Positions 1-64,000 of a DNA stretch of 64,000 nucleotides are shown one piece after another. A program made the translations under genes and the position numbers. Under the pieces are notes generated by a model. The model saw nothing but the letters and a program-made list of their open reading frames with translations. It was not told where the DNA came from and did not search any database. Within the stretch, counting starts at the first letter, position 1. The number at the start of each line of letters is the position of its first letter. Location of the stretch: the IMG/VR virus record IMGVR_UViG_3300023278_002893, positions 233,726 through 297,725 of that record, one strand, 5' to 3'.

Positions 1-643
1 TACTTTCAACATCTTCGCCTGAAAGATACTTTTGTAGAAGGGTGAGTCCGTCTCGAACACTTCCCTCAGCACGGATTGCAACATCATGAATCACCTCACT
101 CGATAGGCTAAGACCTTCCTTTTCAGATACCTGCTTGTAATACTCATTCAGGGTATCTGTATCTACATCCGTGAATTCATACAAAGCACATCGAGACCTT
201 ACGGTCGGGATAAGCTTGTGCGGTTCCGTGGTGGACAGAATGAAGGTTGTATTGGGCGGTGGTTCTTCCAGGGTCTTGAGTAGGGCATTGAACGCGTTCT
301 TAGAAAGCATGTGCGCTTCGTCAAGGATAATAACCTTGTGACCCTTACTGGAGTACCTAATTCCTTCAATCATCTCTCTCACGCTATCTACGCCTGTGTT
401 AGACGCAGCGTCGACCTCACTTACCACCATTGACATCTCAGCTTCAGATAGTTCTGGATTGAGAAGTCTGGCTACAATCCTGGCGGAGGTGGTCTTTCCA
501 CATCCTCTTGTACCGGCAAAGATAAGGGCGTGGCCAAGGGTACCCTTCGTCAGTGCGCTTTCTAATTGCTTTACTGTCCCATCCTGGCCAATGACCTCAG
601 AGAAATCCTGGGGTCTGTACTTAAGCGCTAATACATCGCTCAT
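1..643 (-). CDS. dnaX: DNA polymerase III gamma/tau (clamp loader AAA+), runs off the left edge of the window
   Basis: Manual translation MSDVLALKYRPQDFSEVIGQ...FAGTRGCGKTTSARI...EVDAASNTGVDSVRE...KVIILDEAHMLSKNAFNALLKTLEEPP...SRC; AAGGA RBS; missing from the ORF track because it is truncated. Confidence 0.95.
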   Translation of the reverse strand, partial: MSDVLALKYRPQDFSEVIGQDGTVKQLESALTKGTLGHALIFAGTRGCGKTTSARIVARLLNPELSEAEMSMVVSEVDAASNTGVDSVREMIEGIRYSSKGHKVIILDEAHMLSKNAFNALLKTLEEPPPNTTFILSTTEPHKLIPTVRSRCALYEFTDVDTDTLNEYYKQVSEKEGLSLSSEVIHDVAIRAEGSVRDGLTLLQKYLSGEDVES

Positions 644-665
644 AGTTAAATCCTTTCCTTATGTT

Positions 666-899
666 TTACTCCAACAGACCTAAAGCTGCCTTTACCTTGT
701 CGTTATGTGTGTAGTCCTCGGGATCAACCTTCCAGTTACCCTTCATCCGATGACGTCCCCAATGGGCGCCGCAATCATCACAGATGAACCAACGGGTGTC
801 GGGCATCATTCTTAAGAACCGATAATCTGAGGGCGCGTCCGTCATTGAGGCGTCGCAGCACTTTGAACGGATGTCCTCGTAACTTCTTTCCTCTGCCAT
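666..899 (-). CDS. hypothetical protein, possible Zn-ribbon
   Basis: GGAG RBS; CC...CDDC cysteines; in operon order upstream of dnaX. Confidence 0.65.
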   Translation of the reverse strand: MAEERSYEDIRSKCCDASMTDAPSDYRFLRMMPDTRWFICDDCGAHWGRHRMKGNWKVDPEDYTHNDKVKAALGLLE

Positions 900-1034
900 G
901 TTGTTCTCCTTAAAACGTAATTTTAGCTAGGTTTATTTGTAGCACACTTTGATGTAGGTACACCAATAGAGAAGAGTGTTATAGGTAACTCTGTAATGTA
1001 AACAGTGAGGGCCTCTAACGAGACCTTTATACTA

Positions 1035-1301
1035 TCACTGTCGATTGTGTCGCCCATTTATAATATTCCTCAATCTGCGAAGCTTGAAAGGCCATCTGTC
1101 TTTTAGTATCCGGGTACATTGTTCTCGACTAACGGCAGAATACACATCTCCGCCTAAGAGTCTAATAATTATCTTCAGTCGCTCTCGTACTATATAAACA
1201 CCAACTTCAGAAAGGTGCTTTTTATTTACGAGATTGATTACAACACTGATGGACTTATGCAGTCGCTTCTTCTCTACCGGTGTGAGAGTTTTGTAGAGCA
1301 T
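1035..1301 (-). CDS. hypothetical basic protein
   Basis: GGAG RBS before ATG; overlaps the 3' end of deoC by 47 nt. Confidence 0.5.
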   Translation of the reverse strand: MLYKTLTPVEKKRLHKSISVVINLVNKKHLSEVGVYIVRERLKIIIRLLGGDVYSAVSREQCTRILKDRWPFKLRRLRNIINGRHNRQ

Positions 1302-1974
1302 TAAACTCCTCCATTATCTTCACACCTGCACTAGTTCCTAGCCTGTCTGCTCCCGCTTCAATCATCGCCAGTGCGGTATCCAAATCACTTATACCCGCCG
1401 AGGCTTTGATCAGGGGGCGAGAAGCATTGCCCCTTAGTTCTGACCAACGCGCAACATCTTCTACCTGGGCTCCGGCACTGCCGAACCCGGTGGAAGTTTT
1501 AATGTAGTCTATGTGCGGCGCGTAGTCCTTGATATAATGGAAAATGGTATCCTTTTCTTTCTCGGTCAGATAGCAAGTCTCCACGATACATTTTAACGTT
1601 CCTCCAGCATTGGAAGCAGTTTTGCCCATCAACTGGAGTTCTTTAATTATAAGATCAAACTTCTTGTTTTTCAATTCACCATAGTTCAGAACAAAGTCAA
1701 TCTCGTCAATCCCACGCCCAAAGAAATAACGTGCCTCTTCCACCTTAAGTTGGAGAGGGATGTTGCCGTGGGGAAATCCTACAACTGTACATACTTTGAT
1801 GTGTGAATAACCTGTTGTATTTAACACCTGTCTAGCAGGCACTGCCATATATGGAGATAAACAGATTGCTGCGAATTCATATTCAATTGCTTCGTCCAGC
1901 AATTTCTCGAACTGTTCTTCAGTGGCATTCGGCTTGAGAAGCGAATGATCTATGTAAGTATTAAGAGGTCTCAT
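1255..1974 (-). CDS. deoC: deoxyribose-phosphate aldolase
   Basis: IDHSLLKP, VCTVVGFPHG, EIDFVLNYG, LKCIVET, YIKTSTGF, IKASAGI, GADRLGTS motifs; the second ATG (1974) is the likelier start. Confidence 0.95.
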   Translation of the reverse strand: MRPLNTYIDHSLLKPNATEEQFEKLLDEAIEYEFAAICLSPYMAVPARQVLNTTGYSHIKVCTVVGFPHGNIPLQLKVEEARYFFGRGIDEIDFVLNYGELKNKKFDLIIKELQLMGKTASNAGGTLKCIVETCYLTEKEKDTIFHYIKDYAPHIDYIKTSTGFGSAGAQVEDVARWSELRGNASRPLIKASAGISDLDTALAMIEAGADRLGTSAGVKIMEEFNALQNSHTGREEATA

Positions 1975-2242
1975 TACGTCTCTCTTTTTCTTTTTCAATG
2001 GCTTGATTGAATACCGTAGATGCTCTATCTAAATGTTCATCGGTCCAATACTGGAGAAAGAATACCTGGTTCCCAAATAAGAGAGCAGTGCCTGCCCCCT
2101 CGACGTCGTAAAAATCAAAACCAAGTTCCTCTCCCCGTTCCTGGGTAAAAGTAAAACCTTTCTCCGTAGTAGTAACCTTATTACCATCAGAATCAACATC
2201 ACCTACTACATAAGTGCCCTTGCTTTCTATAATGTGCGTCAT
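1961..2242 (-). CDS. hypothetical protein
   Basis: ORF tightly packed in the operon; overlaps the deoC start. Confidence 0.65.
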   Translation of the reverse strand: MTHIIESKGTYVVGDVDSDGNKVTTTEKGFTFTQERGEELGFDFYDVEGAGTALLFGNQVFFLQYWTDEHLDRASTVFNQAIEKEKERRNETS

Positions 2243-2257
2243 TTTTAATCCCTTTCA

Positions 2258-2629
2258 TTAAAATACTTCATGTCCCATTTCTCTTATGAAGTGTATGATA
2301 TCATCCTCTAAATCATCAAAGGCGGGTCCGTGATCCCATTCTTTCAAATGGGCCAGTTCGTGCGACAACGTTGATAATATAGTCTTACTCGATAGCGCTA
2401 TGCGCGGTTTGTTTAACTGGTGTAATCGAATATATAAAATCTTTTCGTTACAATTCCTTTCGTCAATATGTTTAGCACCAATACATTTTTTACAGGGCCA
2501 GCAAATACCGTAATACTGGGCTAATTTCTTAGTTTCTGGCACGATCTTTCCATAGGTCATTCCGAAATGTGCACATACCTTATCCGCAATTTCGTGCATG
2601 TCTTTCCATAGAATGATACTATTTGTCAT
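2258..2629 (-). CDS. zincin-like metalloprotease (WLM/SprT/YgjP-like)
   Basis: LSHELAHLKEWDHGPAF = HExxH plus a third His. Confidence 0.75.
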   Translation of the reverse strand: MTNSIILWKDMHEIADKVCAHFGMTYGKIVPETKKLAQYYGICWPCKKCIGAKHIDERNCNEKILYIRLHQLNKPRIALSSKTILSTLSHELAHLKEWDHGPAFDDLEDDIIHFIREMGHEVF

Positions 2630-2678
2630 TTAGGTAGATCACCTCCAGCGTATTTGTTTATCTCCTATAGGTAAATTC

Positions 2679-3155
2679 TCAGACTGCGAATTTTTCGTCA
2701 TTGGCTTGTTCCACGCGGCGGGCCATAGTAATCTCTCTATCAAAGAAGAATCTAATCTCTCTATCAACATCTACATCGTTAGCGCTGCCGTGTATTGCGT
2801 TTAGAGTAATGTTATTGTGATCCCCGAAGTCGTGTCGTATAGTCCCAGCCGTTGCCTCTGCGGGATGTGTCGCACCAATTAATTCCCGAAACTCACTAAT
2901 ACCGTCGTGTTTCATTATTACCATTGGCCATACCGGACCCGCACATATAGTGGTGATCAGGTTAGGAAAGAAATCCTTATCCTTGTGCTCTTCATAGAAG
3001 AACTCCGCGCCCTCCTTGTGAATCTGAACTGATTTGACAATCAATATTGCAAATCCAGCATCTTCGATTCTGGAAATAATCTCACCCACTTTTCTGGCTC
3101 TAACGGCGTGGGGCTTAATCATCCCCAATGTTATGTGATCTACGGTCTCATTCAT
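2679..3155 (-). CDS. ndk: nucleoside diphosphate kinase
   Basis: TLGMIKPHAV, GTIRHDFG, NAIHGS (catalytic His), EIRFFF. Confidence 0.95.
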   Translation of the reverse strand: MNETVDHITLGMIKPHAVRARKVGEIISRIEDAGFAILIVKSVQIHKEGAEFFYEEHKDKDFFPNLITTICAGPVWPMVIMKHDGISEFRELIGATHPAEATAGTIRHDFGDHNNITLNAIHGSANDVDVDREIRFFFDREITMARRVEQANDEKFAV

Positions 3156-3409
3156 TTTGTACGCACCCTAACTCTGACTTTCCACCCTTCATCCGAGGAG
3201 CCCCTCTCCCAGGTACTATCAGGATAGAATATTTTCATTACGTGGATAATATAGTTCCAGTTGTTCTCAGTGTTGGGCATACCACCATTGAGAAGTAATT
3301 CTTTCGCGCTCCAAGTCCCAGCACGCCATTGACCTGCGTTCTCTCCCTCCGTTGATAGGAGAGTATCAATTCCTCTTACTAAACTTTCATGTTCTTGGAC
3401 GGTAGGCAT
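3152..3409 (-). CDS. hypothetical protein
   Basis: ATGA/TAATG overlaps with both neighbours. Confidence 0.7.
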   Translation of the reverse strand: MPTVQEHESLVRGIDTLLSTEGENAGQWRAGTWSAKELLLNGGMPNTENNWNYIIHVMKIFYPDSTWERGSSDEGWKVRVRVRTK

Positions 3410-3921
3410 TAGTCCCAGGCCTCGTATATTAGTTTCTCGATCTTATCTCTGTAATTTCTCATTAAATACATCTCAAATAGCATTCTCTCCCAGAGATCGG
3501 GATTACTGATTCCCAGATACTTATCCCTTTCCAGGGCAAGTTTTATCTTGATCACGTTGGTTAGTTGATGTCGCCAGACAAAGAATTCTAGATATGCGGT
3601 ATCTAAAGTTGAGATTTGTGCCGCATTTCCTTCGTCCAGCGAAGAGCCTGCGGTCAATTCCCATAAGCGCTCACAGCGCGCGTTTCGATCTCTAAGCTCT
3701 TTTATATTGGATGCGTCACCCCCTTCCACTATGAAACGCATAAAAGCACTGTCCATCGCAATTACACAGCTTCTGGCGGACATTAGAGACGTGTGATAGG
3801 TAAATCTTTGTTCGTTCCGCGCCATTTCCTCAGTAAGGGTATCCACACCACTCCTGTACTCTAATCCCAAAGCTCCCAGTAAAACTACAAGCACGAGTAA
3901 TACAGAAAGCACTATTCGCAT
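3409..3921 (-). CDS. hypothetical protein with N-terminal membrane anchor
   Basis: MRIVLSVLLVLVVLLGALGL; coupled stop/start with neighbours. Confidence 0.7.
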   Translation of the reverse strand: MRIVLSVLLVLVVLLGALGLEYRSGVDTLTEEMARNEQRFTYHTSLMSARSCVIAMDSAFMRFIVEGGDASNIKELRDRNARCERLWELTAGSSLDEGNAAQISTLDTAYLEFFVWRHQLTNVIKIKLALERDKYLGISNPDLWERMLFEMYLMRNYRDKIEKLIYEAWD

Positions 3922-4229
3922 CAGAACCTCCCAATATTAAGCAGTTGTGGTTTCTCTTCCTCCATATCTTTTAATGTTCGATTAAGTCCCTCTACTAGTG
4001 TCTTGACTTCTTCCAAAGGTACAGAAACTATGGTAGTAAGTCTTGCGATTTCACTACCAAAATGATCTTTGATTCTCTTCTTATCGGCGGTCATGGTGTC
4101 AGGATCTTCCTTTTGAAATGACACATAGACCTCGCCCTCACCACTAATACCAATGAAATTACAACCAGGACATTCTACCTCTATGAAATCCCCCAAACGC
4201 TTCTGAACAGGATCATTTTTTGAGTTCAT
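3921..4229 (-). CDS. hypothetical protein
   Basis: GGGAGAG RBS; CPGC; coupled to the next gene. Confidence 0.65.
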   Translation of the reverse strand: MNSKNDPVQKRLGDFIEVECPGCNFIGISGEGEVYVSFQKEDPDTMTADKKRIKDHFGSEIARLTTIVSVPLEEVKTLVEGLNRTLKDMEEEKPQLLNIGRF

Positions 4230-4475
4230 CTAGCTCCCTCCATCTGAAATAGAAATCAGACATTGATGTGTGGATCCAAAGAGCCGCGCCCGGATTCTTC
4301 TCTACCGTAGATTTAACTAGTTCCAGCAGCATCATCTTTGTTATATAGTCGAGCATTGGGGGTTTATCTTTAGGAGCCATTATTATTATAAACTTCTTCT
4401 GTTTTATTTACCATGTGGATTAACCAAACAGCCTCTATCATGCAGGCGTTCATATCCTCAAGGGGAATTGAATGG

Positions 4476-5084
4476 TCATCTAGTACCTCTCGCATATATT
4501 TTAGCATTGGTAGTTGGGCCATAAGCTATCCTCCTCGCCTCTTCCAGATCGTATAGAAAATCCTCTTCGATCTTCGTATTTCGGTTACGTAATACGTAGG
4601 ACGGATGGTATATAATGGAAACTAAGATATCCTCATCAAACGGTAGGGGTTCTACCCTCCCGCGCTCCTTGGTGATCTTGATCTTGCGCCCAAGGAGATG
4701 GCTTGCTGATATTCTACCTAATGTTACTATAAGTTTAGGTTTCAGCACAGATACCTGGTCTTTCAACCAAGGCATACATGCCTCTACTTCTACTGGTAAG
4801 GGATCACGATTATCAGGAGGACGGCACTTGACGATATTAGTAATGAATACATCACTCCTATCTAATCCAACCTTCCTCAGAGATTCGGTCAGTATTTGAC
4901 CGGATCTCCCCACGAAAGGTTCCCCTTGGTTATCTTCATTTTCTCCAGGTGCTTCCCCCACTATCATTATTCCCCTCGAAAGGAGGTTGGTACCGGGAAT
5001 GGGACTCCTGCACGTTTTGTGCAGATCACATTTGGTACATAGTAGGATCTCAGAACTACAAATACTGACCATGTCCTTCACCAT
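4476..5084 (-). CDS. family-4 uracil-DNA glycosylase (4Fe-4S)
   Basis: CTKCDL, GEAPGENEDNQGEPFVGRSG, NIVKCRPPDNRDP, EACMPWL, YHPSY. Confidence 0.95.
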   Translation of the reverse strand: MVKDMVSICSSEILLCTKCDLHKTCRSPIPGTNLLSRGIMIVGEAPGENEDNQGEPFVGRSGQILTESLRKVGLDRSDVFITNIVKCRPPDNRDPLPVEVEACMPWLKDQVSVLKPKLIVTLGRISASHLLGRKIKITKERGRVEPLPFDEDILVSIIYHPSYVLRNRNTKIEEDFLYDLEEARRIAYGPTTNAKIYARGTR

Positions 5085-5370
5085 TTACTTCCTCTCCACT
5101 CACCGTAGTGGGTGTTCTCTTTCCTCCCATCATGGAAGGATCCATTTGCATCCCCATGGGCATCCCCTCCATTCCAGGCATTCTGTCGAACATCGAAGGA
5201 TCAACTTCTCCGCTGTCCATCATGTTCTTTAGATTTTCTTCATATTTTTTCTGGATTCGCCGGACATACCACGTGCCAAAAGTTACGCTTATCAATTGAA
5301 GCAAAATGTTGCCTAATACGAACGCAGCCAAAACCGACCAGAATATTTCCCAACTAAAACCAAAGAGCAT
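5056..5370 (-). CDS. membrane protein with Met/Gly/Pro-rich tail
   Basis: AGGAG RBS; N-terminal TM helix; MPGMEGMPMGMQMDPSMMGG. Confidence 0.75.
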   Translation of the reverse strand: MLFGFSWEIFWSVLAAFVLGNILLQLISVTFGTWYVRRIQKKYEENLKNMMDSGEVDPSMFDRMPGMEGMPMGMQMDPSMMGGKRTPTTVSGEEVNGEGHGQYL

Positions 5371-5391
5371 TTATGGTCTCCTTTATATTCA

Positions 5392-5420
5392 ATTATATTT
5401 ATTTTGGGGGGTGATGTCAA
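5392..5420 (-). promoter_or_regulatory. sigma70 consensus promoter
   Basis: Minus-strand TTGACA (5420-5415), 17 nt spacer, TATAAT (5397-5392). Confidence 0.9.
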
Positions 5421-5811
5421 GTCGTTGGTCCTTCCTGACTTAAGTATTGAATTTTTTTTTTAGCGTTTCGAAATCCGACTTCCCCTTTGTGTTATCTTAT
5501 CCGTCTGTATTCCCTCTTAAATACATTCAGTTTCAATAAGGTTTTCCGTGATACGCCTGCTCGCTGTCGATCGGAAAATTCTTCCCATAGTTTATCTTCC
5601 GATCTCGTCACCCCCGCATCCCCCACACCCAATTCCTCTCTCAGAGCTGCTCACTCTCTTGGTTTCTAAAGACTGGACTCTCTAACCCATATGGTATTCC
5701 CTCTTATGGAGAAGGTATAGATCAGTGGGTGATCCTCTCTCTAAAGGATCTACACTTGCCCCATCAGATTATTTGATACCCGCGCGATAATATTAGGTTT
5801 TTACACCCTTT

Positions 5812-6060
5812 TTACCGCCCACCTTGTCCGCAACCGAGATGCTTGTTTCTCCGGTTCCTAGCATGCGATGTTGTCCGGGGCGCTCCCGCATCATAGGGAC
5901 TCGCTACGCTTCGTCCCGGGGAGCCATTGGGAGGAGGATACACCTTCTCCCATTTCGCCTGATCTTCTCTGTCTCTCTTCTCCATCCTGAAAATTATATC
6001 CTCAAGAACCTCTACCCGTTGCTCCAGAATTTCCATTCTCGACTTCGATGATGCTGGCAT
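5812..6060 (-). CDS. hypothetical protein
   Basis: Co-directional ORF starting 3 nt after the stop of 6064..6363. Confidence 0.55.
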   Translation of the reverse strand: MPASSKSRMEILEQRVEVLEDIIFRMEKRDREDQAKWEKVYPPPNGSPGRSVASPYDAGAPRTTSHARNRRNKHLGCGQGGR

Positions 6061-6063
6061 ATT

Positions 6064-6363
6064 TTAATCCTCCGCCATTTTGTTCATGACTTCGTAGGCC
6101 ACTTCGGTACAAACCTCAGCTACGGTTTCCATCTCCTCATCAGTTAGGGGATGAAGCTCTTTCATGTTCTTCATCAAAACTCTCCTGACAACACCTGCGA
6201 TCTCGCCTGGGGTTAATTCAGAAACTGGCAAGTAGCCAATTTCTTCTCGGGCCAGGAGAATTTTCTCTTCTATTGTAATCTGCTCGAGGTCTTCCATTGA
6301 ATACTCATCTGGATTGTTTAATTCCGGTCTCATGCTCTTTGGTTCCTCTTCGTTGTTTAACAT
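6064..6363 (-). CDS. hypothetical acidic protein
   Basis: AAGGAAAAAGAA upstream of ATG; natural-looking composition. Confidence 0.7.
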   Translation of the reverse strand: MLNNEEEPKSMRPELNNPDEYSMEDLEQITIEEKILLAREEIGYLPVSELTPGEIAGVVRRVLMKNMKELHPLTDEEMETVAEVCTEVAYEVMNKMAED

Positions 6364-6435
6364 TTCTTTTCCTTTTCTCGTAAGCGGATAATTTTATTTG
6401 CCGCCTCCAAAAATTCTGCTAAGTGCGGGTAATTA

Positions 6436-6600
6436 CTAACTATCTCTACTTAGAAATTCCTCAATTGCCTTATGTACCCTCTCTTCTGCTTCTAAGATAA
6501 TACGATGGCGTTCTTCCTCAGCCTTCTTCAGTTTTTCTACAATTTCGAAACAAATGCTTCCATTGATTGGAGTATCATCCGTATTTATTCCGATGGACAT
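6436..6600 (-). CDS. small coiled-coil protein
   Basis: GGAG RBS before ATG at 6600 (shorter than the track ORF); KKAEEERHRIILEAEERVHKAIEE. Confidence 0.6.
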   Translation of the reverse strand: MSIGINTDDTPINGSICFEIVEKLKKAEEERHRIILEAEERVHKAIEEFLSRDS

Positions 6601-6640
6601 AGTATCTCCCTCTAACTGTTTATTTGTGCTGCGGGAATCA

Positions 6641-8407
6641 TCAAGGCTGATCTGTGACAACACTGTTAATACCCGTAGCTGTGGCCCCTGTACCCGCGGC
6701 AATATCTATAATACCGGCGTAGTCAGTTCCCACATTTGGAAAATCATCTCCGGGCTTCCAATAGTGTATCAAGCTCGCACTACTTGTATAAGTCCCAGAA
6801 TCTGTCGTGAGGTCGTAATCAAAACCTCCCGAAACTAGAGTCGGATACTGCCCCGGCTCTAGCGCTATATCCCATACCCCTATATGTCCTAAACTACCAG
6901 ACCAAGCCGCTAGCGATGGTGCTGTGTCCTCTAAGAGGTCTCCTACGCGGAGTTGACGTCCACCCGTTGGCTCGTTCATGTTGCCAGTTCCGGAAAATAA
7001 TAAGGTTTGGTCCGTGACAAGTAAGCCCTGATCGTATGCGATCAGGTTGGTCCCGTCCCAGACGCATGAGAAATTCCTCCACTGATTATGCTTCTGGATC
7101 TTATTGAAACGCGTTATACGTAATCTACGACCTAGAGAGTTTCCCAATTCTATGACAAGCTCTTCTTCATATTTGGAGTTTTCTAGTTTGGCCGCCCATA
7201 TCAATATCTCACTTCTAGGGGTGCTCCCCTTTAGGTGTAATAACGTTCTATGACTATCAATTGCTGCTTGTGGGACAAACAGGGTGGGTTTCAACCAAAA
7301 ACCAAACGTCCATGCATTCCCGATACCTATTTCTTGATTGGGGGAACTTTCTAATCTATCACTAGATCCCCCAAATTCTGTGGCTACTGAATTAGTTACC
7401 CCTACTCCCCCAGTAGTTAAACTAACCGCCCATTCTTGTGTCGCTGTCCCCGAAAGAGTAGAAGTTACAACAACTTTGAAATCCTGGCTCGGTTGTTGGC
7501 TTACATGTGGTATCCAAGCAACTGACCCTGTTGTGGGGGATATAGTCGCCCCCTCCGGATTAGTTTCGAATGTATAAGTCAAAGTCAGGTCTTCGTCGCT
7601 TCGTGCATCCACTTCATAGGTGTAAGACTGAGACGTTAGACCTGAAGTAGTTGGTATCCCTGAAATTGTTGGATCGTGGTCATTGTATTGTACTATTAGG
7701 CGGAAACCACCCCCCGCGCGATCTTCTGCATCAAAGAAAACCCGTTCTTCGTCCGACCCGTCCCCGCTACTGCTATTATACCAATCCAGGGCAAATGCGA
7801 TTCCTGAGATTGTCGGGTTTGTACCCCGCCACGCTTCTAAGTTCTCAGCAATGGCATTTGTAGGGGCGGCTGAAAGTTCAAAGTCTGGTGAATAGTCCGG
7901 ATCACCGATTGATCCTGAAGTACCCGTCAAGAAGTCACCACTGTCGTAAGTTATTGTACCTAATTCCGCCCCGCCGAAAACGCGTGATCCGCTAATAGTG
8001 TCTGATAACTCACCCGTAGGGAAAGGAAAATCAGTCGAACTTGTATAAGCCCCCCATCCTCCGGAAGTTCCTGAAAGGGGGACAGTCCAAACACCATCAT
8101 CTTCGAGCATAAACACACGGAAACTATTATCAGTATCTGTTATAACTGGATTCAGGAAGAACGTGGTCTTCCAATTAAGCTTTGCTTTAACATATGACGA
8201 CCTGTTGGGGATGATTGATAAATCATAATAAAGAAATACCGCATCCGTTGGCTCAAATCCCTTACCTCCAACAGCCCCTACCCAGAGCTGCTCGGGGGAT
8301 TCCGGGAGAGGCCAATGCGTCTCTTCATCGACATTGACGCGTACATCCCCCAAAAATCCATGACTATCACTTTCGGATACTGCGAAACTAGATTCCCGTA
8401 ATACCAT
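6641..8407 (-). CDS. putative virion/adhesion protein with Ig-like (cadherin/He_PIG-type) and LamG/concanavalin-like domains
   Basis: SYTYEVDARS...LTYTFETNPEGATISPTTGSVAW (Ig-like); WTFGFWLKP...FSCVWDGTNLIAY...WSGSLGHIGVWD (LamG-like); S/T/G-rich. Confidence 0.7.
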   Translation of the reverse strand: MVLRESSFAVSESDSHGFLGDVRVNVDEETHWPLPESPEQLWVGAVGGKGFEPTDAVFLYYDLSIIPNRSSYVKAKLNWKTTFFLNPVITDTDNSFRVFMLEDDGVWTVPLSGTSGGWGAYTSSTDFPFPTGELSDTISGSRVFGGAELGTITYDSGDFLTGTSGSIGDPDYSPDFELSAAPTNAIAENLEAWRGTNPTISGIAFALDWYNSSSGDGSDEERVFFDAEDRAGGGFRLIVQYNDHDPTISGIPTTSGLTSQSYTYEVDARSDEDLTLTYTFETNPEGATISPTTGSVAWIPHVSQQPSQDFKVVVTSTLSGTATQEWAVSLTTGGVGVTNSVATEFGGSSDRLESSPNQEIGIGNAWTFGFWLKPTLFVPQAAIDSHRTLLHLKGSTPRSEILIWAAKLENSKYEEELVIELGNSLGRRLRITRFNKIQKHNQWRNFSCVWDGTNLIAYDQGLLVTDQTLLFSGTGNMNEPTGGRQLRVGDLLEDTAPSLAAWSGSLGHIGVWDIALEPGQYPTLVSGGFDYDLTTDSGTYTSSASLIHYWKPGDDFPNVGTDYAGIIDIAAGTGATATGINSVVTDQP

Positions 8408-8411
8408 TTAG

Positions 8412-9008
8412 TTAAGGGTTGCGGCGGATAGATACGTGCGTGCCATCTCCTAATTTAGTATGTTGGAAATTTCCAACTAGTGGCGTAAGAATGTCAGATA
8501 CTCTGTCTGAACGCCATTGATGTCCAAACTCCGTAGGAAAATCCCACTGCATAAGTCTGAATATTTTATTTCCGCCCTTAAATTCTAGATCCGTCTCAAG
8601 AAATGCCTTCATTAGGAAAGCAAAGGATCTATTAGCGGTATGTCCTGGTATATTGCGAATACCCGGAGTTATCATAGCAGATACTTCCATTAAATTCCCA
8701 TCATCGGATTCTGTACGTACATTATAAAGATTACATGTACCCAGAAGCACATCTCGTTTATTGTTCTGATCTAAGGTATAGACTCCAAAATTGACTACAC
8801 CCAAGTCATCGTCATAAGTAGGGGAATCTCTTCTACAGAGGAAGACGTCAGGTTTATCTGCGAGTTCAATTGCTCGGAATATAACCCTTCTGAGAATTTT
8901 TATCGCCTGATGACGCCGATCTCTAGTCATATCCCTAAAATGAACGAGTCTTATATCCGCGCCGCGGGGATTAGTAATTGTAAAAGGCTTTATGGCAGGT
9001 AATTTCAT
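8412..9008 (-). CDS. hypothetical protein (weak GNAT-like appearance)
   Basis: Packed ORF; FGVY...LLGTCNLYNV is only loosely GNAT-like. Confidence 0.6.
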   Translation of the reverse strand: MKLPAIKPFTITNPRGADIRLVHFRDMTRDRRHQAIKILRRVIFRAIELADKPDVFLCRRDSPTYDDDLGVVNFGVYTLDQNNKRDVLLGTCNLYNVRTESDDGNLMEVSAMITPGIRNIPGHTANRSFAFLMKAFLETDLEFKGGNKIFRLMQWDFPTEFGHQWRSDRVSDILTPLVGNFQHTKLGDGTHVSIRRNP

Positions 9009-9012
9009 TTTA

Positions 9013-9327
9013 CTAACCTCTAGGGTTCCTCAGTTGATTGAGGTGGTGGATTGCCAATACGTCATCCGCCGCATCTGCTAAATTCTTTTCATCTAGGGGA
9101 TCAAGTACTAAACCCAAAAGAGACTCAACCTGACGAGGACCATATTCCTCATTCAGTAGAGCCTCTTCATTTGTTTCGTCAATGGAGATAGAAGTGTGGT
9201 GATGCATTTTATCTCGCCAATCTGCTTCTAGTAAATCCGCATCGTCACACTTTTCAGTTGGCGCAAAAATACTCTGTTTGCGACGCGTCTTCAGTTCCTC
9301 CTGAAATATATCATTGACCTTTGTCAT
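9013..9327 (-). CDS. hypothetical protein
   Basis: 4-nt gaps to both neighbours. Confidence 0.7.
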   Translation of the reverse strand: MTKVNDIFQEELKTRRKQSIFAPTEKCDDADLLEADWRDKMHHHTSISIDETNEEALLNEEYGPRQVESLLGLVLDPLDEKNLADAADDVLAIHHLNQLRNPRG

Positions 9328-9331
9328 TGTT

Positions 9332-9733
9332 TTATGTCCTATTTACCGTTATTCCTAGTGGTATTCTAAGCTCCATAACGTTTTCTTGGCTGTACTCCCG
9401 CATATTTGGCGAACTAGACTTACTTGACGCTCGCCTCTCAACCGACCGCTGCAATAGCTGTTCCTCTATTTCTTCAATGGTGAAAGGAAGATCAACAGTC
9501 TTGGCTTCTTTAATCAGACCCCACTTAGGTGTGAGTTTCTTTACGACCCAAGCAGTAAATCGTTCTTTTATGGAAACCGGTTCTGGCGTAAAGGTCACGT
9601 ACCACAATTCGTCTTGGATCGCATCCCGCATAATTTTCTTTTCTTCGGCGGGGAGATTTTCTTCTTCACGTTCCCCCACCTTAGCTACTAGTTGTCTTGG
9701 CATTACCTTCTCCTTCCTTAAATATCTGCCCAT
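9332..9733 (-). CDS. hypothetical protein
   Basis: Packed in the operon; phage-like composition. Confidence 0.65.
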   Translation of the reverse strand: MGRYLRKEKVMPRQLVAKVGEREEENLPAEEKKIMRDAIQDELWYVTFTPEPVSIKERFTAWVVKKLTPKWGLIKEAKTVDLPFTIEEIEEQLLQRSVERRASSKSSSPNMREYSQENVMELRIPLGITVNRT

Positions 9734-10061
9734 CCGCCATCATCTGACGCAGGGAAGAATAATATCCTACGAATCTCTGGAAGATCTCATTGTAAGTCTG
9801 AGTGAGTTCTTCTTTACTTCCCGTGACGGACAATACTCCTTCATTGGCCTCCTCGGCGGTGATGAGGCCCTTCTCGGTGAGAAGGTCTAGTGTCTTAAGG
9901 CTGACTGACATGTTCTCGGTCAGCAAATATAGGAGAGCATTGAAGTTTGCCTTCAGCTCGTCCTTGTCCATGTCCCCTCCTAGCAGGGGCACTACTACAT
10001 CGTCGGGTCTATCCTCTGGTGGGGTTTGGGTCAGATTAAGAGACCCCGTTACGTCAATCAT
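9681..10061 (-). CDS. hypothetical protein
   Basis: GAGGA RBS at 10061; alternative start at 9971 with AGGAGG. Confidence 0.65.
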   Translation of the reverse strand: MIDVTGSLNLTQTPPEDRPDDVVVPLLGGDMDKDELKANFNALLYLLTENMSVSLKTLDLLTEKGLITAEEANEGVLSVTGSKEELTQTYNEIFQRFVGYYSSLRQMMADGQIFKEGEGNAKTTSS

Positions 10062-10166
10062 GGTAATCCTCGTGTGTTAGCAAAGTGGCAGCTAAATGGT
10101 TGATATCGAAAGGTTTAGTGCGATATCCTTAGCAACATACTAACTATATCGCAGTATCCGCAAACA

Positions 10167-10195
10167 ATTATAAGTTCTGCCGCGCGTAATGTCAA
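10167..10195 (-). promoter_or_regulatory. sigma70 consensus promoter
   Basis: Minus-strand TTGACA (10195-10190), 17 nt, TATAAT (10172-10167). Confidence 0.9.
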
Positions 10196-10203
10196 TGTAA
10201 CCC

Positions 10204-10386
10204 CTATAATAGTAGGGTGTGGTAAAACCACTTATATAAGGCTAATAGTGAGGTAATACAGATACTTATACCTCCAAGCCAATAACCTAGGTTCCAGGAT
10301 TTCTCACATATATAACACTCCTCTCCGAGCCAATGGATAAGGATCAGCCAGAGCAGAGACACCGCTATGAGCGCCAGATAAATCAA
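10204..10386 (-). CDS. small two-TM protein
   Basis: Two hydrophobic segments around CYIC; overlaps the upstream stop. Confidence 0.55.
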   Translation of the reverse strand: MIYLALIAVSLLWLILIHWLGEECYICEKSWNLGYWLGGISICITSLLALYKWFYHTLLL

Positions 10387-10601
10387 TCTTCTATGTCCTC
10401 GTCCAGTTCGTCCGAGGTCACACCGACCAGGAGACGAATGGCCTCGAATAGATTTTTCAAATCGGTGGAAGAAACATATCCCTCCCAGATTTTATACTTG
10501 TTCCAGTAAAGACTGGATCTTCCCCTTCTGTCAGTATGTAGTTCGTACATTAACTGCTCCTTAATGGTCCAAGAACTTTCATGTTCTGTGCGATCAGCCA
10601 C
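10383..10601 (-). CDS. hypothetical protein
   Basis: Co-directional, overlapping neighbours. Confidence 0.55.
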   Translation of the reverse strand: MADRTEHESSWTIKEQLMYELHTDRRGRSSLYWNKYKIWEGYVSSTDLKNLFEAIRLLVGVTSDELDEDIED

Positions 10602-10858
10602 TCCCCGCCTTGGCTGTTCGGTCTCTTGAAACTAACGAAGTCGCGGATCTCAACTTTGTACCACACCCTACCTTTCGTCGAGAGGTGAGGGGCGCTCGGT
10701 TCGCGACCAGCGTGCCAACCGGGACGGTGCGCAAAGCCTTTTGTTGGAATGTCCTCAGCGGGGAGCCACACCCCGATCGGGATCCGTTGTCGTGTTCCGA
10801 TGAACAGAGGCCCGATGGTACCGTCCTTGCGTTGTTTAAACAATTTGTAAGCTTTCAT
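10550..10858 (-). CDS. hypothetical protein, phage-type
   Basis: GAGGAG RBS before ATG 10858; MKAYKLF...GFAHRPGWH...RPNSQGGEWLIA. Confidence 0.75.
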   Translation of the reverse strand: MKAYKLFKQRKDGTIGPLFIGTRQRIPIGVWLPAEDIPTKGFAHRPGWHAGREPSAPHLSTKGRVWYKVEIRDFVSFKRPNSQGGEWLIAQNMKVLGPLRSS

Positions 10859-10975
10859 CTTTCTCCTCAAACCAATAATACGAGAAGTGTTCCCCCGTGT
10901 CAAGCACTATCTTCCCCTTTTCACTCGGGGTGGTTTATGATCTATATAGTGGCAAAGAAAGTGATTCCAACGAGA

Positions 10976-11004
10976 ATAATAAGAGAGAATAGAGAGGATG
11001 TCAA
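10976..11004 (-). promoter_or_regulatory. sigma70 promoter at the strand switch
   Basis: Minus-strand TTGACA (11004-10999), 17 nt, TATTAT (10981-10976). Confidence 0.75.
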
Positions 11005-11085
11005 ATAAATGACTAGGAGGTCAATATACATCTTCCCCCTTGAGATATAATGGGAGATAATATTGCCTTAGGGACCCTAGCATAG

Positions 11086-11106
11086 TTACCTCACCTTGTG
11101 AGGTAA
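11086..11106. promoter_or_regulatory. 21-bp palindromic box TTACCTCAC-CTT-GTGAGGTAA
   Basis: Perfect 9-bp arms; near copies at 11180-11200 and 12490-12510. Confidence 0.8.
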
Positions 11107-11364
11107 TCATTGTTTATACCCCCCTCCTCCGTCGAGGGATATACACATTGATTAACTATGCTACACGCGCTACCACTTGTTACCTCACTGCGTGAGCTAA
11201 TAATTCTCGCTTCGCTCGAATTAGACATGTCGTCTACTTCCAGCAAGCTGAAAGGAGACACCATGTCACGACACGGAGGTCGCAAGCTCCCTCGTCACTG
11301 AGCTTGTCTAACGCAGCACTCATGCTGCACCGCACGGAGAGCTACGCTCTACCGTGCAGGAGGT

Positions 11365-11559
11365 ATGACTATGTCATCCCCCACGCTCGTGCTCCGTGTT
11401 CCGACCTGCGACGCTGTCGATTGCATCGACCCCAGCGCAGGGTGCTACCCCGCACTCGATGTCTTCGAAGATATCGAGCTGTGCGTACATCACGAGAGTG
11501 AGTACGCCACTGCGGGTCGCATCAATGAGAGCGATCGACTCGTCGATCACTCTTCCTGA
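11365..11559 (+). CDS. small Cys/His acidic protein (array module)
   Basis: AGGAGGT RBS; followed by hairpin 11566-11588. Confidence 0.7.
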   Translation: MTMSSPTLVLRVPTCDAVDCIDPSAGCYPALDVFEDIELCVHHESEYATAGRINESDRLVDHSS

Positions 11560-11670
11560 TGCTTGGGGACCCCCCTCTGGGGGGTCCCTGTGGTTACCTC
11601 TCCGAGGTACCCTTCTATCCCTCGCTTCGCTCGGGTACCCCATCACCACGTGGATCTCGCTGCGCGAGCC

Positions 11671-11723
11671 CTAGTTGCATCACTTCGTGATACAATCATT
11701 TCTCGCTTATCACTCGAAAGGAG
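11671..11723 (+). promoter_or_regulatory. promoter/RBS module, copy 1 (box + extended -10 TGaTACAAT + GAAAGGAG)
   Basis: Near-identical to 12174-12225. Confidence 0.8.
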
Positions 11724-11729
11724 TATGAC

Positions 11730-11903
11730 ATGCCCAGTCTCGTCTTCGACTTTGACTGTTCCTGTGAGGTCCTCCCTTCGGGGGACCTCTGGTGCTGCGA
11801 TGTGTGCAGCACCGAAGCTGACCCTTGGGGTCAGCTTGCTACCGAAGAATCCGATCGGATTCTCGGACACAACACCTTCCTCGATATCTCTCGAAAGGAG
11901 TAG
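11730..11903 (+). CDS. 57-aa Cys-rich micro-protein
   Basis: AAAGGAG RBS; MPSLVFDFDCSCEVLPSGDLWCCDVCSTE...; below the ORF-track cutoff. Confidence 0.65.
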   Translation: MPSLVFDFDCSCEVLPSGDLWCCDVCSTEADPWGQLATEESDRILGHNTFLDISRKE

Positions 11904-11906
11904 ATC

Positions 11907-12029
11907 ATGCTCGAACAATTCGCTATCGCTCTTGTCCCCACCATCGCGTTGCTCTTGGTGGGTCGCTTGATCTGGATCACCGATCCAGAGGTCAAGCGAC
12001 TGCGCAAAGCTGAGCAGAAGCTCAGCTAG
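11907..12029 (+). CDS. 40-aa single-TM peptide
   Basis: AAAGGAG RBS; MLEQFAIALVPTIALLLVGRLIWITDPEVKRLRKAEQKLS. Confidence 0.7.
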   Translation: MLEQFAIALVPTIALLLVGRLIWITDPEVKRLRKAEQKLS

Positions 12030-12035
12030 CGCATC

Positions 12036-12064
12036 GGACCCCCCTAACGGGGGGTCCTCTTTTT
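12036..12064 (+). terminator. intrinsic terminator
   Basis: GGACCCCCC-TAAC-GGGGGGTCC followed by TCTTTTT. Confidence 0.85.
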
Positions 12065-12173
12065 ACAGCACCGACCCGCTTCGCTAAGTCGGTCTTGTTC
12101 ATTTACTCGTGAGTACCCCCTTCGGGGGTACCAACGAGCACCGCTCGTTCCTCGCTCTCGTCGTTCCTCCTCA

Positions 12174-12225
12174 CTAGTTGCATCACTTTGTGATACAATC
12201 ATTTCTCGCTATCGCTCGAAAGGAG
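12174..12225 (+). promoter_or_regulatory. promoter/RBS module, copy 2
   Basis: ctagttgcatcactttgtgatacaatcatttctcgctatcgctcgaaaggag. Confidence 0.8.
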
Positions 12226-12229
12226 ATCC

Positions 12230-12460
12230 ATGTTTATCATTCTTCTCGATTCCTCGAAGAACGAACTCCGCGTCGTCCGTGCTGACTCTGTCAGCGACTC
12301 CGGGACGCGGGTCGTTGTGGTTCCTCACCACAACGGTCACTCGTACGACTTCGAACTCCCTCCGGGAGTCGAAGCCTTCGCAGACCTCGCTACCTTCGAC
12401 GATGTCGAAGCTGCGTGGTCGTCGGTTCGCACCGACTTCTGCCCCTCGCTCCACCCCTAG
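12230..12460 (+). CDS. hypothetical protein (array module)
   Basis: RBS from the module; C-ending codons. Confidence 0.75.
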   Translation: MFIILLDSSKNELRVVRADSVSDSGTRVVVVPHHNGHSYDFELPPGVEAFADLATFDDVEAAWSSVRTDFCPSLHP

Positions 12461-12579
12461 CGGGGTGGGGTGTCCCCCTTCGGGGGTAGTTACCTCACTC
12501 TGTGAGGTAATACTTCTCTGGGTACTAGCGTACCCTTTGAAGTATTATCTTTCTCGTTAATCTCTCGAAAGGAGACTCT

Positions 12580-13059
12580 ATGCGTTGCTCGTTCTGTAAC
12601 GATCCCCGTGGGATCATCATGGTTGATGGTATCCCCGAGCCCTGCTGTGATGAGATCATCACGCAGCAAGTCCGCGAAGTACGCGGCATCTGTGTCAATT
12701 GTGGGGAATCCCACACTCGCATGAACGAGGGTGTAGACACCCTCTCCGCCATGTGCTCCGATGAGTGCCTCACCGAAGCCATGGATCGCATCGAAGCAAT
12801 CGCGCTGCGCGACGATTGTGGCGGTGAGATGCCCGACCAGGAGGTCATGGACCTCCATGACTCCGTCGATCGTATCGACGCAGCCAACCTCGCGTGGTAC
12901 CGCCACGCGGGTCAGTACATCGACAACGGTGTCGATGACTGTCTCGGTACTCCTCCCTTCTGGTTGGAGTACTCGATAGAGCGCGACGCTCTGGAGAGCG
13001 ATGCACGCATCGCTAAGCTCCAGAACGACGAGCACAAGTACGGGTGTATCCCGTTCTAG
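12580..13059 (+). CDS. acidic Cys-rich protein ending in IPF
   Basis: GAAAGGAG RBS; CxxC/CC/CxxC/CxxxC; followed by hairpin 13066-13085. Confidence 0.8.
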   Translation: MRCSFCNDPRGIIMVDGIPEPCCDEIITQQVREVRGICVNCGESHTRMNEGVDTLSAMCSDECLTEAMDRIEAIALRDDCGGEMPDQEVMDLHDSVDRIDAANLAWYRHAGQYIDNGVDDCLGTPPFWLEYSIERDALESDARIAKLQNDEHKYGCIPF

Positions 13060-13144
13060 TGCTCTGGTCCCCCTAGCGGGGGACCTACCGCTCCGCTCTC
13101 GCTTCGCTCACTAGTTCCTCCACTTCGTGAAGGAGGTCACTCAC

Positions 13145-13219
13145 ATGACCAAGTTGATCCTGTGCACCTACGCTCCGCTGCTCTACTTGCTTGCGGAATT
13201 CGCTTCACTCATCCCTTAA
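13145..13219 (+). CDS. 24-aa hydrophobic peptide
   Basis: AAGGAGGT RBS; MTKLILCTYAPLLYLLAEFASLIP. Confidence 0.55.
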   Translation: MTKLILCTYAPLLYLLAEFASLIP

Positions 13220-13237
13220 CCAAGAAGGAGCTACGCT

Positions 13238-13291
13238 ATGGATGATCTCGACCGCGACATCCAGGACGTCATTGACGACCTGTGCGAATAG
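13238..13291 (+). CDS. 17-aa acidic peptide
   Basis: GAAGGAG RBS; MDDLDRDIQDVIDDLCE; followed by a 15-bp hairpin. Confidence 0.5.
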   Translation: MDDLDRDIQDVIDDLCE

Positions 13292-13799
13292 ACCCATGTG
13301 GGTAGGAGTGCGTTACCGCGCACTCCTGCCCACCCGCTTCGCTCGCTACGCTCGCTCGCTCCTCTAAGAGCAAGGGAGGACTCTGTTGAGTCCTACTCCA
13401 GTACCGCTCGTCCCTCGCTCTCGCTTCGCTCACTCCCCTTCGGGGATAGTCCCATCACTTCGTGATCGGTAGTACATTTTTTTCGCTCATCGCTCAAAAA
13501 GGAGTCCTCCATTGGATGGATGACACCCCACAGCTACCTGCCCGAGCACGGCTTGGTAGCACCACGGGGGCCGTAGTGCTCCCTCCGCTGCGAGACGCAG
13601 TACAAGCAGTGACCTGCTTGTGGCGGAGGTTGATCAGCTCGCTTCGCTCGCTAACGGATGCTCCGCATCCTTAGAGACCCGGAGCGTCCCCCCTACGGGG
13701 GGTAGTTTCACCGCTGCGCGATGAAGTATCGGTTCTTGCGAACCTCGTTGTTAGACCACAGTGGTCTGATGCAGGGTTCGCTTGATAGGAGGACATGAC

Positions 13800-14156
13800 A
13801 TGTCCAATGCAGTAAAGACCACGATCAAGAAGTTTTCGTTCACGAAGTGGATCAGTGAGATCGAAGGTTCGGGTGCTCGCGTACTCGGATTCTGTGAGAT
13901 GACGGTCTGCGTCGATGGTCTGGAGTTCACGTTCAGTGACCTGAAGGTTCGCGTGAATCAGAAGGGTGAGCATCACCTGTGCGCACCGAGTCGTCGCTAC
14001 AAGAACTCCGAAGGTGCCTGGAGGACGTCGAGCGCGTACAAGTTCGACAATTCGACGTATGCTGCTCTGCGCAGTTTCGTCTACGGTCGCGACGAAGTGA
14101 AGGTCGCGATCGACGAAGCCGCGGATCTCGAAAAGGAGATTCCGCTGAGCGCGTAG
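13800..14156 (+). CDS. SpoVG-like nucleic-acid-binding protein #1
   Basis: AGGAGG RBS; VLGFCEMTV...FSDLKV...HHLCAPSRRYKNSEGAWR resembles the SpoVG pattern DIRVI...LFVAMPSK...GEFRD. Confidence 0.7.
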   Translation: MSNAVKTTIKKFSFTKWISEIEGSGARVLGFCEMTVCVDGLEFTFSDLKVRVNQKGEHHLCAPSRRYKNSEGAWRTSSAYKFDNSTYAALRSFVYGRDEVKVAIDEAADLEKEIPLSA

Positions 14157-14771
14157 TACATAGCAGTACCTCTAAGTAGGGGTACTGCTAGTCCCACCCC
14201 ACCGCTTCCCGGGGGGTGGGACCTCGCTCTCTTTCTGCTATCACGCGTGCTCATTGAGAAATGAAGGACTCTGATGAGTCCTCCTTTATTGACGTTCGCT
14301 TCGCTCTCTCTCAGTTCCTCCGCTTCGCTCCCCCCTTCGCTATAGTCTCCGCATTCTCTGGATGCGGTTACTATTATAAGAGACCCTCTAACGAGGAGTC
14401 TCTTTTTTTATTGACGCGCGCTGTTGCTCGGTGGATTCGTTCGGTACTGTTCATTCGGTGGTTGATTCGTTTACTCTCATTTGTTAGGGCACCACCCCAG
14501 TAGACGAAACTAATTACGGAGATATCAATTCCTTACGGAAACGCTGATTTACTCGTCGTCGCTGTGCTCCTCGTTGTTCCTTCTTTTTTTGATCTTTCAT
14601 CTCGGTGCACCATTCGTAGAGATATCTATGGATGCACGCCCGTCGGATACGTAAGTACTTGCAATACTCCGACAGTGCTTTATCGATACGTCTAGGTAGT
14701 TCCTAGCGGACGAGATGGGAGATCTTTTTTCGCGGCCGCTCAAAAAAGCCTATTACAAGGAGATTAGAAAC

Positions 14772-14903
14772 ATGGAACACATCCTCAAGAAGATGGCTGT
14801 ACCCAACATCTTGCACTGCGCAGAACTAGTGGTTCTGACCATCGTCGTGCATTTGGCCTCAGGATTGGTATTCTTACCATTATTCATCCCGAGGCAAGAA
14901 TAA
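14772..14903 (+). CDS. 43-aa membrane peptide
   Basis: AAGGAG RBS; hydrophobic C-terminal half. Confidence 0.5.
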   Translation: MEHILKKMAVPNILHCAELVVLTIVVHLASGLVFLPLFIPRQE

Positions 14904-15818
14904 ACCCAACCCCGAAGAAGATAGGAGATCAAACCCATGTTCTACACAATACTACTAATGGTACTGAAAGAATACAAGGACAGCAACAATCCATTCACCT
15001 GAGAGACCCCTCAGTTGAGTTAGACCACCCAGGAGGGATGGGACACTGGTAGGTGGTGGTCAGCTTTTACCAGGCGGTGACATCATTTTGCTCGGCGGAC
15101 AAATCAATAGTAATTTCAAATAGATAGAGTAAATATGTAGGGCTCTGACGTTACTACAGTAGGGGGTTTCGCGCGTCCCTGTCCAGGTGACTCATTCATT
15201 AGGAGATCGATCTCTGGGTGAAACCCTTCTGTATTGCTTCTTACGAATTATTCACTATACTCAGAATTTTCACCCGCCGGATAAAACACCCAATATCACC
15301 CTGTACTCAAACTGAATAAGGCTAGAACCCCCCTAGACAAGAAGAACTCCAGTAGTGCCCTCTGTTAGAGCCAATTGTATTACTGCTTTAGCAGATTCAT
15401 TGCAAGCATGGTGATGATTTACCTGTTGTACTCCCAGTATGCCTCTGTATCGATCCATGCTCATCGATCGATGTAGTTGATTTCATTGAGGAATTTAGTG
15501 TAGTGAAATGGTAAATGCCAATAGGTCGATCAAGTGGGTGTGATCGAGTACCCCGTATTAGTTGAATAGGTCGGTCTGTGTTGGTGCTTTGGCACCCCAT
15601 GAGGGGTCTAGGTTGTTCCTTCATTTTGATGTTCTGTGCTCCCATGTGCTTGGTTTCGTTGATGATTGGAGCCGGGGGTGGAGTGTGAGGGGAACGTGTA
15701 GGAGAAGCGAAGTGTGAGCGTCTCAGGTACCACCTGTGAGAGCTAGTGAGTACAGAGGAGAGTTAATCCATTACCGGTTTCTACCGGGAACATGCCTATT
15801 AGAGGCGGGAGAACTATT

Positions 15819-16109
15819 ATGTTGGAGAAGAGACAGCCGAGAGGAAAGACAATAAGATGCTGGAGCAGGAACGGTGAGCCCCTCGATCCCGGTGCAGAAC
15901 TCCACATGGAGCTGTTAAAACTAGAACACGTGTACTGGCGCAATGAGCTGACAGCGTGCGACGATTGCGGCACAGCTATACCCAATCGCGATCTTCGACT
16001 TACTCCATATGGATTGGTATGTGAGGATTGCAGAGAGACCGTCAAGAAGACAAGAATCAACTTGGGTAGGTTTCTACGTAAATGGGAACCTAGCGGAGAG
16101 GCATGCTAG
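15819..16109 (+). CDS. hypothetical Zn-finger protein
   Basis: CDDC...CEDC; start chosen after GGGAG. Confidence 0.6.
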   Translation: MLEKRQPRGKTIRCWSRNGEPLDPGAELHMELLKLEHVYWRNELTACDDCGTAIPNRDLRLTPYGLVCEDCRETVKKTRINLGRFLRKWEPSGEAC

Positions 16110-16167
16110 ACTGTTTTATCCGCCGCTGAAAAATGCCAATAACCCTGGGAGGGGAAAGGAGAGAATC

Positions 16168-16356
16168 ATGGACAGAACACTACTGGAAGCATCTGGACTG
16201 GCCTGTCATCGTAGTACCTGTGAGGAGCAGGCTCAATGGGAAGGCTACGCTGACACCTACAGGCCTATTACAGGAGAGAAGATTGGCTTCATCCTGATAC
16301 GCGTCTGTAACGATCATAAGAAGCTCCTGAATGGAGCGAAGGGAGAATCCTCATGA
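16168..16356 (+). CDS. small Cys/His protein
   Basis: AAGGAG RBS; CHRSTC...CNDH. Confidence 0.6.
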   Translation: MDRTLLEASGLACHRSTCEEQAQWEGYADTYRPITGEKIGFILIRVCNDHKKLLNGAKGESS

Positions 16357-16558
16357 AGGACACCACTACAGGTGATCAGCCGCTGCGTGAGTTGTGCGAA
16401 AGGTTTCGAGCAGCAGTGTAAGGGGGCTCTACCAGATAGACTGTCTGGTATCCCCACTGTGGTCATCCCTAGTCAGGGTGAGCGCAGGATAAAGAACCCC
16501 TAAGCTCCCCTTGGGTTAAACGGGGAGCACCTTTTTACCTTTCACAGAGGAGATCCAA

Positions 16559-16732
16559 ATGAATGAGGAGTTCGTATTCATCGTGGTCGAGGATGTATCC
16601 CCGGCCCCAGATGACCCCAAGAGTGACGTTTCATACTTCGAGACGGAAGAAGAAGCGGACACATACGCTGAAAATGCAGCAGCATCGAACAATGCACGCG
16701 TCTTCGTAGATGCCAGCCTCCTCCGCGAGTAG
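16559..16732 (+). CDS. 57-aa acidic protein
   Basis: GAGGAG RBS; MNEEFVFIVVEDVSPAPDDPKSDVSYFETEEEADTYA... Confidence 0.6.
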   Translation: MNEEFVFIVVEDVSPAPDDPKSDVSYFETEEEADTYAENAAASNNARVFVDASLLRE

Positions 16733-17265
16733 CGGACGAGCTAAAAGAATCTTCGACACCGCGAAATGCGTCAAAGGGTAAGCCTTTCAACCTTACCCGC
16801 GCCACTCGCAAAGAGGTATTAGCACAATGCGTTAATCGTTAGAACCGCACGACCTTGAACAAACAACTGAATAGTACCAAGTGCTAGATGTCTCTGCCAT
16901 GGGACAGGTGGTAATGTCTAGGCAGGCGCGTAACGGAACAGCTGACCGCTAACCTTAAGGTTATGTTATGCCTGACGACTCGTCATACGGTTCATTGCCC
17001 CATTAGAGAGCAAGTTTAACGACGCACGGCAACTTCCTTTAAACAGGACAGTAGCTAGATGCCGGAACCTCTGCTCTCTCAATCTATTCGTAGGGATGGT
17101 TCTGTTTCCTTGCGTTGTTTCTTCGTTTTCTGAATTTTAATTGGGTCGGTTGCCAGCCGTTAAAGGTGTGATAAGGTGTGTATCACGTGGCGAAGATGGA
17201 AGCATCGCCTGATTGATTTTGATTTTGATTTGCGGCTGACAAAATCGGCCAGAGAGGACTAATCA

Positions 17266-17454
17266 ATGGAAAGCAGTAAGCCTCGTTGCACGAGGTGTAA
17301 GAAGCGAAGCAGATGGGGGAATAGCGAGAAATGCCTCATCTGCCTCTCCGACATTCAAGGACTGAGGGATAAACTCATTGGAAGATCCTGCGCGGAAACG
17401 CCGGAGCCTTCTGATACCCAACCCAAGTCTCGCCATTGGCCAGACAATCATTGA
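17266..17454 (+). CDS. small CxxC protein
   Basis: GAGGA RBS; CTRC...CLIC. Confidence 0.55.
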   Translation: MESSKPRCTRCKKRSRWGNSEKCLICLSDIQGLRDKLIGRSCAETPEPSDTQPKSRHWPDNH

Positions 17455-17465
17455 GGAGAATCATC

Positions 17466-18044
17466 ATGTCCAACCCCATCGTATCGAATATCACACTAGC
17501 AACACAAGCAGAGGTCGATGCTTTCAGGGGCACCTCGGTAACGGGGAACCTTACGATCAGCGGGGCTGACATCACGAACCTCGGCCCGCTGTCTTCGGTG
17601 ACCTCGGTCGGAGGAGACCTGTACATCGACAGCAACGACGCACTGACGAATCTCCTCGGGCTGGGCGGCATCACTTCGGTCGGAGGAGACCTGGACATCT
17701 CCGACAACGCCGCGCTGATGAATCTCGACGGGCTGAGCGGCATCACCTCGGTCGGAAGTGACCTGAGGATCGAAACCAACTTCTGGTTGACGAATCTCGA
17801 CGGGCTGGGCGGCATCACTTCGGTCGGAGAAAACCTGTATATCCTTGACAACGACGTGCTGACGAATCTCGACGGTCTGGGCGGCATCACTTCGGTCGGA
17901 GGAGGGCTGGACATCCGCTCCAACGCCGCGCTGATGAATCTCGACGGGCTGAGCGGCATCACTTCTTCGCTCGGAGGAAGCCTCAATATCTCGAATAATG
18001 CGGTCGGTGATAAGATAGCACGACTAAAGAAACTCATTCACTAA
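17466..18044 (+). CDS. receptor-L-domain-like leucine-rich repeat protein with 25-aa (75-bp) tandem repeats
   Basis: GAGGAG RBS; TLATQAEVDAF cap, then LxNLDGLxGITSVGGxLxIxxN repeated about 6 times. Confidence 0.8.
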   Translation: MSNPIVSNITLATQAEVDAFRGTSVTGNLTISGADITNLGPLSSVTSVGGDLYIDSNDALTNLLGLGGITSVGGDLDISDNAALMNLDGLSGITSVGSDLRIETNFWLTNLDGLGGITSVGENLYILDNDVLTNLDGLGGITSVGGGLDIRSNAALMNLDGLSGITSSLGGSLNISNNAVGDKIARLKKLIH

Positions 18045-18055
18045 GGAGAACCATC

Positions 18056-18274
18056 ATGTACGTATGGATCTGTTTTGTATCAACCATCGCCGCCCTCGGG
18101 CTGCTAGCCTTCGTCACAATCATGTGCTACCCGTTCAACCGATCAACTTCCATCCGAGTACTCGCCCGGGCAGAAGAGCCACCACACTGCACCCTCTGTG
18201 CCACCCGTCACTGGGAACTGGACGAAGGATGTCCAGTGAATGCAGAAGACGAGGTCGTCTTCGTTCTGAGTTAG
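18056..18274 (+). CDS. TM protein with small Cys/His motif
   Basis: AAGGAG RBS; N-terminal TM; HCTLCATRH. Confidence 0.65.
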   Translation: MYVWICFVSTIAALGLLAFVTIMCYPFNRSTSIRVLARAEEPPHCTLCATRHWELDEGCPVNAEDEVVFVLS

Positions 18275-18307
18275 ACAATCCCTAGAAGGAGAAATGAGGA
18301 GAGAGAC

Positions 18308-18679
18308 ATGAGTGGATGGCACGGAGACACCGAGCACTCGGGATTCAACCCCGACATAGCCAGCCATGAAGCCAGGTTTGGATCGGCGGTTGGCTGTACC
18401 TGCACCACTGGTAAGTGTGAGATCCACTGCGAGTGCGGCTCACACATCTCCAATCACCCCGAACACGTGCCTAACAGGCACGAGTTCAAGCCGTTGGGAC
18501 ACACTTCCAGCGAATCACTCGGCGAACCAGCAGAAATCACTACCCCACCCGATGAGGAAGTACCTCGCCGGTCAAATCATGCAGCACCTTTCTACTGTGT
18601 CGTGTGCCAAGAGCAACACGAACCAGGTCAGGTGCTGTGCAACAACGTACGTCGATTCGTGGAAGGAGAGTTGAAGTAA
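18308..18679 (+). CDS. Cys/His-rich protein
   Basis: AGGAG RBS; CTC...CEIHCECGSH; CVVC...C. Confidence 0.65.
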   Translation: MSGWHGDTEHSGFNPDIASHEARFGSAVGCTCTTGKCEIHCECGSHISNHPEHVPNRHEFKPLGHTSSESLGEPAEITTPPDEEVPRRSNHAAPFYCVVCQEQHEPGQVLCNNVRRFVEGELK

Positions 18680-19033
18680 CATGCACAGAGAAATACACTT
18701 GAGCACGAAGGAACTCGAATCCATCGTGATGGAACACTATGCTCGTGAAGGTCATGAGCCTCGATTGGTGCGTCTATTTCTGAATCAGCCGAGTTAGTAG
18801 GAGGGGAAGTACTTACCGGTAGGGGTGTAAGTAATCCTCACTGGTGCTTGGTAGTGCCTATCATTACGTTTGCTACCTGTCAGATATACACGAGGGGGGT
18901 TGTCCCCTCGTTTCTCGGGGATCGTCGCTAACGCTCCTCGTTGTTTCCTCACTTTGTGAGGAGCCTCGCTCTCGCTCGGTCGGTGTCACGAGCAAGAGCA
19001 TATATGTAATAGACACCAGGAGAACCATCAAAC

Positions 19034-19603
19034 ATGAGTGAGCAAACAGCCAAAGTTGATCGAACCACGGACAAGTACCGCCGGCAGTGCGAAGCCATCT
19101 GGGAGGATTACGCGCCCCATTCGGTCATCGAGGACTTCGTCGAGTGCATTCGATTCGACCCGAAGTCGACCCTCCTCGGTTTCGTCAATCTCACGATTGG
19201 AATCAAGACCGCATGTGGGCACATCGCGAAGTTCGGGGTGATTGGAATCAAGGTGAAGTGCCTCAATAGAAAGTTCATCCTCGACTTCCCGTCTCAGAAG
19301 TCGAAGACCGACGGCAACTACTACCCGGTCTGCTTTCCGTACACGCCGTGGGAGCGTGACGTGATCACCACCATGGTCATGAACACCGCCAGCGTGCAGG
19401 AAGCGGCGAAGCATGCAGAAGAACAGGCGAAGGCGAACGAAGTCGCGCAAGACACAGCCACACCCGTGGATGCCGTCCATGCCGAGGAGAACCTCTTCGG
19501 AGACGAACTCGATCTCGAACCCGCAACCGAGGTGCCCGCCGACCTGGATCTCTCCGAGGACACGGCAACCGCCGTCGCAAGTGAAAATCCGTTCGAAGCG
19601 TAA
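19034..19603 (+). CDS. SpoVG-like protein #2 with acidic tail
   Basis: LLGFVNLTI...GIKVK...FILDFPSQKSKTDGNYYPVCFP...RDVITTMVM; ends ENPFEA. Confidence 0.75.
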   Translation: MSEQTAKVDRTTDKYRRQCEAIWEDYAPHSVIEDFVECIRFDPKSTLLGFVNLTIGIKTACGHIAKFGVIGIKVKCLNRKFILDFPSQKSKTDGNYYPVCFPYTPWERDVITTMVMNTASVQEAAKHAEEQAKANEVAQDTATPVDAVHAEENLFGDELDLEPATEVPADLDLSEDTATAVASENPFEA

Positions 19604-19625
19604 GCACGACGCTCGGTAAGACTGG

Positions 19626-19655
19626 GGGGACCCCTAACGGGGTCCCCTTCTTTTT
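19626..19655 (+). terminator. intrinsic terminator
   Basis: GGGGACCCC-TAAC-GGGGTCCCC followed by TTCTTTTT. Confidence 0.85.
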
Positions 19656-19889
19656 GGCACCTAACTTTCAACCGGAAGAAGAAAGATGACTCGAAACATT
19701 TCTATCCGCACACTCCTGCTGAAATGGACGTGCGGGCTACACCAGTGGCCGTTTGATCCGCCGCTGAAAAATACCAATCACGAGGAGAACGAGATGAAGG
19801 ATGGGTACATGATTACGAATGGATTCATGAAGTATGGATTCACTTGACTGAGGCGGCCGCGAGAGCTGAAGCGGATAAGGAGTGACACC

Positions 19890-20117
19890 ATGAGTGTAGA
19901 AACGATCGAGTGGTGTCTTGTGATAGCTCTCATCGGCTTCATGGTGTGGGCGGTGTGGTATTGCATGGGCTATCCCAAGAAATGCCAGTATTGCGGAAGG
20001 GACATTCGCTGGTCGGAACGAAAGGATGTATCGGGACTTGCCAACATCATGAGACACAAGATGTGTGCTGATCGATATCGAGCAGAAATCGATATAAAAA
20101 TACGCAAACGATCGTAA
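19890..20117 (+). CDS. TM protein with CxxC motif
   Basis: AAGGAG RBS; TM; CQYC...HKMC. Confidence 0.65.
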   Translation: MSVETIEWCLVIALIGFMVWAVWYCMGYPKKCQYCGRDIRWSERKDVSGLANIMRHKMCADRYRAEIDIKIRKRS

Positions 20118-20131
20118 AGAGGAGGGTAGCC

Positions 20132-20500
20132 ATGAGTGAATGTCTCCGGTCATGTACCAGACTGTTGCGAGAACGAGATACCGTGGTAATACACAGTATT
20201 CTATGCCCCAATCGGGGACTGAAAGGATTCGACATGGTTGAGCCCTCCAGTAGGTGCCCAGAAGGTGTATGGACTATCATGATCTGGGTAGCAAGAGGTA
20301 TGCTTCGACCCGTACCTCTGGCCTTCATTCAAGAGCTGGGTGAGGGGAAATATCAAATAGCCACCAAAGGCATCGACGCCGAGGACATAGCCTTGGAGAT
20401 GCCGGAAGGATTCGAATCGCTAGCAGATCTACCGTCATTCGAAACTCCCGAAGCTGCCGCTGGTGCTCTTGAAGACTTCTACGAAAAGTATCCACCATGA
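20132..20500 (+). CDS. hypothetical protein
   Basis: GGAGG RBS. Confidence 0.6.
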   Translation: MSECLRSCTRLLRERDTVVIHSILCPNRGLKGFDMVEPSSRCPEGVWTIMIWVARGMLRPVPLAFIQELGEGKYQIATKGIDAEDIALEMPEGFESLADLPSFETPEAAAGALEDFYEKYPP

Positions 20501-20706
20501 TTGGAAAATCAACCCGACAACAAGTCAATACCGCCCTTCGAAAGGAAGCGTGGTATATCGTAGCCACGTTAGTAACGCTGTTAGTCGCACTACGCATCAT
20601 CTATTAGGGGATATCCCAGCGTGTGACTCATTCCTTGAATGCGCAAGGGTTGTTGCTTCATTTTGTGAGTTGTAATATTAACCTCCCAGAGTAAGGAGCT
20701 ACTACG

Positions 20707-20961
20707 ATGAATAACGGACAAAACTGTGAAGGAAAGAAGATGATCGCGGGATCTTTTGTTAGACCCCACGTGCTGGTCAAATTCGCCTTCACCTCGAAGC
20801 ACCCCAATGGCAGACCGAACGGGAAAACATTCATCCGGACATTCAAAGCTGACTTCCAACCTTCACGCGTTAGCGAGAAGCAGACGGTAAGTGAGCTGTG
20901 CGCGATGATCAGCGCCCAGCGTCCCGATGGCAAAGTGCTGGAAGTCGTTCGACGGGGATAG
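20707..20961 (+). CDS. hypothetical protein
   Basis: AAGGAG RBS. Confidence 0.65.
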   Translation: MNNGQNCEGKKMIAGSFVRPHVLVKFAFTSKHPNGRPNGKTFIRTFKADFQPSRVSEKQTVSELCAMISAQRPDGKVLEVVRRG

Positions 20962-20998
20962 ACATCCCAACCACACAAGTCAAATGAAGGAAGTCAGT

Positions 20999-21394
20999 AT
21001 GCACCATGTAATGGAGCAGTTCCAAGGTGAGATCTTTGTTGCGGGTATAATTCTCGCGTTCAGTCTCACAGGGGTCGTTGGTATTTACCGAGGACGGATC
21101 GAGCAACTCGTTGCCCGGAAACGACATCGGTATCTACCTCCCAACTCCCGAGTATTGGGGAACGATGGAGTTTATTACAGTCCCATCAACCGAGAGTTGG
21201 GAATACACATGACTATCCTGAGCTTCATGGCCCAAGTGGAGAACGGATTCATCGCTAACGGTGATGGCGAAGGTCGCTACGCCAACGTACTTGAGGAGAC
21301 CAACGTCGTTGTATTGCCATCGGACGTTACTACCTTCGGACGATTAGATCTGAGCTTCACCCACGTGGTGTGGTATCAGAAAGAAGGAAGCTAA
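20999..21394 (+). CDS. membrane-anchored hypothetical protein
   Basis: AAGGAAG RBS; one TM near the N-terminus. Confidence 0.6.
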   Translation: MHHVMEQFQGEIFVAGIILAFSLTGVVGIYRGRIEQLVARKRHRYLPPNSRVLGNDGVYYSPINRELGIHMTILSFMAQVENGFIANGDGEGRYANVLEETNVVVLPSDVTTFGRLDLSFTHVVWYQKEGS

Positions 21395-21397
21395 GAT

Positions 21398-21856
21398 ATG
21401 AATACCAACCCCGAGTATCTAGATCTGACGATCTTGGCAACCACCGCGTTGCTATTGGTTGTCATCTACATCTGGACAGCAGTCCTCAAGCCGGAAGCAG
21501 TGACCGACGCGACGCGAAGCATTACTCAGTGGTGGCGTGCCTGGAACTACAAGTGCGTCGACTGCGGCATCCAGCTGCCTTACGACAACGTAATCAGCCA
21601 GTGTACCGTTTGTTCAATCCAGTATGTGGGAGATACCGTCGAGTCCCTCTCAGTACCCTTCGATCTCGATACTCCCGTCTATCACGACCCTATTCCAGGA
21701 AGCGAATTCGTTCAGCTTCGCGACATACCGACCGGCGGGATTCCACTCCGAGCAGTGGTAGTTCCCAAGTGGGATGGGATCGAACGCCGACGGAATAGAC
21801 GGGTACCTTTCCGCGGGTCGATTGATATCCTCCGGCTTAACGATGGCAAAAAGTGA
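21398..21856 (+). CDS. TM + Zn-ribbon protein
   Basis: TM; CVDC...CTVC; C-terminal ERRRNRRVP. Confidence 0.65.
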   Translation: MNTNPEYLDLTILATTALLLVVIYIWTAVLKPEAVTDATRSITQWWRAWNYKCVDCGIQLPYDNVISQCTVCSIQYVGDTVESLSVPFDLDTPVYHDPIPGSEFVQLRDIPTGGIPLRAVVVPKWDGIERRRNRRVPFRGSIDILRLNDGKK

Positions 21857-22172
21857 TCGAATAGGTCGCAGCTGGGCCGCCTATGATGCATTCATGGGTA
21901 GGCCCAGCGCCGGTGCTCATAGAAAGGGCGCCGGCGGTGATACTAACGAATCGAGAGATCTAATCCACGAACATCGTGCCGAACAGGAAGAGGGCGGTAT
22001 CATCAAACACGAGCGCGTATCAATTACAACTCAGCCGATCGATATAGATGGAGAAGAAGGTATCACTACGGTGGTGGAGAATCATCTCGCCGCCAGTGGT
22101 ATCAACTACTCCGAAATTATCTCGATTAACGTTGAGGGTGGAGGCTGGGTACTCGTCGAATACAAGGAGTGA
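21843..22172 (+). CDS. hypothetical protein
   Basis: Overlaps the upstream stop; natural composition. Confidence 0.6.
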   Translation: MAKSDRIGRSWAAYDAFMGRPSAGAHRKGAGGDTNESRDLIHEHRAEQEEGGIIKHERVSITTQPIDIDGEEGITTVVENHLAASGINYSEIISINVEGGGWVLVEYKE

Positions 22173-22178
22173 GATGAA

Positions 22179-22391
22179 ATGAAGAAAACAATTCTGTTTG
22201 GACTGATGGTGGGGATGCTATTCCTCCTTACAACTCAAGTAAAGGTCAAAAGTATAGGACCTTGGACTTCGTACCGAGTGGTAAATACCATCGTGGATGG
22301 TGTCATCCGCGAAGCGGGAGCCTGGATCGCAGGTCCAAAGGTAAACGGAAAGGATGAGGAAGTGCCTGTTGACAGGCGAGCCGGGATATGA
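22179..22391 (+). CDS. small membrane/secreted protein
   Basis: AAGGAG RBS; MKKTILFGLMVGMLFLL. Confidence 0.65.
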   Translation: MKKTILFGLMVGMLFLLTTQVKVKSIGPWTSYRVVNTIVDGVIREAGAWIAGPKVNGKDEEVPVDRRAGI

Positions 22392-22434
22392 GTTCTTTGC
22401 CCAGCACAAAGAGGACGCAAAGGAGTAAGGTAGC

Positions 22435-22806
22435 GTGCAAACCGCCAAGAAGCATCTAGTCCGGTGGGTATGCTTGTGTGGGAACCTCATCAAGAAAGAA
22501 CCTCAGTTCGAATCACTGAAGCCCCAGACTCTACGAGCAGTAGGATCGTGTTGTCCCCATCTTATAACGAGACCGGGGATCGACTCTGTAATGCAAATCG
22601 TTGAGCTACCCATACGAGACGAACGACATCCGAAGGAGACAGTGATGGAAAATTCAAGGCGAGAGCCAGACCCGGGAGATTCTTTGGGTAAGGAGGAACC
22701 CGACATCGAGAGCCCCTTCTCTGATGATGACCTAGAAGGACTGACCGACGAGATTCTGCTCACCGAAGTGGTGAAGGAAGGAACCCCAGGAGTGGCGCTG
22801 CCATGA
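22435..22806 (+). CDS. hypothetical protein with acidic tail
   Basis: AAGGAG upstream; coupled to 22803..22985. Confidence 0.55.
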   Translation: MQTAKKHLVRWVCLCGNLIKKEPQFESLKPQTLRAVGSCCPHLITRPGIDSVMQIVELPIRDERHPKETVMENSRREPDPGDSLGKEEPDIESPFSDDDLEGLTDEILLTEVVKEGTPGVALP

Positions 22807-23037
22807 ATGGTGAAGCCCTGAATGACGTAGTTGGTGTCAAGTGTAGCCTCACGCGCTGCACCGATCTTACAGGGTGGAAAGGATGGGCCTACAAAACTGA
22901 TCCTTTCACTGGGGAAAAGAGCGGAATGCTGCGACAGGTCGTCGTATGTACCTACCACAGGTATATCTTGAGGGGTAAGGACTAAGATACCCTGAAAGAA
23001 ATGAAGAAGAAAGTCAAACTGAATAAAGGAGTGAAAA

Positions 23038-23235
23038 ATGAAACGTCTCTTAGTACTGGCGTTCATCACCAGTGTCACCATCGTGGCATACCAGAAGATT
23101 TATCCAACGGCGCCGGCCGAAAAGACTCCCGTGGTGGTGAAGGCTACGCCGAAACCACGTCCCTCCAGTCGCGCCGTGAGTATCTCACGGATCAACACGG
23201 ATGGAAGTGAGACCAAATTGTGGGACAAGAAGTAA
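23038..23235 (+). CDS. small secreted/lipoprotein-like protein
   Basis: AAGGAG RBS; MKRLLVLAFITSVTIVA. Confidence 0.65.
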   Translation: MKRLLVLAFITSVTIVAYQKIYPTAPAEKTPVVVKATPKPRPSSRAVSISRINTDGSETKLWDKK

Positions 23236-23489
23236 AACTAAGCAGTTGAGGTGCTCCACCTCTTGCACTTGAATCCCCAAGGTCGGGGTGGGTGTCCCAC
23301 TCGGGATACTCACCCCGATTAGTTTATACCACCGGTAGAAATATGAATCTCCTACAGGGATGAATTATTTCTACCCTCCATGGATTATATCAACTTAGTG
23401 GCCTAGTAATGCTTACTGGTGTGTATTGTTGCGCGATCCTGGTTGAACAGGTAGTTCCTTCTCGTTCCGACAGATAGGAGAGTATCATC

Positions 23490-23861
23490 ATGTGTAGTAC
23501 GTGTGACCTAGAATTACAAGAACCGTGCCCTCCAGAGGACAATCTGGGAGGCCACATACCCCTCAAGTGCGGACCCCAGAAAGATGGACACCCCGCCCAT
23601 TCCAACAGTGGCGCACACTGCCCCTTCTGCGAAGAAGAGATCTTGGCATGTGCTACATGTGGGGGCGCAGAAGGATCGCTTCCGAAACAGTGTCCGGGGG
23701 TCAAGATTTCCGAAGATGATCAGCAGTTGATCTACAAGGGAGTACTAGACTTCACCAGAGAGAGACGATGGCATGTTCGGGGGTGGAATTCTTGGGAGAC
23801 TCCCGATCTCCACAAGGAGTTCGAAGCCCGAGCAGCAGCCGAAAGGCTGAACAACGAGTAA
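23490..23861 (+). CDS. Cys-rich hypothetical protein
   Basis: AGGAG RBS; LACATCGGAEGSLPKQCPG; flanked by long hairpins. Confidence 0.7.
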   Translation: MCSTCDLELQEPCPPEDNLGGHIPLKCGPQKDGHPAHSNSGAHCPFCEEEILACATCGGAEGSLPKQCPGVKISEDDQQLIYKGVLDFTRERRWHVRGWNSWETPDLHKEFEARAAAERLNNE

Positions 23862-23968
23862 TCGCGAGGCACCCCGACTAATCAACTCAGTACATCTAAG
23901 TCGCCATGTTGGTAGCTTGGATGTGGTCGGGGTGTCTCCTGTTTTCGATAACGTATTGAGGAAACCAA

Positions 23969-25063
23969 ATGAATACCATCGCAGCTCTTTTGACCATACT
24001 TTGTATCGGTGATTCGATTACCGCGTGGGAGGATTCCTACTGCGATCAGTCGGTTCATCAGACCCTCAACGTAGGAGTCGATAGCACCCTCACAGAGACA
24101 TGGGCTGACCGTGCCTATTTCGATGAGTACGCTGGAACCGTGCTACTGGCTGAGAACATCGACGTTGTATCGATCCTGCTCTCGACCAATGACGCCTCTC
24201 GGGAGAAATCAGCAGAGAGCGTCGGCATGAACATGCAACTGATTATCGATTACCTGAAGGATTACGGTGTAGATAACATCGTGATCTCCCTTCCACCCTG
24301 GTTTCAGGATCCTACCAACTATTGGAGTAGCCTGTATAACCCATACTTGGTTGCGTCTCGTCCTGTTATTCTGGCAGTAATCGATGCCAATCCGGAGGTA
24401 AATCTCGGGGTAGATTGGACTGAGCTGGATTTACCCTTCCCCGAGATGTGGGAAGATCGAGTCCATCCCAACCCGGCAGGACATACGGTTGCGACGCCAT
24501 TCATGGACGCAGCGTTTGAGAGATACGTCCTGGAGCCTATCCCAGTTCCTGGGCTCAGTATAACGGCAATCAATAGCCTGACCATTATCCTCCTCGTGAT
24601 TGGGTATTACGGTTATTTGGAAAAGGCAAAAGCAGCGAGATCAAAACCTGACCGGAACTGGGTAGGAGTGCTTCCTCTTTTAGGCTCTACCATGTTGGGT
24701 CTGGTCGTCATCGCAGTTACGTTGTGGGGAAAACCCGCCCAAGGAAGGATCGACTATGCGCCTGTCTCAGCAGAACCTATCTGTCGTAATATGGCTTGGA
24801 TGTCGGGAGAAGGTATTTCCTGTGACTATGTCCCCAGTAAGGGTCAGGTACATTTGGTCTTCATCAGTTTTGAGTGGCATCTGGACTTCTGGTTAGAGCC
24901 CCTGGTGAGGCCGGTGTTGGATTCTCTTTGCGACGATCGTGCTGTTCACGAAATACGTGAAACAGTAGTGGATTTTGGATACACCCAAACTCGACTTGTT
25001 GCGTGTGATACCCGTTTGGGTGGAGCATGGAGCATCGTCGCAACAGGAGACGAAGATGAATAA
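23969..25063 (+). CDS. SGNH/GDSL hydrolase followed by an IPTL-CTERM-like segment and a second membrane-anchored domain
   Basis: ILCIGDSIT (block I), LSTNDA (block III), EDRVHPNPAGH (block V); PIPVPGLS-TM-KAKAAR. Confidence 0.8.
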   Translation: MNTIAALLTILCIGDSITAWEDSYCDQSVHQTLNVGVDSTLTETWADRAYFDEYAGTVLLAENIDVVSILLSTNDASREKSAESVGMNMQLIIDYLKDYGVDNIVISLPPWFQDPTNYWSSLYNPYLVASRPVILAVIDANPEVNLGVDWTELDLPFPEMWEDRVHPNPAGHTVATPFMDAAFERYVLEPIPVPGLSITAINSLTIILLVIGYYGYLEKAKAARSKPDRNWVGVLPLLGSTMLGLVVIAVTLWGKPAQGRIDYAPVSAEPICRNMAWMSGEGISCDYVPSKGQVHLVFISFEWHLDFWLEPLVRPVLDSLCDDRAVHEIRETVVDFGYTQTRLVACDTRLGGAWSIVATGDEDE

Positions 25064-25463
25064 GCGTAAGTTGAGTGAAATGGGAGTCTGGCTGGGACTC
25101 GTTGGTCTCCTTTGTTGGATCTGGTCGCCTGTATTTATGGCAAGAGGTGGTGAAATTGATCCGGCGGCCGAAAAAATCGTTACCCAGGTATCTGCCGAAC
25201 AGGGTACTGAGCTATCCGTTGAATCAGAACTCAACGATCGGATTACCGTGTTCTTCAGTAAAATCGGAGACCAACTCCAAGCTAACGTGGAGTTGAACCG
25301 ACGAGGAACACAGTTCCAGTGGGTCATTGATCGCCCACAGGACGGCACCAATACTCCCATCTACGTAGAGCTTGAAGGACCAGTCATCGCTCCTGCGAAG
25401 GGTGGCCGTAGCGGTGATCCCAAACACGTAAATACAGGAGCCGTCATAACTATCCGTTGGTGA
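25056..25463 (+). CDS. exported beta-rich protein, paralog A
   Basis: GGAG RBS; TM; shares DRITVFFS.IG.Q.QANVELNRRG with the next gene. Confidence 0.75.
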   Translation: MNKRKLSEMGVWLGLVGLLCWIWSPVFMARGGEIDPAAEKIVTQVSAEQGTELSVESELNDRITVFFSKIGDQLQANVELNRRGTQFQWVIDRPQDGTNTPIYVELEGPVIAPAKGGRSGDPKHVNTGAVITIRW

Positions 25464-25522
25464 TTGGTTGTTTCTTCGTTTCATGAATACCCAACTAGTG
25501 AGTAAATCGAAAGGATCGAATA

Positions 25523-25903
25523 ATGCAAGGTAAATACGTAATAATGTACACTCTGATGTTTCTCTTGGGGATCTTGCTGACCGCTCTGCATTCCCCGGCG
25601 CATCCGGAAGTAATCACCAACATCACCGCAGATGCGGGAGCTGAGATGGTTCTCGATGCGGATCCCGACGATCGAATCACTGTGTTCTTCAGCACGATCG
25701 GAGAACAGGTTCAAGCCAACGTGGAGTTGAATCGAAGAGGTGTGAGGTTCGGGTGGGTCATCGACCGCGCGCACGATGAAGCAGGTTTGCCTGTTTATAT
25801 CGACATCCAAGGCCCAATCATCGAGAAGGCCAAGGGTGGCCATTTAAGCAAGGGAGACCCCGCCAGAGTCAGGACAGGGGCTGTCGTAATTATCCACTGG
25901 TAA
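25523..25903 (+). CDS. exported beta-rich protein, paralog B
   Basis: Signal peptide-like N-terminus; homologous to 25056..25463. Confidence 0.75.
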   Translation: MQGKYVIMYTLMFLLGILLTALHSPAHPEVITNITADAGAEMVLDADPDDRITVFFSTIGEQVQANVELNRRGVRFGWVIDRAHDEAGLPVYIDIQGPIIEKAKGGHLSKGDPARVRTGAVVIIHW

Positions 25904-25918
25904 AGGAGCAGGAAAGAC

Positions 25919-26248
25919 GTGAGCGATGACGATATACCAGAGCAGCACCCGGTAGTGGAAACGATTGAGTCCTTCGAGATGGTATTTGACATCATCGCGG
26001 GGATTGGCGCAATTGGACAATTGAGTCCGTTAGAAGATCTGAAGCTGTCGAAGATTGCCAAACAGATCCACAATCTCCATGAGGAATTCGGTGATCGAGT
26101 TCGATGCGATGCGGGAGACGAGGATCCGGATTTGGTCAATCGAAGATTCGTCCGGCTGACTCACGATGTTGATGAAGGTGAGAGCGAAGTGGCCAGATTG
26201 GCACTCAAACAACTGGGAGGACTACCCTATCCAGGAAAACCCAACTGA
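25919..26248 (+). CDS. hypothetical protein
   Basis: AAGGAG/AGGA upstream of GTG. Confidence 0.65.
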   Translation: MSDDDIPEQHPVVETIESFEMVFDIIAGIGAIGQLSPLEDLKLSKIAKQIHNLHEEFGDRVRCDAGDEDPDLVNRRFVRLTHDVDEGESEVARLALKQLGGLPYPGKPN

Positions 26249-26286
26249 TCAGACCAACGAGTCTGACTATATCAAGTGAGAACATC

Positions 26287-26712
26287 ATGAAGAAAATAAG
26301 AGCAGCACTATTCGCCGGTTGGGATTCACTCACCGCATTGGCTCAGAATCCCGCCCTGAAGTCGGCGGAACCGTCGCAGGCGGACATCAAGATCCTGATC
26401 GAGAACCTGAACACTTTGGAGGAGATGATTCGCCAGGCGCGCTTCTTGGCCTCCAAACACGTCGAGACCATACGGTTCGCGCTCGGTGTGGAGACAGCCG
26501 CCAATGAGTATGAAGAGTTCAGTCACGGGCCTTGTTTGACTCGGGAAGAACTCCTCGCCTGCTGCGACTTGTCAAAACTCCCGAACGAAACGGCCCTGAT
26601 AAGGATCACTCGGAAGGGAAGGAGCGTCGTCTTCGATTCCGAGGCGATCCTCCTCAACAACGCGTGGAACAAGGTAGAAGGCGGCGCTCCCGCTCGAAGG
26701 ACAGCAGCATGA
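26287..26712 (+). CDS. hypothetical protein
   Basis: C-ending codon bias; ATGA overlap with the next gene. Confidence 0.65.
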   Translation: MKKIRAALFAGWDSLTALAQNPALKSAEPSQADIKILIENLNTLEEMIRQARFLASKHVETIRFALGVETAANEYEEFSHGPCLTREELLACCDLSKLPNETALIRITRKGRSVVFDSEAILLNNAWNKVEGGAPARRTAA

Positions 26713-27053
26713 AAAAGGTCGGGATAACCAAAGACTTTCCCGAACTGATGACCATCGCGGACGCGATCTTCGCCCACAAGGCGGAGTTCGTGCTCCCCGA
26801 TGGTAATCGGGTTCAAACTTGTATTTTCAAGAATACCCTCTACGCAGTAGATTACAAGGGTGTTCGTTACGTAGAGCAGAATCCAAAGACCAGTAGTGTT
26901 TTTGCTCAGCGGGTAAGAGAAGAAGGCGCTCGCATCCTTTGGGTTATTAGAACGCATAGGAAAATTATTGATGCGGCCGACAAAATTCAATACGTGCCTT
27001 GCGCGGATGAATGGTTGGGACGCGTTGAAGGTGATGTAATATTCATGAAATGA
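26709..27053 (+). CDS. hypothetical protein
   Basis: AAGGA RBS; start at the internal ATG of the track ORF. Confidence 0.7.
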   Translation: MKKVGITKDFPELMTIADAIFAHKAEFVLPDGNRVQTCIFKNTLYAVDYKGVRYVEQNPKTSSVFAQRVREEGARILWVIRTHRKIIDAADKIQYVPCADEWLGRVEGDVIFMK

Positions 27054-27252
27054 GAAGGAGAGCACATGAGTATTCGTAGCTTCCTCTCGGGATTCCTCCT
27101 GGGAGGAAGTCTTATTAGTGTTGGAAGCTATTGCTACTTCTACAGCTTAGGCTTCTTCGGGAAGATTAAGCTAGCATGGTGGATGTGGTCTGCCGAAATA
27201 CCGGGCTGGGAAAGAATGTTCGGATAACAAGAGTGAGTGAAAGGAGAGTGTT

Positions 27253-27555
27253 GTGTATAAAGCTAAACTGACCTATTTCACCTTTCATGGTAAATACAAG
27301 CATGAGGGGGAAACCGAAGTCGATAGCAAGGTGGAAGGAGGCCGGGGAGATAAGCTCGTGTGTGAGATCTTCACCGAGATCGAGAAATTGATCTGGGAGA
27401 AGAAAACTCCTCCCGGACTCGTGAGTGGAGGCGACTGCGAGTATATCGTTCTCCTCGAACTGCCCGACCATCCGATGGGATACCCCGCAATGCTTGTACC
27501 TCCCTACATGAGGGAGTTCATGGGTGCGGTGTCAAAAATGAGAGCGGAGAGATAG
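27253..27555 (+). CDS. hypothetical protein
   Basis: AAGGAG RBS; ELPDHPMGYPAML. Confidence 0.7.
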   Translation: MYKAKLTYFTFHGKYKHEGETEVDSKVEGGRGDKLVCEIFTEIEKLIWEKKTPPGLVSGGDCEYIVLLELPDHPMGYPAMLVPPYMREFMGAVSKMRAER

Positions 27556-27713
27556 ATGGCACACATCAATCTATCGAGTTGTTCAGAAAGCACCTCGAAT
27601 TTTCCGACGCACTACAAGAAGCACTCCCTGAGTTGAAAGGTAAAATCCTGGTGTGTTACTGCAAGCCTCAGGACTGCCACGGGGACGTACTAGCCGAGTT
27701 TGCCGATAGATAA
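27552..27713 (+). pseudogene. 5'-truncated DUF4326-family gene
   Basis: Frame reads IDGTHQSIELFRKHL...LPELKGKILVCYCKPQDCHGDVLAEFADR*, with no start and no N-terminal GNPF part. Confidence 0.65.
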
Positions 27714-27736
27714 ACCAACAAGGAGCTGAGAATAAC

Positions 27737-28021
27737 ATGCCAGGAATGTTGGACAACTTGAAGATCACCGGAGATATGGGGCCTGAACGTGCGGCGGTGC
27801 TGAACCACAGCATCGTCCATGGATTCTCTTTCTTGGCCGCGCAAATTCTGGAGAAGGAATATCTCCAGATTGTGTGCTCTGGTGTGAGTGGGTTTTACAT
27901 CGGGTGTGAAGAACCCGACGGTGTGCATGTCATTCGTGACTCTCAGGAGTTTTGGGCCACCAAGTTCGGTGCGGAGCAGGCACTGAAAGCAAGAAGTTGG
28001 ACTCAACGCCTGAACCCGTAA
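27737..28021 (+). CDS. hypothetical protein
   Basis: AAGGAG upstream. Confidence 0.6.
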   Translation: MPGMLDNLKITGDMGPERAAVLNHSIVHGFSFLAAQILEKEYLQIVCSGVSGFYIGCEEPDGVHVIRDSQEFWATKFGAEQALKARSWTQRLNP

Positions 28022-28047
28022 GCGACCTACTGAATGAGGAAAATCAT

Positions 28048-28485
28048 ATGACTATCATCGAATTATTGGAGCGGCCTAAAGGAAGTTCCGAAGTGAATAC
28101 CCTTTCGATTACAGGAGTATCCTCTCTCGATCTGAACTTCTTGCTCGAACTGAGTGGGGGGATGGTGAGTGAAATCTATCGGTCTTCTAACCGTAATGGT
28201 CTGACAAGACAGATACTGCGTATGGAAGATACAATCTTTTGCCGCGAAAGTTCTCGTACCATCAAAATCAACAATATCCTGCTGTTGCGCACCGTGCTTC
28301 AAGGACATGTGAGGCATCGTCCCGACCTGAAGATCTTGGTCAAAAGGCTGGAAGGTGAGAATACCCATCTCAGTGAGATATGGATTCGCGAGTTGAATAC
28401 CCAATCAACTCTCGAAGAAGAGGTTGGCCAAATGACTGACGCCTTCTTCGAGGAGTATCTGCCCCAGGGAGAGTGTAGTGTCTAA
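28048..28485 (+). CDS. hypothetical protein
   Basis: GAGGA RBS before ATG 28048. Confidence 0.65.
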   Translation: MTIIELLERPKGSSEVNTLSITGVSSLDLNFLLELSGGMVSEIYRSSNRNGLTRQILRMEDTIFCRESSRTIKINNILLLRTVLQGHVRHRPDLKILVKRLEGENTHLSEIWIRELNTQSTLEEEVGQMTDAFFEEYLPQGECSV

Positions 28486-29170
28486 CGTTCCCGGTACTTT
28501 TGAGGAAGCCGCAAGGCGGGTGGCTGCAATGGAAGCCACCATGGCAGGACAACTTAATGCTTACGAAGACGAAACATCGACGGCGAGTATAAAAGCTGCC
28601 GTCATCGAGAGCATCGCAGAGCACGAAGAGCCTGACCAGACCCTCGGCGCCGTGGAAAACATGCCGAGGATGAATGCTATAAAGAAGCAGGAAGATGACT
28701 TCTTCCGGGAGATGGGGCTTCCTCAGCCGGAGGACATGCCTCTCGATCCCAAGGAGTGTGAGAAAGACGGGATGTGGTGGGGTGACATGACCGCAATGGT
28801 CTTGATGCCGCAAGCCCCGAAGCCTATCGAAGAGGGCTACGAATGTAGAGGCACCGTCTATGCCCATCACGATCTTAAGGCAGTGTATCAAGCCTTCAAG
28901 TTCGCGAACGCCACGGGCGAAGCTCAGATGGTGGGATTGGACAATGGCTCGTTCTTGATGTCCGCGGAACTTGGTACGCATCAGGATCAGTGGATCTTGA
29001 GAGATACGGTCAGGGAACGTACCTATGTACAACAAGACCTTCGATTGATACCCAGTGGTGTTGGAGAGGAGATCGATCGAGACGAGGATATCGTCGTATG
29101 GGTTCTCCCGTTCGATGATGAACTCGAAGGACTTGGGTATATCCACAACCAGTGGGTATTCACCAGGTAG
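28478..29170 (+). CDS. hypothetical acidic protein
   Basis: GGGAGAG RBS before GTG; overlaps the upstream stop. Confidence 0.7.
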   Translation: MSNVPGTFEEAARRVAAMEATMAGQLNAYEDETSTASIKAAVIESIAEHEEPDQTLGAVENMPRMNAIKKQEDDFFREMGLPQPEDMPLDPKECEKDGMWWGDMTAMVLMPQAPKPIEEGYECRGTVYAHHDLKAVYQAFKFANATGEAQMVGLDNGSFLMSAELGTHQDQWILRDTVRERTYVQQDLRLIPSGVGEEIDRDEDIVVWVLPFDDELEGLGYIHNQWVFTR

Positions 29171-29458
29171 AGTTGTTTCTGCACTTAGTGAGTTCCATGG
29201 TATCCCGAAGGTGTTTGTCCTCACCTTCCGCGTTCAAGCCGCGATCATTAGATGGGATACCAACAAGGTGGCGTACGCCGGGAGTGCCTGCATTCACTCC
29301 TGGGGTGCGCCACTAGTAGGAATATCTTTTTTTGTAAGTGTGCTGAAGATCGCGCTTATAGTTCATGCAATTCGTTCGATGATTTACACTCTGTACCATC
29401 AAGTAGTGCTAACTAGTGAGTTTGCGCGTACCTGATTGGTCTTTACTGAGGTGCCAAC

Positions 29459-30028
29459 ATGTCAGATCCATTCGATCTAGTTGTACCAAGACGTCGTGAG
29501 GTAGCTCTGAATACCTTCCAACAAGCCTCAGAGAAGATCGCAAAACAAGAAAGATATCTTGCAAGAACCATCGCTGCGGTGCCTCCCAAGGAGCATCCAG
29601 ACCTCATCGTAGGTCATGAGTACGATCAACTAGAACCCGAATCAGAAGAGAAGTCGGAACAAGACCATCTCGATGCTGATCGATTCGCCACTACTCAACT
29701 GATCGGTCTGCGCTATCTGCAAACTCACGAGGAGCGGGTGCGGGCGGCGTATGCTATTGCCAGGCGCGAACGTAATGTTGATGAGTCCGCGGTGACTATG
29801 TTGGTAAGCGATGCCGAAGCGTTCATCAAAGAGCAGAAGATCAAGACTCGGTATTGGTGGGGAGTATCTCTAATCACGTTCTTCTTCTTCGCCGATGGAG
29901 TTAGTGAGGGTCGTGGCTTCGGTACAGCCCTTGGTTCTTCCTTGCTGGCATTTATCTCTGTCCTCCTGATATCCTGGGTGGCAGGTAATGTCTGGAGGAT
30001 GGGGGAATCATCAGGACGAGCGGTGTAG
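29459..30028 (+). CDS. membrane protein (two C-terminal TM helices)
   Basis: GAGGT RBS; YWWGVSLITFFFFA and LGSSLLAFISVLLISWVAG. Confidence 0.7.
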   Translation: MSDPFDLVVPRRREVALNTFQQASEKIAKQERYLARTIAAVPPKEHPDLIVGHEYDQLEPESEEKSEQDHLDADRFATTQLIGLRYLQTHEERVRAAYAIARRERNVDESAVTMLVSDAEAFIKEQKIKTRYWWGVSLITFFFFADGVSEGRGFGTALGSSLLAFISVLLISWVAGNVWRMGESSGRAV

Positions 30029-30133
30029 AAAGGAGCAGTAAGAGGAGGTAGACGCACAGGCCAGTTCGAAATCGAAGAACAAGCGAAATGTATCGCTGAC
30101 GCGCATCATAAAGAATAAGGAGCGAGGAAATCA

Positions 30134-30988
30134 TTGACACGGGATGTTGACGAGCAGGTTGTAGAAATGAGAACGGTTGGGACGGTAGATTACGTCGATG
30201 AGATCGCTATAAGAATCGTAAAGACATACGCCACTGCCCGTTTCATCCGCGACCGCTTGATGTTTAGAGTATCTTGGACAGAGGAGGACATAGCCCAGGA
30301 AATGATCTTGGGTCTCATGGCGCAAGCCGAAACGGGACACCTACCGGCTATGCTAGGTAAGACCACTCTTGAGAGAAGGTGGATTGATGCCTTCAGAAAG
30401 CTCACTACCGATTTAGAATACCGCCGGGATGGCAACACCAAGCACGACAGGGCAGTTAGAGCAGGAGACGCCCGGCGATATAGTCGAAGCGACTTGGACG
30501 TGATAAGTCCTCAAAAGTTTGATGTCGAGAAAAGCGACAGGCGTGAAACTGCAAACAGGGGGGTGAGTGTTTTGGAATTGCTAGAAGAACAAGAAATACC
30601 CCAGACTCCCGCTGAAGAATTGCGAAAGATGTATGAAGAGGCAGGTGGATGGACGAGAGCATTCCATGATAGCCTGGATATCATCCTCGCGAAGAAGATA
30701 CATGTTGCTGCTCTTAAGCTAGCCAAGGTAAGAAGTACTACGGAAAGAGCAGTTGATGCGGTATTCGAGTGGATCAAGAATCATCCGGGAGAAAATCCCA
30801 CCAGTGAATGGTTGGGTTACGAACTCAACCTTTCGCGTGAAACAGTTATCCGGAGGTTTGCCCGTCTACGTAAGGGAGAAAAGATTACACGCGAACTCGT
30901 CGAAGATAGAGAAAGCCAAACTGAGGATAACGGTCGGGTTCGTGGTCAGTATCGTTATTTTCCCGCCGAAGAAAAACAGGAGAGGTAA
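30134..30988 (+). CDS. divergent sigma70/ECF-like factor or HTH regulator
   Basis: EEDIAQEMILGL...RRWIDAFRK resembles ECF region 2; PTSEWLGYELNLSRETVIRRFARLRK resembles the region-4 HTH. Confidence 0.55.
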   Translation: MTRDVDEQVVEMRTVGTVDYVDEIAIRIVKTYATARFIRDRLMFRVSWTEEDIAQEMILGLMAQAETGHLPAMLGKTTLERRWIDAFRKLTTDLEYRRDGNTKHDRAVRAGDARRYSRSDLDVISPQKFDVEKSDRRETANRGVSVLELLEEQEIPQTPAEELRKMYEEAGGWTRAFHDSLDIILAKKIHVAALKLAKVRSTTERAVDAVFEWIKNHPGENPTSEWLGYELNLSRETVIRRFARLRKGEKITRELVEDRESQTEDNGRVRGQYRYFPAEEKQER

Positions 30989-31044
30989 TTAGTACCCAGC
31001 TAGTTGGGCCCCTTCCCCGTAAAAGAAGAAAGGAATGCCGTAAG

Positions 31045-31284
31045 ATGCGGAAGATCATAAGAGTAGGGTTGTTGCTTCTGGTTGTGCTGTCATCTACAGC
31101 CCAGAAGTGCGACGATGGAATGTCGGGAGAGTCCCGCCAAGGTAATGCTGTAGGGGTGAAAGATCACTACAAGCAGATAGATAGACCGGTAAGTGCTGTC
31201 CCTGAGCCCTCAGCTTGGATAATGTTTCTGGCCGGGGGAATCATCATCTACAAGTCAGTTGGGAAAAACAAGAAGAAGGAGTAG
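31045..31284 (+). CDS. minimal PEP-CTERM protein
   Basis: Signal-like N-terminus; AVPEPSAWIMFLAGGIIIY-KSVGKNKKKE. Confidence 0.75.
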   Translation: MRKIIRVGLLLLVVLSSTAQKCDDGMSGESRQGNAVGVKDHYKQIDRPVSAVPEPSAWIMFLAGGIIIYKSVGKNKKKE

Positions 31285-31357
31285 CTATGTCCTACTGTGT
31301 AGTAGGTGAAGAATTTCAGTAACAACTTCGCATTGATGACCATCGCGATCGGGGTTA

Positions 31358-31663
31358 TTGCCGCAGCGCAGATGGTCAGCTGTATGCGAGGGAATTGATA
31401 TGCCGGATCCAAAATCCGAAAGTGAGAAGAAACCCTTCAGAGTAGGTGATGTGTGTGAGTACGTGGGCAGTGATGGCCACTGGAGCAAACGTCACATTAT
31501 CGAAGAGTGCAAGGTTCGCGGCCCCGAATTCTTTGAGTATTGCACCTCGCAGGGTGCGTGGATTCCCCACGAGTGCTTGAAACTCACTGAGGAATCCTCG
31601 GTGGAATCCAGAGCAGAGCTTTGGAGATTGATGGTAGAAGAGTGTGAGGAACTTTCTGAGTGA
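31358..31663 (+). CDS. hypothetical protein
   Basis: KPFRVGDVCEY SH3-like start; true start may be ATG 31400. Confidence 0.55.
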   Translation: MPQRRWSAVCEGIDMPDPKSESEKKPFRVGDVCEYVGSDGHWSKRHIIEECKVRGPEFFEYCTSQGAWIPHECLKLTEESSVESRAELWRLMVEECEELSE

Positions 31664-31673
31664 GAGGAGTACC

Positions 31674-32246
31674 ATGAAAGAAATATTCGGGAATCTGTTC
31701 AAATGTGTGAAAGCCGAAGCCATCTGTATTACCACCAATGGATACGTGAAGAAGAACGGTGGTGTGGTAATGGGACGAGGATGTGCGTTGGAAGCAACCA
31801 AGCGTTGGCCCGGGGTTGAGGATCTGGTAGCACACAGCCTGAGTGGGGGTAAGAACGTCCCGACCCTGCTTACCCTGCCGCAGGAGGAGAATCCAAATAT
31901 CACTCTCCTGCCCACGCCAATGGCCAATTACATCGTTCCGTATCACGTCGTGACCTTCCCTGTGAAGCCAATCAGATGTGGTGGAGACCAGTTGTTGCCC
32001 CGTTTTCAGAACGACAACACCAGCAGGACCTCGGTTCATCCAGGGTGGATGAGCCAAGCCAAACCCTCCCTCATCCAGCACTCTGCGAAGCTCCTGGTTG
32101 AGCTGACAGACAAGCATGGGTGGAGTAGTGTCATCATACCCAAGCCGGGATGCGGAGCTGGTGGCCTCGATTGGAAGGATGTCAAGCCTTTGATAGCCGA
32201 CATTCTGGATGACAGGTTCTATCTGATCACTTTTCCAAAGAGGTAA
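31674..32246 (+). CDS. macrodomain (ADP-ribose processing, DarG/Poa1p-like)
   Basis: AICITTNG...MGRGCALEA...VVTFPVK...IPKPGCGAGGLDWKDVKPLI. Confidence 0.85.
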   Translation: MKEIFGNLFKCVKAEAICITTNGYVKKNGGVVMGRGCALEATKRWPGVEDLVAHSLSGGKNVPTLLTLPQEENPNITLLPTPMANYIVPYHVVTFPVKPIRCGGDQLLPRFQNDNTSRTSVHPGWMSQAKPSLIQHSAKLLVELTDKHGWSSVIIPKPGCGAGGLDWKDVKPLIADILDDRFYLITFPKR

Positions 32247-32342
32247 GTAGCAGGCGAGGGAAAATAAGACACACACCCCAGTTAGTAGCCACATAGGATA
32301 CGTGGTCTCAGGAGAGCCCACGTTCTACGAATAGGAGAGGTA

Positions 32343-33569
32343 ATGCCCCAGGTAAAGCTGAACTCAGAACAGAAAGCCGCGCTGGATATCGCGCTCAATA
32401 CCCGTGATCATCTGTTCATCACGGGAGGGCCAGGTACTGGTAAGTCTGTCTTGATGGAGCAAATCATCAGAGGTCTCCGGCGGCAGGGAAAGAGGGTGCG
32501 AGTAGCCGGTCCGACTGGGTTGGCGGCTCTTGCTCTGCGTGGTACTACTCTTGCCCGTTTGTTGGGCACTGGTATTGCTAAGAACACTTCGGAACTGGGT
32601 AGGATGGATATTTCTCGGGCCGAAGAAAATCTACATAAGGTCACTGATCTTATCGTAGATGAGATCAGCATGGTGTCCGGAGACTATCTGAACGTGATGG
32701 ATACCGTAATGAGAGAAGCCACTGGTGAGAAGGAACCCTTCGGAGGAATTCGAATCATCCTCTGCGGTGACTTCCTTCAGCTGCCTCCAGTACATCGACG
32801 TACCGAGCCTGATCCTGAATGGAGATGGGCATTCCAACATCCACTCTTTGCACTGACCAAGAAGATCTCTCTGGTCAAGTCAATGAGACAAGCAGACCCG
32901 CTGGACATCAAGATACTCACCGAGTTGCGTCATGGTATCATCTCCCCTCAGGGCGCTGATGTAATGGCAGACATGGTGGGGCGGCAGCTCAAACTCCCGA
33001 CCGAACTCTATCCCATCAACAAGACAGTGCATGAGATCAACGCCGAGCGATTGGCAGCACTGAAAGGGAAAGAGAAGGTGTATCGAACAGGGTATTCGCC
33101 TGGGAAATACAAGAACGTATTCGTAGATCAGGTTCCCATTGGAGAGAGGGTTGTTCTCAAGGTGGGTGTTCCGGTGATTATTCTAGCGAATAACCCCGCC
33201 CAGAGATACGCCAATGGTTCCCAAGGTGTTGTTGTTTCGATGGATTTTGATCGAGTTCGGGTGAAGCTTTCTGCTAACCGGATGGTCTCGGTTGAGAAGA
33301 AGGTATGGGAAATCACCGATGCGCGAGGTAATCGCATGGGTGAGGTGGAAGGTCTTCCGGTCCATCTCGGATGGGCTGCTACCATTCATCGTGCTCAGGG
33401 TATGACTTTGAACGAGGTGAAGACAGATATATCCAAGTGCTTTGAACCAGGTCAGGCATGTGTTGGTATGTCCAGGACGAGAAGTCTCAGCAACATCTCT
33501 CTCACCGCGCCGGTAACAGAGTTTCAAGTAGATTCAGATGCACTCAAGTTCATGATGAGCATGACATAA
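32343..33569 (+). CDS. PIF1-family SF1B DNA helicase
   Basis: FITGGPGTGKS, LIVDEISMV, FGGIRIILCGDFLQLPPV, MRQ, NGSQG, LGWAATIHRAQGMTL, VGMSRTR. Confidence 0.95.
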   Translation: MPQVKLNSEQKAALDIALNTRDHLFITGGPGTGKSVLMEQIIRGLRRQGKRVRVAGPTGLAALALRGTTLARLLGTGIAKNTSELGRMDISRAEENLHKVTDLIVDEISMVSGDYLNVMDTVMREATGEKEPFGGIRIILCGDFLQLPPVHRRTEPDPEWRWAFQHPLFALTKKISLVKSMRQADPLDIKILTELRHGIISPQGADVMADMVGRQLKLPTELYPINKTVHEINAERLAALKGKEKVYRTGYSPGKYKNVFVDQVPIGERVVLKVGVPVIILANNPAQRYANGSQGVVVSMDFDRVRVKLSANRMVSVEKKVWEITDARGNRMGEVEGLPVHLGWAATIHRAQGMTLNEVKTDISKCFEPGQACVGMSRTRSLSNISLTAPVTEFQVDSDALKFMMSMT

Positions 33570-33578
33570 AGGAGAACC

Positions 33579-33965
33579 ATGAGTATGAAAAGAAATGAAG
33601 GTATTGAGTTCCTGATCGCGCGCGGGCAGACTCGGGAAAATGCCGAGACCTTCATCGACAGCAAGGACATTCAGACCAAGGGTCTCCAACTCCCTCCCGA
33701 ATCAGCCATGGAGGTCATGACGGAACTTACCAAGATGGGCCTACTCGTAGGGCCGGTTCGTTTCTACGTGAAGATCCCCGTCGAACACGAACGTGCCCTG
33801 TTGGGCGCACTCGAAGCCGTCTCGGATGGACCTGTCGCAACCGAGGGTACATTCGATGTAGCGAACATCGGAGAGAATCCGATCGGTGATGAAGCGGCCA
33901 GGCTTGCGGCGGGTTATTCCGGTGATGCCGGATTGGCCGGACTTGACAAGTCGAAGGTGCATTAG
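33579..33965 (+). CDS. hypothetical protein
   Basis: AAGGAG RBS. Confidence 0.7.
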   Translation: MSMKRNEGIEFLIARGQTRENAETFIDSKDIQTKGLQLPPESAMEVMTELTKMGLLVGPVRFYVKIPVEHERALLGALEAVSDGPVATEGTFDVANIGENPIGDEAARLAAGYSGDAGLAGLDKSKVH

Positions 33966-33967
33966 CC

Positions 33968-34633
33968 ATGAGTGTGGTGATGAGACTACTAATCTATGTG
34001 TTCATCGCCATCGGTTTCATTATGAGGTTTCTACCGAAGCGACGAGGTAGAAGAAGGATACCCCAACCCCCTATGTTCGTCGCGGCGAGACATAGATCAA
34101 CACCGCTTCGGCCTATGCGAGTGCCATGGACTGGTTCGACTGCTACGCGAAGATCAGTAGGATACTGCGAACAGACGGATTGCGAAAACTATGCGAAGGG
34201 AGTATTCCTTCTCAACCACGGCCAGCACTTCTACTGCCCTCGATGTCGAGAACCGGGGCGCATGGTGAGGGAGAGGGGTCACTATGAAGGCAGCTCCAAC
34301 GTCTTCAAGGAAGTGCGCTGCGAGTTCAACTACGACCCACTGAATGACAAGTATCGGGAGATTGGAATCGTACGCGACGACAGCCTTTGGGGAGACCACA
34401 ACGTCTATACGTTGCAATCGCCCCTCATCAAGACCGAGAAGCGGGCGCTCAAAGTGGCCGAGGCGATCCTCGCCAACCTCAACCGAGGGGGCGGGGTTGT
34501 ACAGGGAGAAGTACCTCATACCAATGAAGTAATCCTCTCCTTCGACGATTCACCAGAAGATTTCTCTCGTAAGCTCGCTGTGTTGGCGAAAGAATGGGAG
34601 AACAGTTCAATATCACAAGGAAGAAGAGCATGA
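33968..34633 (+). CDS. membrane-anchored Zn-binding protein, paralog of 46438..47196
   Basis: VGYCEQTDC...KGVFL...CPRC...ERG; KTEKRALKVAE; ILSFD. Confidence 0.75.
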   Translation: MSVVMRLLIYVFIAIGFIMRFLPKRRGRRRIPQPPMFVAARHRSTPLRPMRVPWTGSTATRRSVGYCEQTDCENYAKGVFLLNHGQHFYCPRCREPGRMVRERGHYEGSSNVFKEVRCEFNYDPLNDKYREIGIVRDDSLWGDHNVYTLQSPLIKTEKRALKVAEAILANLNRGGGVVQGEVPHTNEVILSFDDSPEDFSRKLAVLAKEWENSSISQGRRA

Positions 34634-34842
34634 GTTTGGTGACCCGTGCCCTGATCTTTGCTGCCGCTCACCACGAGGAGCAGAGGGATCGGGGAGGCAA
34701 TCCCTACATCTGGCATCCAATCCGCGTCGCCCTCTTTCTCCAAAAGAAAGGATATGTAGAGACCTATCAAGCTGTGGCTCTCCTTAGAACTATTCGATCA
34801 GCATCAGAGGATGCGATTGGAAAACAGGTGGCTCCATCGTAG
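34630..34842 (+). pseudogene. truncated RelA/SpoT-type HD hydrolase (Mesh1/SAH-like)
   Basis: RALIFAAAHHEEQRDRGGNPYIWHPIRVA matches the HD_4 N-terminus, but the HDxxED motif is absent after AVALL. Confidence 0.65.
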
Positions 34843-35087
34843 CCAAAAGAGTCTGGCACGTCGAGTAGAAACACTACGCAGCAAAAGCAAACTAAAGCTG
34901 CGCAATCGCGCTACTCGTTGCAGGGCAATCTTCTATAGAAGGAAAAAGAATGGACATCGCCCGAGGTAGAGCATTCGCCTTTGGCCGACGGATGTACCAC
35001 GAGGAGAATACACCATGAGACTTATAGCCGCCTCCTACTCAAGCCTGTATGCTCCTCATCCACAAACTATAACCGAAGGATCGAAAG

Positions 35088-35279
35088 ATGAAAGAGGGAG
35101 ACAAGGTATGGTATTCCATACCGGGCGATGAACCAAGGCAGTGGTCGATCACGAAGATTTGGGATACGAACACCGCAGATGGAATGATTGCCTGCCTCTC
35201 AAGGACGGACAAAAGCAAGAGACTCAAAACAGATAGGTGCAATGCGCCATTAGGAGATATCAGTGTCGAAACGAATTGA
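35088..35279 (+). CDS. small SH3-like hypothetical protein
   Basis: MKEGDKVWY; AAGGA RBS. Confidence 0.55.
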   Translation: MKEGDKVWYSIPGDEPRQWSITKIWDTNTADGMIACLSRTDKSKRLKTDRCNAPLGDISVETN

Positions 35280-35424
35280 GAGAGTTGAGTTATCCAACGG
35301 GTGGTACTTCCTCGTGAAAGAGGAACTCCAGAGTAATCAAGTAAGATAATCCTACTAGAATCTCAAAAAAGAAGTGCTGCTGGGTAGTTTCGCGCGTCGG
35401 TAGCCATTCATTAGGAGGTGTCCT

Positions 35425-35868
35425 ATGATGTTCGTAAATGTCTATAACCAAGACCAGGCATGCGAGTTGGAACCTATCGAAGGCACCGCCATGGTATCCA
35501 TCACCTCACCAGGACAACCTGCCCCCTTGAAGGAGGGTTGGGACCCTCTCCTCCGGGTTGAGTTTCACGATATCGTGATACCCAGAGCTGAGATGCCTGT
35601 GCTAGTAGATCCCATCTCTGGTGGGGTTGTCCTCTTCGATGAAGAAATTGCTGAACAAATCGATGCCTTCTGTTGGAAGCACAAAAGGTTGAACTTCATC
35701 ATACATTGTGCAGCTGGTCAGAGTAGATCAGTAGCTGTTGCTATGTTCCTGAAAGATATTTACAAAGCAGAGGTTATACTCCACGCTGTGAAGACTACCG
35801 CGGGCGCCAATGCGCTAGTCCATCGCACACTGATGAGGAAATACTGGGAGGAAAGACTAACGACATGA
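35425..35868 (+). CDS. protein-tyrosine/dual-specificity phosphatase-like protein
   Basis: IIHCAAGQSRSVAVA (CX5R); MVSITSP...LRVEFHDI. Confidence 0.85.
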   Translation: MMFVNVYNQDQACELEPIEGTAMVSITSPGQPAPLKEGWDPLLRVEFHDIVIPRAEMPVLVDPISGGVVLFDEEIAEQIDAFCWKHKRLNFIIHCAAGQSRSVAVAMFLKDIYKAEVILHAVKTTAGANALVHRTLMRKYWEERLTT

Positions 35869-36251
35869 GAACACAACAAGTGCGACAAAATGCCACCAAT
35901 AACACGGTAAATATACAGGTTATCTCCCTAGATGAGCTAGATCCGGAGCTGATTGCGGTAGATGATCAACTGAACATTCTCATGGTTAATGATCGCGGGC
36001 AACTTGATTGGGAGACAATCGGGATCATGTTTGGTCCCATGGAGGAAGGAGAGATGATTATCCTCGCCGATCGTGATCTGAATTGGCCCAGATTACTTCC
36101 GCGGATCAACACGACCCTTACTCCCAACATCGTAGCTCGACGGCTGAGGGAGGCAAAAGTAGCTTTCGAAATTGAGGAGGGTTGGGACACTTTCAATCTG
36201 AGCCATCCAGAGGGCGCCATTGTAAATCTCTGGAAAAGCCGCAATCCATAA
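35865..36251 (+). CDS. hypothetical protein
   Basis: ATGA overlap with the phosphatase gene. Confidence 0.65.
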   Translation: MRTQQVRQNATNNTVNIQVISLDELDPELIAVDDQLNILMVNDRGQLDWETIGIMFGPMEEGEMIILADRDLNWPRLLPRINTTLTPNIVARRLREAKVAFEIEEGWDTFNLSHPEGAIVNLWKSRNP

Positions 36252-36267
36252 GAATAGGGGTATTATT

Positions 36268-36690
36268 TTGTCAGCTCGACGCGACGCCACCAGAGCGAAA
36301 TGGTACAAGAGAGATCGAATCCTCAACACCCGGGAGCATGTAACCAAGAAGGGACGTATCGCCTGCTTGAGGTGTGAGAAGAAGTTCAACTCCGAGCATA
36401 CGACTAACATTCGCCTCTGTCCAAGATGCAAGGGAAGTGATGATTGGGAAGGAAGTGATGCCTCCCATGCCCAGTTTGGAAGCACCAAATACGAAGGGTT
36501 CAAAATCCCCACTGACGCCGAGCACGCTAAGAAGTTGGGAGTGGAGGCACCGAAAAAGCCGGGTCTTGGAAGAGCAACCCGCAGCTTTCAATTGAAAGCG
36601 TCTAAAGCCCGAGCAGAGCTGAACGATAGGGAGAACTTCTGTCGAGAACAGGCGGGGCTGGATCAGATTTCGATGGATCCTTACGAGTAG
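36268..36690 (+). CDS. Zn-ribbon protein
   Basis: RIACLRCEKKFNSE...NIRLCPRCK. Confidence 0.65.
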   Translation: MSARRDATRAKWYKRDRILNTREHVTKKGRIACLRCEKKFNSEHTTNIRLCPRCKGSDDWEGSDASHAQFGSTKYEGFKIPTDAEHAKKLGVEAPKKPGLGRATRSFQLKASKARAELNDRENFCREQAGLDQISMDPYE

Positions 36691-36760
36691 CCAGGGTAGG
36701 GGGGTTTTTCCTTTGTGAAGGGTGGATTTTAGTTTTTCATCTGAAAAAGGAATCCCTATT

Positions 36761-37168
36761 ATGAGTACGAAGCCTTTTAGTAAAGAAATAGCCGGTCATC
36801 TCTGGGAACTGATGCAAGTGACCACAACGAACCGTCGCTTGCACCCCAAGATGCACGAAGGTAGTGTCTTATTCGTAGGATACGCCGATATGATCCTGTC
36901 AGTTGGAGGGATTGACGTTATTGCCCTTCCGGGGAGTAGCATCAAGTTGATCGGGGATCAGATTCATTTTGATCCTAAGCAGGAAAGGGCCAGAGATGGG
37001 AAGCGTTTCTTCCCAGTTTGGTGTCCTATCCTCGCCGAATCGAGAGCAGTCTTCACAGAGTGCCTCAAGAACGATCCGAAAATCATTGAAATGTGCGACC
37101 ATGCCGTTGCCCAGGTGACTCCCGGAACGGCGGCCGCAAACGAAAACCCAAACCCCTTTTTTGGATAA
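36761..37168 (+). CDS. SpoVG-like protein #3 (most divergent)
   Basis: FVGYADMIL...IALPGSSIKL...FDPKQERARDGKRFFPVWCPI..ESRAVFTECL; ends ENPNPFFG. Confidence 0.55.
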   Translation: MSTKPFSKEIAGHLWELMQVTTTNRRLHPKMHEGSVLFVGYADMILSVGGIDVIALPGSSIKLIGDQIHFDPKQERARDGKRFFPVWCPILAESRAVFTECLKNDPKIIEMCDHAVAQVTPGTAAANENPNPFFG

Positions 37169-37195
37169 AGGGTAGTAAGGAGAGTTGGTAATAAA

Positions 37196-37717
37196 ATGGG
37201 TACCAAAAACTTGGTTCTTGGCGTAGTTGTCTTCGCATACTTGGCGGCGATCGTGGTCCCACTCACCCTCTTTGCGACGTCGCACGCAAGGGCCGAAGAA
37301 ACACCTCAGACATACCATCATTACGTTTCGGAATCGGGAACCCTTTCCTTCACCAACAATGTGGATCGTATCCCCGCGGCGTATAAAGACGCTGCCGTGG
37401 TGAAAAAGTTCGATCCTACGGTTCCCAACCCCCGACACACTCCGGGCGAGGTTTATGAATTTGTGCCGGCGCGTGAACGGTTGAAAGCACGCCTTGATCT
37501 TCTTCAATCTGCGGCTTCGGATCAATCCACGTACAGGGCGGCAGATCCGTGTGCCGGATCAGTGACCGTGCGTCAAGAAAGACGTGATTACCGAGAAAGG
37601 GGGCAACAGCGCAACAGCCTCTTTTACGTTGTGGTCGACCACTGCGGGAACGAAAGATCCGCAACAAGATCAGATCCGAGAGCGCTTATCGTTCCGGGGC
37701 ATCCCGATATTAAGTAA
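37196..37717 (+). CDS. exported DUF4124-like protein
   Basis: Signal/TM, then YHHYVSESGTLSFTNNVDRIPAAYK. Confidence 0.65.
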   Translation: MGTKNLVLGVVVFAYLAAIVVPLTLFATSHARAEETPQTYHHYVSESGTLSFTNNVDRIPAAYKDAAVVKKFDPTVPNPRHTPGEVYEFVPARERLKARLDLLQSAASDQSTYRAADPCAGSVTVRQERRDYRERGQQRNSLFYVVVDHCGNERSATRSDPRALIVPGHPDIK

Positions 37718-37779
37718 ACGGATATCGGAGGCTGCCTCATCCGGGGCAGCTCGCCCGGTTCCCATTCCAGGAGTCATTC

Positions 37780-38280
37780 GTGTCCGGCGAAGATGAAGTT
37801 AGTGGTAAATTGATTCAGCTGAATGTCCATCCAAAGTATCGGGATCCCAGCGCTGATGAACCTCTCAACTTTGACCTCGCACTATCCGAAGAAGAACAGC
37901 GGGATCTCGATGACTTCATGTCGGGAGAGGTGGTGGACTTAGATCTACCCGAGCTGAATGAACCGAGCGCAGCCTGCTACCAAGGAATAGGGAACAGCGC
38001 CTGCTACCTTTGCGTACACTGCGAAGATACTCGGCGATGGTGGGAAAGAATACGCACCACTCTTACCAAAGACTTCGTCTGCACAGCAACCCGACTGGAG
38101 GCCACACGTCATCCCGTCAGCGGAGAAAAAAAATACCTGGAAAGAGTAAGGGGAGCACTCGGCTGGGTAGATGCATTGGTAGATGTCCCACATCAGCTTT
38201 GTCAGGCACTAAATCCGGATGGACATTGTCCTGAGTTTCTTTTGAGTCTCCCAAAGAGCAGGCGATCCGAGAAGGAATAA
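37780..38280 (+). CDS. Cys-rich hypothetical protein
   Basis: AGGAG RBS before GTG; CYLCVHC...C...CQALNPDGHCPEF. Confidence 0.7.
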   Translation: MSGEDEVSGKLIQLNVHPKYRDPSADEPLNFDLALSEEEQRDLDDFMSGEVVDLDLPELNEPSAACYQGIGNSACYLCVHCEDTRRWWERIRTTLTKDFVCTATRLEATRHPVSGEKKYLERVRGALGWVDALVDVPHQLCQALNPDGHCPEFLLSLPKSRRSEKE

Positions 38281-38415
38281 CTAAGGTTGTTTCTTCATTT
38301 GTTGATCACATTTCTGAGTGCGTTACATGGACGCACTGAGAAAGAATCCACTAGGGATTCTTTTCATACCGAGGATATCTTAGGATATTCTCTCAAGAGC
38401 ACGTAGGAGATATCA

Positions 38416-38919
38416 GTGAACACTGCTGACCGGAAGTTTGAATTGAGAACATCGTCCCGCAGAAATGGCATCACTGCCGTTCTCGCCGAGGGTTTGGAAA
38501 TGACAGTCACCGTCATTGGATTGACGGATCCCCGTCGGTTGACTCGGAACGAACATGCATATGCCGTTCTGGACATCAATACCGGTTTGGTTCCAATTCG
38601 TGTGCGAGACATCAAGCTCGTGTTCAGTCCGAACAAGAAACGGCTCATCGTCAAGTGGCGGAAGTGGAAGACGGGTTTCAGGCGGGGCGACTGCGACGAG
38701 TGGCTCGACATCGCCGGCCCGCCGAAGCAGGAAGACAGAGAGGCTCTCGATGAGATAATCATTGCGGTCTACAAGCAGATCGTTCAGGAGAGCGAGAACG
38801 GAACGTTGGGGCAGAACAACCTCGACAAGCTGGAAGAGCTGAGAGCCTCCCTGGAAGCGGATAGTTCGGACTCGGCGCCCGCCGGCGATCCCGATACCGA
38901 AGCGGAGCAGAGCGCGTAA
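38416..38919 (+). CDS. SpoVG-like protein #4 with acidic tail
   Basis: HAYAVLDI...IRVRDIKLV...LIVKW...EWLDIAGP.KQEDREALDEIIIAVYKQ. Confidence 0.7.
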   Translation: MNTADRKFELRTSSRRNGITAVLAEGLEMTVTVIGLTDPRRLTRNEHAYAVLDINTGLVPIRVRDIKLVFSPNKKRLIVKWRKWKTGFRRGDCDEWLDIAGPPKQEDREALDEIIIAVYKQIVQESENGTLGQNNLDKLEELRASLEADSSDSAPAGDPDTEAEQSA

Positions 38920-39008
38920 ACCTCGACGTAAGAGAAGATCGAGGATCAAGTGTCGGGTGAAGAGGAGGAGGCGCACGTCTCCTCTTCTTCCCCGACAAAG
39001 GAGTAGGC

Positions 39009-39458
39009 ATGGAAGCCAAAAGGTTCCAACGATTAGATCCCTACTGGCAGGGAATCTCCGCGAGTCGGAGAGAAGGAACTCTCTATGTGAAGATGTCAAG
39101 AGCGCTTGCACTATCCATTTGCTCTCAGTGGACGTTGTTAATCCATGAGCACAAGGAAATTCCACGCGGGGGTCTACCCAAACTATTCGCACTCCTCCAA
39201 GACGAAGAAGCCGGCAGTAGCGCCTACGGTATCAGATCTGTGTTCTACTCCTCTCCTGTAGATGAGTGTAAAGCAGACATCGAAGCAATTGATGCCTTCA
39301 CTTTATTCATGCGATCTGATAGTTATCTCGTCTTACTTAGAAGGACTCTTGAGCTGGGCTTGGAGTCTGATCCGTCTGTGGATTGGATTGCTCGTGTTGG
39401 CGGTGGCCCTGAGCCCGATACCGACCAAGTGGTCTGTAAAGAACGGTGTGGGACGTAA
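39009..39458 (+). CDS. hypothetical protein
   Basis: AAGGAG RBS. Confidence 0.65.
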   Translation: MEAKRFQRLDPYWQGISASRREGTLYVKMSRALALSICSQWTLLIHEHKEIPRGGLPKLFALLQDEEAGSSAYGIRSVFYSSPVDECKADIEAIDAFTLFMRSDSYLVLLRRTLELGLESDPSVDWIARVGGGPEPDTDQVVCKERCGT

Positions 39459-39667
39459 TTTGATCGCGCCGATAAAAATTCCATCTGAAAGCCCTTTGAA
39501 CTAAAGGGTGGAACCAGAAGGAAGTAATAGGTACTACCCGAAGGAATAACTAGGGTTGTTTCTTCACTTCGTGAAGTAGGAACCGACGAGTTGGAGGCAG
39601 TCTTCAAGTCGTCACCAAAACGCAACAAGTTGTCCCGGCTAAGCGCCGGGATGAGGAGACCAAGTAT

Positions 39668-40198
39668 ATGAACGCCAACAATTGCATCATTGTGGGACGC
39701 CTCGCGCGTGCCCCGGAACTGAATATGGGCTTCAAGACCAGCGCCGGCGAGCAAGGCTACCGCTGTTTCATGAGGATCGCGGTCACTCGGATGAGCGATC
39801 TCGCAAAGCCGCGGAAGGAGCAGCGCGCCAACTTCGTCCCCGTTGTTTGCTGGGGGAAGCTCGCGAAGAACAGCGCCGAGTATCTCGATGTGGGTACGGA
39901 GGTGACGGTCATCGGTGAGTTCATGGCCGACAGCCGCCCGAAGCTCAACGGCGCCGGGGAGCACATCGTCGTCGAGGGGAAGAAGCAGTATCACCCCGAG
40001 TCGCTCCACCTCAACGCCTCGTCGATCCAGTTCGGACAGCGCTCGCTGAAGAACAAGAACGGAGGTACCGAGGTTGGTGCCGATGTGAGCACGGAGACTC
40101 CCGCCGGAGAACCCGCCGCTGCCGAGGCTCCGACGCCTGCCGCAGCCGGAGCGAACGGAGACAACCCGTTCGGAGAAGCCGACGCCGCCACGGCGTAG
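39668..40198 (+). CDS. ssb: single-stranded DNA-binding protein
   Basis: NNCIIVGRLARAPEL...FVPVVCWGKLAKNSAEYLDVGTEVTVIG; acidic tail DNPFGE. Confidence 0.9.
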   Translation: MNANNCIIVGRLARAPELNMGFKTSAGEQGYRCFMRIAVTRMSDLAKPRKEQRANFVPVVCWGKLAKNSAEYLDVGTEVTVIGEFMADSRPKLNGAGEHIVVEGKKQYHPESLHLNASSIQFGQRSLKNKNGGTEVGADVSTETPAGEPAAAEAPTPAAAGANGDNPFGEADAATA

Positions 40199-40234
40199 CG
40201 GTCTCTCACAAGCAGTAAATTGCAGTAATAAATT

Positions 40235-40277
40235 GGGGGGTTCCCTGGGTGTATGCCTAGGGAGCCCCCTTTTTTTT
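40235..40277 (+). terminator. intrinsic terminator
   Basis: GGGGGTTCCCTGGG...CCTAGGGAGCCCCC followed by a T8 run. Confidence 0.85.
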
Positions 40278-40624
40278 CGTCAGGATAGCGACCGCGTGCT
40301 GGCATACAAGATCGCGACGGAATGCGCTGAAAAGATTATTCTGGATAATGCCCAACCCGAGCAAGAAGGAGGTTGAACGAAAATGTTTGATCCATTGGGA
40401 GTAATTCTGTATCTTCTGATAAGTATCGGCACTGTCGGTATTCTCTTGGAGAATCCGAATTTTCAAGCGTGGAATATCACATCATTTCAGTGAACTTCTG
40501 GGTAGAAGTAGAGAAGTTTCCAGAGAAGAGAGGTCGAGTAAGATGCGTGCCGGGAGAAAGAAACAATGAATGAAACCATTCGCACAATAGTCGCATCCAG
40601 CCATTATAAAGGGACAATAAGAAC

Positions 40625-40849
40625 ATGACCACACGTATGAGTTTCCCAGAAAGACGTGAGCTGCGTCGTAAAGAAGCAGAAGCGCGGCAGGTAGAGAAAG
40701 ACCAACGCGGAGACGCTGGTCAGCTCAGACACTTAGAAAGTAATGGCTTCGGAGATTGTAAGGAGGCACGTCGCCTTCGTATCGCACTCCTCGGAGGTGA
40801 GCCGGAAGCAATTGAAATTGCGCCGGACAAGGAGCGGAAAGTTGAGTAA
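40625..40849 (+). CDS. hypothetical protein
   Basis: Charged helical composition; overlaps the next ORF. Confidence 0.6.
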   Translation: MTTRMSFPERRELRRKEAEARQVEKDQRGDAGQLRHLESNGFGDCKEARRLRIALLGGEPEAIEIAPDKERKVE

Positions 40850-41047
40850 CGGAAACATCAGTGGTGGGAAGATCGCGCCGGTGATCGCCCTCGTCTTCTT
40901 CATGTTCGCAGGTTTCGCCGTCATGGGCGGTGTGAGTTTCTTCAACGAATCGACCCGGCAGATGAACGCCTATCAAGGCAAGCTCGATGCCAACAACGCC
41001 GACTTCGACAAGATGTGGAAGGTGGGCTTGGAGTTGATCTAAATTAT

Positions 41048-41123
41048 TCCGGAGTAGCTCAGCTGGTAGAGCATCTGACTCTGAATCAGAAGGTCGAAGG
41101 TTCGAATCCTTCCTCCGGATCCA
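41048..41123 (+). tRNA. tRNA-Gln(CTG)
   Basis: TCCGGAG/CTCCGGA acceptor; TCTGA-CTCTGAA-TCAGA; GGTTCGAATCC; T73, CCA encoded. Confidence 0.95.
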
Positions 41124-41169
41124 TAAAAAACAAATAGGTATCAGGGCAGAGGAAGAAAGGACTTTACAA

Positions 41170-41490
41170 ATGACTAATGCTGAAACTCTGATAAGTTTTC
41201 CCTGGGCTGTGATGGATATTGTAAGTAATTACACCATCCAAATAATTCACGACAGCTCTGATCTAGCCAATGATCTACTTCTAACTCCGCCCAATCGAAG
41301 TGCAATTCTGGAGGAGTGTTTTCTCCGCCTCCTTCCGGAATATGAATGGACGCAGGAAGAACACCTCCAAGGTATGTGGTGCAATACAGTGGAAGATTTG
41401 GTTGAATTCTTCGAGGACATCATTGTTGGTGAAAAGAAAGAAAAGCCGGCGGCGGGAGATTTCTTTTTCAACTTCGCCGGATGTAAATAG
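41170..41490 (+). CDS. hypothetical protein between the two tRNA-Gln genes
   Basis: AAGGA RBS. Confidence 0.65.
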   Translation: MTNAETLISFPWAVMDIVSNYTIQIIHDSSDLANDLLLTPPNRSAILEECFLRLLPEYEWTQEEHLQGMWCNTVEDLVEFFEDIIVGEKKEKPAAGDFFFNFAGCK

Positions 41491-41498
41491 TTCCCTAT

Positions 41499-41572
41499 TC
41501 CCCGGTCGTCTAACGGCAGGACAGTAGCCTTTGAAGCTGCGCATCGTGGTTCAAATCCACGTCGGGGATCCA
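41499..41572 (+). tRNA. tRNA-Gln(TTG)
   Basis: TCCCCGG/TCGGGGA; GTAGC-CTTTGAA-GCTGC; GGTTCAAATCC; CCA. Confidence 0.95.
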
Positions 41573-41597
41573 TAAGCCAGGAGACGGCTAGCAACCC

Positions 41598-42608
41598 ATG
41601 AAAGGAAAAATCGTGACTAACGAAAGAGAAGCGGAGCTTCGCAAATTTGAATCCCAAGCCATGCGCATGGTTAGGGCTTACTTACTAAAAGAAGTTTATC
41701 ACGATGCCGATCACGAAGAACTCGCCAAGACCTGGGGTGTAAAAATTCGCAAGGTCAGGCAGCTTTTACTCTTCGAGATCCCGAAGTTTCATGAAATAGT
41801 ACAACTTCTCGATCTCGCTGGTTTTGATCTTGGTATTGCTATCCACGATCCGGGTTCCGGCAAAGAAGTGACTCTTTACGCCGCAAATAATCTATCAGGG
41901 GAAGCGCCCATTGTTCCCAGAATCAAGGAACAAACTCCTAAGTATAAAACTCCAGACACGATCGCGACGGGTTCCGAGGAAGGATTGGATTTCCTCCCCG
42001 TCACGAACGAGAGAGCCGTAGATGGCTCCTTCGACATCGGCACGGAGCTAGGTCCCGATGCCATCGAGGGAGAATTCCAAGAAATCGACTCCAGAGACCT
42101 GCTAACTGTGATGATCGAAGAAGGTCAGCCTTGTGGTGGCTGCGGCCATCAGCCCCGGATGGCAGGTTCCACAATGTGTGAAAACTGTACTCGGGGTACA
42201 GATGTATCGGAGTCATCTCCCACAGAGGTTCAATTCTGCGAGAGATGTAAGTCCGCCGATCATCACGGTGAGGCGTTCTTCTGCGGTGAGTGCGGAACGA
42301 CCTTGGTTTGGAAAGCGACCAACCTCGTAGAGATGTATCTGAGAACGGGTCACCAAGCGGAGCTTGACCGCACTCGGGAATCGGATCTCTGCCATAACTG
42401 CCTGAATCATGCACCGATCCCTGATTCCGATCTTTGTCACTATTGCACCGTGATGGGAGTAGAGTGCGACATTCCAGAAGAGCCGGAAGAATCGGAATAT
42501 CCCCTCAGTTTGAACGCGAGGGTTGATCTGCACAAGGCAGACCAGTCGCGTTCGTCACATACAGAGAGACTCCTACGTCAGTCGGGTCTCATTGAAAGCG
42601 AGGAATAG
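41598..42608 (+). CDS. multi-Zn-ribbon protein with possible N-terminal HTH
   Basis: Six CxxC pairs; ELAKTWGVKIRKVRQLL. Confidence 0.7.
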   Translation: MKGKIVTNEREAELRKFESQAMRMVRAYLLKEVYHDADHEELAKTWGVKIRKVRQLLLFEIPKFHEIVQLLDLAGFDLGIAIHDPGSGKEVTLYAANNLSGEAPIVPRIKEQTPKYKTPDTIATGSEEGLDFLPVTNERAVDGSFDIGTELGPDAIEGEFQEIDSRDLLTVMIEEGQPCGGCGHQPRMAGSTMCENCTRGTDVSESSPTEVQFCERCKSADHHGEAFFCGECGTTLVWKATNLVEMYLRTGHQAELDRTRESDLCHNCLNHAPIPDSDLCHYCTVMGVECDIPEEPEESEYPLSLNARVDLHKADQSRSSHTERLLRQSGLIESEE

Positions 42609-42612
42609 AACC

Positions 42613-43038
42613 ATGAAATTGACCTTCGAACAGACCCAAGGCACTCGAACTTTTTATTTCCCCCTCGATCGTGACAAGGTCACTCCCCCGGAGTTCACCG
42701 TGGTCATCCGACCTCTCAACGGTGAGGACTTCGACTTTGATCCCAACGAAGACCAGTACGAAGCCGGAGTGGCTTTCTGCTCCAAGGACGACCAGTTCTC
42801 CAAGAGGAGAGGACGTCTTCTGGCGTACCACAGAATGTTCGGCAAGAATGCTTTCGTAGGCACCTCGACGGAAATCGCCCACGCAATCGAAGCCAAGCTA
42901 GATTTGTTGGTGTCCCGCCGGCCTTTCTCATTCAGTGCCCCTGCAATTCAGGACGTGCTGCACGTCATCGCGGCCGACGCTCTGGCCGGATACTTCAAGG
43001 CCAAGAAGGAGAATCGCGAAGCGGCGGCGAACGCCTAG
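42613..43038 (+). CDS. phage-type hypothetical protein
   Basis: AGGA RBS; GVAFCSKDDQFSKRRGRLLAY motif. Confidence 0.75.
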   Translation: MKLTFEQTQGTRTFYFPLDRDKVTPPEFTVVIRPLNGEDFDFDPNEDQYEAGVAFCSKDDQFSKRRGRLLAYHRMFGKNAFVGTSTEIAHAIEAKLDLLVSRRPFSFSAPAIQDVLHVIAADALAGYFKAKKENREAAANA

Positions 43039-43112
43039 AAGGAAACACAGTAGTTTCTTCAGGTAGTGAAGAAGTTTCTGTTTAGTGTGTTATAAAAAAC
43101 CTTTCAGAAGGA

Positions 43113-43565
43113 GTGGTGATACCCTTGAAAGATGGGATTACGGTAGGTGAGGCCAGGGAGCAAGTCTCTGGTTTCTTGAGCGAGACAGGCTGCTACGACA
43201 TCTGTGCCAGTTGTCCTGTCTATGGGGAAGATGGCTGTTGCGATGGGTGTGATCATTTGGTGAAGGGTAAAGGATGCGGCCAGCCAAATTTGTCCTGCCT
43301 TTCCTACACCTGTGGGGTGCTGAACATGCACCTAAGTCGCCAGGATGCGAGTGGGAGTCTGTTTCCTAATAGGTTGGATGAACTGACCGATCTGCTCTAC
43401 GGTCTCCCAAGGGAGGGATACCGAGGATGTGAGCGAAGGGACGAGATGGAGGTGCTGATCATCGAAGATCCTCTGAAAATCAATCGAGTTGGTCTCGTGG
43501 CCTTGATCGATGCAGGAATCGCAGACATGATCGAGTCGGACGCAGAGGAGAAAGACAAGCAATGA
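43113..43565 (+). CDS. Cys-rich protein
   Basis: AAGGAG RBS; CYDICASC...GCCDGC...C...CLSYTC. Confidence 0.7.
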   Translation: MVIPLKDGITVGEAREQVSGFLSETGCYDICASCPVYGEDGCCDGCDHLVKGKGCGQPNLSCLSYTCGVLNMHLSRQDASGSLFPNRLDELTDLLYGLPREGYRGCERRDEMEVLIIEDPLKINRVGLVALIDAGIADMIESDAEEKDKQ

Positions 43566-43927
43566 GCACCGAATTCGAACTCGGCGTCGAGGGAGTGGCC
43601 CAGCTCAGGCGGAAGATCCAGGGAGTCCGAAAAGAAAAGGACGGCGTTTATTCCGAACGTAATAGACTGGTAGCAGCTCTCTCCAAACTCTTTCCCTCTT
43701 GGTTGGAAGATCATCCAGCAGAAGATAAGGAGTGGGCAGAGCATTGGAGAACCATCGTGTTCATCGACGGGCCCGGCGGTCAGATGTCTTGGCACATTCA
43801 CTTCTCCGAGATCGAGATGTTCTCACATCTGGAACACCGCGGGGGCGATAGTTGGGACGGGCACACCACCGAACAGAAGTACGAGAGGCTGGCTAGCCTA
43901 ACCGTACTCGAAAGGGCGAGGGAATAA
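43562..43927 (+). CDS. WDGH-motif phage protein
   Basis: ERNRLVAAL...IDGPGGQMSWH...WDGHTTEQKYERL. Confidence 0.75.
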   Translation: MSTEFELGVEGVAQLRRKIQGVRKEKDGVYSERNRLVAALSKLFPSWLEDHPAEDKEWAEHWRTIVFIDGPGGQMSWHIHFSEIEMFSHLEHRGGDSWDGHTTEQKYERLASLTVLERARE

Positions 43928-44230
43928 ATGAGTGAGATGCGACTGCAGGAGGTGTCTCTGATCGGACGGATGAAGAGCGATCCGATCTCCACGGACAGCA
44001 AGGAATGTTATTTCAAGATCGATGCTGGGGGTAATCTTCCCTTCCCCTGCTTTTGTAACGGAAAGACTGCCGAGAACGCAACCAAGTTCCTGAAGGACGG
44101 GGATGAGGTTGCGATCGAGGGTAAGCTACACATGAAGCAGTTCAGGGGTGAAAAGCAACCCATACTGCTTGTATTTGCGAGGCACATTAGTTATGGCAGG
44201 AAGACGCACTCGTTGGTATCCAACTATTAG
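43928..44230 (+). CDS. short SSB/PriB-like OB-fold protein
   Basis: VSLIGRM..DP...PCFCNGKTAENATKFLKDGDEVAIEGKL; no acidic tail. Confidence 0.75.
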   Translation: MSEMRLQEVSLIGRMKSDPISTDSKECYFKIDAGGNLPFPCFCNGKTAENATKFLKDGDEVAIEGKLHMKQFRGEKQPILLVFARHISYGRKTHSLVSNY

Positions 44231-44346
44231 CGGAATCTTTGCGATCTATATAGGTGTGGATGCTCTAAATTATTCTGGAATAAAGGGTCTAATTCTTTGG
44301 CCCTTCTTATTATTAGCTTGGGCGGTATCGTACAAAGTATATTTAT

Positions 44347-44844
44347 TTGTCTGTGAAGGCGATGAGGAAATTATTTATGAAACCAAAGGTAATGGTGGAG
44401 GATCGGGAGAATCTGAGGCTGGTATCGCTCGTCCGAAAGATAGACGAATACCTTCTGCAGCGCCAAACAGCGGAAATCTTCGGACAGCAAGCCGAATCAC
44501 GAGCCGGATTATCGGAGAGGTTGCCCAACGGCAATCTCTTCGTACAAAAGAAGCTGAGTCACGGACTTCGGATTCGAGCCGAGATAGAGAACGACAAACA
44601 GACCGTGACTTTGCGGATTTTCTTAGATCCTCTTAGATTCAATAATTGGACTAAAGCCTTAGGGCCGGTGGAGTTCTTTTATATGGATCCTTTTGGAGTG
44701 GAAGTTTATTTTAAGGCTGGTAAATGGGCGATATCTATAGATAAGAAGGTAGTTCCTTTCAAGAACACCAACGAAATCTATGAAATGGCCCGCATTGAAG
44801 TCCAGACCAGAGGTAATGCACGGAAGCTAGTGCGTGTAGCCTAG
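44347..44844 (+). CDS. hypothetical protein
   Basis: Co-directional; start uncertain. Confidence 0.5.
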   Translation: MSVKAMRKLFMKPKVMVEDRENLRLVSLVRKIDEYLLQRQTAEIFGQQAESRAGLSERLPNGNLFVQKKLSHGLRIRAEIENDKQTVTLRIFLDPLRFNNWTKALGPVEFFYMDPFGVEVYFKAGKWAISIDKKVVPFKNTNEIYEMARIEVQTRGNARKLVRVA

Positions 44845-44853
44845 GAGGTCTCC

Positions 44854-45561
44854 GTGGAAAAATGCAGACCTATTATTTTCTTGATCTTATTAGGATCGTC
44901 TTTGTTTGCGCTCTATTCGAACAGAAGACAGCCTGAGATTATACCCCCATCCCTCATCGAAGAACCAAAACTCCGGTGGTCAGAGCTATCCTTTGAATAC
45001 CGGTTCGTGGTAATGAGTGAGCTTCGTGCAAACCACTTAGTGAAGATCTGCCATGCAGATCCTGAACTAGCATCCCGTATAGTAGCTGCGGTGGAAGAGG
45101 GCGCCGAACTATACAGCTTGGATATCGATCTCGTTCTGGGTCTTATCCTGGTGGAATCTCACTGCTCTCCCGAAGCCGTGAGTTTTATGGGAGCACTGGG
45201 GCTGATGCAGGTCATGCCCGCAACTGGGAAGTTCATCTCACACTCGTTGGGATTCAAATGGTCAGGTGATGGGGTTCTTCGGGCGATAGAAAGCAACATC
45301 GCTTATGGAACTTGGTATCTACATTACTTACGGACACGCTTTCCGAAAAACGAACATGCTGTTATCGCCTCCTATAATTGGGGGCCGGAACACATACAAG
45401 GAAGGATAAATCGATCCGAGCCTCTTCCCCAAGTTTATCCGGGGAAAGTGTATGAAGCCACAGAAAAACTCCGTCAATATATCTGGAGCGACGAATACAA
45501 TAAGATATATTGGCAAGGTGTGGATAAATACATCGAGAACGCTCGAAGAGAGGGAAGATAA
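44854..45561 (+). CDS. membrane-anchored SLT lytic transglycosylase
   Basis: LILVES (catalytic Glu), GALGLMQVMPATG, NIAYGTWYL, ASYNWGP; N-terminal TM. Confidence 0.9.
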   Translation: MEKCRPIIFLILLGSSLFALYSNRRQPEIIPPSLIEEPKLRWSELSFEYRFVVMSELRANHLVKICHADPELASRIVAAVEEGAELYSLDIDLVLGLILVESHCSPEAVSFMGALGLMQVMPATGKFISHSLGFKWSGDGVLRAIESNIAYGTWYLHYLRTRFPKNEHAVIASYNWGPEHIQGRINRSEPLPQVYPGKVYEATEKLRQYIWSDEYNKIYWQGVDKYIENARREGR

Positions 45562-45565
45562 TAAT

Positions 45566-46450
45566 ATGTTGGTAGCATTTTTTGGAGATACACATGGCAA
45601 TCTAAATATCATGTACGCCATGTCTTTGGCCTGGGAAAAAAGGACAGGCTTCGAGATAGATTTGATTGTACAAGTTGGAGACTTCGGATTCTGGCTCTCA
45701 GAAAATACTGTAGATAAGATGACCGCCAAGCACCGGAAAAGAAATAACGACCGAAGAACACAGGTAGGTGAAGAACAAAGAGCCATTTGCGGGGACTACC
45801 CCGAATACGTGCTGGGAGAACTTACTGCACCCAAGAAAACCCTGGTCATTCGTGGCAACCACGAAGATCAAGGATACCTGATGCTGAGAGAAAGGAAACA
45901 TCAGAAAGAGAATCCCGATGATTACATGAACCGGGCGATTGAAATGGTTCCCAACATCTACTATCTACCTGATGGGCATGTGGTTGATATAGAGGGTGTG
46001 AAATTCGGAGGCCTGGGAGGAAACTTCTCCTATAAGACCTTCCACACTTGGAACTACTGGGACGAACACCGAACGCTTCGTTCAAAGCGGCACGGGGGTG
46101 AGCAACGTCGCCTGAACCATTTTACACGAGATCGTTGGGAAATGCTGTCTCGTAGAAAGATGGATGTCCTGCTCCTCCATGATGCTCCCAGTGGTATCGG
46201 AGTTGTAGGTGCTTCGTCCTTGAAGGGTAAGATGCCTGAGGACGAGATGACCAGCCTTATATACGGGTCGTGTGGTAGCCCTCAGCTACTAGAGCTGATC
46301 GAAGCAATAGCCCCCAAGCATGTCTATTGCGGACATTGGCATCAGTTTCGAAAAGCGAAGTTCGGAGAAACTCACACCACTGTGTTGAATCTAACAGGTA
46401 ACCCTCCCACAGAAGATTGTATGGAGGTAATAGAACTATGCCCCGAGTAG
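45566..46450 (+). CDS. calcineurin-like metallophosphoesterase
   Basis: GDTHG, VGDFG, RGNHE, LLHDAP, YCGHWH. Confidence 0.9.
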   Translation: MLVAFFGDTHGNLNIMYAMSLAWEKRTGFEIDLIVQVGDFGFWLSENTVDKMTAKHRKRNNDRRTQVGEEQRAICGDYPEYVLGELTAPKKTLVIRGNHEDQGYLMLRERKHQKENPDDYMNRAIEMVPNIYYLPDGHVVDIEGVKFGGLGGNFSYKTFHTWNYWDEHRTLRSKRHGGEQRRLNHFTRDRWEMLSRRKMDVLLLHDAPSGIGVVGASSLKGKMPEDEMTSLIYGSCGSPQLLELIEAIAPKHVYCGHWHQFRKAKFGETHTTVLNLTGNPPTEDCMEVIELCPE

Positions 46451-47196
46451 ATTTGGGAGACGTCTTCGACTTCCCCACCATTTCCGATACCGAACTCGCG
46501 GCAGGTTTGTTGGATCCCATCGGCCTTCCGGAAATAAATCTTACGGAAGAAGATACAGTAAATCTGGACATCCCACTTTTAGAGTTGAGTGAGGATGAGT
46601 GGATAACTGAACTAGATGATGCGTTCCAAGATATATTTATCCCAACCACCGTGATAACCAGAGGGGTTGGATACTGCGAGAATGATAAGTGCTCTGATTA
46701 TGGTAAGGGTAGCTTCTTGTTCATGCATGAGGGTAACACTTTCACCTGTGTTACCTGTAATAAAACAAGCGACCATGTGTTATCGGAAAGAGGTATCCCG
46801 GAAAGGGAAGGTAACATCCCTTTTGCTACTGTTCGTATAGAATACGCATACGCGCCTGCTCGCCGTGAATACACAGAGATAGCTGTGCTCACCGACGAGG
46901 GATATAATGGACCGAGTGGTACTTATACAGTCCAAAATCCTTTATGTAAGACTTCCGAGCGCGCGTTCAAAATTGCCGAAACTCACCTATCCATAATAAA
47001 CCAAACGGGAGCATTCAGCGACGATGATTTGTCCGAAGTTCCGAAGTGTCATGAGATCCTCCTCAGTTTCGATAAACCGATCGTTGAACTAAGGAAAGAT
47101 CTGGAAAGACTAGAACGAAGATTAAGTAGTACACCTTTCCTCCAGAAAGAATTAGTAGTTTCAGATTTCATTGAAGTGGAATCTGACCCAAAATAA
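46438..47196 (+). CDS. Zn-binding protein, paralog of 33968..34633, with acidic N-terminus
   Basis: VGYCENDKC...KGSFL...CVTC...ERG; KTSERAFKIAE; LLSFD. Confidence 0.75.
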   Translation: MPRVDLGDVFDFPTISDTELAAGLLDPIGLPEINLTEEDTVNLDIPLLELSEDEWITELDDAFQDIFIPTTVITRGVGYCENDKCSDYGKGSFLFMHEGNTFTCVTCNKTSDHVLSERGIPEREGNIPFATVRIEYAYAPARREYTEIAVLTDEGYNGPSGTYTVQNPLCKTSERAFKIAETHLSIINQTGAFSDDDLSEVPKCHEILLSFDKPIVELRKDLERLERRLSSTPFLQKELVVSDFIEVESDPK

Positions 47197-47211
47197 GAAG
47201 AGGAGAAGCAC

Positions 47212-47613
47212 GTGGATCAAAATCGAGTAGTGCTGGCAGGACGATTGACGCGCGCGGCGGAGTTTCACCCCCCAGGACAAGTAGGACAAGCCCACTGCAC
47301 ATTCACACTTGCTATCAATAGAGTGGTAGTAGATAAGGGTGGTCCAAAAGCAGATTTCATTCCCTGTTCTTTGTGGGGTGACGCTGCCCAGAAATTCGTT
47401 GAGGAGCGTGCGAAGGGCGATTCGGTTGGTGTAATAGGAAGACTTAGGGCCAATTCCGTACTACAACCTGATGGGAAAAATCGCTGCTTCTTCGAAATCA
47501 GAGTAGAGGAATTTTCGAGTGGGTGCAAGTCCTTGAAGAATCTCCAGCCCGCCCCAAAGGCGACTACCGCAACTAAAGCAGTAAGTTTGCTTCAGAAAGA
47601 ATTCACCCCATGA
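47212..47613 (+). CDS. ssb: single-stranded DNA-binding protein (third OB-fold gene)
   Basis: NRVVLAGRLTR...FTLAINR...ADFIPCSLWG...KGDSVGVIGRL; basic tail. Confidence 0.85.
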   Translation: MDQNRVVLAGRLTRAAEFHPPGQVGQAHCTFTLAINRVVVDKGGPKADFIPCSLWGDAAQKFVEERAKGDSVGVIGRLRANSVLQPDGKNRCFFEIRVEEFSSGCKSLKNLQPAPKATTATKAVSLLQKEFTP

Positions 47614-48545
47614 GCAATAAATCTCAGTCGAAATCTGAACGCACGGAGGCGATTTCGCCCGAAGATCTTCTAGACGCCGCTTTTACAGAGGCCGATCTGA
47701 GAGAACTACACAGCATCAAACACGAGTTAGGTACCTGTGTGAGGTGGGGTACTCTGGTTGCACAAATTTTTACTTCCCTGCGAATTGGAGTAGATACTCT
47801 GGTTTTTCTGGAACATCCAGGTCAAAACCCGGCTGCAGTAAAAGTGAATCCCTATGAATCTTTATTTCCAATTGATCAGGAAAAGATCAACGGCCCCTCG
47901 AAGAAATCCAAGATGTGTAGAGAGTATGTACTGCTACATATAATAAAGAAGCTCCTCGGGGCACTGAAGACACACGTAAATCAAAAATTGGCTGAGTTCG
48001 ATGTAGTTGATGCGGAGACTGAAGGGCAACTTCGAGATCTCCTCGCCGAGAGCTACATCGCCAATGCCTACGACAGTGCTGATGAAGAGGAGATGGATCT
48101 CGTGGCCAGTACCGACGGCGAAATACCCATACCCAGTGAAGAATGCGTACACGACGACAGCAGTTTTCACGGAGTATCTGCCGAAGAGTCCGAATCGGGT
48201 AAAGACGAACTTCACAGGTTTTGTAGAACCTGCAACACTTGGCTTAGCAGACAGGTCTTGAAGAATAGGCTCAGTGATCAGTCTCGCTTCCGACAGAAAC
48301 GGAGAAAGCGGGAGTGTAGTCATCAAGGTGAGTGGGTAGAAGGTGGGGAGGGAAAAACAGCAATCTGCTCCAACTGCAAGGAGACAATCTCGAACCCTAG
48401 CGAATATAGTTGGGTGAAGGCGGGGTTGGAACCCTTTGGAGACGATCCTGATCAAGATGAGATTATGGAAATCCCGGTCGGACAATCGAGACGGGAGATC
48501 TCAGCAACAGTTAGAGCTAACGCTGCAACGAAGGAGTCGGTGTGA
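47610..48545 (+). CDS. hypothetical protein with C-terminal Cys/His motifs
   Basis: ATGA overlaps; CVH...FCRTC; CSH...CSNC. Confidence 0.7.
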   Translation: MSNKSQSKSERTEAISPEDLLDAAFTEADLRELHSIKHELGTCVRWGTLVAQIFTSLRIGVDTLVFLEHPGQNPAAVKVNPYESLFPIDQEKINGPSKKSKMCREYVLLHIIKKLLGALKTHVNQKLAEFDVVDAETEGQLRDLLAESYIANAYDSADEEEMDLVASTDGEIPIPSEECVHDDSSFHGVSAEESESGKDELHRFCRTCNTWLSRQVLKNRLSDQSRFRQKRRKRECSHQGEWVEGGEGKTAICSNCKETISNPSEYSWVKAGLEPFGDDPDQDEIMEIPVGQSRREISATVRANAATKESV

Positions 48546-48976
48546 GGGTACTAATCGTAGAGGATAACGTTGCGCTGATCCCTGAATATCTGAGAATCTT
48601 CAAGGAAATACTAGGAGATGGCGATACTTATACTCACGTTGCGTCCGTCCACGACGCCATCGAGTCGCTTTTCGAAGAAAATTGGGATGTCATCTTAGTC
48701 GATACTGATCTTGGAGTCGCTGGAAAATTCAAGAGTGGAATTGAGGGAGGGGACGAGTTAACTCTGAGGAATGGTTATGATTTGGTCAGATTCAGACGTC
48801 GGGTAGAACAATTGGAATCAGACCGCATCGTTCCTGCCAAGATTATTGGGTTAGCACCCAATCGGTCAGCTTTGCCTGCTTTTGACACAGTTGGAACCAA
48901 CCATCGACTCTTCAAGTTGGATATCCCTGGAATTGCCAAACAGATCCGCGCATACTCCGACGAAGTACAGGCCTAG
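48542..48976 (+). CDS. CheY-like receiver domain protein
   Basis: MRVLIVEDN...DVILVDTDL...NGYDLVR...AKIIGL. Confidence 0.75.
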   Translation: MRVLIVEDNVALIPEYLRIFKEILGDGDTYTHVASVHDAIESLFEENWDVILVDTDLGVAGKFKSGIEGGDELTLRNGYDLVRFRRRVEQLESDRIVPAKIIGLAPNRSALPAFDTVGTNHRLFKLDIPGIAKQIRAYSDEVQA

Positions 48977-48986
48977 GGAGAAGACC

Positions 48987-49271
48987 GTGAATGACGTGAT
49001 TGAGACTACAGGTATAGTCGTGGATGTCCTGGGTAGCAACAATTACCGGGTGGAAGTAGGTCCCGACGATGCTAGTAAGAGAACGATTCTCTGTTACCTG
49101 GGTGGCCGGATGCGCAGATATCGAATCAATATTCTTCCCGGTGATGAAGTAACAATCACGACATCCCCTCCGTTTGAACGAGGAAGGATCACCTACCGCG
49201 GAAAGAAGTTGGATCGGACAGAAAAGTCCGGGAAGCGTCCCAAGGGACGTGGTGCCCGGAGGAGAAGGTAA
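48987..49271 (+). CDS. infA: translation initiation factor IF-1
   Basis: DVIETTGIVVDVL...ILCYLGGRMRRYRINILPGDEV...RGRITYR; GTG start after GGGAG. Confidence 0.9.
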   Translation: MNDVIETTGIVVDVLGSNNYRVEVGPDDASKRTILCYLGGRMRRYRINILPGDEVTITTSPPFERGRITYRGKKLDRTEKSGKRPKGRGARRRR

Positions 49272-49282
49272 TACTTAGTTGC

Positions 49283-49367
49283 GGGGAAGTGGTGAAATTG
49301 GCAGACACGCGGGATTCAAGATGCCGTGCCTTCGGGCGTGAGGGTTCGACTCCCTCCTTCCCCACCA
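49283..49367 (+). tRNA. tRNA-Leu(CAA)
   Basis: GGGGAAG/CTTCCCC; TTCAAGA loop; variable arm GCC-TTCG-GGC; CCA; one G.G mismatch in the anticodon stem. Confidence 0.9.
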
Positions 49368-49607
49368 AGCAAAGGAGAAGACATGACAGTTGAAGAAATG
49401 CGAGAGAAAACAGTGGGCCTGAAGTCCGCCGACCGGCTCGCCGGGGCAGCTGATCTTTGGAATGTAACTGCCGAGATCTGTGAGAGATTGGAAGCCATTC
49501 AGAAACGCCTGGATGAACCCATGAACGTATATACGAAATCCGATCCGGGGATAACAGAGTAGAGGATTTTTTTTTGGGTAATCATTTACCCAGGAGAAAG
49601 AAAAGAA

Positions 49608-50033
49608 ATGCCGAAAGTATTCGTGTACGGAACCCTTCGTAAGGGTGATTGTCGAAACCGCATGCTCGTCGAGGCGACCTGCGTTGCCGCCGAAGCCTAT
49701 CTCGACGGATTTGATCTGCTCGACATGGGATCCTTTCCAGGAATCGTTCCCACCGAGTCCGCATCTGTCACTCGCGTGAGGGGGGAAGTCTATGATGTCT
49801 CCGACGATCTGCTCGCCGATCTCGATGTAGTGGAGGGTTTCCAGGAAGATCGACCAGATGATTCTTTGTACCTTCGACAAGAAGTGACTGTCAAGATCTT
49901 CGGCAGTGAGGATATCGAAGTCCTTACCTACATTTACAATGAAAGAAGATATCGACGACACGATCGTCACAACATCATCGAGTCGGGTGACTGGTTCGAT
50001 ACCAAAGCACAGCCGCCACCGCCCAACTTCTAG
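49608..50033 (+). CDS. gamma-glutamylcyclotransferase (AIG2-like)
   Basis: VFVYGTLRKG...FPGIV...VRGEVY...LDVVEG...LYLR. Confidence 0.9.
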   Translation: MPKVFVYGTLRKGDCRNRMLVEATCVAAEAYLDGFDLLDMGSFPGIVPTESASVTRVRGEVYDVSDDLLADLDVVEGFQEDRPDDSLYLRQEVTVKIFGSEDIEVLTYIYNERRYRRHDRHNIIESGDWFDTKAQPPPPNF

Positions 50034-50148
50034 AGGTAGATTTTATATACGAGGGCACCGTCGCGTTCGGGCTACCAGACTACGGGGGATCGTCTCACGT
50101 TAGAGTCTGGAAATACTTAGACCGTTAGTTGAAGGAGTAGTTTCCATT

Positions 50149-50952
50149 ATGGGTGCCAAAGTAAAGGACGAAACACCAAAGACCAAGTTCGGTGGTGATT
50201 ACAAGACAGCTCAGATCTACAGCATGGGGTATGAGTTCGCATTCATGTCTCAGAAGCGAAAGGGTGCGGTCTATGAACAGGCCACCCCCATGGTGTATTG
50301 CAAGGACTTCCTCCACGACGCTCTCTGGGCTTTCATCAACCAGACGAATTGGCAGATCCACAGCTTCAAGTACAACTACGGGAAGAACCCGCCCTTGATG
50401 CTCGACCATACCGCGCTCGCCTTCCAGAACACCCAGTTCAAGGGTAATGAAGACGAGTTCCATGGGAAGATGGACGCGTGTTTGGAATTCCTTCGTCTCT
50501 GTGAGCGTCAGTTGAACCTGCGCCCCTCGGAGATCCACCAGGTCGAAAACAAGAACGGTCCGTGTTGGTTGGTGCTTGGTGACGCGGGATGGCAGCATTC
50601 CCCCACCATGATTTCCCTCTACACGCTCTTCATCCGACTAGGCTGCTTCCACACGCCAGGAGCTAAGCTCGAAGATACGTTGAAGTTGGCAAAGTCAGGG
50701 AAGATCAAGATCGGTCAGTCCGGCTATGCAGGCAACAACGACGGGAGCTACGTCAAGCAGGGTTGGAAGGGGATCGAATTGATCTTGAAGCACGGGATGG
50801 GTATCTGGCATCCTAAGCAGGCGGACAACTACCCAATGTCTCTCAGGGATGCCGGGCTTCATGACAACTACGGGATCGTCAACTTCACCGCCAAACGTCC
50901 CCTGGAAACGATGCCACACTGGTACCGTAAGGAAATCTGGGGCAAAAAGTAA
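50149..50952 (+). CDS. unknown protein of the ligase cluster, paralog A
   Basis: Shares FAxxSxKxKG, C(K/R)D and GDxxWQxxPxxxSxYxLxIR with 53382..54284. Confidence 0.75.
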   Translation: MGAKVKDETPKTKFGGDYKTAQIYSMGYEFAFMSQKRKGAVYEQATPMVYCKDFLHDALWAFINQTNWQIHSFKYNYGKNPPLMLDHTALAFQNTQFKGNEDEFHGKMDACLEFLRLCERQLNLRPSEIHQVENKNGPCWLVLGDAGWQHSPTMISLYTLFIRLGCFHTPGAKLEDTLKLAKSGKIKIGQSGYAGNNDGSYVKQGWKGIELILKHGMGIWHPKQADNYPMSLRDAGLHDNYGIVNFTAKRPLETMPHWYRKEIWGKK

Positions 50953-50962
50953 GGAGAGATCG

Positions 50963-51859
50963 ATGGAAGGGTGTTTCGTCGCCGGGGCCGACCCCGAGCT
51001 GATGCTGGTAGATGCGCAGGGAGTTCTAGTTAGTGCCATTGGGATCGTCCCGGGAACCAAAGAAGATCCCCATCCCCTGACTTGTGGGGCGGTACAACAT
51101 GACAATGTCCTGGGCGAGTTCAATGTCAATCCTTCGGAAACCAGTGAAGAACTGGTACACAATTTTCGGGAAGTCCTACGGGAACTCTCGGAGATGATAG
51201 CTCCTCTGTCTTTGGTGGCCAGAGCCAGTGCCGAATACCCAAAGTCTGCATTGGAAGATGACGTGGCTAAGATCTTCGGATGCGATCCAGACTTCAATGC
51301 CTGGACCATGATGAGGAACTCCGTCGACGGCACTGCTGCCATGAAGAGATTCCGATCTGCCGGAGGTCACTTCCATGTGGGAATGGCCGACTCGACCAGG
51401 GAGATGCTCGCCGATCCTTACGGAAAAGTCGAGGTCGTGAAGATGATGGATATCTTCATGGGTATTCCCAGTGTCCTTATCGACGACGACCCGACCGCCC
51501 CTGCTCGAAGGAAGCTCTATGGAGGAGCGGGCGCCCACCGACCCAAGGACTACGGAGTGGAATACCGAGCCTTGGGCAACTTCTGGGTCAGATCGCCCGA
51601 TCTCGTGGAGCTGATGTACGAGCTAGCCAATGTAGCGGTGTCTCTGACTCTGGACGGAAAAAGCAGCGAGATTATCGAGGCAGTGAGTGAAGAAACCGCT
51701 CAGCAGGTAATCAACAAATCCGATCGCTCCGTGGCGGGAAAGATCGTTGAGAATCATCTGAAGAAATGGATCGATTCCACGATCTACCAATGTCTCGTCT
51801 CTAAGTCACCAATCGCTAACATAAAGGGACTAACCTTGAAAGAGGCCTGGGGAATCTAG
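50963..51859 (+). CDS. phiEco32-like COOH-NH2 ligase type 2 (glutamine-synthetase-like fold)
   Basis: GADPELM, QHDNVLGEFNV, FGCDPDFNAW, RSAGGHFHVG, YGGAGAHRPKDYGVEYRALGNFW. Confidence 0.9.
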   Translation: MEGCFVAGADPELMLVDAQGVLVSAIGIVPGTKEDPHPLTCGAVQHDNVLGEFNVNPSETSEELVHNFREVLRELSEMIAPLSLVARASAEYPKSALEDDVAKIFGCDPDFNAWTMMRNSVDGTAAMKRFRSAGGHFHVGMADSTREMLADPYGKVEVVKMMDIFMGIPSVLIDDDPTAPARRKLYGGAGAHRPKDYGVEYRALGNFWVRSPDLVELMYELANVAVSLTLDGKSSEIIEAVSEETAQQVINKSDRSVAGKIVENHLKKWIDSTIYQCLVSKSPIANIKGLTLKEAWGI

Positions 51860-52761
51860 TGCAACGTTTGTTACCGGGGAATAAAAAGGCTCGTCGCGGA
51901 TGGGATGTCGAGATTCCAGACCACCTTTCCTGCGAGATAGGCGACCACGTCGTATATCGCGCAGTTAATCGCCTCGGCGGTGAGCACACGTTCTCAGATA
52001 AAGAAACCGCTCCCGTCAGCACAAGAGTTTGTTACGCCGAGTGTCGGCCGAAATACAACAACTACGATATCGAATGTATGCCCCACAATATGAAGAAGAG
52101 AGGTGTTATCACAATCGACGATGTGATTACCTTCTTCAATTACTTCGATGCTCTGGAAATGCTTCCAGAAGGGATTGAAATGTGGGAGAAAGCTCCCGGA
52201 TCAGGAACTCACATCCTCATCAAGGCTGACTCGAAGACCAATCCCCACTACTATTACGTCGCCCTGACTTTGTATCGGTGGGTGGATTCCCATCCCGTAC
52301 TGGTTTGGAAATTCTTGAGACTTATGGAATCCAATCCCGAACTCCACCCCATGCAGGTGCTACCCCATCTGATCGAGAAGTATATCAACAATAGTAATCA
52401 CAGCTTCATCGAAGTAGGGCTAGCATATACAGCCGCTATCAATCCTCTATCGGGACTGTCGGCCAAATTATACTTCGATTCGTCCTCTAAGTTTGGTAAG
52501 AAAGCGCTGGCCGAACCAACGAAGTATGTCCTCGATGGCATCAAAGAGATATGTGAGAAGATAACTCCCATGATCAAGCTCAAGGTACCTGTGAGTAAAC
52601 ATCCCTGGTCTCCTACTTACACCACAGAACCGCTATACGTGTTAGAACAGGGTGTAGATTGTCTAAGCCCTGTACTGACCGAGTTGTACAATCTCACCAA
52701 CCCAAACAAGAAAACAATCGTGGAGTTTCTAGAAGAAAACTTCACCAAGGAGCGAAGGTAA
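51859..52761 (+). CDS. unknown protein of the ligase cluster
   Basis: TAGTG coupling to the ligase gene; 300 aa. Confidence 0.7.
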   Translation: MQRLLPGNKKARRGWDVEIPDHLSCEIGDHVVYRAVNRLGGEHTFSDKETAPVSTRVCYAECRPKYNNYDIECMPHNMKKRGVITIDDVITFFNYFDALEMLPEGIEMWEKAPGSGTHILIKADSKTNPHYYYVALTLYRWVDSHPVLVWKFLRLMESNPELHPMQVLPHLIEKYINNSNHSFIEVGLAYTAAINPLSGLSAKLYFDSSSKFGKKALAEPTKYVLDGIKEICEKITPMIKLKVPVSKHPWSPTYTTEPLYVLEQGVDCLSPVLTELYNLTNPNKKTIVEFLEENFTKERR

Positions 52762-52764
52762 GCA

Positions 52765-53469
52765 ATGCTGATTTACGTCGAGGATGATTACGATGGACAA
52801 TACGGAACTTTTTGGTCGGAACTCGGCGAAATCATTCGCGATCCCGCGATCTTCAAGGCCCGCCCTCAAGACTTCGGACTAGTCTGCTTCACGGGTGGTT
52901 CCGATGTGAGCCCCGAACTGTATGACCACCAGAATCTGGGCAGTCACAACAGCCTCTCCCGCGACAAGACGGAGATGCGAGTCTACGAGCTGGCGTTGGA
53001 ACATGGAATCCCCATGACCGGCATCTGCCGGGGCAGCCAGTTCCTGAATGTCCAGATGGGCGGAACCATGGTTCAGGATCTAGGCGCGAGCCACGGTGGT
53101 AGCCCGCACCTCGCACTGACCATCCAAGCCGACGATGACGTCCGGGACATGCAGGTTACCAGTTCTCATCATCAGATGAGTGTGTTGGGTGAAGGAGGAA
53201 TCCTGCTGGCCCACTCCGAGATCTCGATCCCTTGGGACGCTTGTGCGTACGACGGAGAATTCCCGGCTGGAGCAGAGTGCCTGCTCGACGAACGCGGTGA
53301 CGATCCGGAGAAGCGCATCTACATGACCGAAGCCTTCGCCTATCCCGAAGCCAGGATCTTTGCCGTCCAGCATCATCCCGAATGGCAGGATGTCAGTTGC
53401 AAAGCGGCTCAATGGACTCTTCGCAAGATTCGCGAGATTTGTCTGGGAGAAAAAGAAGCAGCGGTTTGA
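52765..53469 (+). CDS. class-I glutamine amidotransferase / peptidase C26-like
   Basis: FTGGSDVSP, GICRGSQFLNV (nucleophile Cys), SHHQ, AVQHHPE. Confidence 0.9.
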   Translation: MLIYVEDDYDGQYGTFWSELGEIIRDPAIFKARPQDFGLVCFTGGSDVSPELYDHQNLGSHNSLSRDKTEMRVYELALEHGIPMTGICRGSQFLNVQMGGTMVQDLGASHGGSPHLALTIQADDDVRDMQVTSSHHQMSVLGEGGILLAHSEISIPWDACAYDGEFPAGAECLLDERGDDPEKRIYMTEAFAYPEARIFAVQHHPEWQDVSCKAAQWTLRKIREICLGEKEAAV

Positions 53470-54284
53470 AGACCGTAATAATTCGTTGGTTCCAGCGAAT
53501 AGGTAAAAGACCCAGAACGAAGAGGTGCTACGTGACAGAAGAGACAGAAGTAGATTGGAACGCCGACGGGATTAACGAGTGCGATAGTTATTTCGAGGGG
53601 CCTGTGTTTGCTTGGCTATCCCCCAAGTCGAAAGGTAAGTTGAAACAGGCTCACCAATGGACAAGGTGCCGCGACATCGTCGGGTCGTATTTTTCAGGAG
53701 CCCTAAGAAGCACTTCCACAGAGTATGGGGGCATCGCGTGGAAAAAGAATTACCCGCTGCCCTCTTTTGATCAGACCGTTGTGGGAGTCAAGTTGAACTC
53801 CCAAGACAGCAAGACTTTGACTTACGACTCCAATAACATGGAGACGATCGTCTGGGCAATCGAAGATAAGCTCGGTCTCAAAAGGACTGAACTGATCCCG
53901 ATGGAGAACCCCCAGACCTATCCTGAGGGATGCCAACTCTGGGCATTTGTCGGGGACCCGTTCTGGCAGAAAGCACCTCCACTGCTCAGCATGTACCTTC
54001 TGCTAATCAGAACCACCCCATACCTCGATCCCGACGTCGGCAGCCTGACGAAGATCATCGGACAGAATCTCAGGGAGCGGAATGCTGGCGAAGATTGTCT
54101 CGCCGCTGCTAAGACCACCATCATGCGCATCGTTAAGGAAGGAACGGAAGTCTGGACTGGTGAGCAAGAAGAATACTACACAGGTAGGAAGTTCCAATAC
54201 CTCGGCTTGAAGTACTTCACCGCCCTAAGTCCGCGAGAAAGGAAACACTTCCTAGCCCACGGAAAGCCAGACACGATACTGTAA
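53382..54284 (+). CDS. unknown protein of the ligase cluster, paralog B (true start probably downstream, about 53466-53532)
   Basis: Homology to 50149..50952. Confidence 0.7.
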   Translation: MAGCQLQSGSMDSSQDSRDLSGRKRSSGLKTVIIRWFQRIGKRPRTKRCYVTEETEVDWNADGINECDSYFEGPVFAWLSPKSKGKLKQAHQWTRCRDIVGSYFSGALRSTSTEYGGIAWKKNYPLPSFDQTVVGVKLNSQDSKTLTYDSNNMETIVWAIEDKLGLKRTELIPMENPQTYPEGCQLWAFVGDPFWQKAPPLLSMYLLLIRTTPYLDPDVGSLTKIIGQNLRERNAGEDCLAAAKTTIMRIVKEGTEVWTGEQEEYYTGRKFQYLGLKYFTALSPRERKHFLAHGKPDTIL

Positions 54285-54289
54285 AGTTC

Positions 54290-54318
54290 TTGACATTCGA
54301 GGCCTAATAACGTATCAT
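54290..54318 (+). promoter_or_regulatory. sigma70 promoter heading the tRNA region
   Basis: TTGACA, 17 nt, TATCAT. Confidence 0.8.
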
Positions 54319-54388
54319 TGTATTTCAATCTCCCCCCTAAGGAGTCGGAAATTACCACCCTCCCGGACACGAGTAAAGGAAATAATAT

Positions 54389-54465
54389 GCCCCCTTCGTC
54401 TAATTGGATAAGGCCCTGGTTTTCTAAACCAGTTATTGCAGGTTCGAGTCCTGCAGGGGGTGCCA
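54389..54465 (+). tRNA. tRNA-Arg(TCT)
   Basis: CTGGT-TTTCTAA-ACCAG; GGTTCGAGTCC; CCA. Confidence 0.95.
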
Positions 54466-54493
54466 AATACAAATCCATCCAAAGGAGAAGTAG

Positions 54494-54745
54494 ATGCCGA
54501 AAAATATCAGTAAATGGCATTCTCGTGCGGTCTGCCCCTTCTGTGGTTGGCACACATACGCCCCCTTCGGAAATGTTTTCCACGTACACATCGATTGCTG
54601 CCCAGAATGTGGTCACAAGAAATACGATAGTTTTCTTCGCGACGGAAATAAAGTGTGGTACGTAAAGACCATGCGACGTGTGAATGGCGCGGAACTATGG
54701 AAGCCCAAGACTTGGGGTACCCATCACTGGGAGACAAGGGACTAA
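54494..54745 (+). CDS. Zn-ribbon protein
   Basis: AAGGAG RBS; CPFC...CPEC. Confidence 0.7.
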   Translation: MPKNISKWHSRAVCPFCGWHTYAPFGNVFHVHIDCCPECGHKKYDSFLRDGNKVWYVKTMRRVNGAELWKPKTWGTHHWETRD

Positions 54746-55011
54746 TGAATAAGATACAACGACCGACCGATATCGGAATGACTGGAGTCATGCTCCATCT
54801 GGCCGAATACTTTCTGTCTCAAGCCGTCGATATCCTGGCGCACATCATGATTGCGCCAAGCTCAGCATCCACCGATTGCATTCTCGAAAGAGCAGGGGAC
54901 GCAAACGAGGTATTCACTTTCACCTGGGAATGCTACATCAAACACACGAACTGTGCCTTAGAGACAACCAGCCTTACGTTGGGCGATCTCCACGAGGGAA
55001 AAACGACATGA
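54745..55011 (+). CDS. hypothetical protein
   Basis: TAATG coupling. Confidence 0.55.
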   Translation: MNKIQRPTDIGMTGVMLHLAEYFLSQAVDILAHIMIAPSSASTDCILERAGDANEVFTFTWECYIKHTNCALETTSLTLGDLHEGKTT

Positions 55012-55433
55012 GTGTAAGATGCGGACATATTATGCGCCTCGAGGACCTCCACGGAGTGAGTGGGACGGGCAAGATCGCCGATGTCTTCGAAGCCTCCAAT
55101 GGTAAGTGCATTGTGGTTTGGATCTCGGCTCATTCTAGCACCAATATTTACGACAATGTGAAGCACGTTGAATCCACCCATAGCCATGGAGGTAAGACTC
55201 TGGTGATCTGGGACTGGGAATCTCCGCCCGATCCAGATCCCATGGATGCGCTCAAGAAGGACGATATCGACAAGCCGGAATTCAGTGCCGCTGAGATCGA
55301 AGAAATCTCGAAAGACGAAGCAGAGGACGTCCAGAAGCGTATTGCGCATAAGATTGCGGAGAAGTTGAGTGATCCCGCCCCAATCGAAGAATCTCCCGAG
55401 AAAAAGGAAGAAGAGAGGGACGAAAAGACGTAA
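55008..55433 (+). CDS. hypothetical protein with acidic tail
   Basis: DLHGVSGTGKIADV...GKCIVVW...HSHGGKT. Confidence 0.7.
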   Translation: MSVRCGHIMRLEDLHGVSGTGKIADVFEASNGKCIVVWISAHSSTNIYDNVKHVESTHSHGGKTLVIWDWESPPDPDPMDALKKDDIDKPEFSAAEIEEISKDEAEDVQKRIAHKIAEKLSDPAPIEESPEKKEEERDEKT

Positions 55434-55520
55434 GGCGGTAGAGAAGTTGGTAATGACAGAGTAGAGGATAACACCCTCCACCCCGTCCGCCCCCGAACCC
55501 AAATTTAGAAGGAGAACACA

Positions 55521-55952
55521 ATGCCCGACCAAATCAACCCCGTAGATGCAATCGGAATGGCCCTAACCCCCGGAACAATCTTCAACCAGGGAGGTAACAT
55601 CTGGCGCTCAGCAAGTGCTCTCGGCCAGTTCGCCGCACTTGGCAGTCGAGAGGTTCTGGCATTGATCGTTGCCCACCTGTCGGATAAGGTGACCATCCGA
55701 CCCAGCGCCAAGAATCCCCAAAATGGACCCCTCATTGCTCTCACCGAGTTCATCCCCGACGATCTGGTCGATGGAGAAGGCGTGGTCCAGGTGAAGATAA
55801 TGGGAGGTAACGCAGTCGCACCAGACCCCGCTCCCGCAGCAGCGCTGTCCAAGATCGTAGAGAATGCGGGCCAAGTCGGCGGTGATCCGATCAAGGTGAA
55901 TGAAGTTGGTCCAGCACTGGCTGGGCTGGCAATACAAGGACCTCAGGAATAA
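55521..55952 (+). CDS. hypothetical protein
   Basis: AAGGAG RBS. Confidence 0.75.
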   Translation: MPDQINPVDAIGMALTPGTIFNQGGNIWRSASALGQFAALGSREVLALIVAHLSDKVTIRPSAKNPQNGPLIALTEFIPDDLVDGEGVVQVKIMGGNAVAPDPAPAAALSKIVENAGQVGGDPIKVNEVGPALAGLAIQGPQE

Positions 55953-56026
55953 TCGAACCACCTGGGTGATTAGATATCCGAACGAGGTGTGCGATGTAGC
56001 GCAATCCTAGTAAATCGGATAATCAC

Positions 56027-56281
56027 ATGCGAAGAATCTTAGAAATGCTCATTTCGAAGAAGAATCGCGATGATCTTTGGTACAATCTCGAACGAGTATG
56101 GGTGGAACACCTGTACTACGACGAACTCAGACGCCTTTGGGACCTAATCGGGTCAGGGGCGCTTGAAGACGCAGAAAAGTTGATGAAAATGCTTCACCAG
56201 GAGCACCATCACTTGGAACCAGAATTAGTGCGTGCCAGAGCATTGATACGACGCCAATGTAACTCAACTGGATTAGAGTAG
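56027..56281 (+). CDS. hypothetical protein ending inside tRNA-Thr
   Basis: EPELVRARALIRR; stop at 56279-56281 lies within the tRNA. Confidence 0.6.
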   Translation: MRRILEMLISKKNRDDLWYNLERVWVEHLYYDELRRLWDLIGSGALEDAEKLMKMLHQEHHHLEPELVRARALIRRQCNSTGLE

Positions 56282-56330
56282 CCGTCTCGTAAGCGGCAAG
56301 TTCTCGGTTCGAATCCGAGCATTGGCTCCA
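56253..56330 (+). tRNA. tRNA-Thr(CGT)
   Basis: GCCAATG/CATTGGC; GCCGT-CTCGTAA-GCGGC; CCA. Confidence 0.95.
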
Positions 56331-56345
56331 CATAAGGACTTGAGT

Positions 56346-56540
56346 ATGTTACCTGGAGATATCCGGAACGAGTTGGAGAAAACGCTCGCGGGTATGACCG
56401 CATTGGAAAGACATTTCGACGCAATGATCGGTAAAGGAGTAGATAAACTCCGACCTGTCCGATTGGAGTTGGAAGAAGCAGTTGATGCAATCGGTCGTGC
56501 CATAAACGAGCTGGATGACGCATTCAGTAAGATCAATTAG
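56346..56540 (+). CDS. small helical protein
   Basis: AAGGA RBS; the last base of the stop is tRNA-Arg nt 1. Confidence 0.65.
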   Translation: MLPGDIRNELEKTLAGMTALERHFDAMIGKGVDKLRPVRLELEEAVDAIGRAINELDDAFSKIN

Positions 56541-56616
56541 CGCCCGTAATTCAACTGGATAGAATGACAGACTTCGAATCTGTTCGTTGGAGGTTCGAAT
56601 CCTCCCGGGCGTGCCA
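56540..56616 (+). tRNA. tRNA-Arg(TCG)
   Basis: GCGCCCG/CGGGCGT; ACAGA-CTTCGAA-TCTGT; CCA. Confidence 0.95.
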
Positions 56617-56626
56617 GACAGGAGGC

Positions 56627-56866
56627 GTGATGAGAAAAGGGTATCGGAAAATCGTAGTCTGCGGAATGGATTTCGAATATAAGGTAGGCAAGACGATGGT
56701 AGATATTCGAGGTCTCGGACATGACTACCACGAAGCCGGGAATTTCCCCGAATTGACTGGAATGACCTGGAATGACATCGAACGTGCCCGGCACAAGGGT
56801 AATTTCTCCATCACACCGAAGATGATAGCCAAGATTATCGAATCAGAGATACCGACGGAGAATTAA
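56627..56866 (+). CDS. hypothetical protein
   Basis: AGGAGG RBS directly after the tRNA. Confidence 0.65.
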   Translation: MMRKGYRKIVVCGMDFEYKVGKTMVDIRGLGHDYHEAGNFPELTGMTWNDIERARHKGNFSITPKMIAKIIESEIPTEN

Positions 56867-56870
56867 CGTT

Positions 56871-57167
56871 ATGGGAAAAGTCATAATTGCCGTACCTTGC
56901 CACCGATGTAAAGGAAGTGGGTGGTTATTGTTTCGTGAAGGAACCAACGAATCACAACTCCAATTAGATCCAGGACACCGCAAACGTCAGAAAAGAGCGG
57001 GTAATTTCTTCATCCCCAGACCTGGTTGGTTTCGTCAATCCGATTGGGTCGCGCCTGGGTCATCGAAACGCTCGTATTACAGATTGGATGCGACCAAAGA
57101 ATGCTTTACCTGCAAGGGCCGGGGAGAGGTGCCTCAAAAAGCTAAGCTGTACGAAGAGGTATCTTGA
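56871..57167 (+). CDS. DnaJ-type Zn-finger small protein
   Basis: CHRCKGSG...CFTCKGRG. Confidence 0.7.
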   Translation: MGKVIIAVPCHRCKGSGWLLFREGTNESQLQLDPGHRKRQKRAGNFFIPRPGWFRQSDWVAPGSSKRSYYRLDATKECFTCKGRGEVPQKAKLYEEVS

Positions 57168-57355
57168 TGAATTGGATTAATCGGGCTGATGAAATACCTC
57201 CTGATATGGTGCGAATCTTGGTATTCAGCCCCGAGCATGAAGAAGGGCATTCGATGCGATACAGGGTCATGGATAGTCAGTTCTTCCACCTCTCAGGAGA
57301 CGGAACCCACTGGGCATTGCTTGAACCTCCTAGCTCCGATAGCTCAGTAGGATAG
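57164..57355 (+). CDS. DUF551-like small protein ending inside tRNA-Arg
   Basis: NWINRADEIP...ILVF...THWALL. Confidence 0.6.
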   Translation: MMNWINRADEIPPDMVRILVFSPEHEEGHSMRYRVMDSQFFHLSGDGTHWALLEPPSSDSSVG

Positions 57356-57406
57356 AGCGTCGGTTTCCTAAACCGTAGGCCGGGGGTTCGAATCCTCCTC
57401 GGAGCA
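57333..57406 (+). tRNA. tRNA-Arg(CCT), no encoded CCA
   Basis: GCTCCGA/TCGGAGC; CGGT-TTCCTAA-ACCG; GGTTCGAATCC. Confidence 0.9.
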
Positions 57407-57410
57407 CAAA

Positions 57411-58361
57411 ATGACACCAACCGAACAGGATGCTATAATACGCGCGACTGGTGTACCGCTGTCAAATGGCACCATTCTGCTCGTACTACTTGGACTTATA
57501 ATAAGCGTTCTTGTTGTTGGTATTCTAACCACTTGTTGGGAAGAATATCAAGACAGAAAAGGATACAGACGACATCCTCGCGGCCACCGCGGCGCACGGC
57601 CAACAAAACGGGCCCCTAGCTCAATAGGCTCAGAGCAGCTGGCTCTTAACCAGCAGGTTCCGGGTTCGAATCCCGGGGGGCTCACCAATTTGAATGGAGA
57701 AGGTGTGAGACGCCGAATAAAGTGGTATTTGGATCAACGTGTTGCGATCGCGAATGTGCCTGGAGGAGGTCAGCCGCAAAGATTCGAATGGAAAGACATC
57801 CCCCGGCCGCGAATCGATCCAAATGATGCAAGCAGGGGGTTTCGAGACTTCCGCAAAGGCGAGAATCGGGTATTTCTCCATTGGGGATCTGGCGATGGTG
57901 GAATTGGAACCGTGGACGATTTCTTGGATGAAGTAGAACTTCAAACGTACATTATCCGTTTAGTCTATGATATCCAAAGCAGGCACCTAATTCCTTCGGA
58001 AATCCTCGCAGATGCTAAGTTGGTCTACGAAAATCATTCTTGGGTGGATTCTTGGTCGCGTCGCCGTAATACAAATGGAAAGATTATCTATACGGATGCG
58101 ACGATTTGTCCCCCACCGAATCGCCATATCCAGTTTTCGGGGTACTGTAATAATCCGATCGGTAGGAATGTAAGATCATCAGTCCAAAGAGCGCAGAGGA
58201 GAACAAGAGTTATTGGAAAAATACACTCGGCGCAGAAAAAAGTAGAAATACCGGAAATTCCCGACGATGCGTGCTTTTTCGCCTTCAAAGCGGGTGCTTT
58301 TTATGAAAAAGATCAAAAACCTGGAAAATCTGCTTGCCGCGAAGAAGAAAAACAAGTATAA
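57411..58361 (+). CDS. ORF that reads through tRNA-Lys; probably two genes (TM protein at 57411 and a protein starting near 57704)
   Basis: N-terminal TM; codons spanning 57610-57687 are the tRNA sequence. Confidence 0.55.
   Translation: MTPTEQDAIIRATGVPLSNGTILLVLLGLIISVLVVGILTTCWEEYQDRKGYRRHPRGHRGARPTKRAPSSIGSEQLALNQQVPGSNPGGLTNLNGEGVRRRIKWYLDQRVAIANVPGGGQPQRFEWKDIPRPRIDPNDASRGFRDFRKGENRVFLHWGSGDGGIGTVDDFLDEVELQTYIIRLVYDIQSRHLIPSEILADAKLVYENHSWVDSWSRRRNTNGKIIYTDATICPPPNRHIQFSGYCNNPIGRNVRSSVQRAQRRTRVIGKIHSAQKKVEIPEIPDDACFFAFKAGAFYEKDQKPGKSACREEEKQV
57610..57687 (+). tRNA. tRNA-Lys(CTT)
   Basis: GGGCCCC/GGGGCTC; GCTGG-CTCTTAA-CCAGC; CCA. Confidence 0.95.
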
Positions 58362-58362
58362 T
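58334..58362 (+). promoter_or_regulatory. sigma70 promoter upstream of tRNA-Met
   Basis: TTGCCG, 17 nt, TATAAT; tRNA starts 10 nt downstream. Confidence 0.75.
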
Positions 58363-58372
58363 TGTTGTGCTT

Positions 58373-58446
58373 GGCGATGTAGCTCAGCTTGGAAGAGCGT
58401 CCCCTTCATATGGGGAAGGTCGGGATTTCGAAATTCCCCATCGCCA
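58373..58446 (+). tRNA. tRNA-Met(CAT), elongator-like (Ile2 not excluded), no CCA
   Basis: GGCGATG/CATCGCC; TCCCC-TTCATAT-GGGGA. Confidence 0.85.
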
Positions 58447-58471
58447 CAAGTAGAAGAAAAGGGAACTTATT

Positions 58472-58723
58472 ATGAGTTATTGCAGAAATAACGGAATCAA
58501 CAGTGACGTTTATGTCATCGCAACCAAAAACGGTGAAAAAGAGGTATGGGAGTGCGTAGGATGCACCCTAACGGAAAGAAGATACGGAAAGACCCTTGAT
58601 ACCCGATCGAAGATGCTGACCCACCTGGAGCATCACAGGGTTTTGGGCGATAAAGTTCCCATTTGTGCCACATCAAGGCTACAACGGGAAATACAAGAAA
58701 TGTTAAGCAACGACATAGAATGA
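58472..58723 (+). CDS. hypothetical protein
   Basis: MSYCR..SDVYV...ECVGC...HLEHHRVLGDKVP. Confidence 0.7.
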   Translation: MSYCRNNGINSDVYVIATKNGEKEVWECVGCTLTERRYGKTLDTRSKMLTHLEHHRVLGDKVPICATSRLQREIQEMLSNDIE

Positions 58724-58734
58724 ATACAATTTGA

Positions 58735-58809
58735 CGCGGAATAGAGAAGTCAGGTCATCTCATCAGGTTCATAACCTGAAAATCGGAGGTTCAAATCCTT
58801 CTTCCGCTA
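58735..58809 (+). tRNA. initiator-like tRNA-fMet(CAT), no CCA
   Basis: C1:T72 mismatch; GAGA/TCTC D stem; TCAGG-TTCATAA-CCTGA. Confidence 0.85.
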
Positions 58810-58973
58810 CAAGGTGAGAATTTGCTCAGGATTCGAGACTTTGCTGTTCCAGACCAAAAGGGATCTGGAAGGTTCCTATCGACATCCCGATCCAGAGGAA
58901 GAAGAGGATCATCCCCTAAGAGATTCCACGACTTAGAAAAAAAAGTAGGCTCCCACTACCAAGGATTAGTTTT

Positions 58974-59378
58974 ATGCGGATACCGACCCAACACGTGCCT
59001 AACTTGGCGCACCATGCGATTGTACACAAAGAAGGCATCGGCGTTATTCACTATAAGTGTAATGGGTTATTGATACGCGCGGGGGGTCGTACCCGGGATG
59101 AGACTTCCGGAATTCCGAGAAATGCGCCGGGAAAAATATTCTGCTCAACCTGTGGGTGTAAAGTAGGGCGTTCAGTAACCGCTCTACTCAAGAACGATTC
59201 TGAGCGTGAAAGTCTCTACGGTTTGGGGGGAGGATTAGAACTAAATGTAGGTGTCTACGTGACGGATCTGAAGGGGGGCGGGCAAGGTTTTTACCAATTC
59301 TGGTATTGGAGCAAGATTAAGAAGGTCAGTCGGTCTGAACATGATGCTCCAGTTTTGATCGGCCGAAAAAAAAGTTAG
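58974..59378 (+). CDS. hypothetical protein (start uncertain); stop abuts tRNA-Asp
   Basis: FCSTCGC; TAG ends on tRNA nt 1. Confidence 0.45.
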   Translation: MRIPTQHVPNLAHHAIVHKEGIGVIHYKCNGLLIRAGGRTRDETSGIPRNAPGKIFCSTCGCKVGRSVTALLKNDSERESLYGLGGGLELNVGVYVTDLKGGGQGFYQFWYWSKIKKVSRSEHDAPVLIGRKKS

Positions 59379-59455
59379 CCCCGGCGGTCCAGCATGGAGT
59401 GGACGCTGCCCTGTCACGGCGGAGATCGCGGGTTCAAATCCCGCTCGGGGCGCCA
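59378..59455 (+). tRNA. tRNA-Asp(GTC)
   Basis: GCCCCGG/TCGGGGC; CTGCC-CTGTCAC-GGCGG; CCA. Confidence 0.95.
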
Positions 59456-59482
59456 GATCGTCTATAAAAAGGAGAGCCAATT

Positions 59483-59734
59483 ATGAAAGAAGTATTATAC
59501 TTTTCAGCTAACTGGTGTGTGCCCTGTAAGCAGATGAAGCCAATCGTAAAGCAAGTCGAAGAAGCCACGGGTGTGTCTTTCAGATTACTGGATGCGGATA
59601 CCGAATCAGAGCTGTCATTCACACATAAGGTCAGAGCGGTACCAACTTTCGTCTATCTAGAAGACGGAGTAGAGATTTCCCGCGCCACTGGCGCGCAAAC
59701 AGCAAACGAGCTGACATCTGCCTTGTCGCTCTAA
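59483..59734 (+). CDS. trxA: thioredoxin
   Basis: YFSANWCVPCKQMKP...VRAVPTFV. Confidence 0.9.
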   Translation: MKEVLYFSANWCVPCKQMKPIVKQVEEATGVSFRLLDADTESELSFTHKVRAVPTFVYLEDGVEISRATGAQTANELTSALSL

Positions 59735-59738
59735 ACAT

Positions 59739-59815
59739 GCTCCTGTAGGCTAGTGGATAAGGCCGTCAGTCTTTCAAGCTGAAGATCGCGGGTTCAAATC
59801 CCGCCAGGAGCACCA
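59739..59815 (+). tRNA. tRNA-Glu(TTC)
   Basis: GCTCCTG/CAGGAGC; TCAGT-CTTTCAA-GCTGA; CCA. Confidence 0.95.
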
Positions 59816-59820
59816 ATTTC

Positions 59821-59883
59821 GGGGCATTACCCGGCGCACCTCATTCCTGCTAAGGATGGGCATGAGCCGGGTAACCCCCACCA
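59821..59883 (+). ncRNA. armless tRNA-like hairpin with CT-GCT-AA loop and 3' ACCA
   Basis: GGGG/CCCC plus TTACCCGGC/GCCGGGTAA stems; inner ATTC/GGAT closing a 7-nt loop; ends A-CCA. Confidence 0.55.
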
Positions 59884-59885
59884 AT

Positions 59886-60306
59886 TTGACGGGCTTCGCG
59901 CGAGGAAAACTGCAAACTTTTGCCTGTGAGAAGAAGCAGATACAGGTACTCTTCGGTCTGGTCAGGAGACTCAGCCAGACCCCGTCAATATTTACCACCC
60001 TGATTAGTTGGTGAGGCTTACCCTTGCATCCTGCTCGCAAATGGATGGCTAGTCAGACAATTATGACCGTGGAGCAGAGGAAGAGCTGCCCCTGACTATC
60101 AATGACGCGCCGGTTCATCCCAGGTATCATCAAAGACTCCCGTGCTTGGCTCGCGACTCGAACGGAAAGTCTGGTATCTGTAGTGGTGTAAAAGGCACCA
60201 TCCCTAAGGGGAGGGTACGGAGTCGTCCTGCGTGGGTTTGCGCTGTGCCCTAAACGGCGACAGGGATTTCGACGGGATAGCCGGGAGAGAAACCGGACAC
60301 GGGCAC
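59886..60306 (+). ncRNA. candidate structured ncRNA(s), class unknown
   Basis: No RBS-led ORF; stems TTGACGGG/CCCGTCAA, GGTCTGG/CCAGACC, TAGTCAG/CTGACTA, GACTCC/GGAGTC, GTGCCC/GGGCAC. Confidence 0.45.
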
Positions 60307-60353
60307 CCTAAAGCAAGAGGAGAAAAATCATGCACTATTTCAAAGGAGAGACC

Positions 60354-60431
60354 ATGAACACAATTCAGGACTAGGAATAAGTTAGGTCTGCACTGAAGCA
60401 GATCCCTCCTAGTCCAGGAGGTTGTGTTCAT
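60354..60431 (+). promoter_or_regulatory. leader hairpin sequestering the RBS and start codon of the next ORF
   Basis: ATGAACACAA/TTGTGTTCAT, GGACTAGGA/TCCTAGTCC, TCTGC/GCAGA. Confidence 0.7.
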
Positions 60432-60573
60432 GAACAAGAAGAACGAGAGCGTGCGCTGGGTTTATAACAAGAGCCGTGTCAATGAGCCCTTCAAGAAGAT
60501 CGCTGGTTTCGAGGCCTGGTTCTATACGGGCGGATCGCAGCACTTCGGACATTATCCCGGCAAGAAGCGCTAG
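60430..60573 (+). CDS. 47-aa basic/aromatic peptide
   Basis: AGGAGG RBS; MNKKNESVRWVYNKSRVNEPFKKIAGFEAWFYTGGSQHFGHYPGKKR; followed by a TTCG hairpin at 60580-60605. Confidence 0.65.
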   Translation: MNKKNESVRWVYNKSRVNEPFKKIAGFEAWFYTGGSQHFGHYPGKKR

Positions 60574-60624
60574 TACATCGAGGGAGATCCTTCGGGATCT
60601 CCCTCCCAAGGAAGGAAAAATCAG

Positions 60625-60954
60625 ATGGGAACTAAGAAGGAAGTAGAACCAGTTCCAAGAAGACAGGAAAAGGTTCTTGCCTATTGGGTAATCTTCAAGG
60701 GCAAGAAGAGGGACACCAATCGAAGATACTTCATGTCAAACAACTACGAGGGGTGGTACTGCACAGGCCCTCCCGTACTACGGAGCGTTCCCAGACCCCA
60801 CAACGCTGCCCACTACAAAACTGAAAGGGAAGCCATCGAGGTGATGGAGTCGGAATGGGAAGTTCCCGATGCGAGCGCAAACAGTCTGAAAGCTGCGGGA
60901 TTCGAGTTCGTCTGTGAGGTGACCCAGACAACTTGCTTGGAGACCTCCGCATAA
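60625..60954 (+). CDS. hypothetical protein
   Basis: AAGGAAGG RBS. Confidence 0.65.
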   Translation: MGTKKEVEPVPRRQEKVLAYWVIFKGKKRDTNRRYFMSNNYEGWYCTGPPVLRSVPRPHNAAHYKTEREAIEVMESEWEVPDASANSLKAAGFEFVCEVTQTTCLETSA

Positions 60955-61004
60955 GGGATTGAAGTGGTCAGAGCGTAGTGCTCCCTCTCCACGAAGAAGA
61001 CTAA

Positions 61005-61081
61005 GCTCCTGTCGTCTAACGGCTTAGGACACCGCCCTCTCAAGGCGGAGACTGCGGGTTCGAATCCCGCCAGGAGTACCA
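61005..61081 (+). tRNA. tRNA-Glu(CTC)
   Basis: GCTCCTG/CAGGAGT; CCGCC-CTCTCAA-GGCGG; CCA. Confidence 0.95.
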
Positions 61082-61091
61082 GGAGATAAAG

Positions 61092-61298
61092 ATGCCAAAA
61101 GTTCACGGTGTCCACATGAGATGGACGCACCAGGAAGGGTCTTGCTTCAAGTGTGGCAAGAAGAAAGATCCCAAACACTACATGGTGGAAGTAGAAAAGA
61201 CGATCATCTTGTGCTACGATTGCGTTCAAGCTTTTAGGGAGAGGTTCAGTAATGGAAACAGTAATTCTGGCCGGCGGACAAAGATTCCTCGCACATGA
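61092..61298 (+). CDS. small Zn-ribbon (ClpX-N-like) protein
   Basis: AGGAG RBS; CFKC...LCYDCV. Confidence 0.6.
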   Translation: MPKVHGVHMRWTHQEGSCFKCGKKKDPKHYMVEVEKTIILCYDCVQAFRERFSNGNSNSGRRTKIPRT

Positions 61299-61521
61299 CG
61301 AGGGTGATTGTATCGGAGAGTTTTGCTGCATCCACAATCCCAGCGACCACCACATGAAAGACTGGCCCCAGTTCTGGAGAGCAGATAAAGGAGTAATGGA
61401 GAGACTCTGTGAGCACGGAATAGGTCATCCAGATCCCGACGATCTTCTCATCAGCGGGCCAGTAGAAGGTAGATCCCAATGGGCTTCGATACATGGATGC
61501 GATGGGTGTTGCCGTGGATAA
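61252..61521 (+). CDS. Cys/His-rich phage-type protein
   Basis: CCIHNPSDHHM...MERLCEHGIGHPDPD...HGCDGCC. Confidence 0.7.
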   Translation: METVILAGGQRFLAHDEGDCIGEFCCIHNPSDHHMKDWPQFWRADKGVMERLCEHGIGHPDPDDLLISGPVEGRSQWASIHGCDGCCRG

Positions 61522-61882
61522 TCCTCTCTGGTGTGAAGTAGCAACCCAATACGACAAGGATTACAAGAAGCTGGACGCTGATGAACCTTTCGCCTCCTTT
61601 AGTTTCATCCGGCTGACCAATCTCTATGCTGTGGCGTGTGTTTGCTATTACGAATACGATTTCTCGCCGGTGGAAGATCATATCTTCGATGGCCTGTGTC
61701 ATTACCTCCTGGAATTCTACGATGAAGCCATGTCTGCGGGAGTGTGGGGAGGAGTCCTCGAAAAAGAAATGTTGAAGGCCGGTTCCGGATACCACTGCAA
61801 AGGATTCCGGCTCGCCATTCACAATATCGCCCACTACGTACGACAAATTACCGCAAGGAGAAAATATGTCGCCGCGACGTAA
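61493..61882 (+). CDS. stand-alone protein resembling NAD-dependent DNA ligase subdomain Ia
   Basis: YAVACVCYYEYDFSPVEDHIFDGLC resembles YY..D.P.ISD..YD.L. Confidence 0.55.
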   Translation: MDAMGVAVDNPLWCEVATQYDKDYKKLDADEPFASFSFIRLTNLYAVACVCYYEYDFSPVEDHIFDGLCHYLLEFYDEAMSAGVWGGVLEKEMLKAGSGYHCKGFRLAIHNIAHYVRQITARRKYVAAT

Positions 61883-62042
61883 AAGATGTGCATATTGTAA
61901 CATGCTCACGTATAAGTGGCAGAGCTACAACGGAAGCGTCACTCACTGCTACGATGGGTGCTATTCCACAACAGGAATCGATCACCGAACCGAAGACGGG
62001 AAACCTCTTTGGAAGGGTGGTAAAGCAAAAAAGGTAAGGTGA
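61866..62042 (+). CDS. 58-aa protein whose stop lies in tRNA-Ser
   Basis: AAGGAG RBS; CAYC...HCYDGC; TGA at 62040-62042. Confidence 0.6.
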   Translation: MSPRRKRCAYCNMLTYKWQSYNGSVTHCYDGCYSTTGIDHRTEDGKPLWKGGKAKKVR

Positions 62043-62124
62043 CCGAGAGGCCGATGGTAACGGTTTGCTAAACCGTCGTGGTCTGACAATGCCACCGTGG
62101 GTTCGAATCCCACCCTTACCGCCA
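62033..62124 (+). tRNA. tRNA-Ser(GCT)
   Basis: GGTAAGG/CCTTACC; ACGGT-TTGCTAA-ACCGT; long variable arm; G73, CCA. Confidence 0.95.
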
Positions 62125-62234
62125 AGGAGATAACATGAACAGACTTAGAGGCGCGTTAGACTCTTTCTTCGCGGGGATTATGATCCTCCTCATCACTGTG
62201 TCTGAACAGCTCGCACGTAGGAGACGGAAGAAGA

Positions 62235-62441
62235 ATGCCGATCTATGAATACCTGTGCGAGCACGGGCACAAGTTCGAAGAGGTTCAGTCCATCAAGGAC
62301 GAGCCGATCAAGACTTGTCCCGAGATCATACCTTTTTCCGGACCAGACTTCACAAAATGTGACGGCGCGGTCAAAAGACTCATCAGCCGCACCTCTTTCA
62401 TCCTCAAGGGTGATAGTTGGGCCAAGGACGGATACAAGTGA
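62235..62441 (+). CDS. FmdB-family Zn-ribbon protein
   Basis: [29 protein letters not shown]...[21 protein letters not shown]. Confidence 0.9.
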
Positions 62442-62692
62442 TCCTGGTAGATGGCGTGCTACGAATTCTCGACGGGGAAGAAGGAGAGGTTACTTCTTTC
62501 AAGGCAATACATGCGGACGCTCTACGGATCTGCAAAGAGACAGGTTCGGTACTAGATCTGGCCGTTTCTGATGTAGATCTGTATCTGGAAACTTCAGATC
62601 TGGATGTAGCAAAGAGGGTCGCTGTCTGCTACAGTCCTAGTCTGAAGGTCGAGCGGGTTGGTCCGAAAGAATACCGTATCTTTTGGCCCTGA
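62438..62692 (+). CDS. hypothetical protein
   Basis: GTGA overlap with the FmdB stop. Confidence 0.6.
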
Positions 62693-62718
62693 AATGGTCA
62701 ATTTAGGTAAGTAATTAT

Positions 62719-62744
62719 GCCCGTATGGCGGAATAGGAGTACGT
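62719..62744 (+). pseudogene. 5' fragment of a tRNA-Leu-like gene
   Basis: GCCCGTA-TG-GCGGAATAGG, complementary to TACGGGC-A-CCA at 63953-63963. Confidence 0.6.
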
Positions 62745-62747
62745 ATT

Positions 62748-62915
62748 ATGGAAATATTTATCTTTATAGCGGGTATGGTAATACCTGTAGCAATAAATTT
62801 ACTATGCTTCAGAACCTATAGCGGCCTCGGCGTCCTCGTGACCGTCTTTATGGAGTGGAAGATCATTAGAGTGGGTAAAGATTGGCGCTGGAAACCGTAC
62901 ATCAAGCCGGAATGA
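62748..62915 (+). CDS. 55-aa membrane protein
   Basis: AGGAG RBS embedded in the tRNA fragment; MEIFIFIAGMVIPVAINLLCF... Confidence 0.6.
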   Translation: MEIFIFIAGMVIPVAINLLCFRTYSGLGVLVTVFMEWKIIRVGKDWRWKPYIKPE

Positions 62916-62919
62916 CTTT

Positions 62920-63492
62920 ATGGTAAAGTATACAAGAGAACTACTACAGAAAGCAGCTAAGGAGAGTGAGTCCATAGCTGGAGTCATGCGTGCCCTCGGA
63001 ATAAAGAAGTAGGCAGGTGGAACCCATGCGTGGATCAAGAACAGGTTGCTGCACTTCGAAATAAATACTTCTCACTTTACCGGACAGGGACACAACAGGG
63101 GCAGCGAGGCTCCCAATCGATTGAATCCTGAGGACGTGTTTGTACTCAGGGAAGAGGGTGCTCGCCAGAAAAGGAATATCCTCTGGAGATGCCTGATTGA
63201 AGTAGGTCGAGGTGGTGTATGTGAAGAGTGTGGTCAGGGACCCATTTGGAAGGGTAAAGACCTCGTTCTTCAGATAGATCATATTGATGGAAATTTCTTG
63301 GACGACAGGGAGGAGAACCTCAGAATCCTGTGTCCTAATTGTCACACACAAACTCCTACGTTTGGTAGGAACAAAAACAGAGCAGGAGTGGCGGAATTGG
63401 TCTACGCAGCGGTTTTAGGGGCCGTACCCGAAAGGGCTGAGGGTTCGAGTCCCTCCTCCTGTACCAGTAATCAAAACAAATTATTTGAGTAA
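62920..63492 (+). pseudogene. HNH endonuclease interrupted by an in-frame TAG and reading through tRNA-Leu
   Basis: MVKYTRELLQKAAKESESIAGVMRALGIKK*AGGTHAWIKNRL...CEECG...LQIDHIDGN..DDREENLRILCPNCH; TAG at 63010-63012. Confidence 0.8.
63382..63466 (+). tRNA. tRNA-Leu(TAG)
   Basis: GCAGGAG/CTCCTGT; GCGGT-TTTAGGG-GCCGT; CCC-GAAA-GGG variable arm; CCA. Confidence 0.95.
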
Positions 63493-63515
63493 GTCAACCA
63501 GCACAGGAGATCATT

Positions 63516-63941
63516 ATGTTTTACTTCGTTAGTTGGTACAAAGATTCGATCGACGACGCAATGCAAAAAGGTAATTTTTTCACTGCTCTTGGCTGCGGCG
63601 CCAAAGCCTACCCTGTAGGTGCGCGAATGCGAGAAATGCCCCCCGGCAGTTTGGTCATATTGGCTTCCGCCAGGACACGTGATGATGGGGATGACGTGTA
63701 TAAAGGTTATGCGGTTGTGCGGGTAGAGAACCCAATCGAACGTGCACTTGGCCTGATACTTGCCAAAGTTATCTGGCCTAACTCAGGTTACCAAGCGACC
63801 AACGAATCAATCCCTCTGGTAGTGAGGCCTGAAGGAGTAGAGCTGGATAAGAACCTTTGGAAACCCTTAGGTAAAACTTTCAACCGCACCATATATGAGA
63901 TGGAACAGGGAGATTTTGAGGCAGCAATAACCTGCTTCTAA
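63516..63941 (+). CDS. hypothetical protein (possible EVE/PUA-like)
   Basis: AGGAG RBS; REMPPGSLVIL...YKGYAVV; the fold suggestion is weak. Confidence 0.7.
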   Translation: MFYFVSWYKDSIDDAMQKGNFFTALGCGAKAYPVGARMREMPPGSLVILASARTRDDGDDVYKGYAVVRVENPIERALGLILAKVIWPNSGYQATNESIPLVVRPEGVELDKNLWKPLGKTFNRTIYEMEQGDFEAAITCF

Positions 63942-63947
63942 TCCTCT

Positions 63948-63963
63948 CCCTCTACGGGCACCA
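63948..63963 (+). pseudogene. 3' fragment of a tRNA (T-stem strand + acceptor strand + CCA)
   Basis: CCCTC-TACGGGC-A-CCA immediately after the stop of 63516..63941. Confidence 0.6.
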
Positions 63964-64000
63964 GTAGTTAACATAAATTATTCGGGGATTAGAATAAAGG

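What the first reader, a model, noticed from the sequence alone, without database searches (positions are those of the whole stretch)
31045..31284. Phage-encoded minimal PEP-CTERM protein
Seen: a signal-like N-terminus, only about 30 residues of mature region, then VPEP + TM + Lys cluster. Established: PEP-CTERM proteins are exosortase substrates linked to EPS export in Gram-negative bacteria. Inference: with almost no passenger domain, it may be a decoy that saturates host exosortase and remodels the surface. It also constrains the host range.
Basis: partly seen in the sequence, partly recalled or inferred. Interest (0 to 1): 0.6.

Follow-up and report, generated by a model that had tools for sequence, protein, structure and literature searches.

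The report
Small PEP-CTERM protein in jumbo phage
A 298-kb phage carries a real 79-residue gene with a textbook bacterial PEP-CTERM surface-sorting tag, one of two such tagged genes in this phage, so it most likely uses the host's exosortase as a cargo rather than blocking it as a decoy.

Summary
Window 31045..31284 (+) is a 79-aa ORF: signal-like N-terminus, a passenger of about 32 residues, then VPEP, 14 uncharged residues and a Lys cluster. It passes NCBIfam TIGR02595 (21.1 bits, cut-off 16) but not Pfam PF07589 (17.5, cut-off 20.7).

- **Real gene:** its one close homologue (88 aa, 48% identity) keeps the signal peptide and AVPEPSAW tail through synonymous changes. The middle diverges, with an indel.
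- **Truly phage-borne:** the record is a 297,725-bp virus genome with terminase, DNA polymerase and many tRNAs, and no exosortase.
- **Not alone:** the same phage encodes a 250-aa protein with a canonical PEP-CTERM tail. In a related phage fragment the mini gene follows a PEP-CTERM-tagged LRR gene.
- **More than chance:** 2 of 2,392 frames fit the tail pattern, against 0.055 expected by shuffling and 0 of 9,295 frames in 1 Mb of other viral DNA.
- **Accessory gene:** a complete relative (TerL 68%) has no PEP-CTERM gene.

The best reading is an accessory cargo of the host exosortase that delivers a short Cys-bearing peptide to the envelope. The decoy idea is not supported: the phage needs the pathway for its own larger cargo, and bacterial PEP-CTERM proteins of 85-100 aa exist. 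The host is unidentified, so processing is untested.

The parts
31030..31035 (+). Shine-Dalgarno-like AAGGAA, 9 nt before the ATG
   Evidence: Read from the sequence. The same AAGGAATG-N6-AAGATG arrangement precedes the homologous gene in L003.
31045..31284 (+). Whole gene: 79-aa mini PEP-CTERM protein (P0001) plus stop codon
   Evidence: ORF list. TIGR02595 scores 21.1 bits against a cut-off of 16. The homologue P0002 shares 48% identity. Codon-level conservation was measured.
31045..31101 (+). Residues 1-19: predicted Sec signal peptide (MRKIIR, hydrophobic core, S-T-A before the predicted cut)
   Evidence: Hydrophobic block at residues 3-20. Sixteen of 22 residues are identical to P0002, with pN 0.15 against pS 0.50. 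The cleavage site is inferred by the -3/-1 rule, not predicted by software.
31102..31197 (+). Residues 20-51: short hydrophilic passenger with a conserved Cys22 near the mature N-terminus
   Evidence: Only QKC[DN]D at its start and Q-x-D-x-PV-x-A at its end are shared with P0002. The middle diverges (pN 0.50) and carries a 13-residue indel.
31198..31209 (+). V52-P53-E54-P55: the PEP motif of the sorting signal
   Evidence: AVPEPSAW is identical in P0002 and in many ordinary PEP-CTERM proteins of metagenomes.
31210..31251 (+). Residues 56-69: 14 uncharged residues, the predicted membrane helix of the tag
   Evidence: Hydrophobic block at residues 56-70 and an uncharged run of 14 after PEP.
31252..31281 (+). 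Residues 70-79: basic tail (5 Lys in the last 10 residues, Lys rather than the usual Arg)
30134..30988 (+). Upstream neighbour, 284 aa, possibly a phage sigma-factor-like protein (lead only)
   Evidence: No Pfam, PHROG or NCBIfam hit. Atlas feature neighbours include viral Sigma70_r2 clusters at 0.93. It is absent from the relative G006.
31644..32246 (+). Downstream neighbour, macro-domain protein, conserved in the relative G006
   Evidence: PF01661 scores 24.5 bits against a cut-off of 22, and phrog_335 also matches. The homologous ORF in G006 is L087:4121-4711.
32343..33569 (+). PIF1/Dda-like helicase, which anchors the synteny with G006
   Evidence: PF05970 at 2.5e-30 and phrog_325 at 4.9e-55. 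It is 47% identical to its G006 counterpart.
17436..18044 (+). LRR-repeat protein (202 aa) without a signal peptide or tag. Its roughly 50%-identical counterpart in the related phage fragment L003 carries a PEP-CTERM tail.
   Evidence: tblastn of P0003 against the genome. ORF translation. The P0003 tail scores 17.9 bits on TIGR02595.

Best explanation
This is a genuine small PEP-CTERM protein encoded as an accessory gene in a variable island of a 298-kb jumbo phage. The proposed course is as follows.
1. The protein is made in the infected cell and exported by Sec.
2. The signal peptide is cut after Ala19.
3. The remaining 60 residues are held in the inner membrane by the C-terminal helix, with the Lys-rich tail in the cytoplasm and VPEP at the periplasmic face.
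4. The host's exosortase recognises and cleaves the tag. This is the route proposed for all PEP-CTERM proteins.
5. A peptide of roughly 33-36 residues, bearing one conserved Cys, is released or passed on to the envelope or exopolysaccharide layer.

It is one of at least two exosortase-type cargos of this phage. The likely purpose is to alter the surface or matrix of the infected cell, for example to exclude other phages or to change aggregation.

Shown: the gene, its architecture, its conservation, its phage location and its companions.
Inferred: export, cleavage by exosortase, and the purpose.
For: Architecture:
- It meets every sequence-level criterion of Haft 2006 (PMC1569441): PEP, a helix and a basic cluster at the extreme C-terminus, plus an N-terminal signal.
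- TIGR02595 scores above its cut-off.
- The tail is almost letter for letter that of ordinary 200-400-aa PEP-CTERM proteins in metagenomes, for example TAVPEPSAWIMMLAGFG....

Real, selected gene:
- The homologue P0002 keeps the signal peptide and the tail, with mostly synonymous differences there. pN/pS is 0.15/0.50 in the signal and 0.22/0.44 in the tail.
- The middle is free to vary.
- The two genes share a Shine-Dalgarno-like site.

Companions:
- A second PEP-CTERM protein, P0004, lies at G000:C1:16528-17277. It has a signal peptide and the tail SPEPGTLVLLAGGLVGLAVLGRRR.
- P0004 has its own 48%-identical tagged homologue, P0005.
- In L003 the mini gene follows a PEP-CTERM LRR gene, and that gene's untagged kin is in this phage. 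L003 is therefore from a related phage.

Beyond chance: 2 observed against 0.055 expected, and 0 in 1.03 Mb of other viral DNA.

Phage context:
- Terminase, DNA polymerase, 15 tRNAs in the window, and a CheckV completeness estimate of 100%.
- No compositional anomaly: gene GC is 0.49 and window GC is 0.50.

Accessory status: the complete relative G006 lacks it and has a 167-aa lipoprotein gene in the same interval.
Against: - No host is known, so the presence of an exosortase is untested.
- The phage has no exosortase of its own.
- Pfam PF07589 is below its gathering score.
- The helix after PEP is short (14 uncharged residues), and the basic cluster is Lys rather than Arg.
- TIGR02595 is a 24-position model. 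Haft 2006 warns that single hits can be false. Two of 14 control genomes had a hit over the cut-off.
- No expression data could be obtained.
- The complex prediction with a surrogate exosortase gave no verdict.
- The purpose of the released peptide is pure inference.
Confidence: 0.72

Rival explanations
1. Decoy. The mini protein has no useful passenger. It is made in bulk to occupy or jam the host exosortase, so that host PEP-CTERM proteins are no longer sorted and the surface or EPS layer changes.
For: - The passenger is only about 32 residues, has no domain and evolves fast, while the tag is conserved.
- The phage has no exosortase of its own, so whatever the tag does is done through the host enzyme.
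Against: - The same phage and its relative encode full-size PEP-CTERM cargos that need a working exosortase. One of them lies directly upstream of the mini gene in L003.
- Mini PEP-CTERM proteins of 85-101 aa exist as bacterial clusters and in metagenomes, so short length is no sign of a decoy.
- The mature N-terminus QKC[DN]D is conserved.
- Nothing in the sequence suggests resistance to cleavage.
Confidence: 0.1
2. A small phage membrane protein unrelated to exosortase. Candidates are a holin-like or antiholin-like protein, or an inner-membrane superinfection-exclusion protein, with two hydrophobic segments and a charged C-terminus. On this view the PEP motif is a coincidence.
For: - Two hydrophobic segments and a Lys-rich C-terminus in a 79-aa phage protein are also typical of holins.
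- The Pfam PEP-CTERM score is below its threshold.
- The HMM is very short, and hits over the cut-off occur in 2 of 14 control genomes.
Against: - AVPEPSAW is exactly conserved in the homologue while the loop diverges.
- The tail is near-identical to hundreds of bona fide PEP-CTERM tails.
- A second canonical PEP-CTERM protein is in the same phage, and a tagged neighbour is in the relative.
- Chance expectation is 0.055.
- The neighbours are a sigma-like gene, a macro-domain gene and a helicase, not lysis genes.
- There is no meaningful PHROG lysis hit: Rz-like spanin at E 0.54 only.
- There is no lipobox, so it is not a spanin.
Confidence: 0.1
3. Not a functional gene: a chance ORF, or a decaying remnant of a captured host PEP-CTERM gene.
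For: - The family is tiny. The exhaustive search found only P0002 and a marginal P0006.
- The word search found one homologue.
- There is no expression evidence.
Against: - Purifying selection acts on both ends across 48% divergence.
- The Shine-Dalgarno-like site is conserved.
- The full architecture is intact in both copies.
- The gene is co-directional and tightly packed with its neighbours.
Confidence: 0.04

Closest known systems
PEP-CTERM sorting-signal proteins and exosortase (EpsH/XrtA) of diderm bacteria (Haft et al. 2006, PMC1569441; TIGR02595, PF07589)
   Same: - An N-terminal signal peptide.
- A tag of about 24-27 residues at the extreme C-terminus, with VPEP, a hydrophobic helix and a basic cluster.
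- No recognisable domain in the passenger.
- It occurs together with other tagged proteins.
- It scores over the TIGR02595 cut-off.
   Different: - It is encoded by a phage that has no exosortase.
- The passenger is only about 32 residues.
- The basic cluster is Lys-rich rather than Arg-rich.
- The helix is at the short end (14 uncharged residues).
- It scores below the Pfam gathering score.
Short bacterial PEP-CTERM proteins (Atlas clusters of 85-100 aa, PF07589-positive, in Thermodesulfobacteriota, Nitrospirota and Planctomycetota; metagenomic P0006, 101 aa)
   Same: The layout is the same: a signal peptide, a polar low-complexity passenger of a few dozen residues, and a PEP-CTERM tail.
   Different: No demonstrable homology outside the signal and the tag. 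P0006 reaches only E 8e-5 with the two-sequence profile. Those proteins are bacterial or of unknown origin, and this one is in a phage.
PepA, the flocculation-associated PEP-CTERM protein of Zoogloea (NF033554; Gao et al. 2018, as cited in PMC12642866)
   Same: It is an exosortase-type cargo with a role in cell aggregation. The phage's larger PEP-CTERM protein P0004 gives a weak match to NF033554 at its C-terminal end, residues 209-250 (17.9 bits, cut-off 80).
   Different: No passenger homology is shown, and the match is far below the cut-off. The mini protein does not match NF033554 at all.
Phage moron genes for envelope proteins, for example lipoproteins that block superinfection (general knowledge, not tested here)
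   Same: It is a small secreted or membrane protein encoded in a variable slot between conserved phage genes. The relative G006 has a 167-aa lipoprotein gene, with an LIAGNC lipobox, in the same interval.
   Different: Those use the lipoprotein pathway. This one carries an exosortase-type tag, which I did not find described for phages in the literature searched or in PHROGs.

Membership tests
PEP-CTERM sorting domain (TIGR02595 / PF07589) | Near-invariant Pro-Glu-Pro motif | tested here: met
   V52-P53-E54-P55 at nt 31198-31209. It is identical in the homologue P0002.
PEP-CTERM sorting domain (TIGR02595 / PF07589) | Predicted transmembrane helix directly after PEP | tested here: met
   There are 14 uncharged residues (56-69), with a Kyte-Doolittle block at 56-70. 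This is short but within the range seen in the metagenomic tails. No dedicated TM predictor was run.
PEP-CTERM sorting domain (TIGR02595 / PF07589) | Cluster of basic residues after the helix, at the very C-terminus of the protein | tested here: met
   There are 5 Lys in the last 10 residues, and the stop codon comes 24 residues after PEP. The residues are Lys rather than the usual Arg.
PEP-CTERM sorting domain (TIGR02595 / PF07589) | N-terminal signal peptide, with no other membrane segment in between | tested here: met
   MRKIIR, a hydrophobic core, then S-T-A. The only hydrophobic blocks are at residues 3-20 and 56-70. This was judged by rule, not by SignalP.
PEP-CTERM sorting domain (TIGR02595 / PF07589) | Score over the curated HMM cut-off | tested here: inconclusive
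   TIGR02595 scores 21.1 bits against 16, which passes. PF07589 scores 17.5 bits against 20.7, which fails. By Haft 2006, PF07589 sees only 22% of TIGR02595 members.
PEP-CTERM sorting domain (TIGR02595 / PF07589) | Occurs several times per genome | tested here: met
   The phage has two instances, at 23.5 and 18.8 bits in the six-frame search. The related phage fragment L003 has two adjacent ones. The count in the host genome is unknown.
PEP-CTERM sorting domain (TIGR02595 / PF07589) | An exosortase (EpsH family) is present in the same cell, which has an outer membrane and EPS genes | not testable with these tools
   There is no PF09721 match in the phage, and the host is not identified. No bacterial kin of the mini protein was found in one genome per GTDB species. 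Only weak kin of P0004 were found in Verrucomicrobiota and Poribacteria MAGs, of which only the Verrucomicrobiota MAG has exosortases.
PEP-CTERM sorting domain (TIGR02595 / PF07589) | Cleavage or sorting by exosortase | not testable with these tools
   This needs an experiment. The complex prediction with a surrogate exosortase gave no verdict.
Holin | Small membrane protein encoded next to an endolysin or other lysis genes | tested here: not met
   The neighbours within about 3 kb are unknowns, a sigma-like gene, a macro-domain gene and a helicase. No lysis family appeared in Pfam or PHROGs. The rest of the genome was not searched for an endolysin.
Unimolecular spanin / lipoprotein | Lipobox with Cys at +1 of the mature protein | tested here: not met
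   The residues before Cys22 are A-Q-K, which is not a lipobox.

The most novel reading that the evidence does not exclude
The mini protein is not a cargo in the usual sense. It is a phage-made competitor or modulator of the host exosortase, the decoy reading. Alternatively, this jumbo-phage lineage as a whole has taken over the host exosortase pathway to dress the infected cell with phage-chosen proteins and peptides. The evidence excludes neither. The decoy form is the less likely of the two.
Probability: 0.1. Interest if true: 0.7.

Novelty: new member of a known kind. Interest (0 to 1): 0.42.

Why it matters
PEP-CTERM/exosortase sorting is a widespread but poorly studied pathway of environmental diderm bacteria, linked to exopolysaccharide and floc formation.

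I found no description of phage-encoded PEP-CTERM proteins:
- none in the papers searched;
- none in PHROGs;
- none in 1 Mb of other viral loci.

If the tag is used, three things follow:
- It would show a phage borrowing this host sorting route to change the infected cell's surface.
- It would restrict the possible hosts of an uncultured 298-kb phage to exosortase-bearing diderms.
- It would supply a very small natural substrate, with a mature form of about 60 residues, for studying exosortase cleavage.

The gene itself is an ordinary-looking member of a known domain family. The specific decoy idea that made it attractive is not supported.

Tried and rejected
**Host identification**
- Nucleotide search of 8 kb around the gene against cultured phages found no match.
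- The mini protein against cultured phages by tblastn found no match.
- TerL is only about 30% identical to Bacillus and Microcystis phages, so it gives no host information.
- A scan of GTDB genomes with the mini-protein alignment found no relative.
- The P0004 alignment found only 28-34% kin in a Verrucomicrobiota MAG, Poribacteria MAGs and an unnamed MAG. A sample of 401 Verrucomicrobiota genomes gave three weak hits.
- 'Relatives' cannot be drawn for a virus record.
- A paper search for the sample numbers placed only the relative G006, in Namib salt-pan mats. It did not place this phage.

**Expression**

**Synteny in more relatives**
- The helicase alone found only the identical record.
- The helicase alignment found only G006 plus distant, unrelated viruses.

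**Structure**
- The P0004 fold had a mean pLDDT of 49.8. It looks all-beta but is too poor for a fold search, so none was run.
- The Atlas model of the mini protein has pLDDT 0.54, and its structural neighbours are meaningless.

**Complex prediction**
- Residues 20-79 of the mini protein were tested against an exosortase of the Verrucomicrobiota MAG. The result was no verdict (score 0.20, mark 0.34), which is evidence neither way.

**Other**
- The metagenome scan mostly returned unrelated PEP-CTERM proteins that match only the tail. This helps to show the tail is typical but adds no family members.
It was redone from the stored files.
- Rejected readings: lipoprotein or spanin (no lipobox), and a reverse-strand gene (only short overlapping ORFs of 54-57 aa).

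Full report
**What is there.** Window 31045..31284 (+) is an ORF of 79 codons plus a stop. Its ATG is the first possible start in a 117-codon open frame.

The product has these parts:
- A basic N-terminus (MRKIIR), a hydrophobic core, and an S-T-A site at residues 17-19 that fits signal peptidase I.
- A hydrophilic stretch from Q20 to A51.
- V-P-E-P at residues 52-55.
- 14 uncharged residues at 56-69.
- A tail with five Lys in the last ten residues.

NCBIfam's PEP-CTERM domain model TIGR02595 scores 21.1 bits against a cut-off of 16. Several full-length PEP-CTERM family models match only the tail. Pfam PF07589 scores 17.5 bits, under its gathering score of 20.7. The paper that defined the domain says PF07589 sees only 22% of TIGR02595 members (PMC1569441).

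**Is it more than chance?**
- I wrote a strict pattern: PEP, then at least 12 uncharged residues, then at least three K/R, then the stop. I applied it to all 2,392 stop-to-stop frames of 50 aa or more in the whole 297,725-bp genome.
- Exactly two frames fit, this one and one other. Shuffling the residues of every frame 200 times gave a mean of 0.055 fits, and two or more fits in 0.5% of shuffles.
Sixteen of the 17 confirmed matches are ordinary proteins, with open frames of about 200-460 aa, whose last 25-30 residues look almost the same as here. One example is ...TAVPEPSAWIMMLAGFGIVGYGMRRAH. Most of the 16 that are complete at the 5' end begin with a signal-like N-terminus.
- The tail is thus a textbook PEP-CTERM tail. 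Its only peculiarities are Lys in place of Arg and a helix at the short end of the range.

**Is it a real gene?**
- The word-based protein search found one homologue, P0002, of 88 aa and 48% identity. It lies on a 1,075-bp Logan contig, L003.
- The exhaustive HMMER search with the two-sequence profile added only a marginal 101-aa protein of the same layout (P0006, E 8e-5) and one tail-only hit.
- In the P0001/P0002 alignment, LLLVVLSSTAQKC in the signal region and AVPEPSAW in the tag are identical. The middle differs in most positions and carries a 13-residue Pro-rich insertion in P0002.
- At codon level, differences in the signal region are mostly synonymous (pN 0.15, pS 0.50). The tail gives pN 0.22 and pS 0.44, and the middle gives pN 0.50 with pS saturated at 0.87.
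- Both genes are preceded by the same AAGGAATG-N6-AAGATG arrangement.
- This is the signature of a translated gene whose two ends are under selection.

**Is it phage-encoded?**
- The window is the last 64 kb of an IMG/VR virus record of 297,725 bp, rated 100% complete by CheckV.
- The genome encodes a large terminase, a DNA polymerase and a Lon-like protease. The window alone holds 15 tRNA genes.
- The mini gene sits in a long co-directional block, between a 284-aa protein with a sigma-factor-like lead, a macro-domain protein and a PIF1/Dda-like helicase.
- Its GC content (0.49) equals that of the window (0.50).
- A second IMG/VR record is 100% identical over the 16,237 bp compared.
- There is no exosortase in the phage.

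**It is not alone.** This changes the interpretation.
- The six-frame TIGR02595 search of the phage found a second, stronger hit at 23.5 bits.
- That hit is a 250-aa protein, P0004, at G000:C1:16528-17277, outside the window. It has a signal peptide, a passenger of about 195 residues predicted to be all-beta (low-confidence model), and the canonical tail SPEPGTLVLLAGGLVGLAVLGRRR.
- P0004 also has just one close homologue, P0005, at 48% identity and likewise tagged.
- On L003 the mini-protein gene lies directly downstream of an LRR-repeat protein, P0003, that ends in VPEPGVSGLIAGALVLAGLNRRRR.
- P0003 has roughly 50%-identical kin in this phage, at window 17436..18044 and in a cut copy at the start of the record. 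Neither copy carries the tag.
- Two genes of L003 thus have relatives of about 50% identity in this phage, so L003 comes from a related phage.
- All five proteins (P0001-P0005) pass the TIGR02595 cut-off.
- This small phage sub-lineage therefore carries several different proteins with exosortase-type tags.

**It is accessory.**
- TerL relatives at 60-83% identity are common in IMG/VR.
- None of the 15 related records searched has a PEP-CTERM hit. They include G006, a complete 295,848-bp genome with terminal repeats and TerL 68%.
- G006 has no kin of P0001 or P0004.
- G006 keeps the flanking genes: a homologue of the 230-aa protein, the membrane protein, the macro-domain protein and the helicase. 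Between the membrane protein and the macro gene it has a 167-aa lipoprotein gene instead.
- The slot is thus a variable island that holds a gene for an exported envelope protein in both phages.

**How it most likely works.**
- The model of Haft et al. 2006 runs as follows. The signal peptide takes the protein through Sec and is removed. The C-terminal helix holds the rest in the inner membrane with PEP at the periplasmic face. The exosortase cleaves the tag and passes the protein on towards the outer layers.
- Applied here, a peptide of about 33-36 residues with one conserved Cys near its N-terminus would be released or attached.
- I take this to be a phage-directed change of the infected cell's surface or matrix, alongside the larger tagged proteins. 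Excluding other phages or changing aggregation are the obvious purposes. Both are inference.

**Why not a decoy.**
- A phage that jams the exosortase would strand its own larger cargo.
- Short PEP-CTERM proteins are not exceptional. The nearest Atlas clusters are bacterial proteins of 85-100 aa, several of them PF07589-positive. P0006 is a further example.
- The mature N-terminus is conserved.
- The idea is not excluded, since timing could separate the two roles. I give it 0.1.

**Why not a holin or another membrane protein.** The exact conservation of the tag, its identity to real tags, the tagged companions and the non-lysis neighbourhood all argue against this reading.

**Host.** The host is unresolved.
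- No bacterial kin of the mini protein was found in one genome per GTDB species.
- The P0004 passenger has only distant kin (28-34%) in a Verrucomicrobiota MAG, three Poribacteria MAGs and an unnamed MAG. Only the Verrucomicrobiota MAG has exosortases, with four matches.
- A sample of 401 Verrucomicrobiota genomes gave nothing closer.
- The relative G006 comes from Namib salt-pan microbial mats (bioRxiv 10.1101/2022.02.18.481119). The source of this phage's own sample was not identified.

**Known or new.** The domain and the pathway are known, so this is a new member of a known kind.
- What is unusual is the carrier. I found no paper describing phage-encoded PEP-CTERM proteins. The nearest is a preprint noting a PEP-CTERM domain in a Dehalococcoides mobile element.
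- No PHROG family matches any of the five proteins.
- No cultured phage has kin of the mini protein.
- A narrow IMG/VR pattern scan found about six other true-looking tails, all on contigs of about 6-17 kb whose viral nature I did not check.

**Limits.** No signal-peptide or TM predictor, no reads, no host, no experiment. The complex prediction gave no verdict and is not evidence.

Noticed in passing
G000:C1:16528-17277 (+), outside the window; L001:820-1572: A second PEP-CTERM protein of the same phage. It is 250 aa, with a signal peptide, a probably all-beta passenger and the canonical tail SPEPGTLVLLAGGLVGLAVLGRRR. Its one close homologue (P0005, 48% identity, also tagged) lies on a 2-kb Logan contig next to an ATP_bind_3 gene.
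   Followed up: yes
window 17436..18044 (+) and G000:C1:3-224 (L005:3-224): Two LRR-repeat genes without a tag; the copy at the start of the record is cut at its 5' end. Their counterpart in the related phage fragment L003 ends in a PEP-CTERM tail, so the tag has been gained or lost on an otherwise conserved phage protein. The cut copy suggests the record is circularly permuted or incomplete at that end.
   Followed up: partly
window 41048..63466 (+): There are 15 tRNA genes on the + strand in 22 kb: Gln x2, Leu x2, Arg x3, Thr, Lys, Met x2, Asp, Glu x2 and Ser. This is typical of jumbo phages.
   Followed up: no
L087:3475-3978 (G006:C1:45474-45977): In the complete relative G006, the interval that holds the mini PEP-CTERM gene in this phage holds a 167-aa predicted lipoprotein (LIAGNC lipobox). 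The slot seems reserved for exported envelope proteins.
   Followed up: partly
window 30134..30988 (+): The 284-aa upstream gene has no Pfam, PHROG or NCBIfam match. Its Atlas feature neighbours include viral Sigma70_r2 clusters (score 0.93), and its C-terminus looks like an HTH. It may be a phage sigma-like factor. It is absent from G006.
   Followed up: partly
G000:C1:160368-174029 (-) and 122567-130459 (-), outside the window: Two giant ORFs of 4,554 and 2,631 codons lie in the structural region of the phage. They were not examined.
   Followed up: no
window 31644..32246 (+): A macro-domain protein (PF01661, 24.5 bits; phrog_335 'phosphatase') lies next to the helicase and is conserved in G006. 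It may be an ADP-ribose-removing enzyme with a counter-defence role.
   Followed up: no
L088, L093, L097, L098, L103, L110 (IMG/VR contigs): Other IMG/VR contigs, of about 6-17 kb, carry frames of about 100-490 aa that end in true-looking AVPEP[ST]AW PEP-CTERM tails. Whether they are viral or host fragments was not checked.
   Followed up: no
window 23969..25063 (+) and 6641..8407 (-): There is a GDSL-like lipase/acylhydrolase (PF13472, 8e-11). A 587-aa protein gives a He_PIG Ig-like match that is below the Pfam cut-off (22.4 bits, cut-off 24). The pair may be envelope- or polysaccharide-acting accessory or tail proteins.
   Followed up: no

What the first reader, a model, noticed from the sequence alone, without database searches (positions are those of the whole stretch)
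49608..54284. Peptide-ligase cluster (GGCT, COOH-NH2 ligase, GATase) with three large unknown genes, two of them paralogs
Seen: six contiguous co-directional genes. ORFs 50149 and 53382 align (FAFMSQKRKG/FAWLSPKSKG; CKD/CRD; ERQLNLRPSEI/EDKLGLKRTEL; WLVLGDAGWQHSPTMISLYTLFIR/WAFVGDPFWQKAPPLLSMYLLLIR). Established: phiEco32-like phages carry ligase/GGCT/amidotransferase clusters predicted to make or modify gamma-glutamyl peptides, with the product unknown. No ATP-grasp or amidoligase gene is recognisable here. Inference: the unknown proteins are new components (substrates, scaffolds or divergent ligases) of an uncharacterised modification pathway.
Basis: partly seen in the sequence, partly recalled or inferred. 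Interest (0 to 1): 0.75.

Follow-up and report, generated by a model that had tools for sequence, protein, structure and literature searches.

The report
Jumbo-phage ligase operon with ligase-like partners
A giant phage carries a six-gene operon in which a peptide-bond-forming ligase and two enzymes that cut gamma-glutamyl bonds travel with three unannotated proteins; these three fall into two phage-only families that look like stripped-down copies of the ligase fold and almost always sit next to that ligase in other phages, but what the operon makes or modifies is still unknown.

Summary
Window 49608-54284 is a tight six-gene plus-strand operon: GGACT cyclotransferase, unknown g2, PF14395 COOH-NH2 ligase, unknown g4, Peptidase_C26/class-I GATase, unknown g6. 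Genes g2 and g6 are true paralogs (BLASTP E 1e-11).

In 35 non-identical phage loci, a g2-family ("P1") gene lies immediately upstream of the ligase. g4-family ("P2") genes recur in the window's clade and in larger arrays. In two phages, two P1 domains are fused into one protein next to the ligase.

Best reading: a jumbo-phage variant of the known but biochemically untested phiEco32/LUZ24 amidoligase cassette. P1 and P2 would be ligase-fold-derived obligate partners of a gamma-glutamyl "write/erase" module. Substrate and mechanism remain inferred. A new variant of a known kind, of moderate interest.

The parts
49608..50033 (+). g1: gamma-glutamyl(amine) cyclotransferase, AIG2/GGACT-like, 141 aa. 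YGTL motif at residues 7-10; candidate catalytic Glu76 in the VVEGF motif.
   Evidence: Pfam PF06094 E 6.8e-26; phrog_2520 E 4.2e-23; motif positions.
50149..50952 (+). g2: 'P1' family protein, 267 aa, Pfam-less. Predicted to be a reduced GS/PafA/Dop-like fold. Conserved G27-x-E29, C51-K52-D53, W148-x-x-S-P152 and R163.
50963..51859 (+). g3: phiEco32-type COOH-NH2 (carboxylate-amine) ligase, 298 aa. Family-invariant residues are intact: G8/D10/E12, D47/E52, H136/H138, E200/R202, W208/P212.
   Evidence: Pfam PF14395 E 2.9e-14; phrog_3815 E 2.8e-71. 655 homologs, all PF14395, typically 292-304 aa. Invariant columns; motif positions.
51859..52761 (+). g4: 'P2' family protein, 300 aa, Pfam-less. 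The GTG start overlaps the g3 stop by 1 nt. Family-invariant residues: C58, R140 (in the YRW-DS-P motif) and H181.
52765..53469 (+). g5: class-I glutamine-amidotransferase-fold enzyme of the Peptidase_C26 (gamma-glutamyl hydrolase/PuuD-like) type, 234 aa. Cys88 (GICRG) and His204-Pro-Glu206 triad are present.
   Evidence: Pfam PF07722 E 8.1e-21 and PF00117 E 4.3e-7. phrog_7218 E 1.1e-29. Best NCBIfam hits, all below cut-off, are gamma-glutamyl-GABA hydrolase at 1.3e-8 and gamma-glutamyl-CDP-amidate hydrolase at 4.3e-6. Motifs.
53532..54284 (+). g6: second, more degenerate P1-family paralog ('P1 prime'), about 250 aa from GTG 53532. The open frame reaches back to 53382 inside g5. It keeps the invariant Cys (CRD), Trp and Arg but has lost E29, K52 and H238 equivalents.
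   Evidence: BLASTP to g2 E 1e-11. P1 HMM E 6e-50. Start and RBS read. Alignment. The same position after the GATase is occupied by a P1 paralog in L010, a 295.8-kb contig.

Best explanation
The six genes form one operon of a roughly 298-kb jumbo phage. It is a variant of the phage amidoligase cassette known from phiEco32/LUZ24-type phages.

Shown:
- The operon has one ATP-dependent carboxylate-amine ligase of the glutamine-synthetase fold (g3, the 'writer').
- It has two enzymes whose families cleave gamma-glutamyl amide bonds: the g5 C26 hydrolase type and the g1 GGACT cyclotransferase (the 'erasers' or trimmers).
- It has three proteins from two phage-restricted, unannotated families: P1 (g2 and g6) and P2 (g4).
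- These families are genomically locked to the ligase.

Inferred from predicted structure:
- P1 and P2 are pared-down derivatives of the same GS/PafA/Dop carboxylate-amine-ligase fold.
- They have lost the ligase's metal- and ATP-binding residues.
- Each keeps an invariant Cys just before a helix, plus an invariant Arg. P2 also keeps an invariant His.

Inferred mechanism:
- The ligase activates a carboxylate, most likely a glutamate gamma-carboxyl, and joins it to an amine on a host or phage target.
- P1 acts as a P1/P1' pair, with P2 where it is present. Together they are the ligase's obligate partners. They either present or hold the acceptor as pseudo-ligase specificity subunits, or they use their conserved Cys to transfer or trim the ligated group.
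- The C26 enzyme and GGACT remove or recycle the gamma-glutamyl moiety. In another jumbo-phage clade an alpha/beta hydrolase stands in their place.

The target is not determined. It could be a peptidoglycan precursor, a protein or a small amine.
For: Operon structure and enzyme identities. Catalytic motifs of g1, g3 and g5 are intact.

Co-occurrence:
- P1 lies directly upstream of a PF14395 ligase in 48 loci, 35 non-identical. Of 33 IMG/VR P1 loci, 27 show it; the 6 exceptions are weak, partial P1-like hits.
- The third gene varies. It is C26 GATase plus GGACT in the window's clade. It is an Abhydrolase_2/DLH hydrolase in 23 of the 35 non-identical loci.

Evidence for P1 pairing:
- Tandem P1-P1 fusion proteins of 528-531 aa lie directly upstream of the ligase in L057 and L061.
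- Two or three separate P1 genes occur in L007 and L097.
- P1 plus P1' occur in the window and in L010.

Fold:
- AF2 models are confident: pLDDT 93.4 and 92.8.
- P2's top two hits are Dop and PafA, followed by three glutamate-cysteine-ligase-type enzymes.
- The ligase and P1 share a W-x-x-S-P-x-[LM]-[VI]-x-L motif at equivalent positions after the last core strand.

Phage restriction: no P1 relative was found in 185,579 cellular genomes.

Literature: the cassette is described but untested (PMC5498523, PMC3890496, PMC11318856, citing Iyer et al. 2009, PMID 20023723). A GS-fold ligase and a GS-fold hydrolase working as a homologous pair has a precedent in PafA/Dop (PMC7947786).
Against: - Foldseek finds nothing in the PDB.
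- Profile-profile comparisons among P1, P2 and the ligase are not significant.
- P1 and P2 lack the ligase's E/D, H-x-H and E-x-R motifs, so they are probably not ATP-dependent ligases themselves.
- A predicted ligase-P1 complex gave no verdict, which counts neither for nor against.
- One AlphaFold-DB look-alike of P1 (TM 0.62) carries an automatic 'LAGLIDADG' name.
- A distant P2 relative sits near a GGACT gene but has no ligase within 6 kb.
- Many loci come from related jumbo phages, so the locus counts overstate independence.
- No experiment anywhere defines the substrate of this cassette.
Confidence: 0.5

Rival explanations
1. Literature hypothesis: the cassette remodels peptidoglycan stem peptides or their cytoplasmic precursors, for example to block superinfection. 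P1 and P2 would be extra, unrecognised enzymes of that route.
For: Published annotation of the homologous cassette as a 'peptidoglycan modification cassette' (PMC5498523; PMC11318856, citing Iyer 2009). The stem peptide contains a gamma-glutamyl amide bond (general knowledge). An SLT lytic transglycosylase gene lies 4 kb upstream in the window and in L001 and L002.
Against: The hypothesis has never been tested. All six proteins look cytoplasmic. GGACT and C26 families are known for L-gamma-glutamyl amines, not D-iso-Glu linkages (general knowledge). The jumbo-phage variant lacks the ATP-grasp and Amidoligase_2 genes on which the three-linkage argument was built. The SLT gene is separated from the operon by unrelated genes.
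Confidence: 0.2
2. A small-molecule pathway that uses transient gamma-glutamylation, as in polyamine (Puu) catabolism or the gamma-glutamyl protecting group of butirosin synthesis. The ligase would gamma-glutamylate an amine, P1 and P2 would process the protected intermediate, and C26 or GGACT would deprotect it.
For: A GS-fold ligase, a C26 hydrolase and a GGCT-like enzyme is exactly the enzyme set of such routes (general knowledge: PuuA/PuuD; BtrJ/BtrG). The best NCBIfam hits of g5 are gamma-glutamyl-GABA hydrolase and gamma-glutamyl-CDP-amidate hydrolase. Structural neighbours of P1 include the small-molecule enzymes gamma-glutamylmethylamide synthetase and 1-naphthylamine GS.
Against: No oxidoreductase, aminotransferase or other typical processing enzyme is present in the operon. 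P1 and P2 have a ligase-like fold, not a processing-enzyme fold. In the other jumbo-phage clade the eraser is a generic alpha/beta hydrolase.
Confidence: 0.2
3. The three unknowns are unrelated accessory genes, or substrates, that merely sit in a variable region. The fold resemblance to GS/PafA is a chance 'common arrangement'.
Against: Strict head-to-tail adjacency of P1 to the ligase holds across 28-100% identity and across different cassette architectures. Fused P1-P1 genes and tight or overlapping gene junctions add to this. GS-superfamily enzymes monopolise the top ranks in three independent structure searches of two different models.
Confidence: 0.08

Closest known systems
phiEco32 / LUZ24 / Kuravirus / crAss-like phage amidoligase cassette (Iyer et al. 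2009; also called a 'peptidoglycan modification cassette')
   Same: It has the same PF14395 COOH-NH2 ligase (32-40% identity to cultured-phage copies), a GGCT/GGACT gene and an amidotransferase-fold gene. Two unannotated proteins of about 300 aa sit directly upstream of the ligase: LUZ24 gp14/gp15, SU10 gp090/gp089, and the cr108_1 329/300-aa pair, which are paralogs of each other. One such upstream family from small phages shows a weak profile match to P2 (E 3.7e-4).
   Different: The window's cassette, and the whole genome, lacks Amidoligase_2 (PF12224) and the RimK-type ATP-grasp. Its amidotransferase is class-I/C26, not the class-II GlmS-like enzyme. Gene order differs. P1 is not detectable by sequence in the cultured phages. 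The function of the canonical cassette is itself untested.
PafA / Dop (pupylation ligase and depupylase, GS-fold homologs)
   Same: These are the best structural matches of both P1 and P2 models. They give a precedent for a GS-fold ligase working beside GS-fold homologs that do not ligate. The chemistry is a gamma-glutamyl-amine isopeptide, the bond type that GGACT-family enzymes cleave (general knowledge).
   Different: There is no sequence similarity. P1 and P2 are about half the size and lack the GxExE, Asp and Arg active-site residues. There is no conserved Pup-like small protein: the only candidate ORF, 49383-49562, has no homolog in related loci. There are no proteasome genes.
Gamma-glutamylation pathways with a GS-like ligase plus C26 hydrolase (E. 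coli PuuA/PuuD) or a GGCT-like deprotection enzyme (butirosin BtrJ/BtrG)
   Same: A carboxylate-amine ligase is combined with a Peptidase_C26-type gamma-glutamyl hydrolase and a cyclotransferase. The nearest curated model to g5 is PuuD.
   Different: The ligase belongs to a different family (PF14395, about 300 aa). There are no oxidase or dehydrogenase steps. The setting is a phage, and three ligase-fold accessory proteins are present that those pathways lack. The comparison rests on general knowledge, not on a test made here.

Membership tests
phiEco32-type phage amidoligase cassette | PF14395 COOH-NH2 ligase present and catalytically intact | tested here: met
   Pfam E 2.9e-14, PHROG E 2.8e-71. 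All family-invariant residues are present.
phiEco32-type phage amidoligase cassette | GGCT/GGACT gene and an amidotransferase-fold gene in the same gene block | tested here: met
   g1 is PF06094. g5 is PF07722/PF00117. However, g5 is class I/C26, whereas LUZ24 and SU10 carry a class-II enzyme.
phiEco32-type phage amidoligase cassette | Second ligase of the Amidoligase_2 family (PF12224) | tested here: not met
   No match in the whole 297.7-kb genome.
phiEco32-type phage amidoligase cassette | RimK-type ATP-grasp ligase | tested here: not met
   No PF08443 match in the genome. Other ATP-grasp families were not searched.
Glutamine-synthetase / GCL / PafA-Dop carboxylate-amine ligase superfamily (for P1 and P2) | Shared fold: curved antiparallel sheet with flanking helices | tested here: inconclusive
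Glutamine-synthetase / GCL / PafA-Dop carboxylate-amine ligase superfamily (for P1 and P2) | Detectable sequence or profile homology to a member family | tested here: not met
   hhalign of P1 or P2 against the PF14395 alignment gives E 0.3-0.4. No Pfam hits appear even at E 10. There are no PDB sequence hits to the superfamily.
Glutamine-synthetase / GCL / PafA-Dop carboxylate-amine ligase superfamily (for P1 and P2) | Conserved metal- and ATP-binding acidic, His and Arg residues | tested here: not met
   P1 keeps only G27-x-E29 at the first strand and lacks equivalents of the ligase's D47/E52, H136/H138 and E200/R202. P2's invariants are C58, R140 and H181. The register was not verified in 3D.
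Pupylation-like protein tagging system | Small conserved tag protein with C-terminal Gln/Glu encoded with the ligase | tested here: not met
   The only candidate is a 59-aa ORF ending in Glu at 49383-49562. It has no homolog in any related locus.
LAGLIDADG homing endonuclease fold (considered for P1) | Structural match to solved LAGLIDADG enzymes | tested here: not met
   The only lead is an automatic name on one AFDB look-alike. No LAGLIDADG chain appears in the top 50 of either VIA search. No Pfam LAGLIDADG hit was found in 89 members.

The most novel reading that the evidence does not exclude
P1 and P2 are a new class of cysteine-dependent enzymes built on a minimised glutamine-synthetase/PafA-Dop scaffold. 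Together with the PF14395 ligase they would form a phage-encoded conjugation system that attaches a gamma-glutamyl-linked group to host or phage proteins or other macromolecules, and edits it. This would be a pupylation-like 'writer/adaptor/eraser' machine of jumbo phages. It would also explain the two orphan ORFs next to the ligase in phiEco32, LUZ24 and crAss-like phages.
Probability: 0.12. Interest if true: 0.85.

Novelty: new variant of a known kind. Interest (0 to 1): 0.55.

Why it matters
The phiEco32-type amidoligase cassette has been annotated in hundreds of phages since 2009, including therapeutic Pseudomonas and E. coli phages (319 records). Its product and target have never been determined.

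This work shows that the ligase has obligate, previously unnamed partners:
- There are two phage-only families.
- They probably derive from the ligase fold.
- They often occur as pairs or fusions.

This changes what must be co-expressed to reconstitute the activity, and it gives concrete residues to mutate (invariant Cys and Arg). The work also defines a minimal three-gene module in jumbo phages (P1, ligase, hydrolase) that should be easier to study than the seven-gene canonical cassette.

Tried and rejected
- Megablast of the operon, and tblastn of g2 and g4, against 50,697 phage records: nothing for the operon or g4, and one weak hit for g2.
- The word-indexed protein search for g4 found only itself. 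The exhaustive profile search later found 153 relatives.
- Foldseek against the PDB, AFDB clusters, BFVD and the ESM Atlas, plus Atlas feature searches, gave no usable named match for either model. The exceptions were family members and sub-threshold hints: an 'Amidoligase enzyme' at E 0.14, and a 300-aa cr108_1 protein at E 0.06.
- hhalign among P1, P2 and the ligase was not significant.
- hhalign and jackhmmer of LUZ24 gp14/15/17, SU10 gp087/089/090 and the cr108_1 pair against P1, P2 and the ligase gave only weak, consistent-region hits to P2 (E 0.06-0.11) and no bridging.
- Complex prediction of ligase plus P1 gave no verdict (score 0.03). It is not evidence either way.
- The LAGLIDADG idea was rejected.
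- The Pup-like small ORF idea was rejected.
- A DNA-hypermodification role (aGPT-Pplase-like) was considered from memory. No Pfam support was found and no kinase or hmU genes are in the operon, so it was dropped.
- A weak PDB profile hit of the 3-sequence P2 alignment to lytic transglycosylases (E 0.0014) did not recur with structure searches and was dropped.
- The Iyer 2009 paper could not be read. Its content is cited only through papers that quote it.


Full report
**1. What is in the sequence**

The window is the last 64 kb of a 297,725-bp virus record that CheckV rates complete. It is a jumbo phage with 15 tRNA genes in the window alone and no close relative among 50,697 deposited phage genomes.

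Between tRNA-Leu (49283-49367) and tRNA-Arg (54389-54465) lie six plus-strand genes.

| Gene | Coordinates | Identity | Evidence |
|---|---|---|---|
| g1 | 49608-50033 | GGACT/AIG2-like cyclotransferase | Pfam E 6.8e-26 |
| g2 | 50149-50952 | unknown | no family match |
| g3 | 50963-51859 | PF14395 COOH-NH2 ligase | Pfam E 2.9e-14; PHROG 3815 E 2.8e-71 |
| g4 | 51859-52761 | unknown | no family match |
| g5 | 52765-53469 | Peptidase_C26 / class-I GATase | Pfam E 8.1e-21 and 4.3e-7 |
| g6 | 53532-54284 | unknown | no family match |

- g3 begins at ATG 50963. Its homologs are 292-304 aa and align from there.
- g6 most likely begins at GTG 53532, behind an AAGAGG ribosome-binding site.

With these starts the gene gaps are 115, 10, -1, 3 and 62 nt, so this is a tight operon.

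The recognisable enzymes keep their catalytic signatures:
- g1 has YGTL and Glu76.
- g3 has every family-invariant acidic, His and Arg residue.
- g5 has Cys88 and His204-Pro-Glu206.

The nearest curated models to g5 are gamma-glutamyl-GABA hydrolase (PuuD) and gamma-glutamyl-CDP-amidate hydrolase, both below cut-off.

**2. The paralogy**

g2 and g6 align over 238 residues at 26% identity, E 1e-11. Both are hit by one family model, at 2e-127 and 6e-50.
- g6 is the more degenerate copy. It keeps the Cys, Trp and Arg that are invariant across the whole family, but it loses several residues that are nearly invariant in g2-type members.
- g4 shows no sequence relation to g2 or g6.

I call the g2/g6 family P1 and the g4 family P2.

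**3. Are the unknowns real genes, and how widespread are they?**

P1 has 87 relatives in the 5.8-billion-protein collection. All come from metagenomes or MAG contigs, and none has a Pfam domain or an informative name.

P2 seemed an orphan in the word-indexed search. Syntenic genes in relatives were clearly homologous, and an exhaustive profile search found 153 relatives.

Neither family matches Pfam (also tested member by member), PHROGs, NCBIfam or PADLOC. A scan of one genome from each of 185,579 prokaryotic species found no P1 relative. Within the reach of that pattern scan, the family looks phage-restricted.

**4.

I took contexts for five P1 homologs spanning 34-71% identity. I scanned IMG/VR with the P1 alignment and the ligase alignment. 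I then searched all loci with HMMs for P1, P2, the ligase, GGACT and GATase.

- *P1 next to the ligase.* P1 lies head-to-tail immediately upstream of a PF14395 ligase in 48 loci, 35 of them non-identical. Of the 33 IMG/VR P1 loci, 27 show this. The six that do not are weak, partial P1-like hits (E 1e-16 to 1e-19).
- *Three recurring architectures.*
  - (a) The window's clade has GGACT-P1-ligase-(P2)-C26 GATase. A second P1 follows the GATase in the window and in L010, a 295.8-kb contig at about 55% identity.
  - (b) A larger clade of jumbo phages has P1-ligase-alpha/beta hydrolase. The hydrolase (Abhydrolase_2/esterase/DLH) is present in 23 of the 35 loci.
  - (c) Expanded arrays occur in L057, L061 and L097. 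They have two or three P1 copies, P2 in L057 and L061, the ligase, two GATases and GGACT.
- *Fusions.* In L057 and L061 the gene directly upstream of the ligase encodes two P1 domains fused in tandem (528-531 aa). In L007 and L097 two separate P1 genes precede the ligase. This fusion evidence argues that P1 works as a pair.
- *P2.* P2 is found between ligase and GATase in the window's clade (L001, L002, L010, L124) and in arrays (c). A distant relative (L125) sits 1 kb from a GGACT gene but has no ligase within 6 kb. P2's linkage is therefore looser.

Many of these loci are related phages, so the counts are not independent events. Adjacency that persists down to about 28% identity and across different cassette architectures is nonetheless not hitch-hiking.

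**5. Relation to the known cassette**

The ligase matches 319 deposited phages at 27-41% identity. These include LUZ24-like Pseudomonas phages, Kuravirus/phiEco32-like coliphages, Vibrio and Aeromonas phages and a crAss-like phage.

Their cassette is ligase, Amidoligase_2, class-II GATase, RimK-type ATP-grasp and GGCT (PMC3890496). The literature calls it a peptidoglycan-modification or superinfection-exclusion cassette. That label follows computational predictions (PMC5498523; PMC11318856, citing Iyer 2009). I found no experimental test.

In LUZ24, SU10 and cr108_1, two 'hypothetical proteins' of 300-400 aa sit just upstream of the ligase. In cr108_1 a small amidotransferase gene lies between the pair and the ligase. 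None has a Pfam family. In cr108_1 the two are paralogs of each other (E 1e-62).

Sequence bridges from these proteins to P1 and P2 are weak:
- A 305-aa family directly upstream of the ligase in 21 small-phage loci matches P2 at hhalign E 3.7e-4 over 141 columns.
- SU10 gp090, the cr108_1 300-aa protein and LUZ24 gp14 give E 0.06-0.11 against overlapping parts of P2.
- The second-best BFVD structural hit of the P1 model is a 300-aa cr108_1 protein (E 0.06).

I treat the equivalence of these orphans with P1 and P2 as a lead, not a result.

The window's genome has no Amidoligase_2 and no RimK-type ATP-grasp. The operon is therefore a reduced variant with one recognisable ligase.

**6. What P1 and P2 look like**

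AlphaFold2 models built on family alignments are confident: P1 has pLDDT 93.4 and pTM 0.92, and P2 has pLDDT 92.8 and pTM 0.91.

Foldseek finds no solved structure for either. In AFDB it finds only P1's own family, plus one look-alike with an automatic LAGLIDADG name.

- *P2.* The top two hits are Dop (4.5) and PafA (3.7), followed by three glutamate-cysteine-ligase-type enzymes and a GS.

At sequence level the only trace is a shared W-x-x-S-P-x-[LM]-[VI]-x-L motif. It follows the last core strand in the ligase (208-217) and in P1 (148-157), with a one-residue-shifted version in P2.

P1 and P2 are about 80 residues shorter between the first strand and this motif. They lack the ligase's D47/E52, H136/H138 and E200/R202 equivalents. 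What they conserve is different:
- P1 conserves G27-x-E29, C51-K52-D53, D57, R163, H168, D198, N-Y-P 227-229 and H238. C51, W148 and R163 are invariant even in the degenerate paralogs.
- P2 has invariant C58, R140 and H181.

In both models the invariant Cys sits just before a helix. That is a common setting for a nucleophilic Cys, but this reading is an inference.

**7. Mechanism: what is shown and what is inferred**

Shown:
- This is an operon combining a carboxylate-amine ligase with two enzymes from families that cleave gamma-glutamyl amides.
- Two unannotated families are genomically locked to the ligase.
- P1 recurs in pairs or as fusions.
- The hydrolytic partner is replaceable. It is C26 plus GGACT in one clade and an alpha/beta hydrolase in another.

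Inferred, moderate confidence: P1 and P2 derive from the GS/PafA/Dop fold and are not ATP-dependent ligases themselves.

Inferred, low confidence:
- The ligase forms a gamma-glutamyl-type amide on a target.
- P1/P1' and P2 act either as acceptor-presenting pseudo-ligase subunits or as Cys-dependent transfer or trimming enzymes. PafA/Dop gives the precedent of a GS-fold ligase and a GS-fold hydrolase working as a pair (PMC7947786).
- C26 and GGACT remove or recycle the gamma-glutamyl group.

The target is open: a peptidoglycan precursor, a protein or a small amine. A predicted ligase-P1 complex gave no verdict.

**8. Other readings considered**

- The peptidoglycan hypothesis and a Puu/butirosin-like transient gamma-glutamylation pathway both remain possible. 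They are listed as rivals.
- A pupylation-like tag is not supported. The only small ORF ending in Glu (49383-49562) has no homolog in related loci.
- 'Unrelated neighbours' is contradicted by the co-occurrence data.

**9. Verdict**

The operon is a jumbo-phage variant of a known but functionally unsolved phage cassette.

What is new is that its three 'unknown' genes belong to two phage-only families. These are obligate ligase neighbours, probable ligase-fold derivatives, and likely the counterparts of long-ignored orphan ORFs in cultured phages.

Interest is moderate. The finding sharpens an old open question and makes it more testable, but it does not answer it.

Noticed in passing
Same genome, outside the window: G000:C1 about 33.6-41.3 kb (locus L134:5117-15958): There is a second amidoligase cluster. 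Its order is: helicase, PF14395 ligase (370 aa), unknown 566 aa, class-II GATase (274 aa), class-II GATase (556 aa, a paralog), PF14395 ligase (422 aa), then unknowns of 374, 156 and 402 aa. The two ligases are about 26% identical to g3 and to each other. No P1 or P2 gene is there. The phage therefore carries three PF14395 ligases in two clusters.
   Followed up: partly
window 49383-49562 (+): A 59-aa ORF with a good AAGGAG ribosome-binding site lies between tRNA-Leu and g1, and it ends in ...GITE. It was checked as a possible Pup-like tag. It has no homolog in any related locus, so it is probably strain-specific or non-coding.
   Followed up: yes
window 41048-63466: Fifteen tRNA genes are interspersed with small ORFs. 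The operon is bracketed by tRNA-Leu(CAA) at 49283-49367 and tRNA-Arg(TCT) at 54389-54465. An 11/12 sigma-70-like promoter match at 54290-54318 lies just after g6 and ahead of the tRNA-Arg.
   Followed up: no
window 44854-49271: Upstream neighbours are an SLT lytic transglycosylase (44854-45561), a Metallophos phosphoesterase (45452-46450), SSB (47212-47613) and an IF-1/eIF-1A-like protein (48882-49271). SLT and the IF-1-like gene are syntenic in L001 and L002; Metallophos recurs in L001 only. In relatives, a SpoU-type methylase usually follows the GATase, where this phage has g6.
   Followed up: partly
L057:5415-6998 and L061:5391-6983: Single ORFs of 528-531 aa encode two tandem P1 domains directly upstream of the ligase. 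L097 has three separate P1 genes. These arrays also carry two GATase genes flanking GGACT.
   Followed up: partly
L127 (LUZ24 gp14, gp15, gp17), L128 (SU10 gp090, gp089, gp087), L129 (cr108_1 4448-6349): Cultured and reference phages have two unannotated proteins of 300-400 aa just upstream of the PF14395 ligase, and in LUZ24 and SU10 a protein of about 190-205 aa immediately downstream. None has a Pfam family. The two cr108_1 proteins are paralogs (E 1e-62).
   Followed up: partly
L125:4240-6870: A distant P2-family gene lies 1 kb downstream of a 264-aa GGACT-domain gene and near a Gad2 (anti-Gabija) gene, with no ligase within 6 kb. Acb5 (anti-CBASS) genes lie 4-5 kb downstream of the cassette in L001-L004. 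The cassette tends to sit in regions rich in counter-defence genes.
   Followed up: no
window 1-14000: The first 10 kb or so is lower in GC (0.43-0.46) with negative GC skew, and its large ORFs lie on the minus strand. These include UDG at 4476-5084, a DeoC-like aldolase at 1255-1998 and an Ig-domain protein at 6641-8407. A GC peak of 0.57 occurs at 12-14 kb, before the plus-strand block begins.
   Followed up: no
L134:26-2899: A 957-aa ORF has weak hits to both RNA_pol_Rpb2_6 and RNA_pol_Rpb1_2. This suggests a jumbo-phage multisubunit RNA-polymerase-like protein with beta and beta-prime pieces in one chain.
   Followed up: no
method note: The word-indexed homolog search returned only the query for g4, although clear homologs at 31-44% identity exist in syntenic loci. 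The exhaustive profile search found 153 relatives. 'No homologs' from the indexed search should not be read as orphan status.
   Followed up: yes
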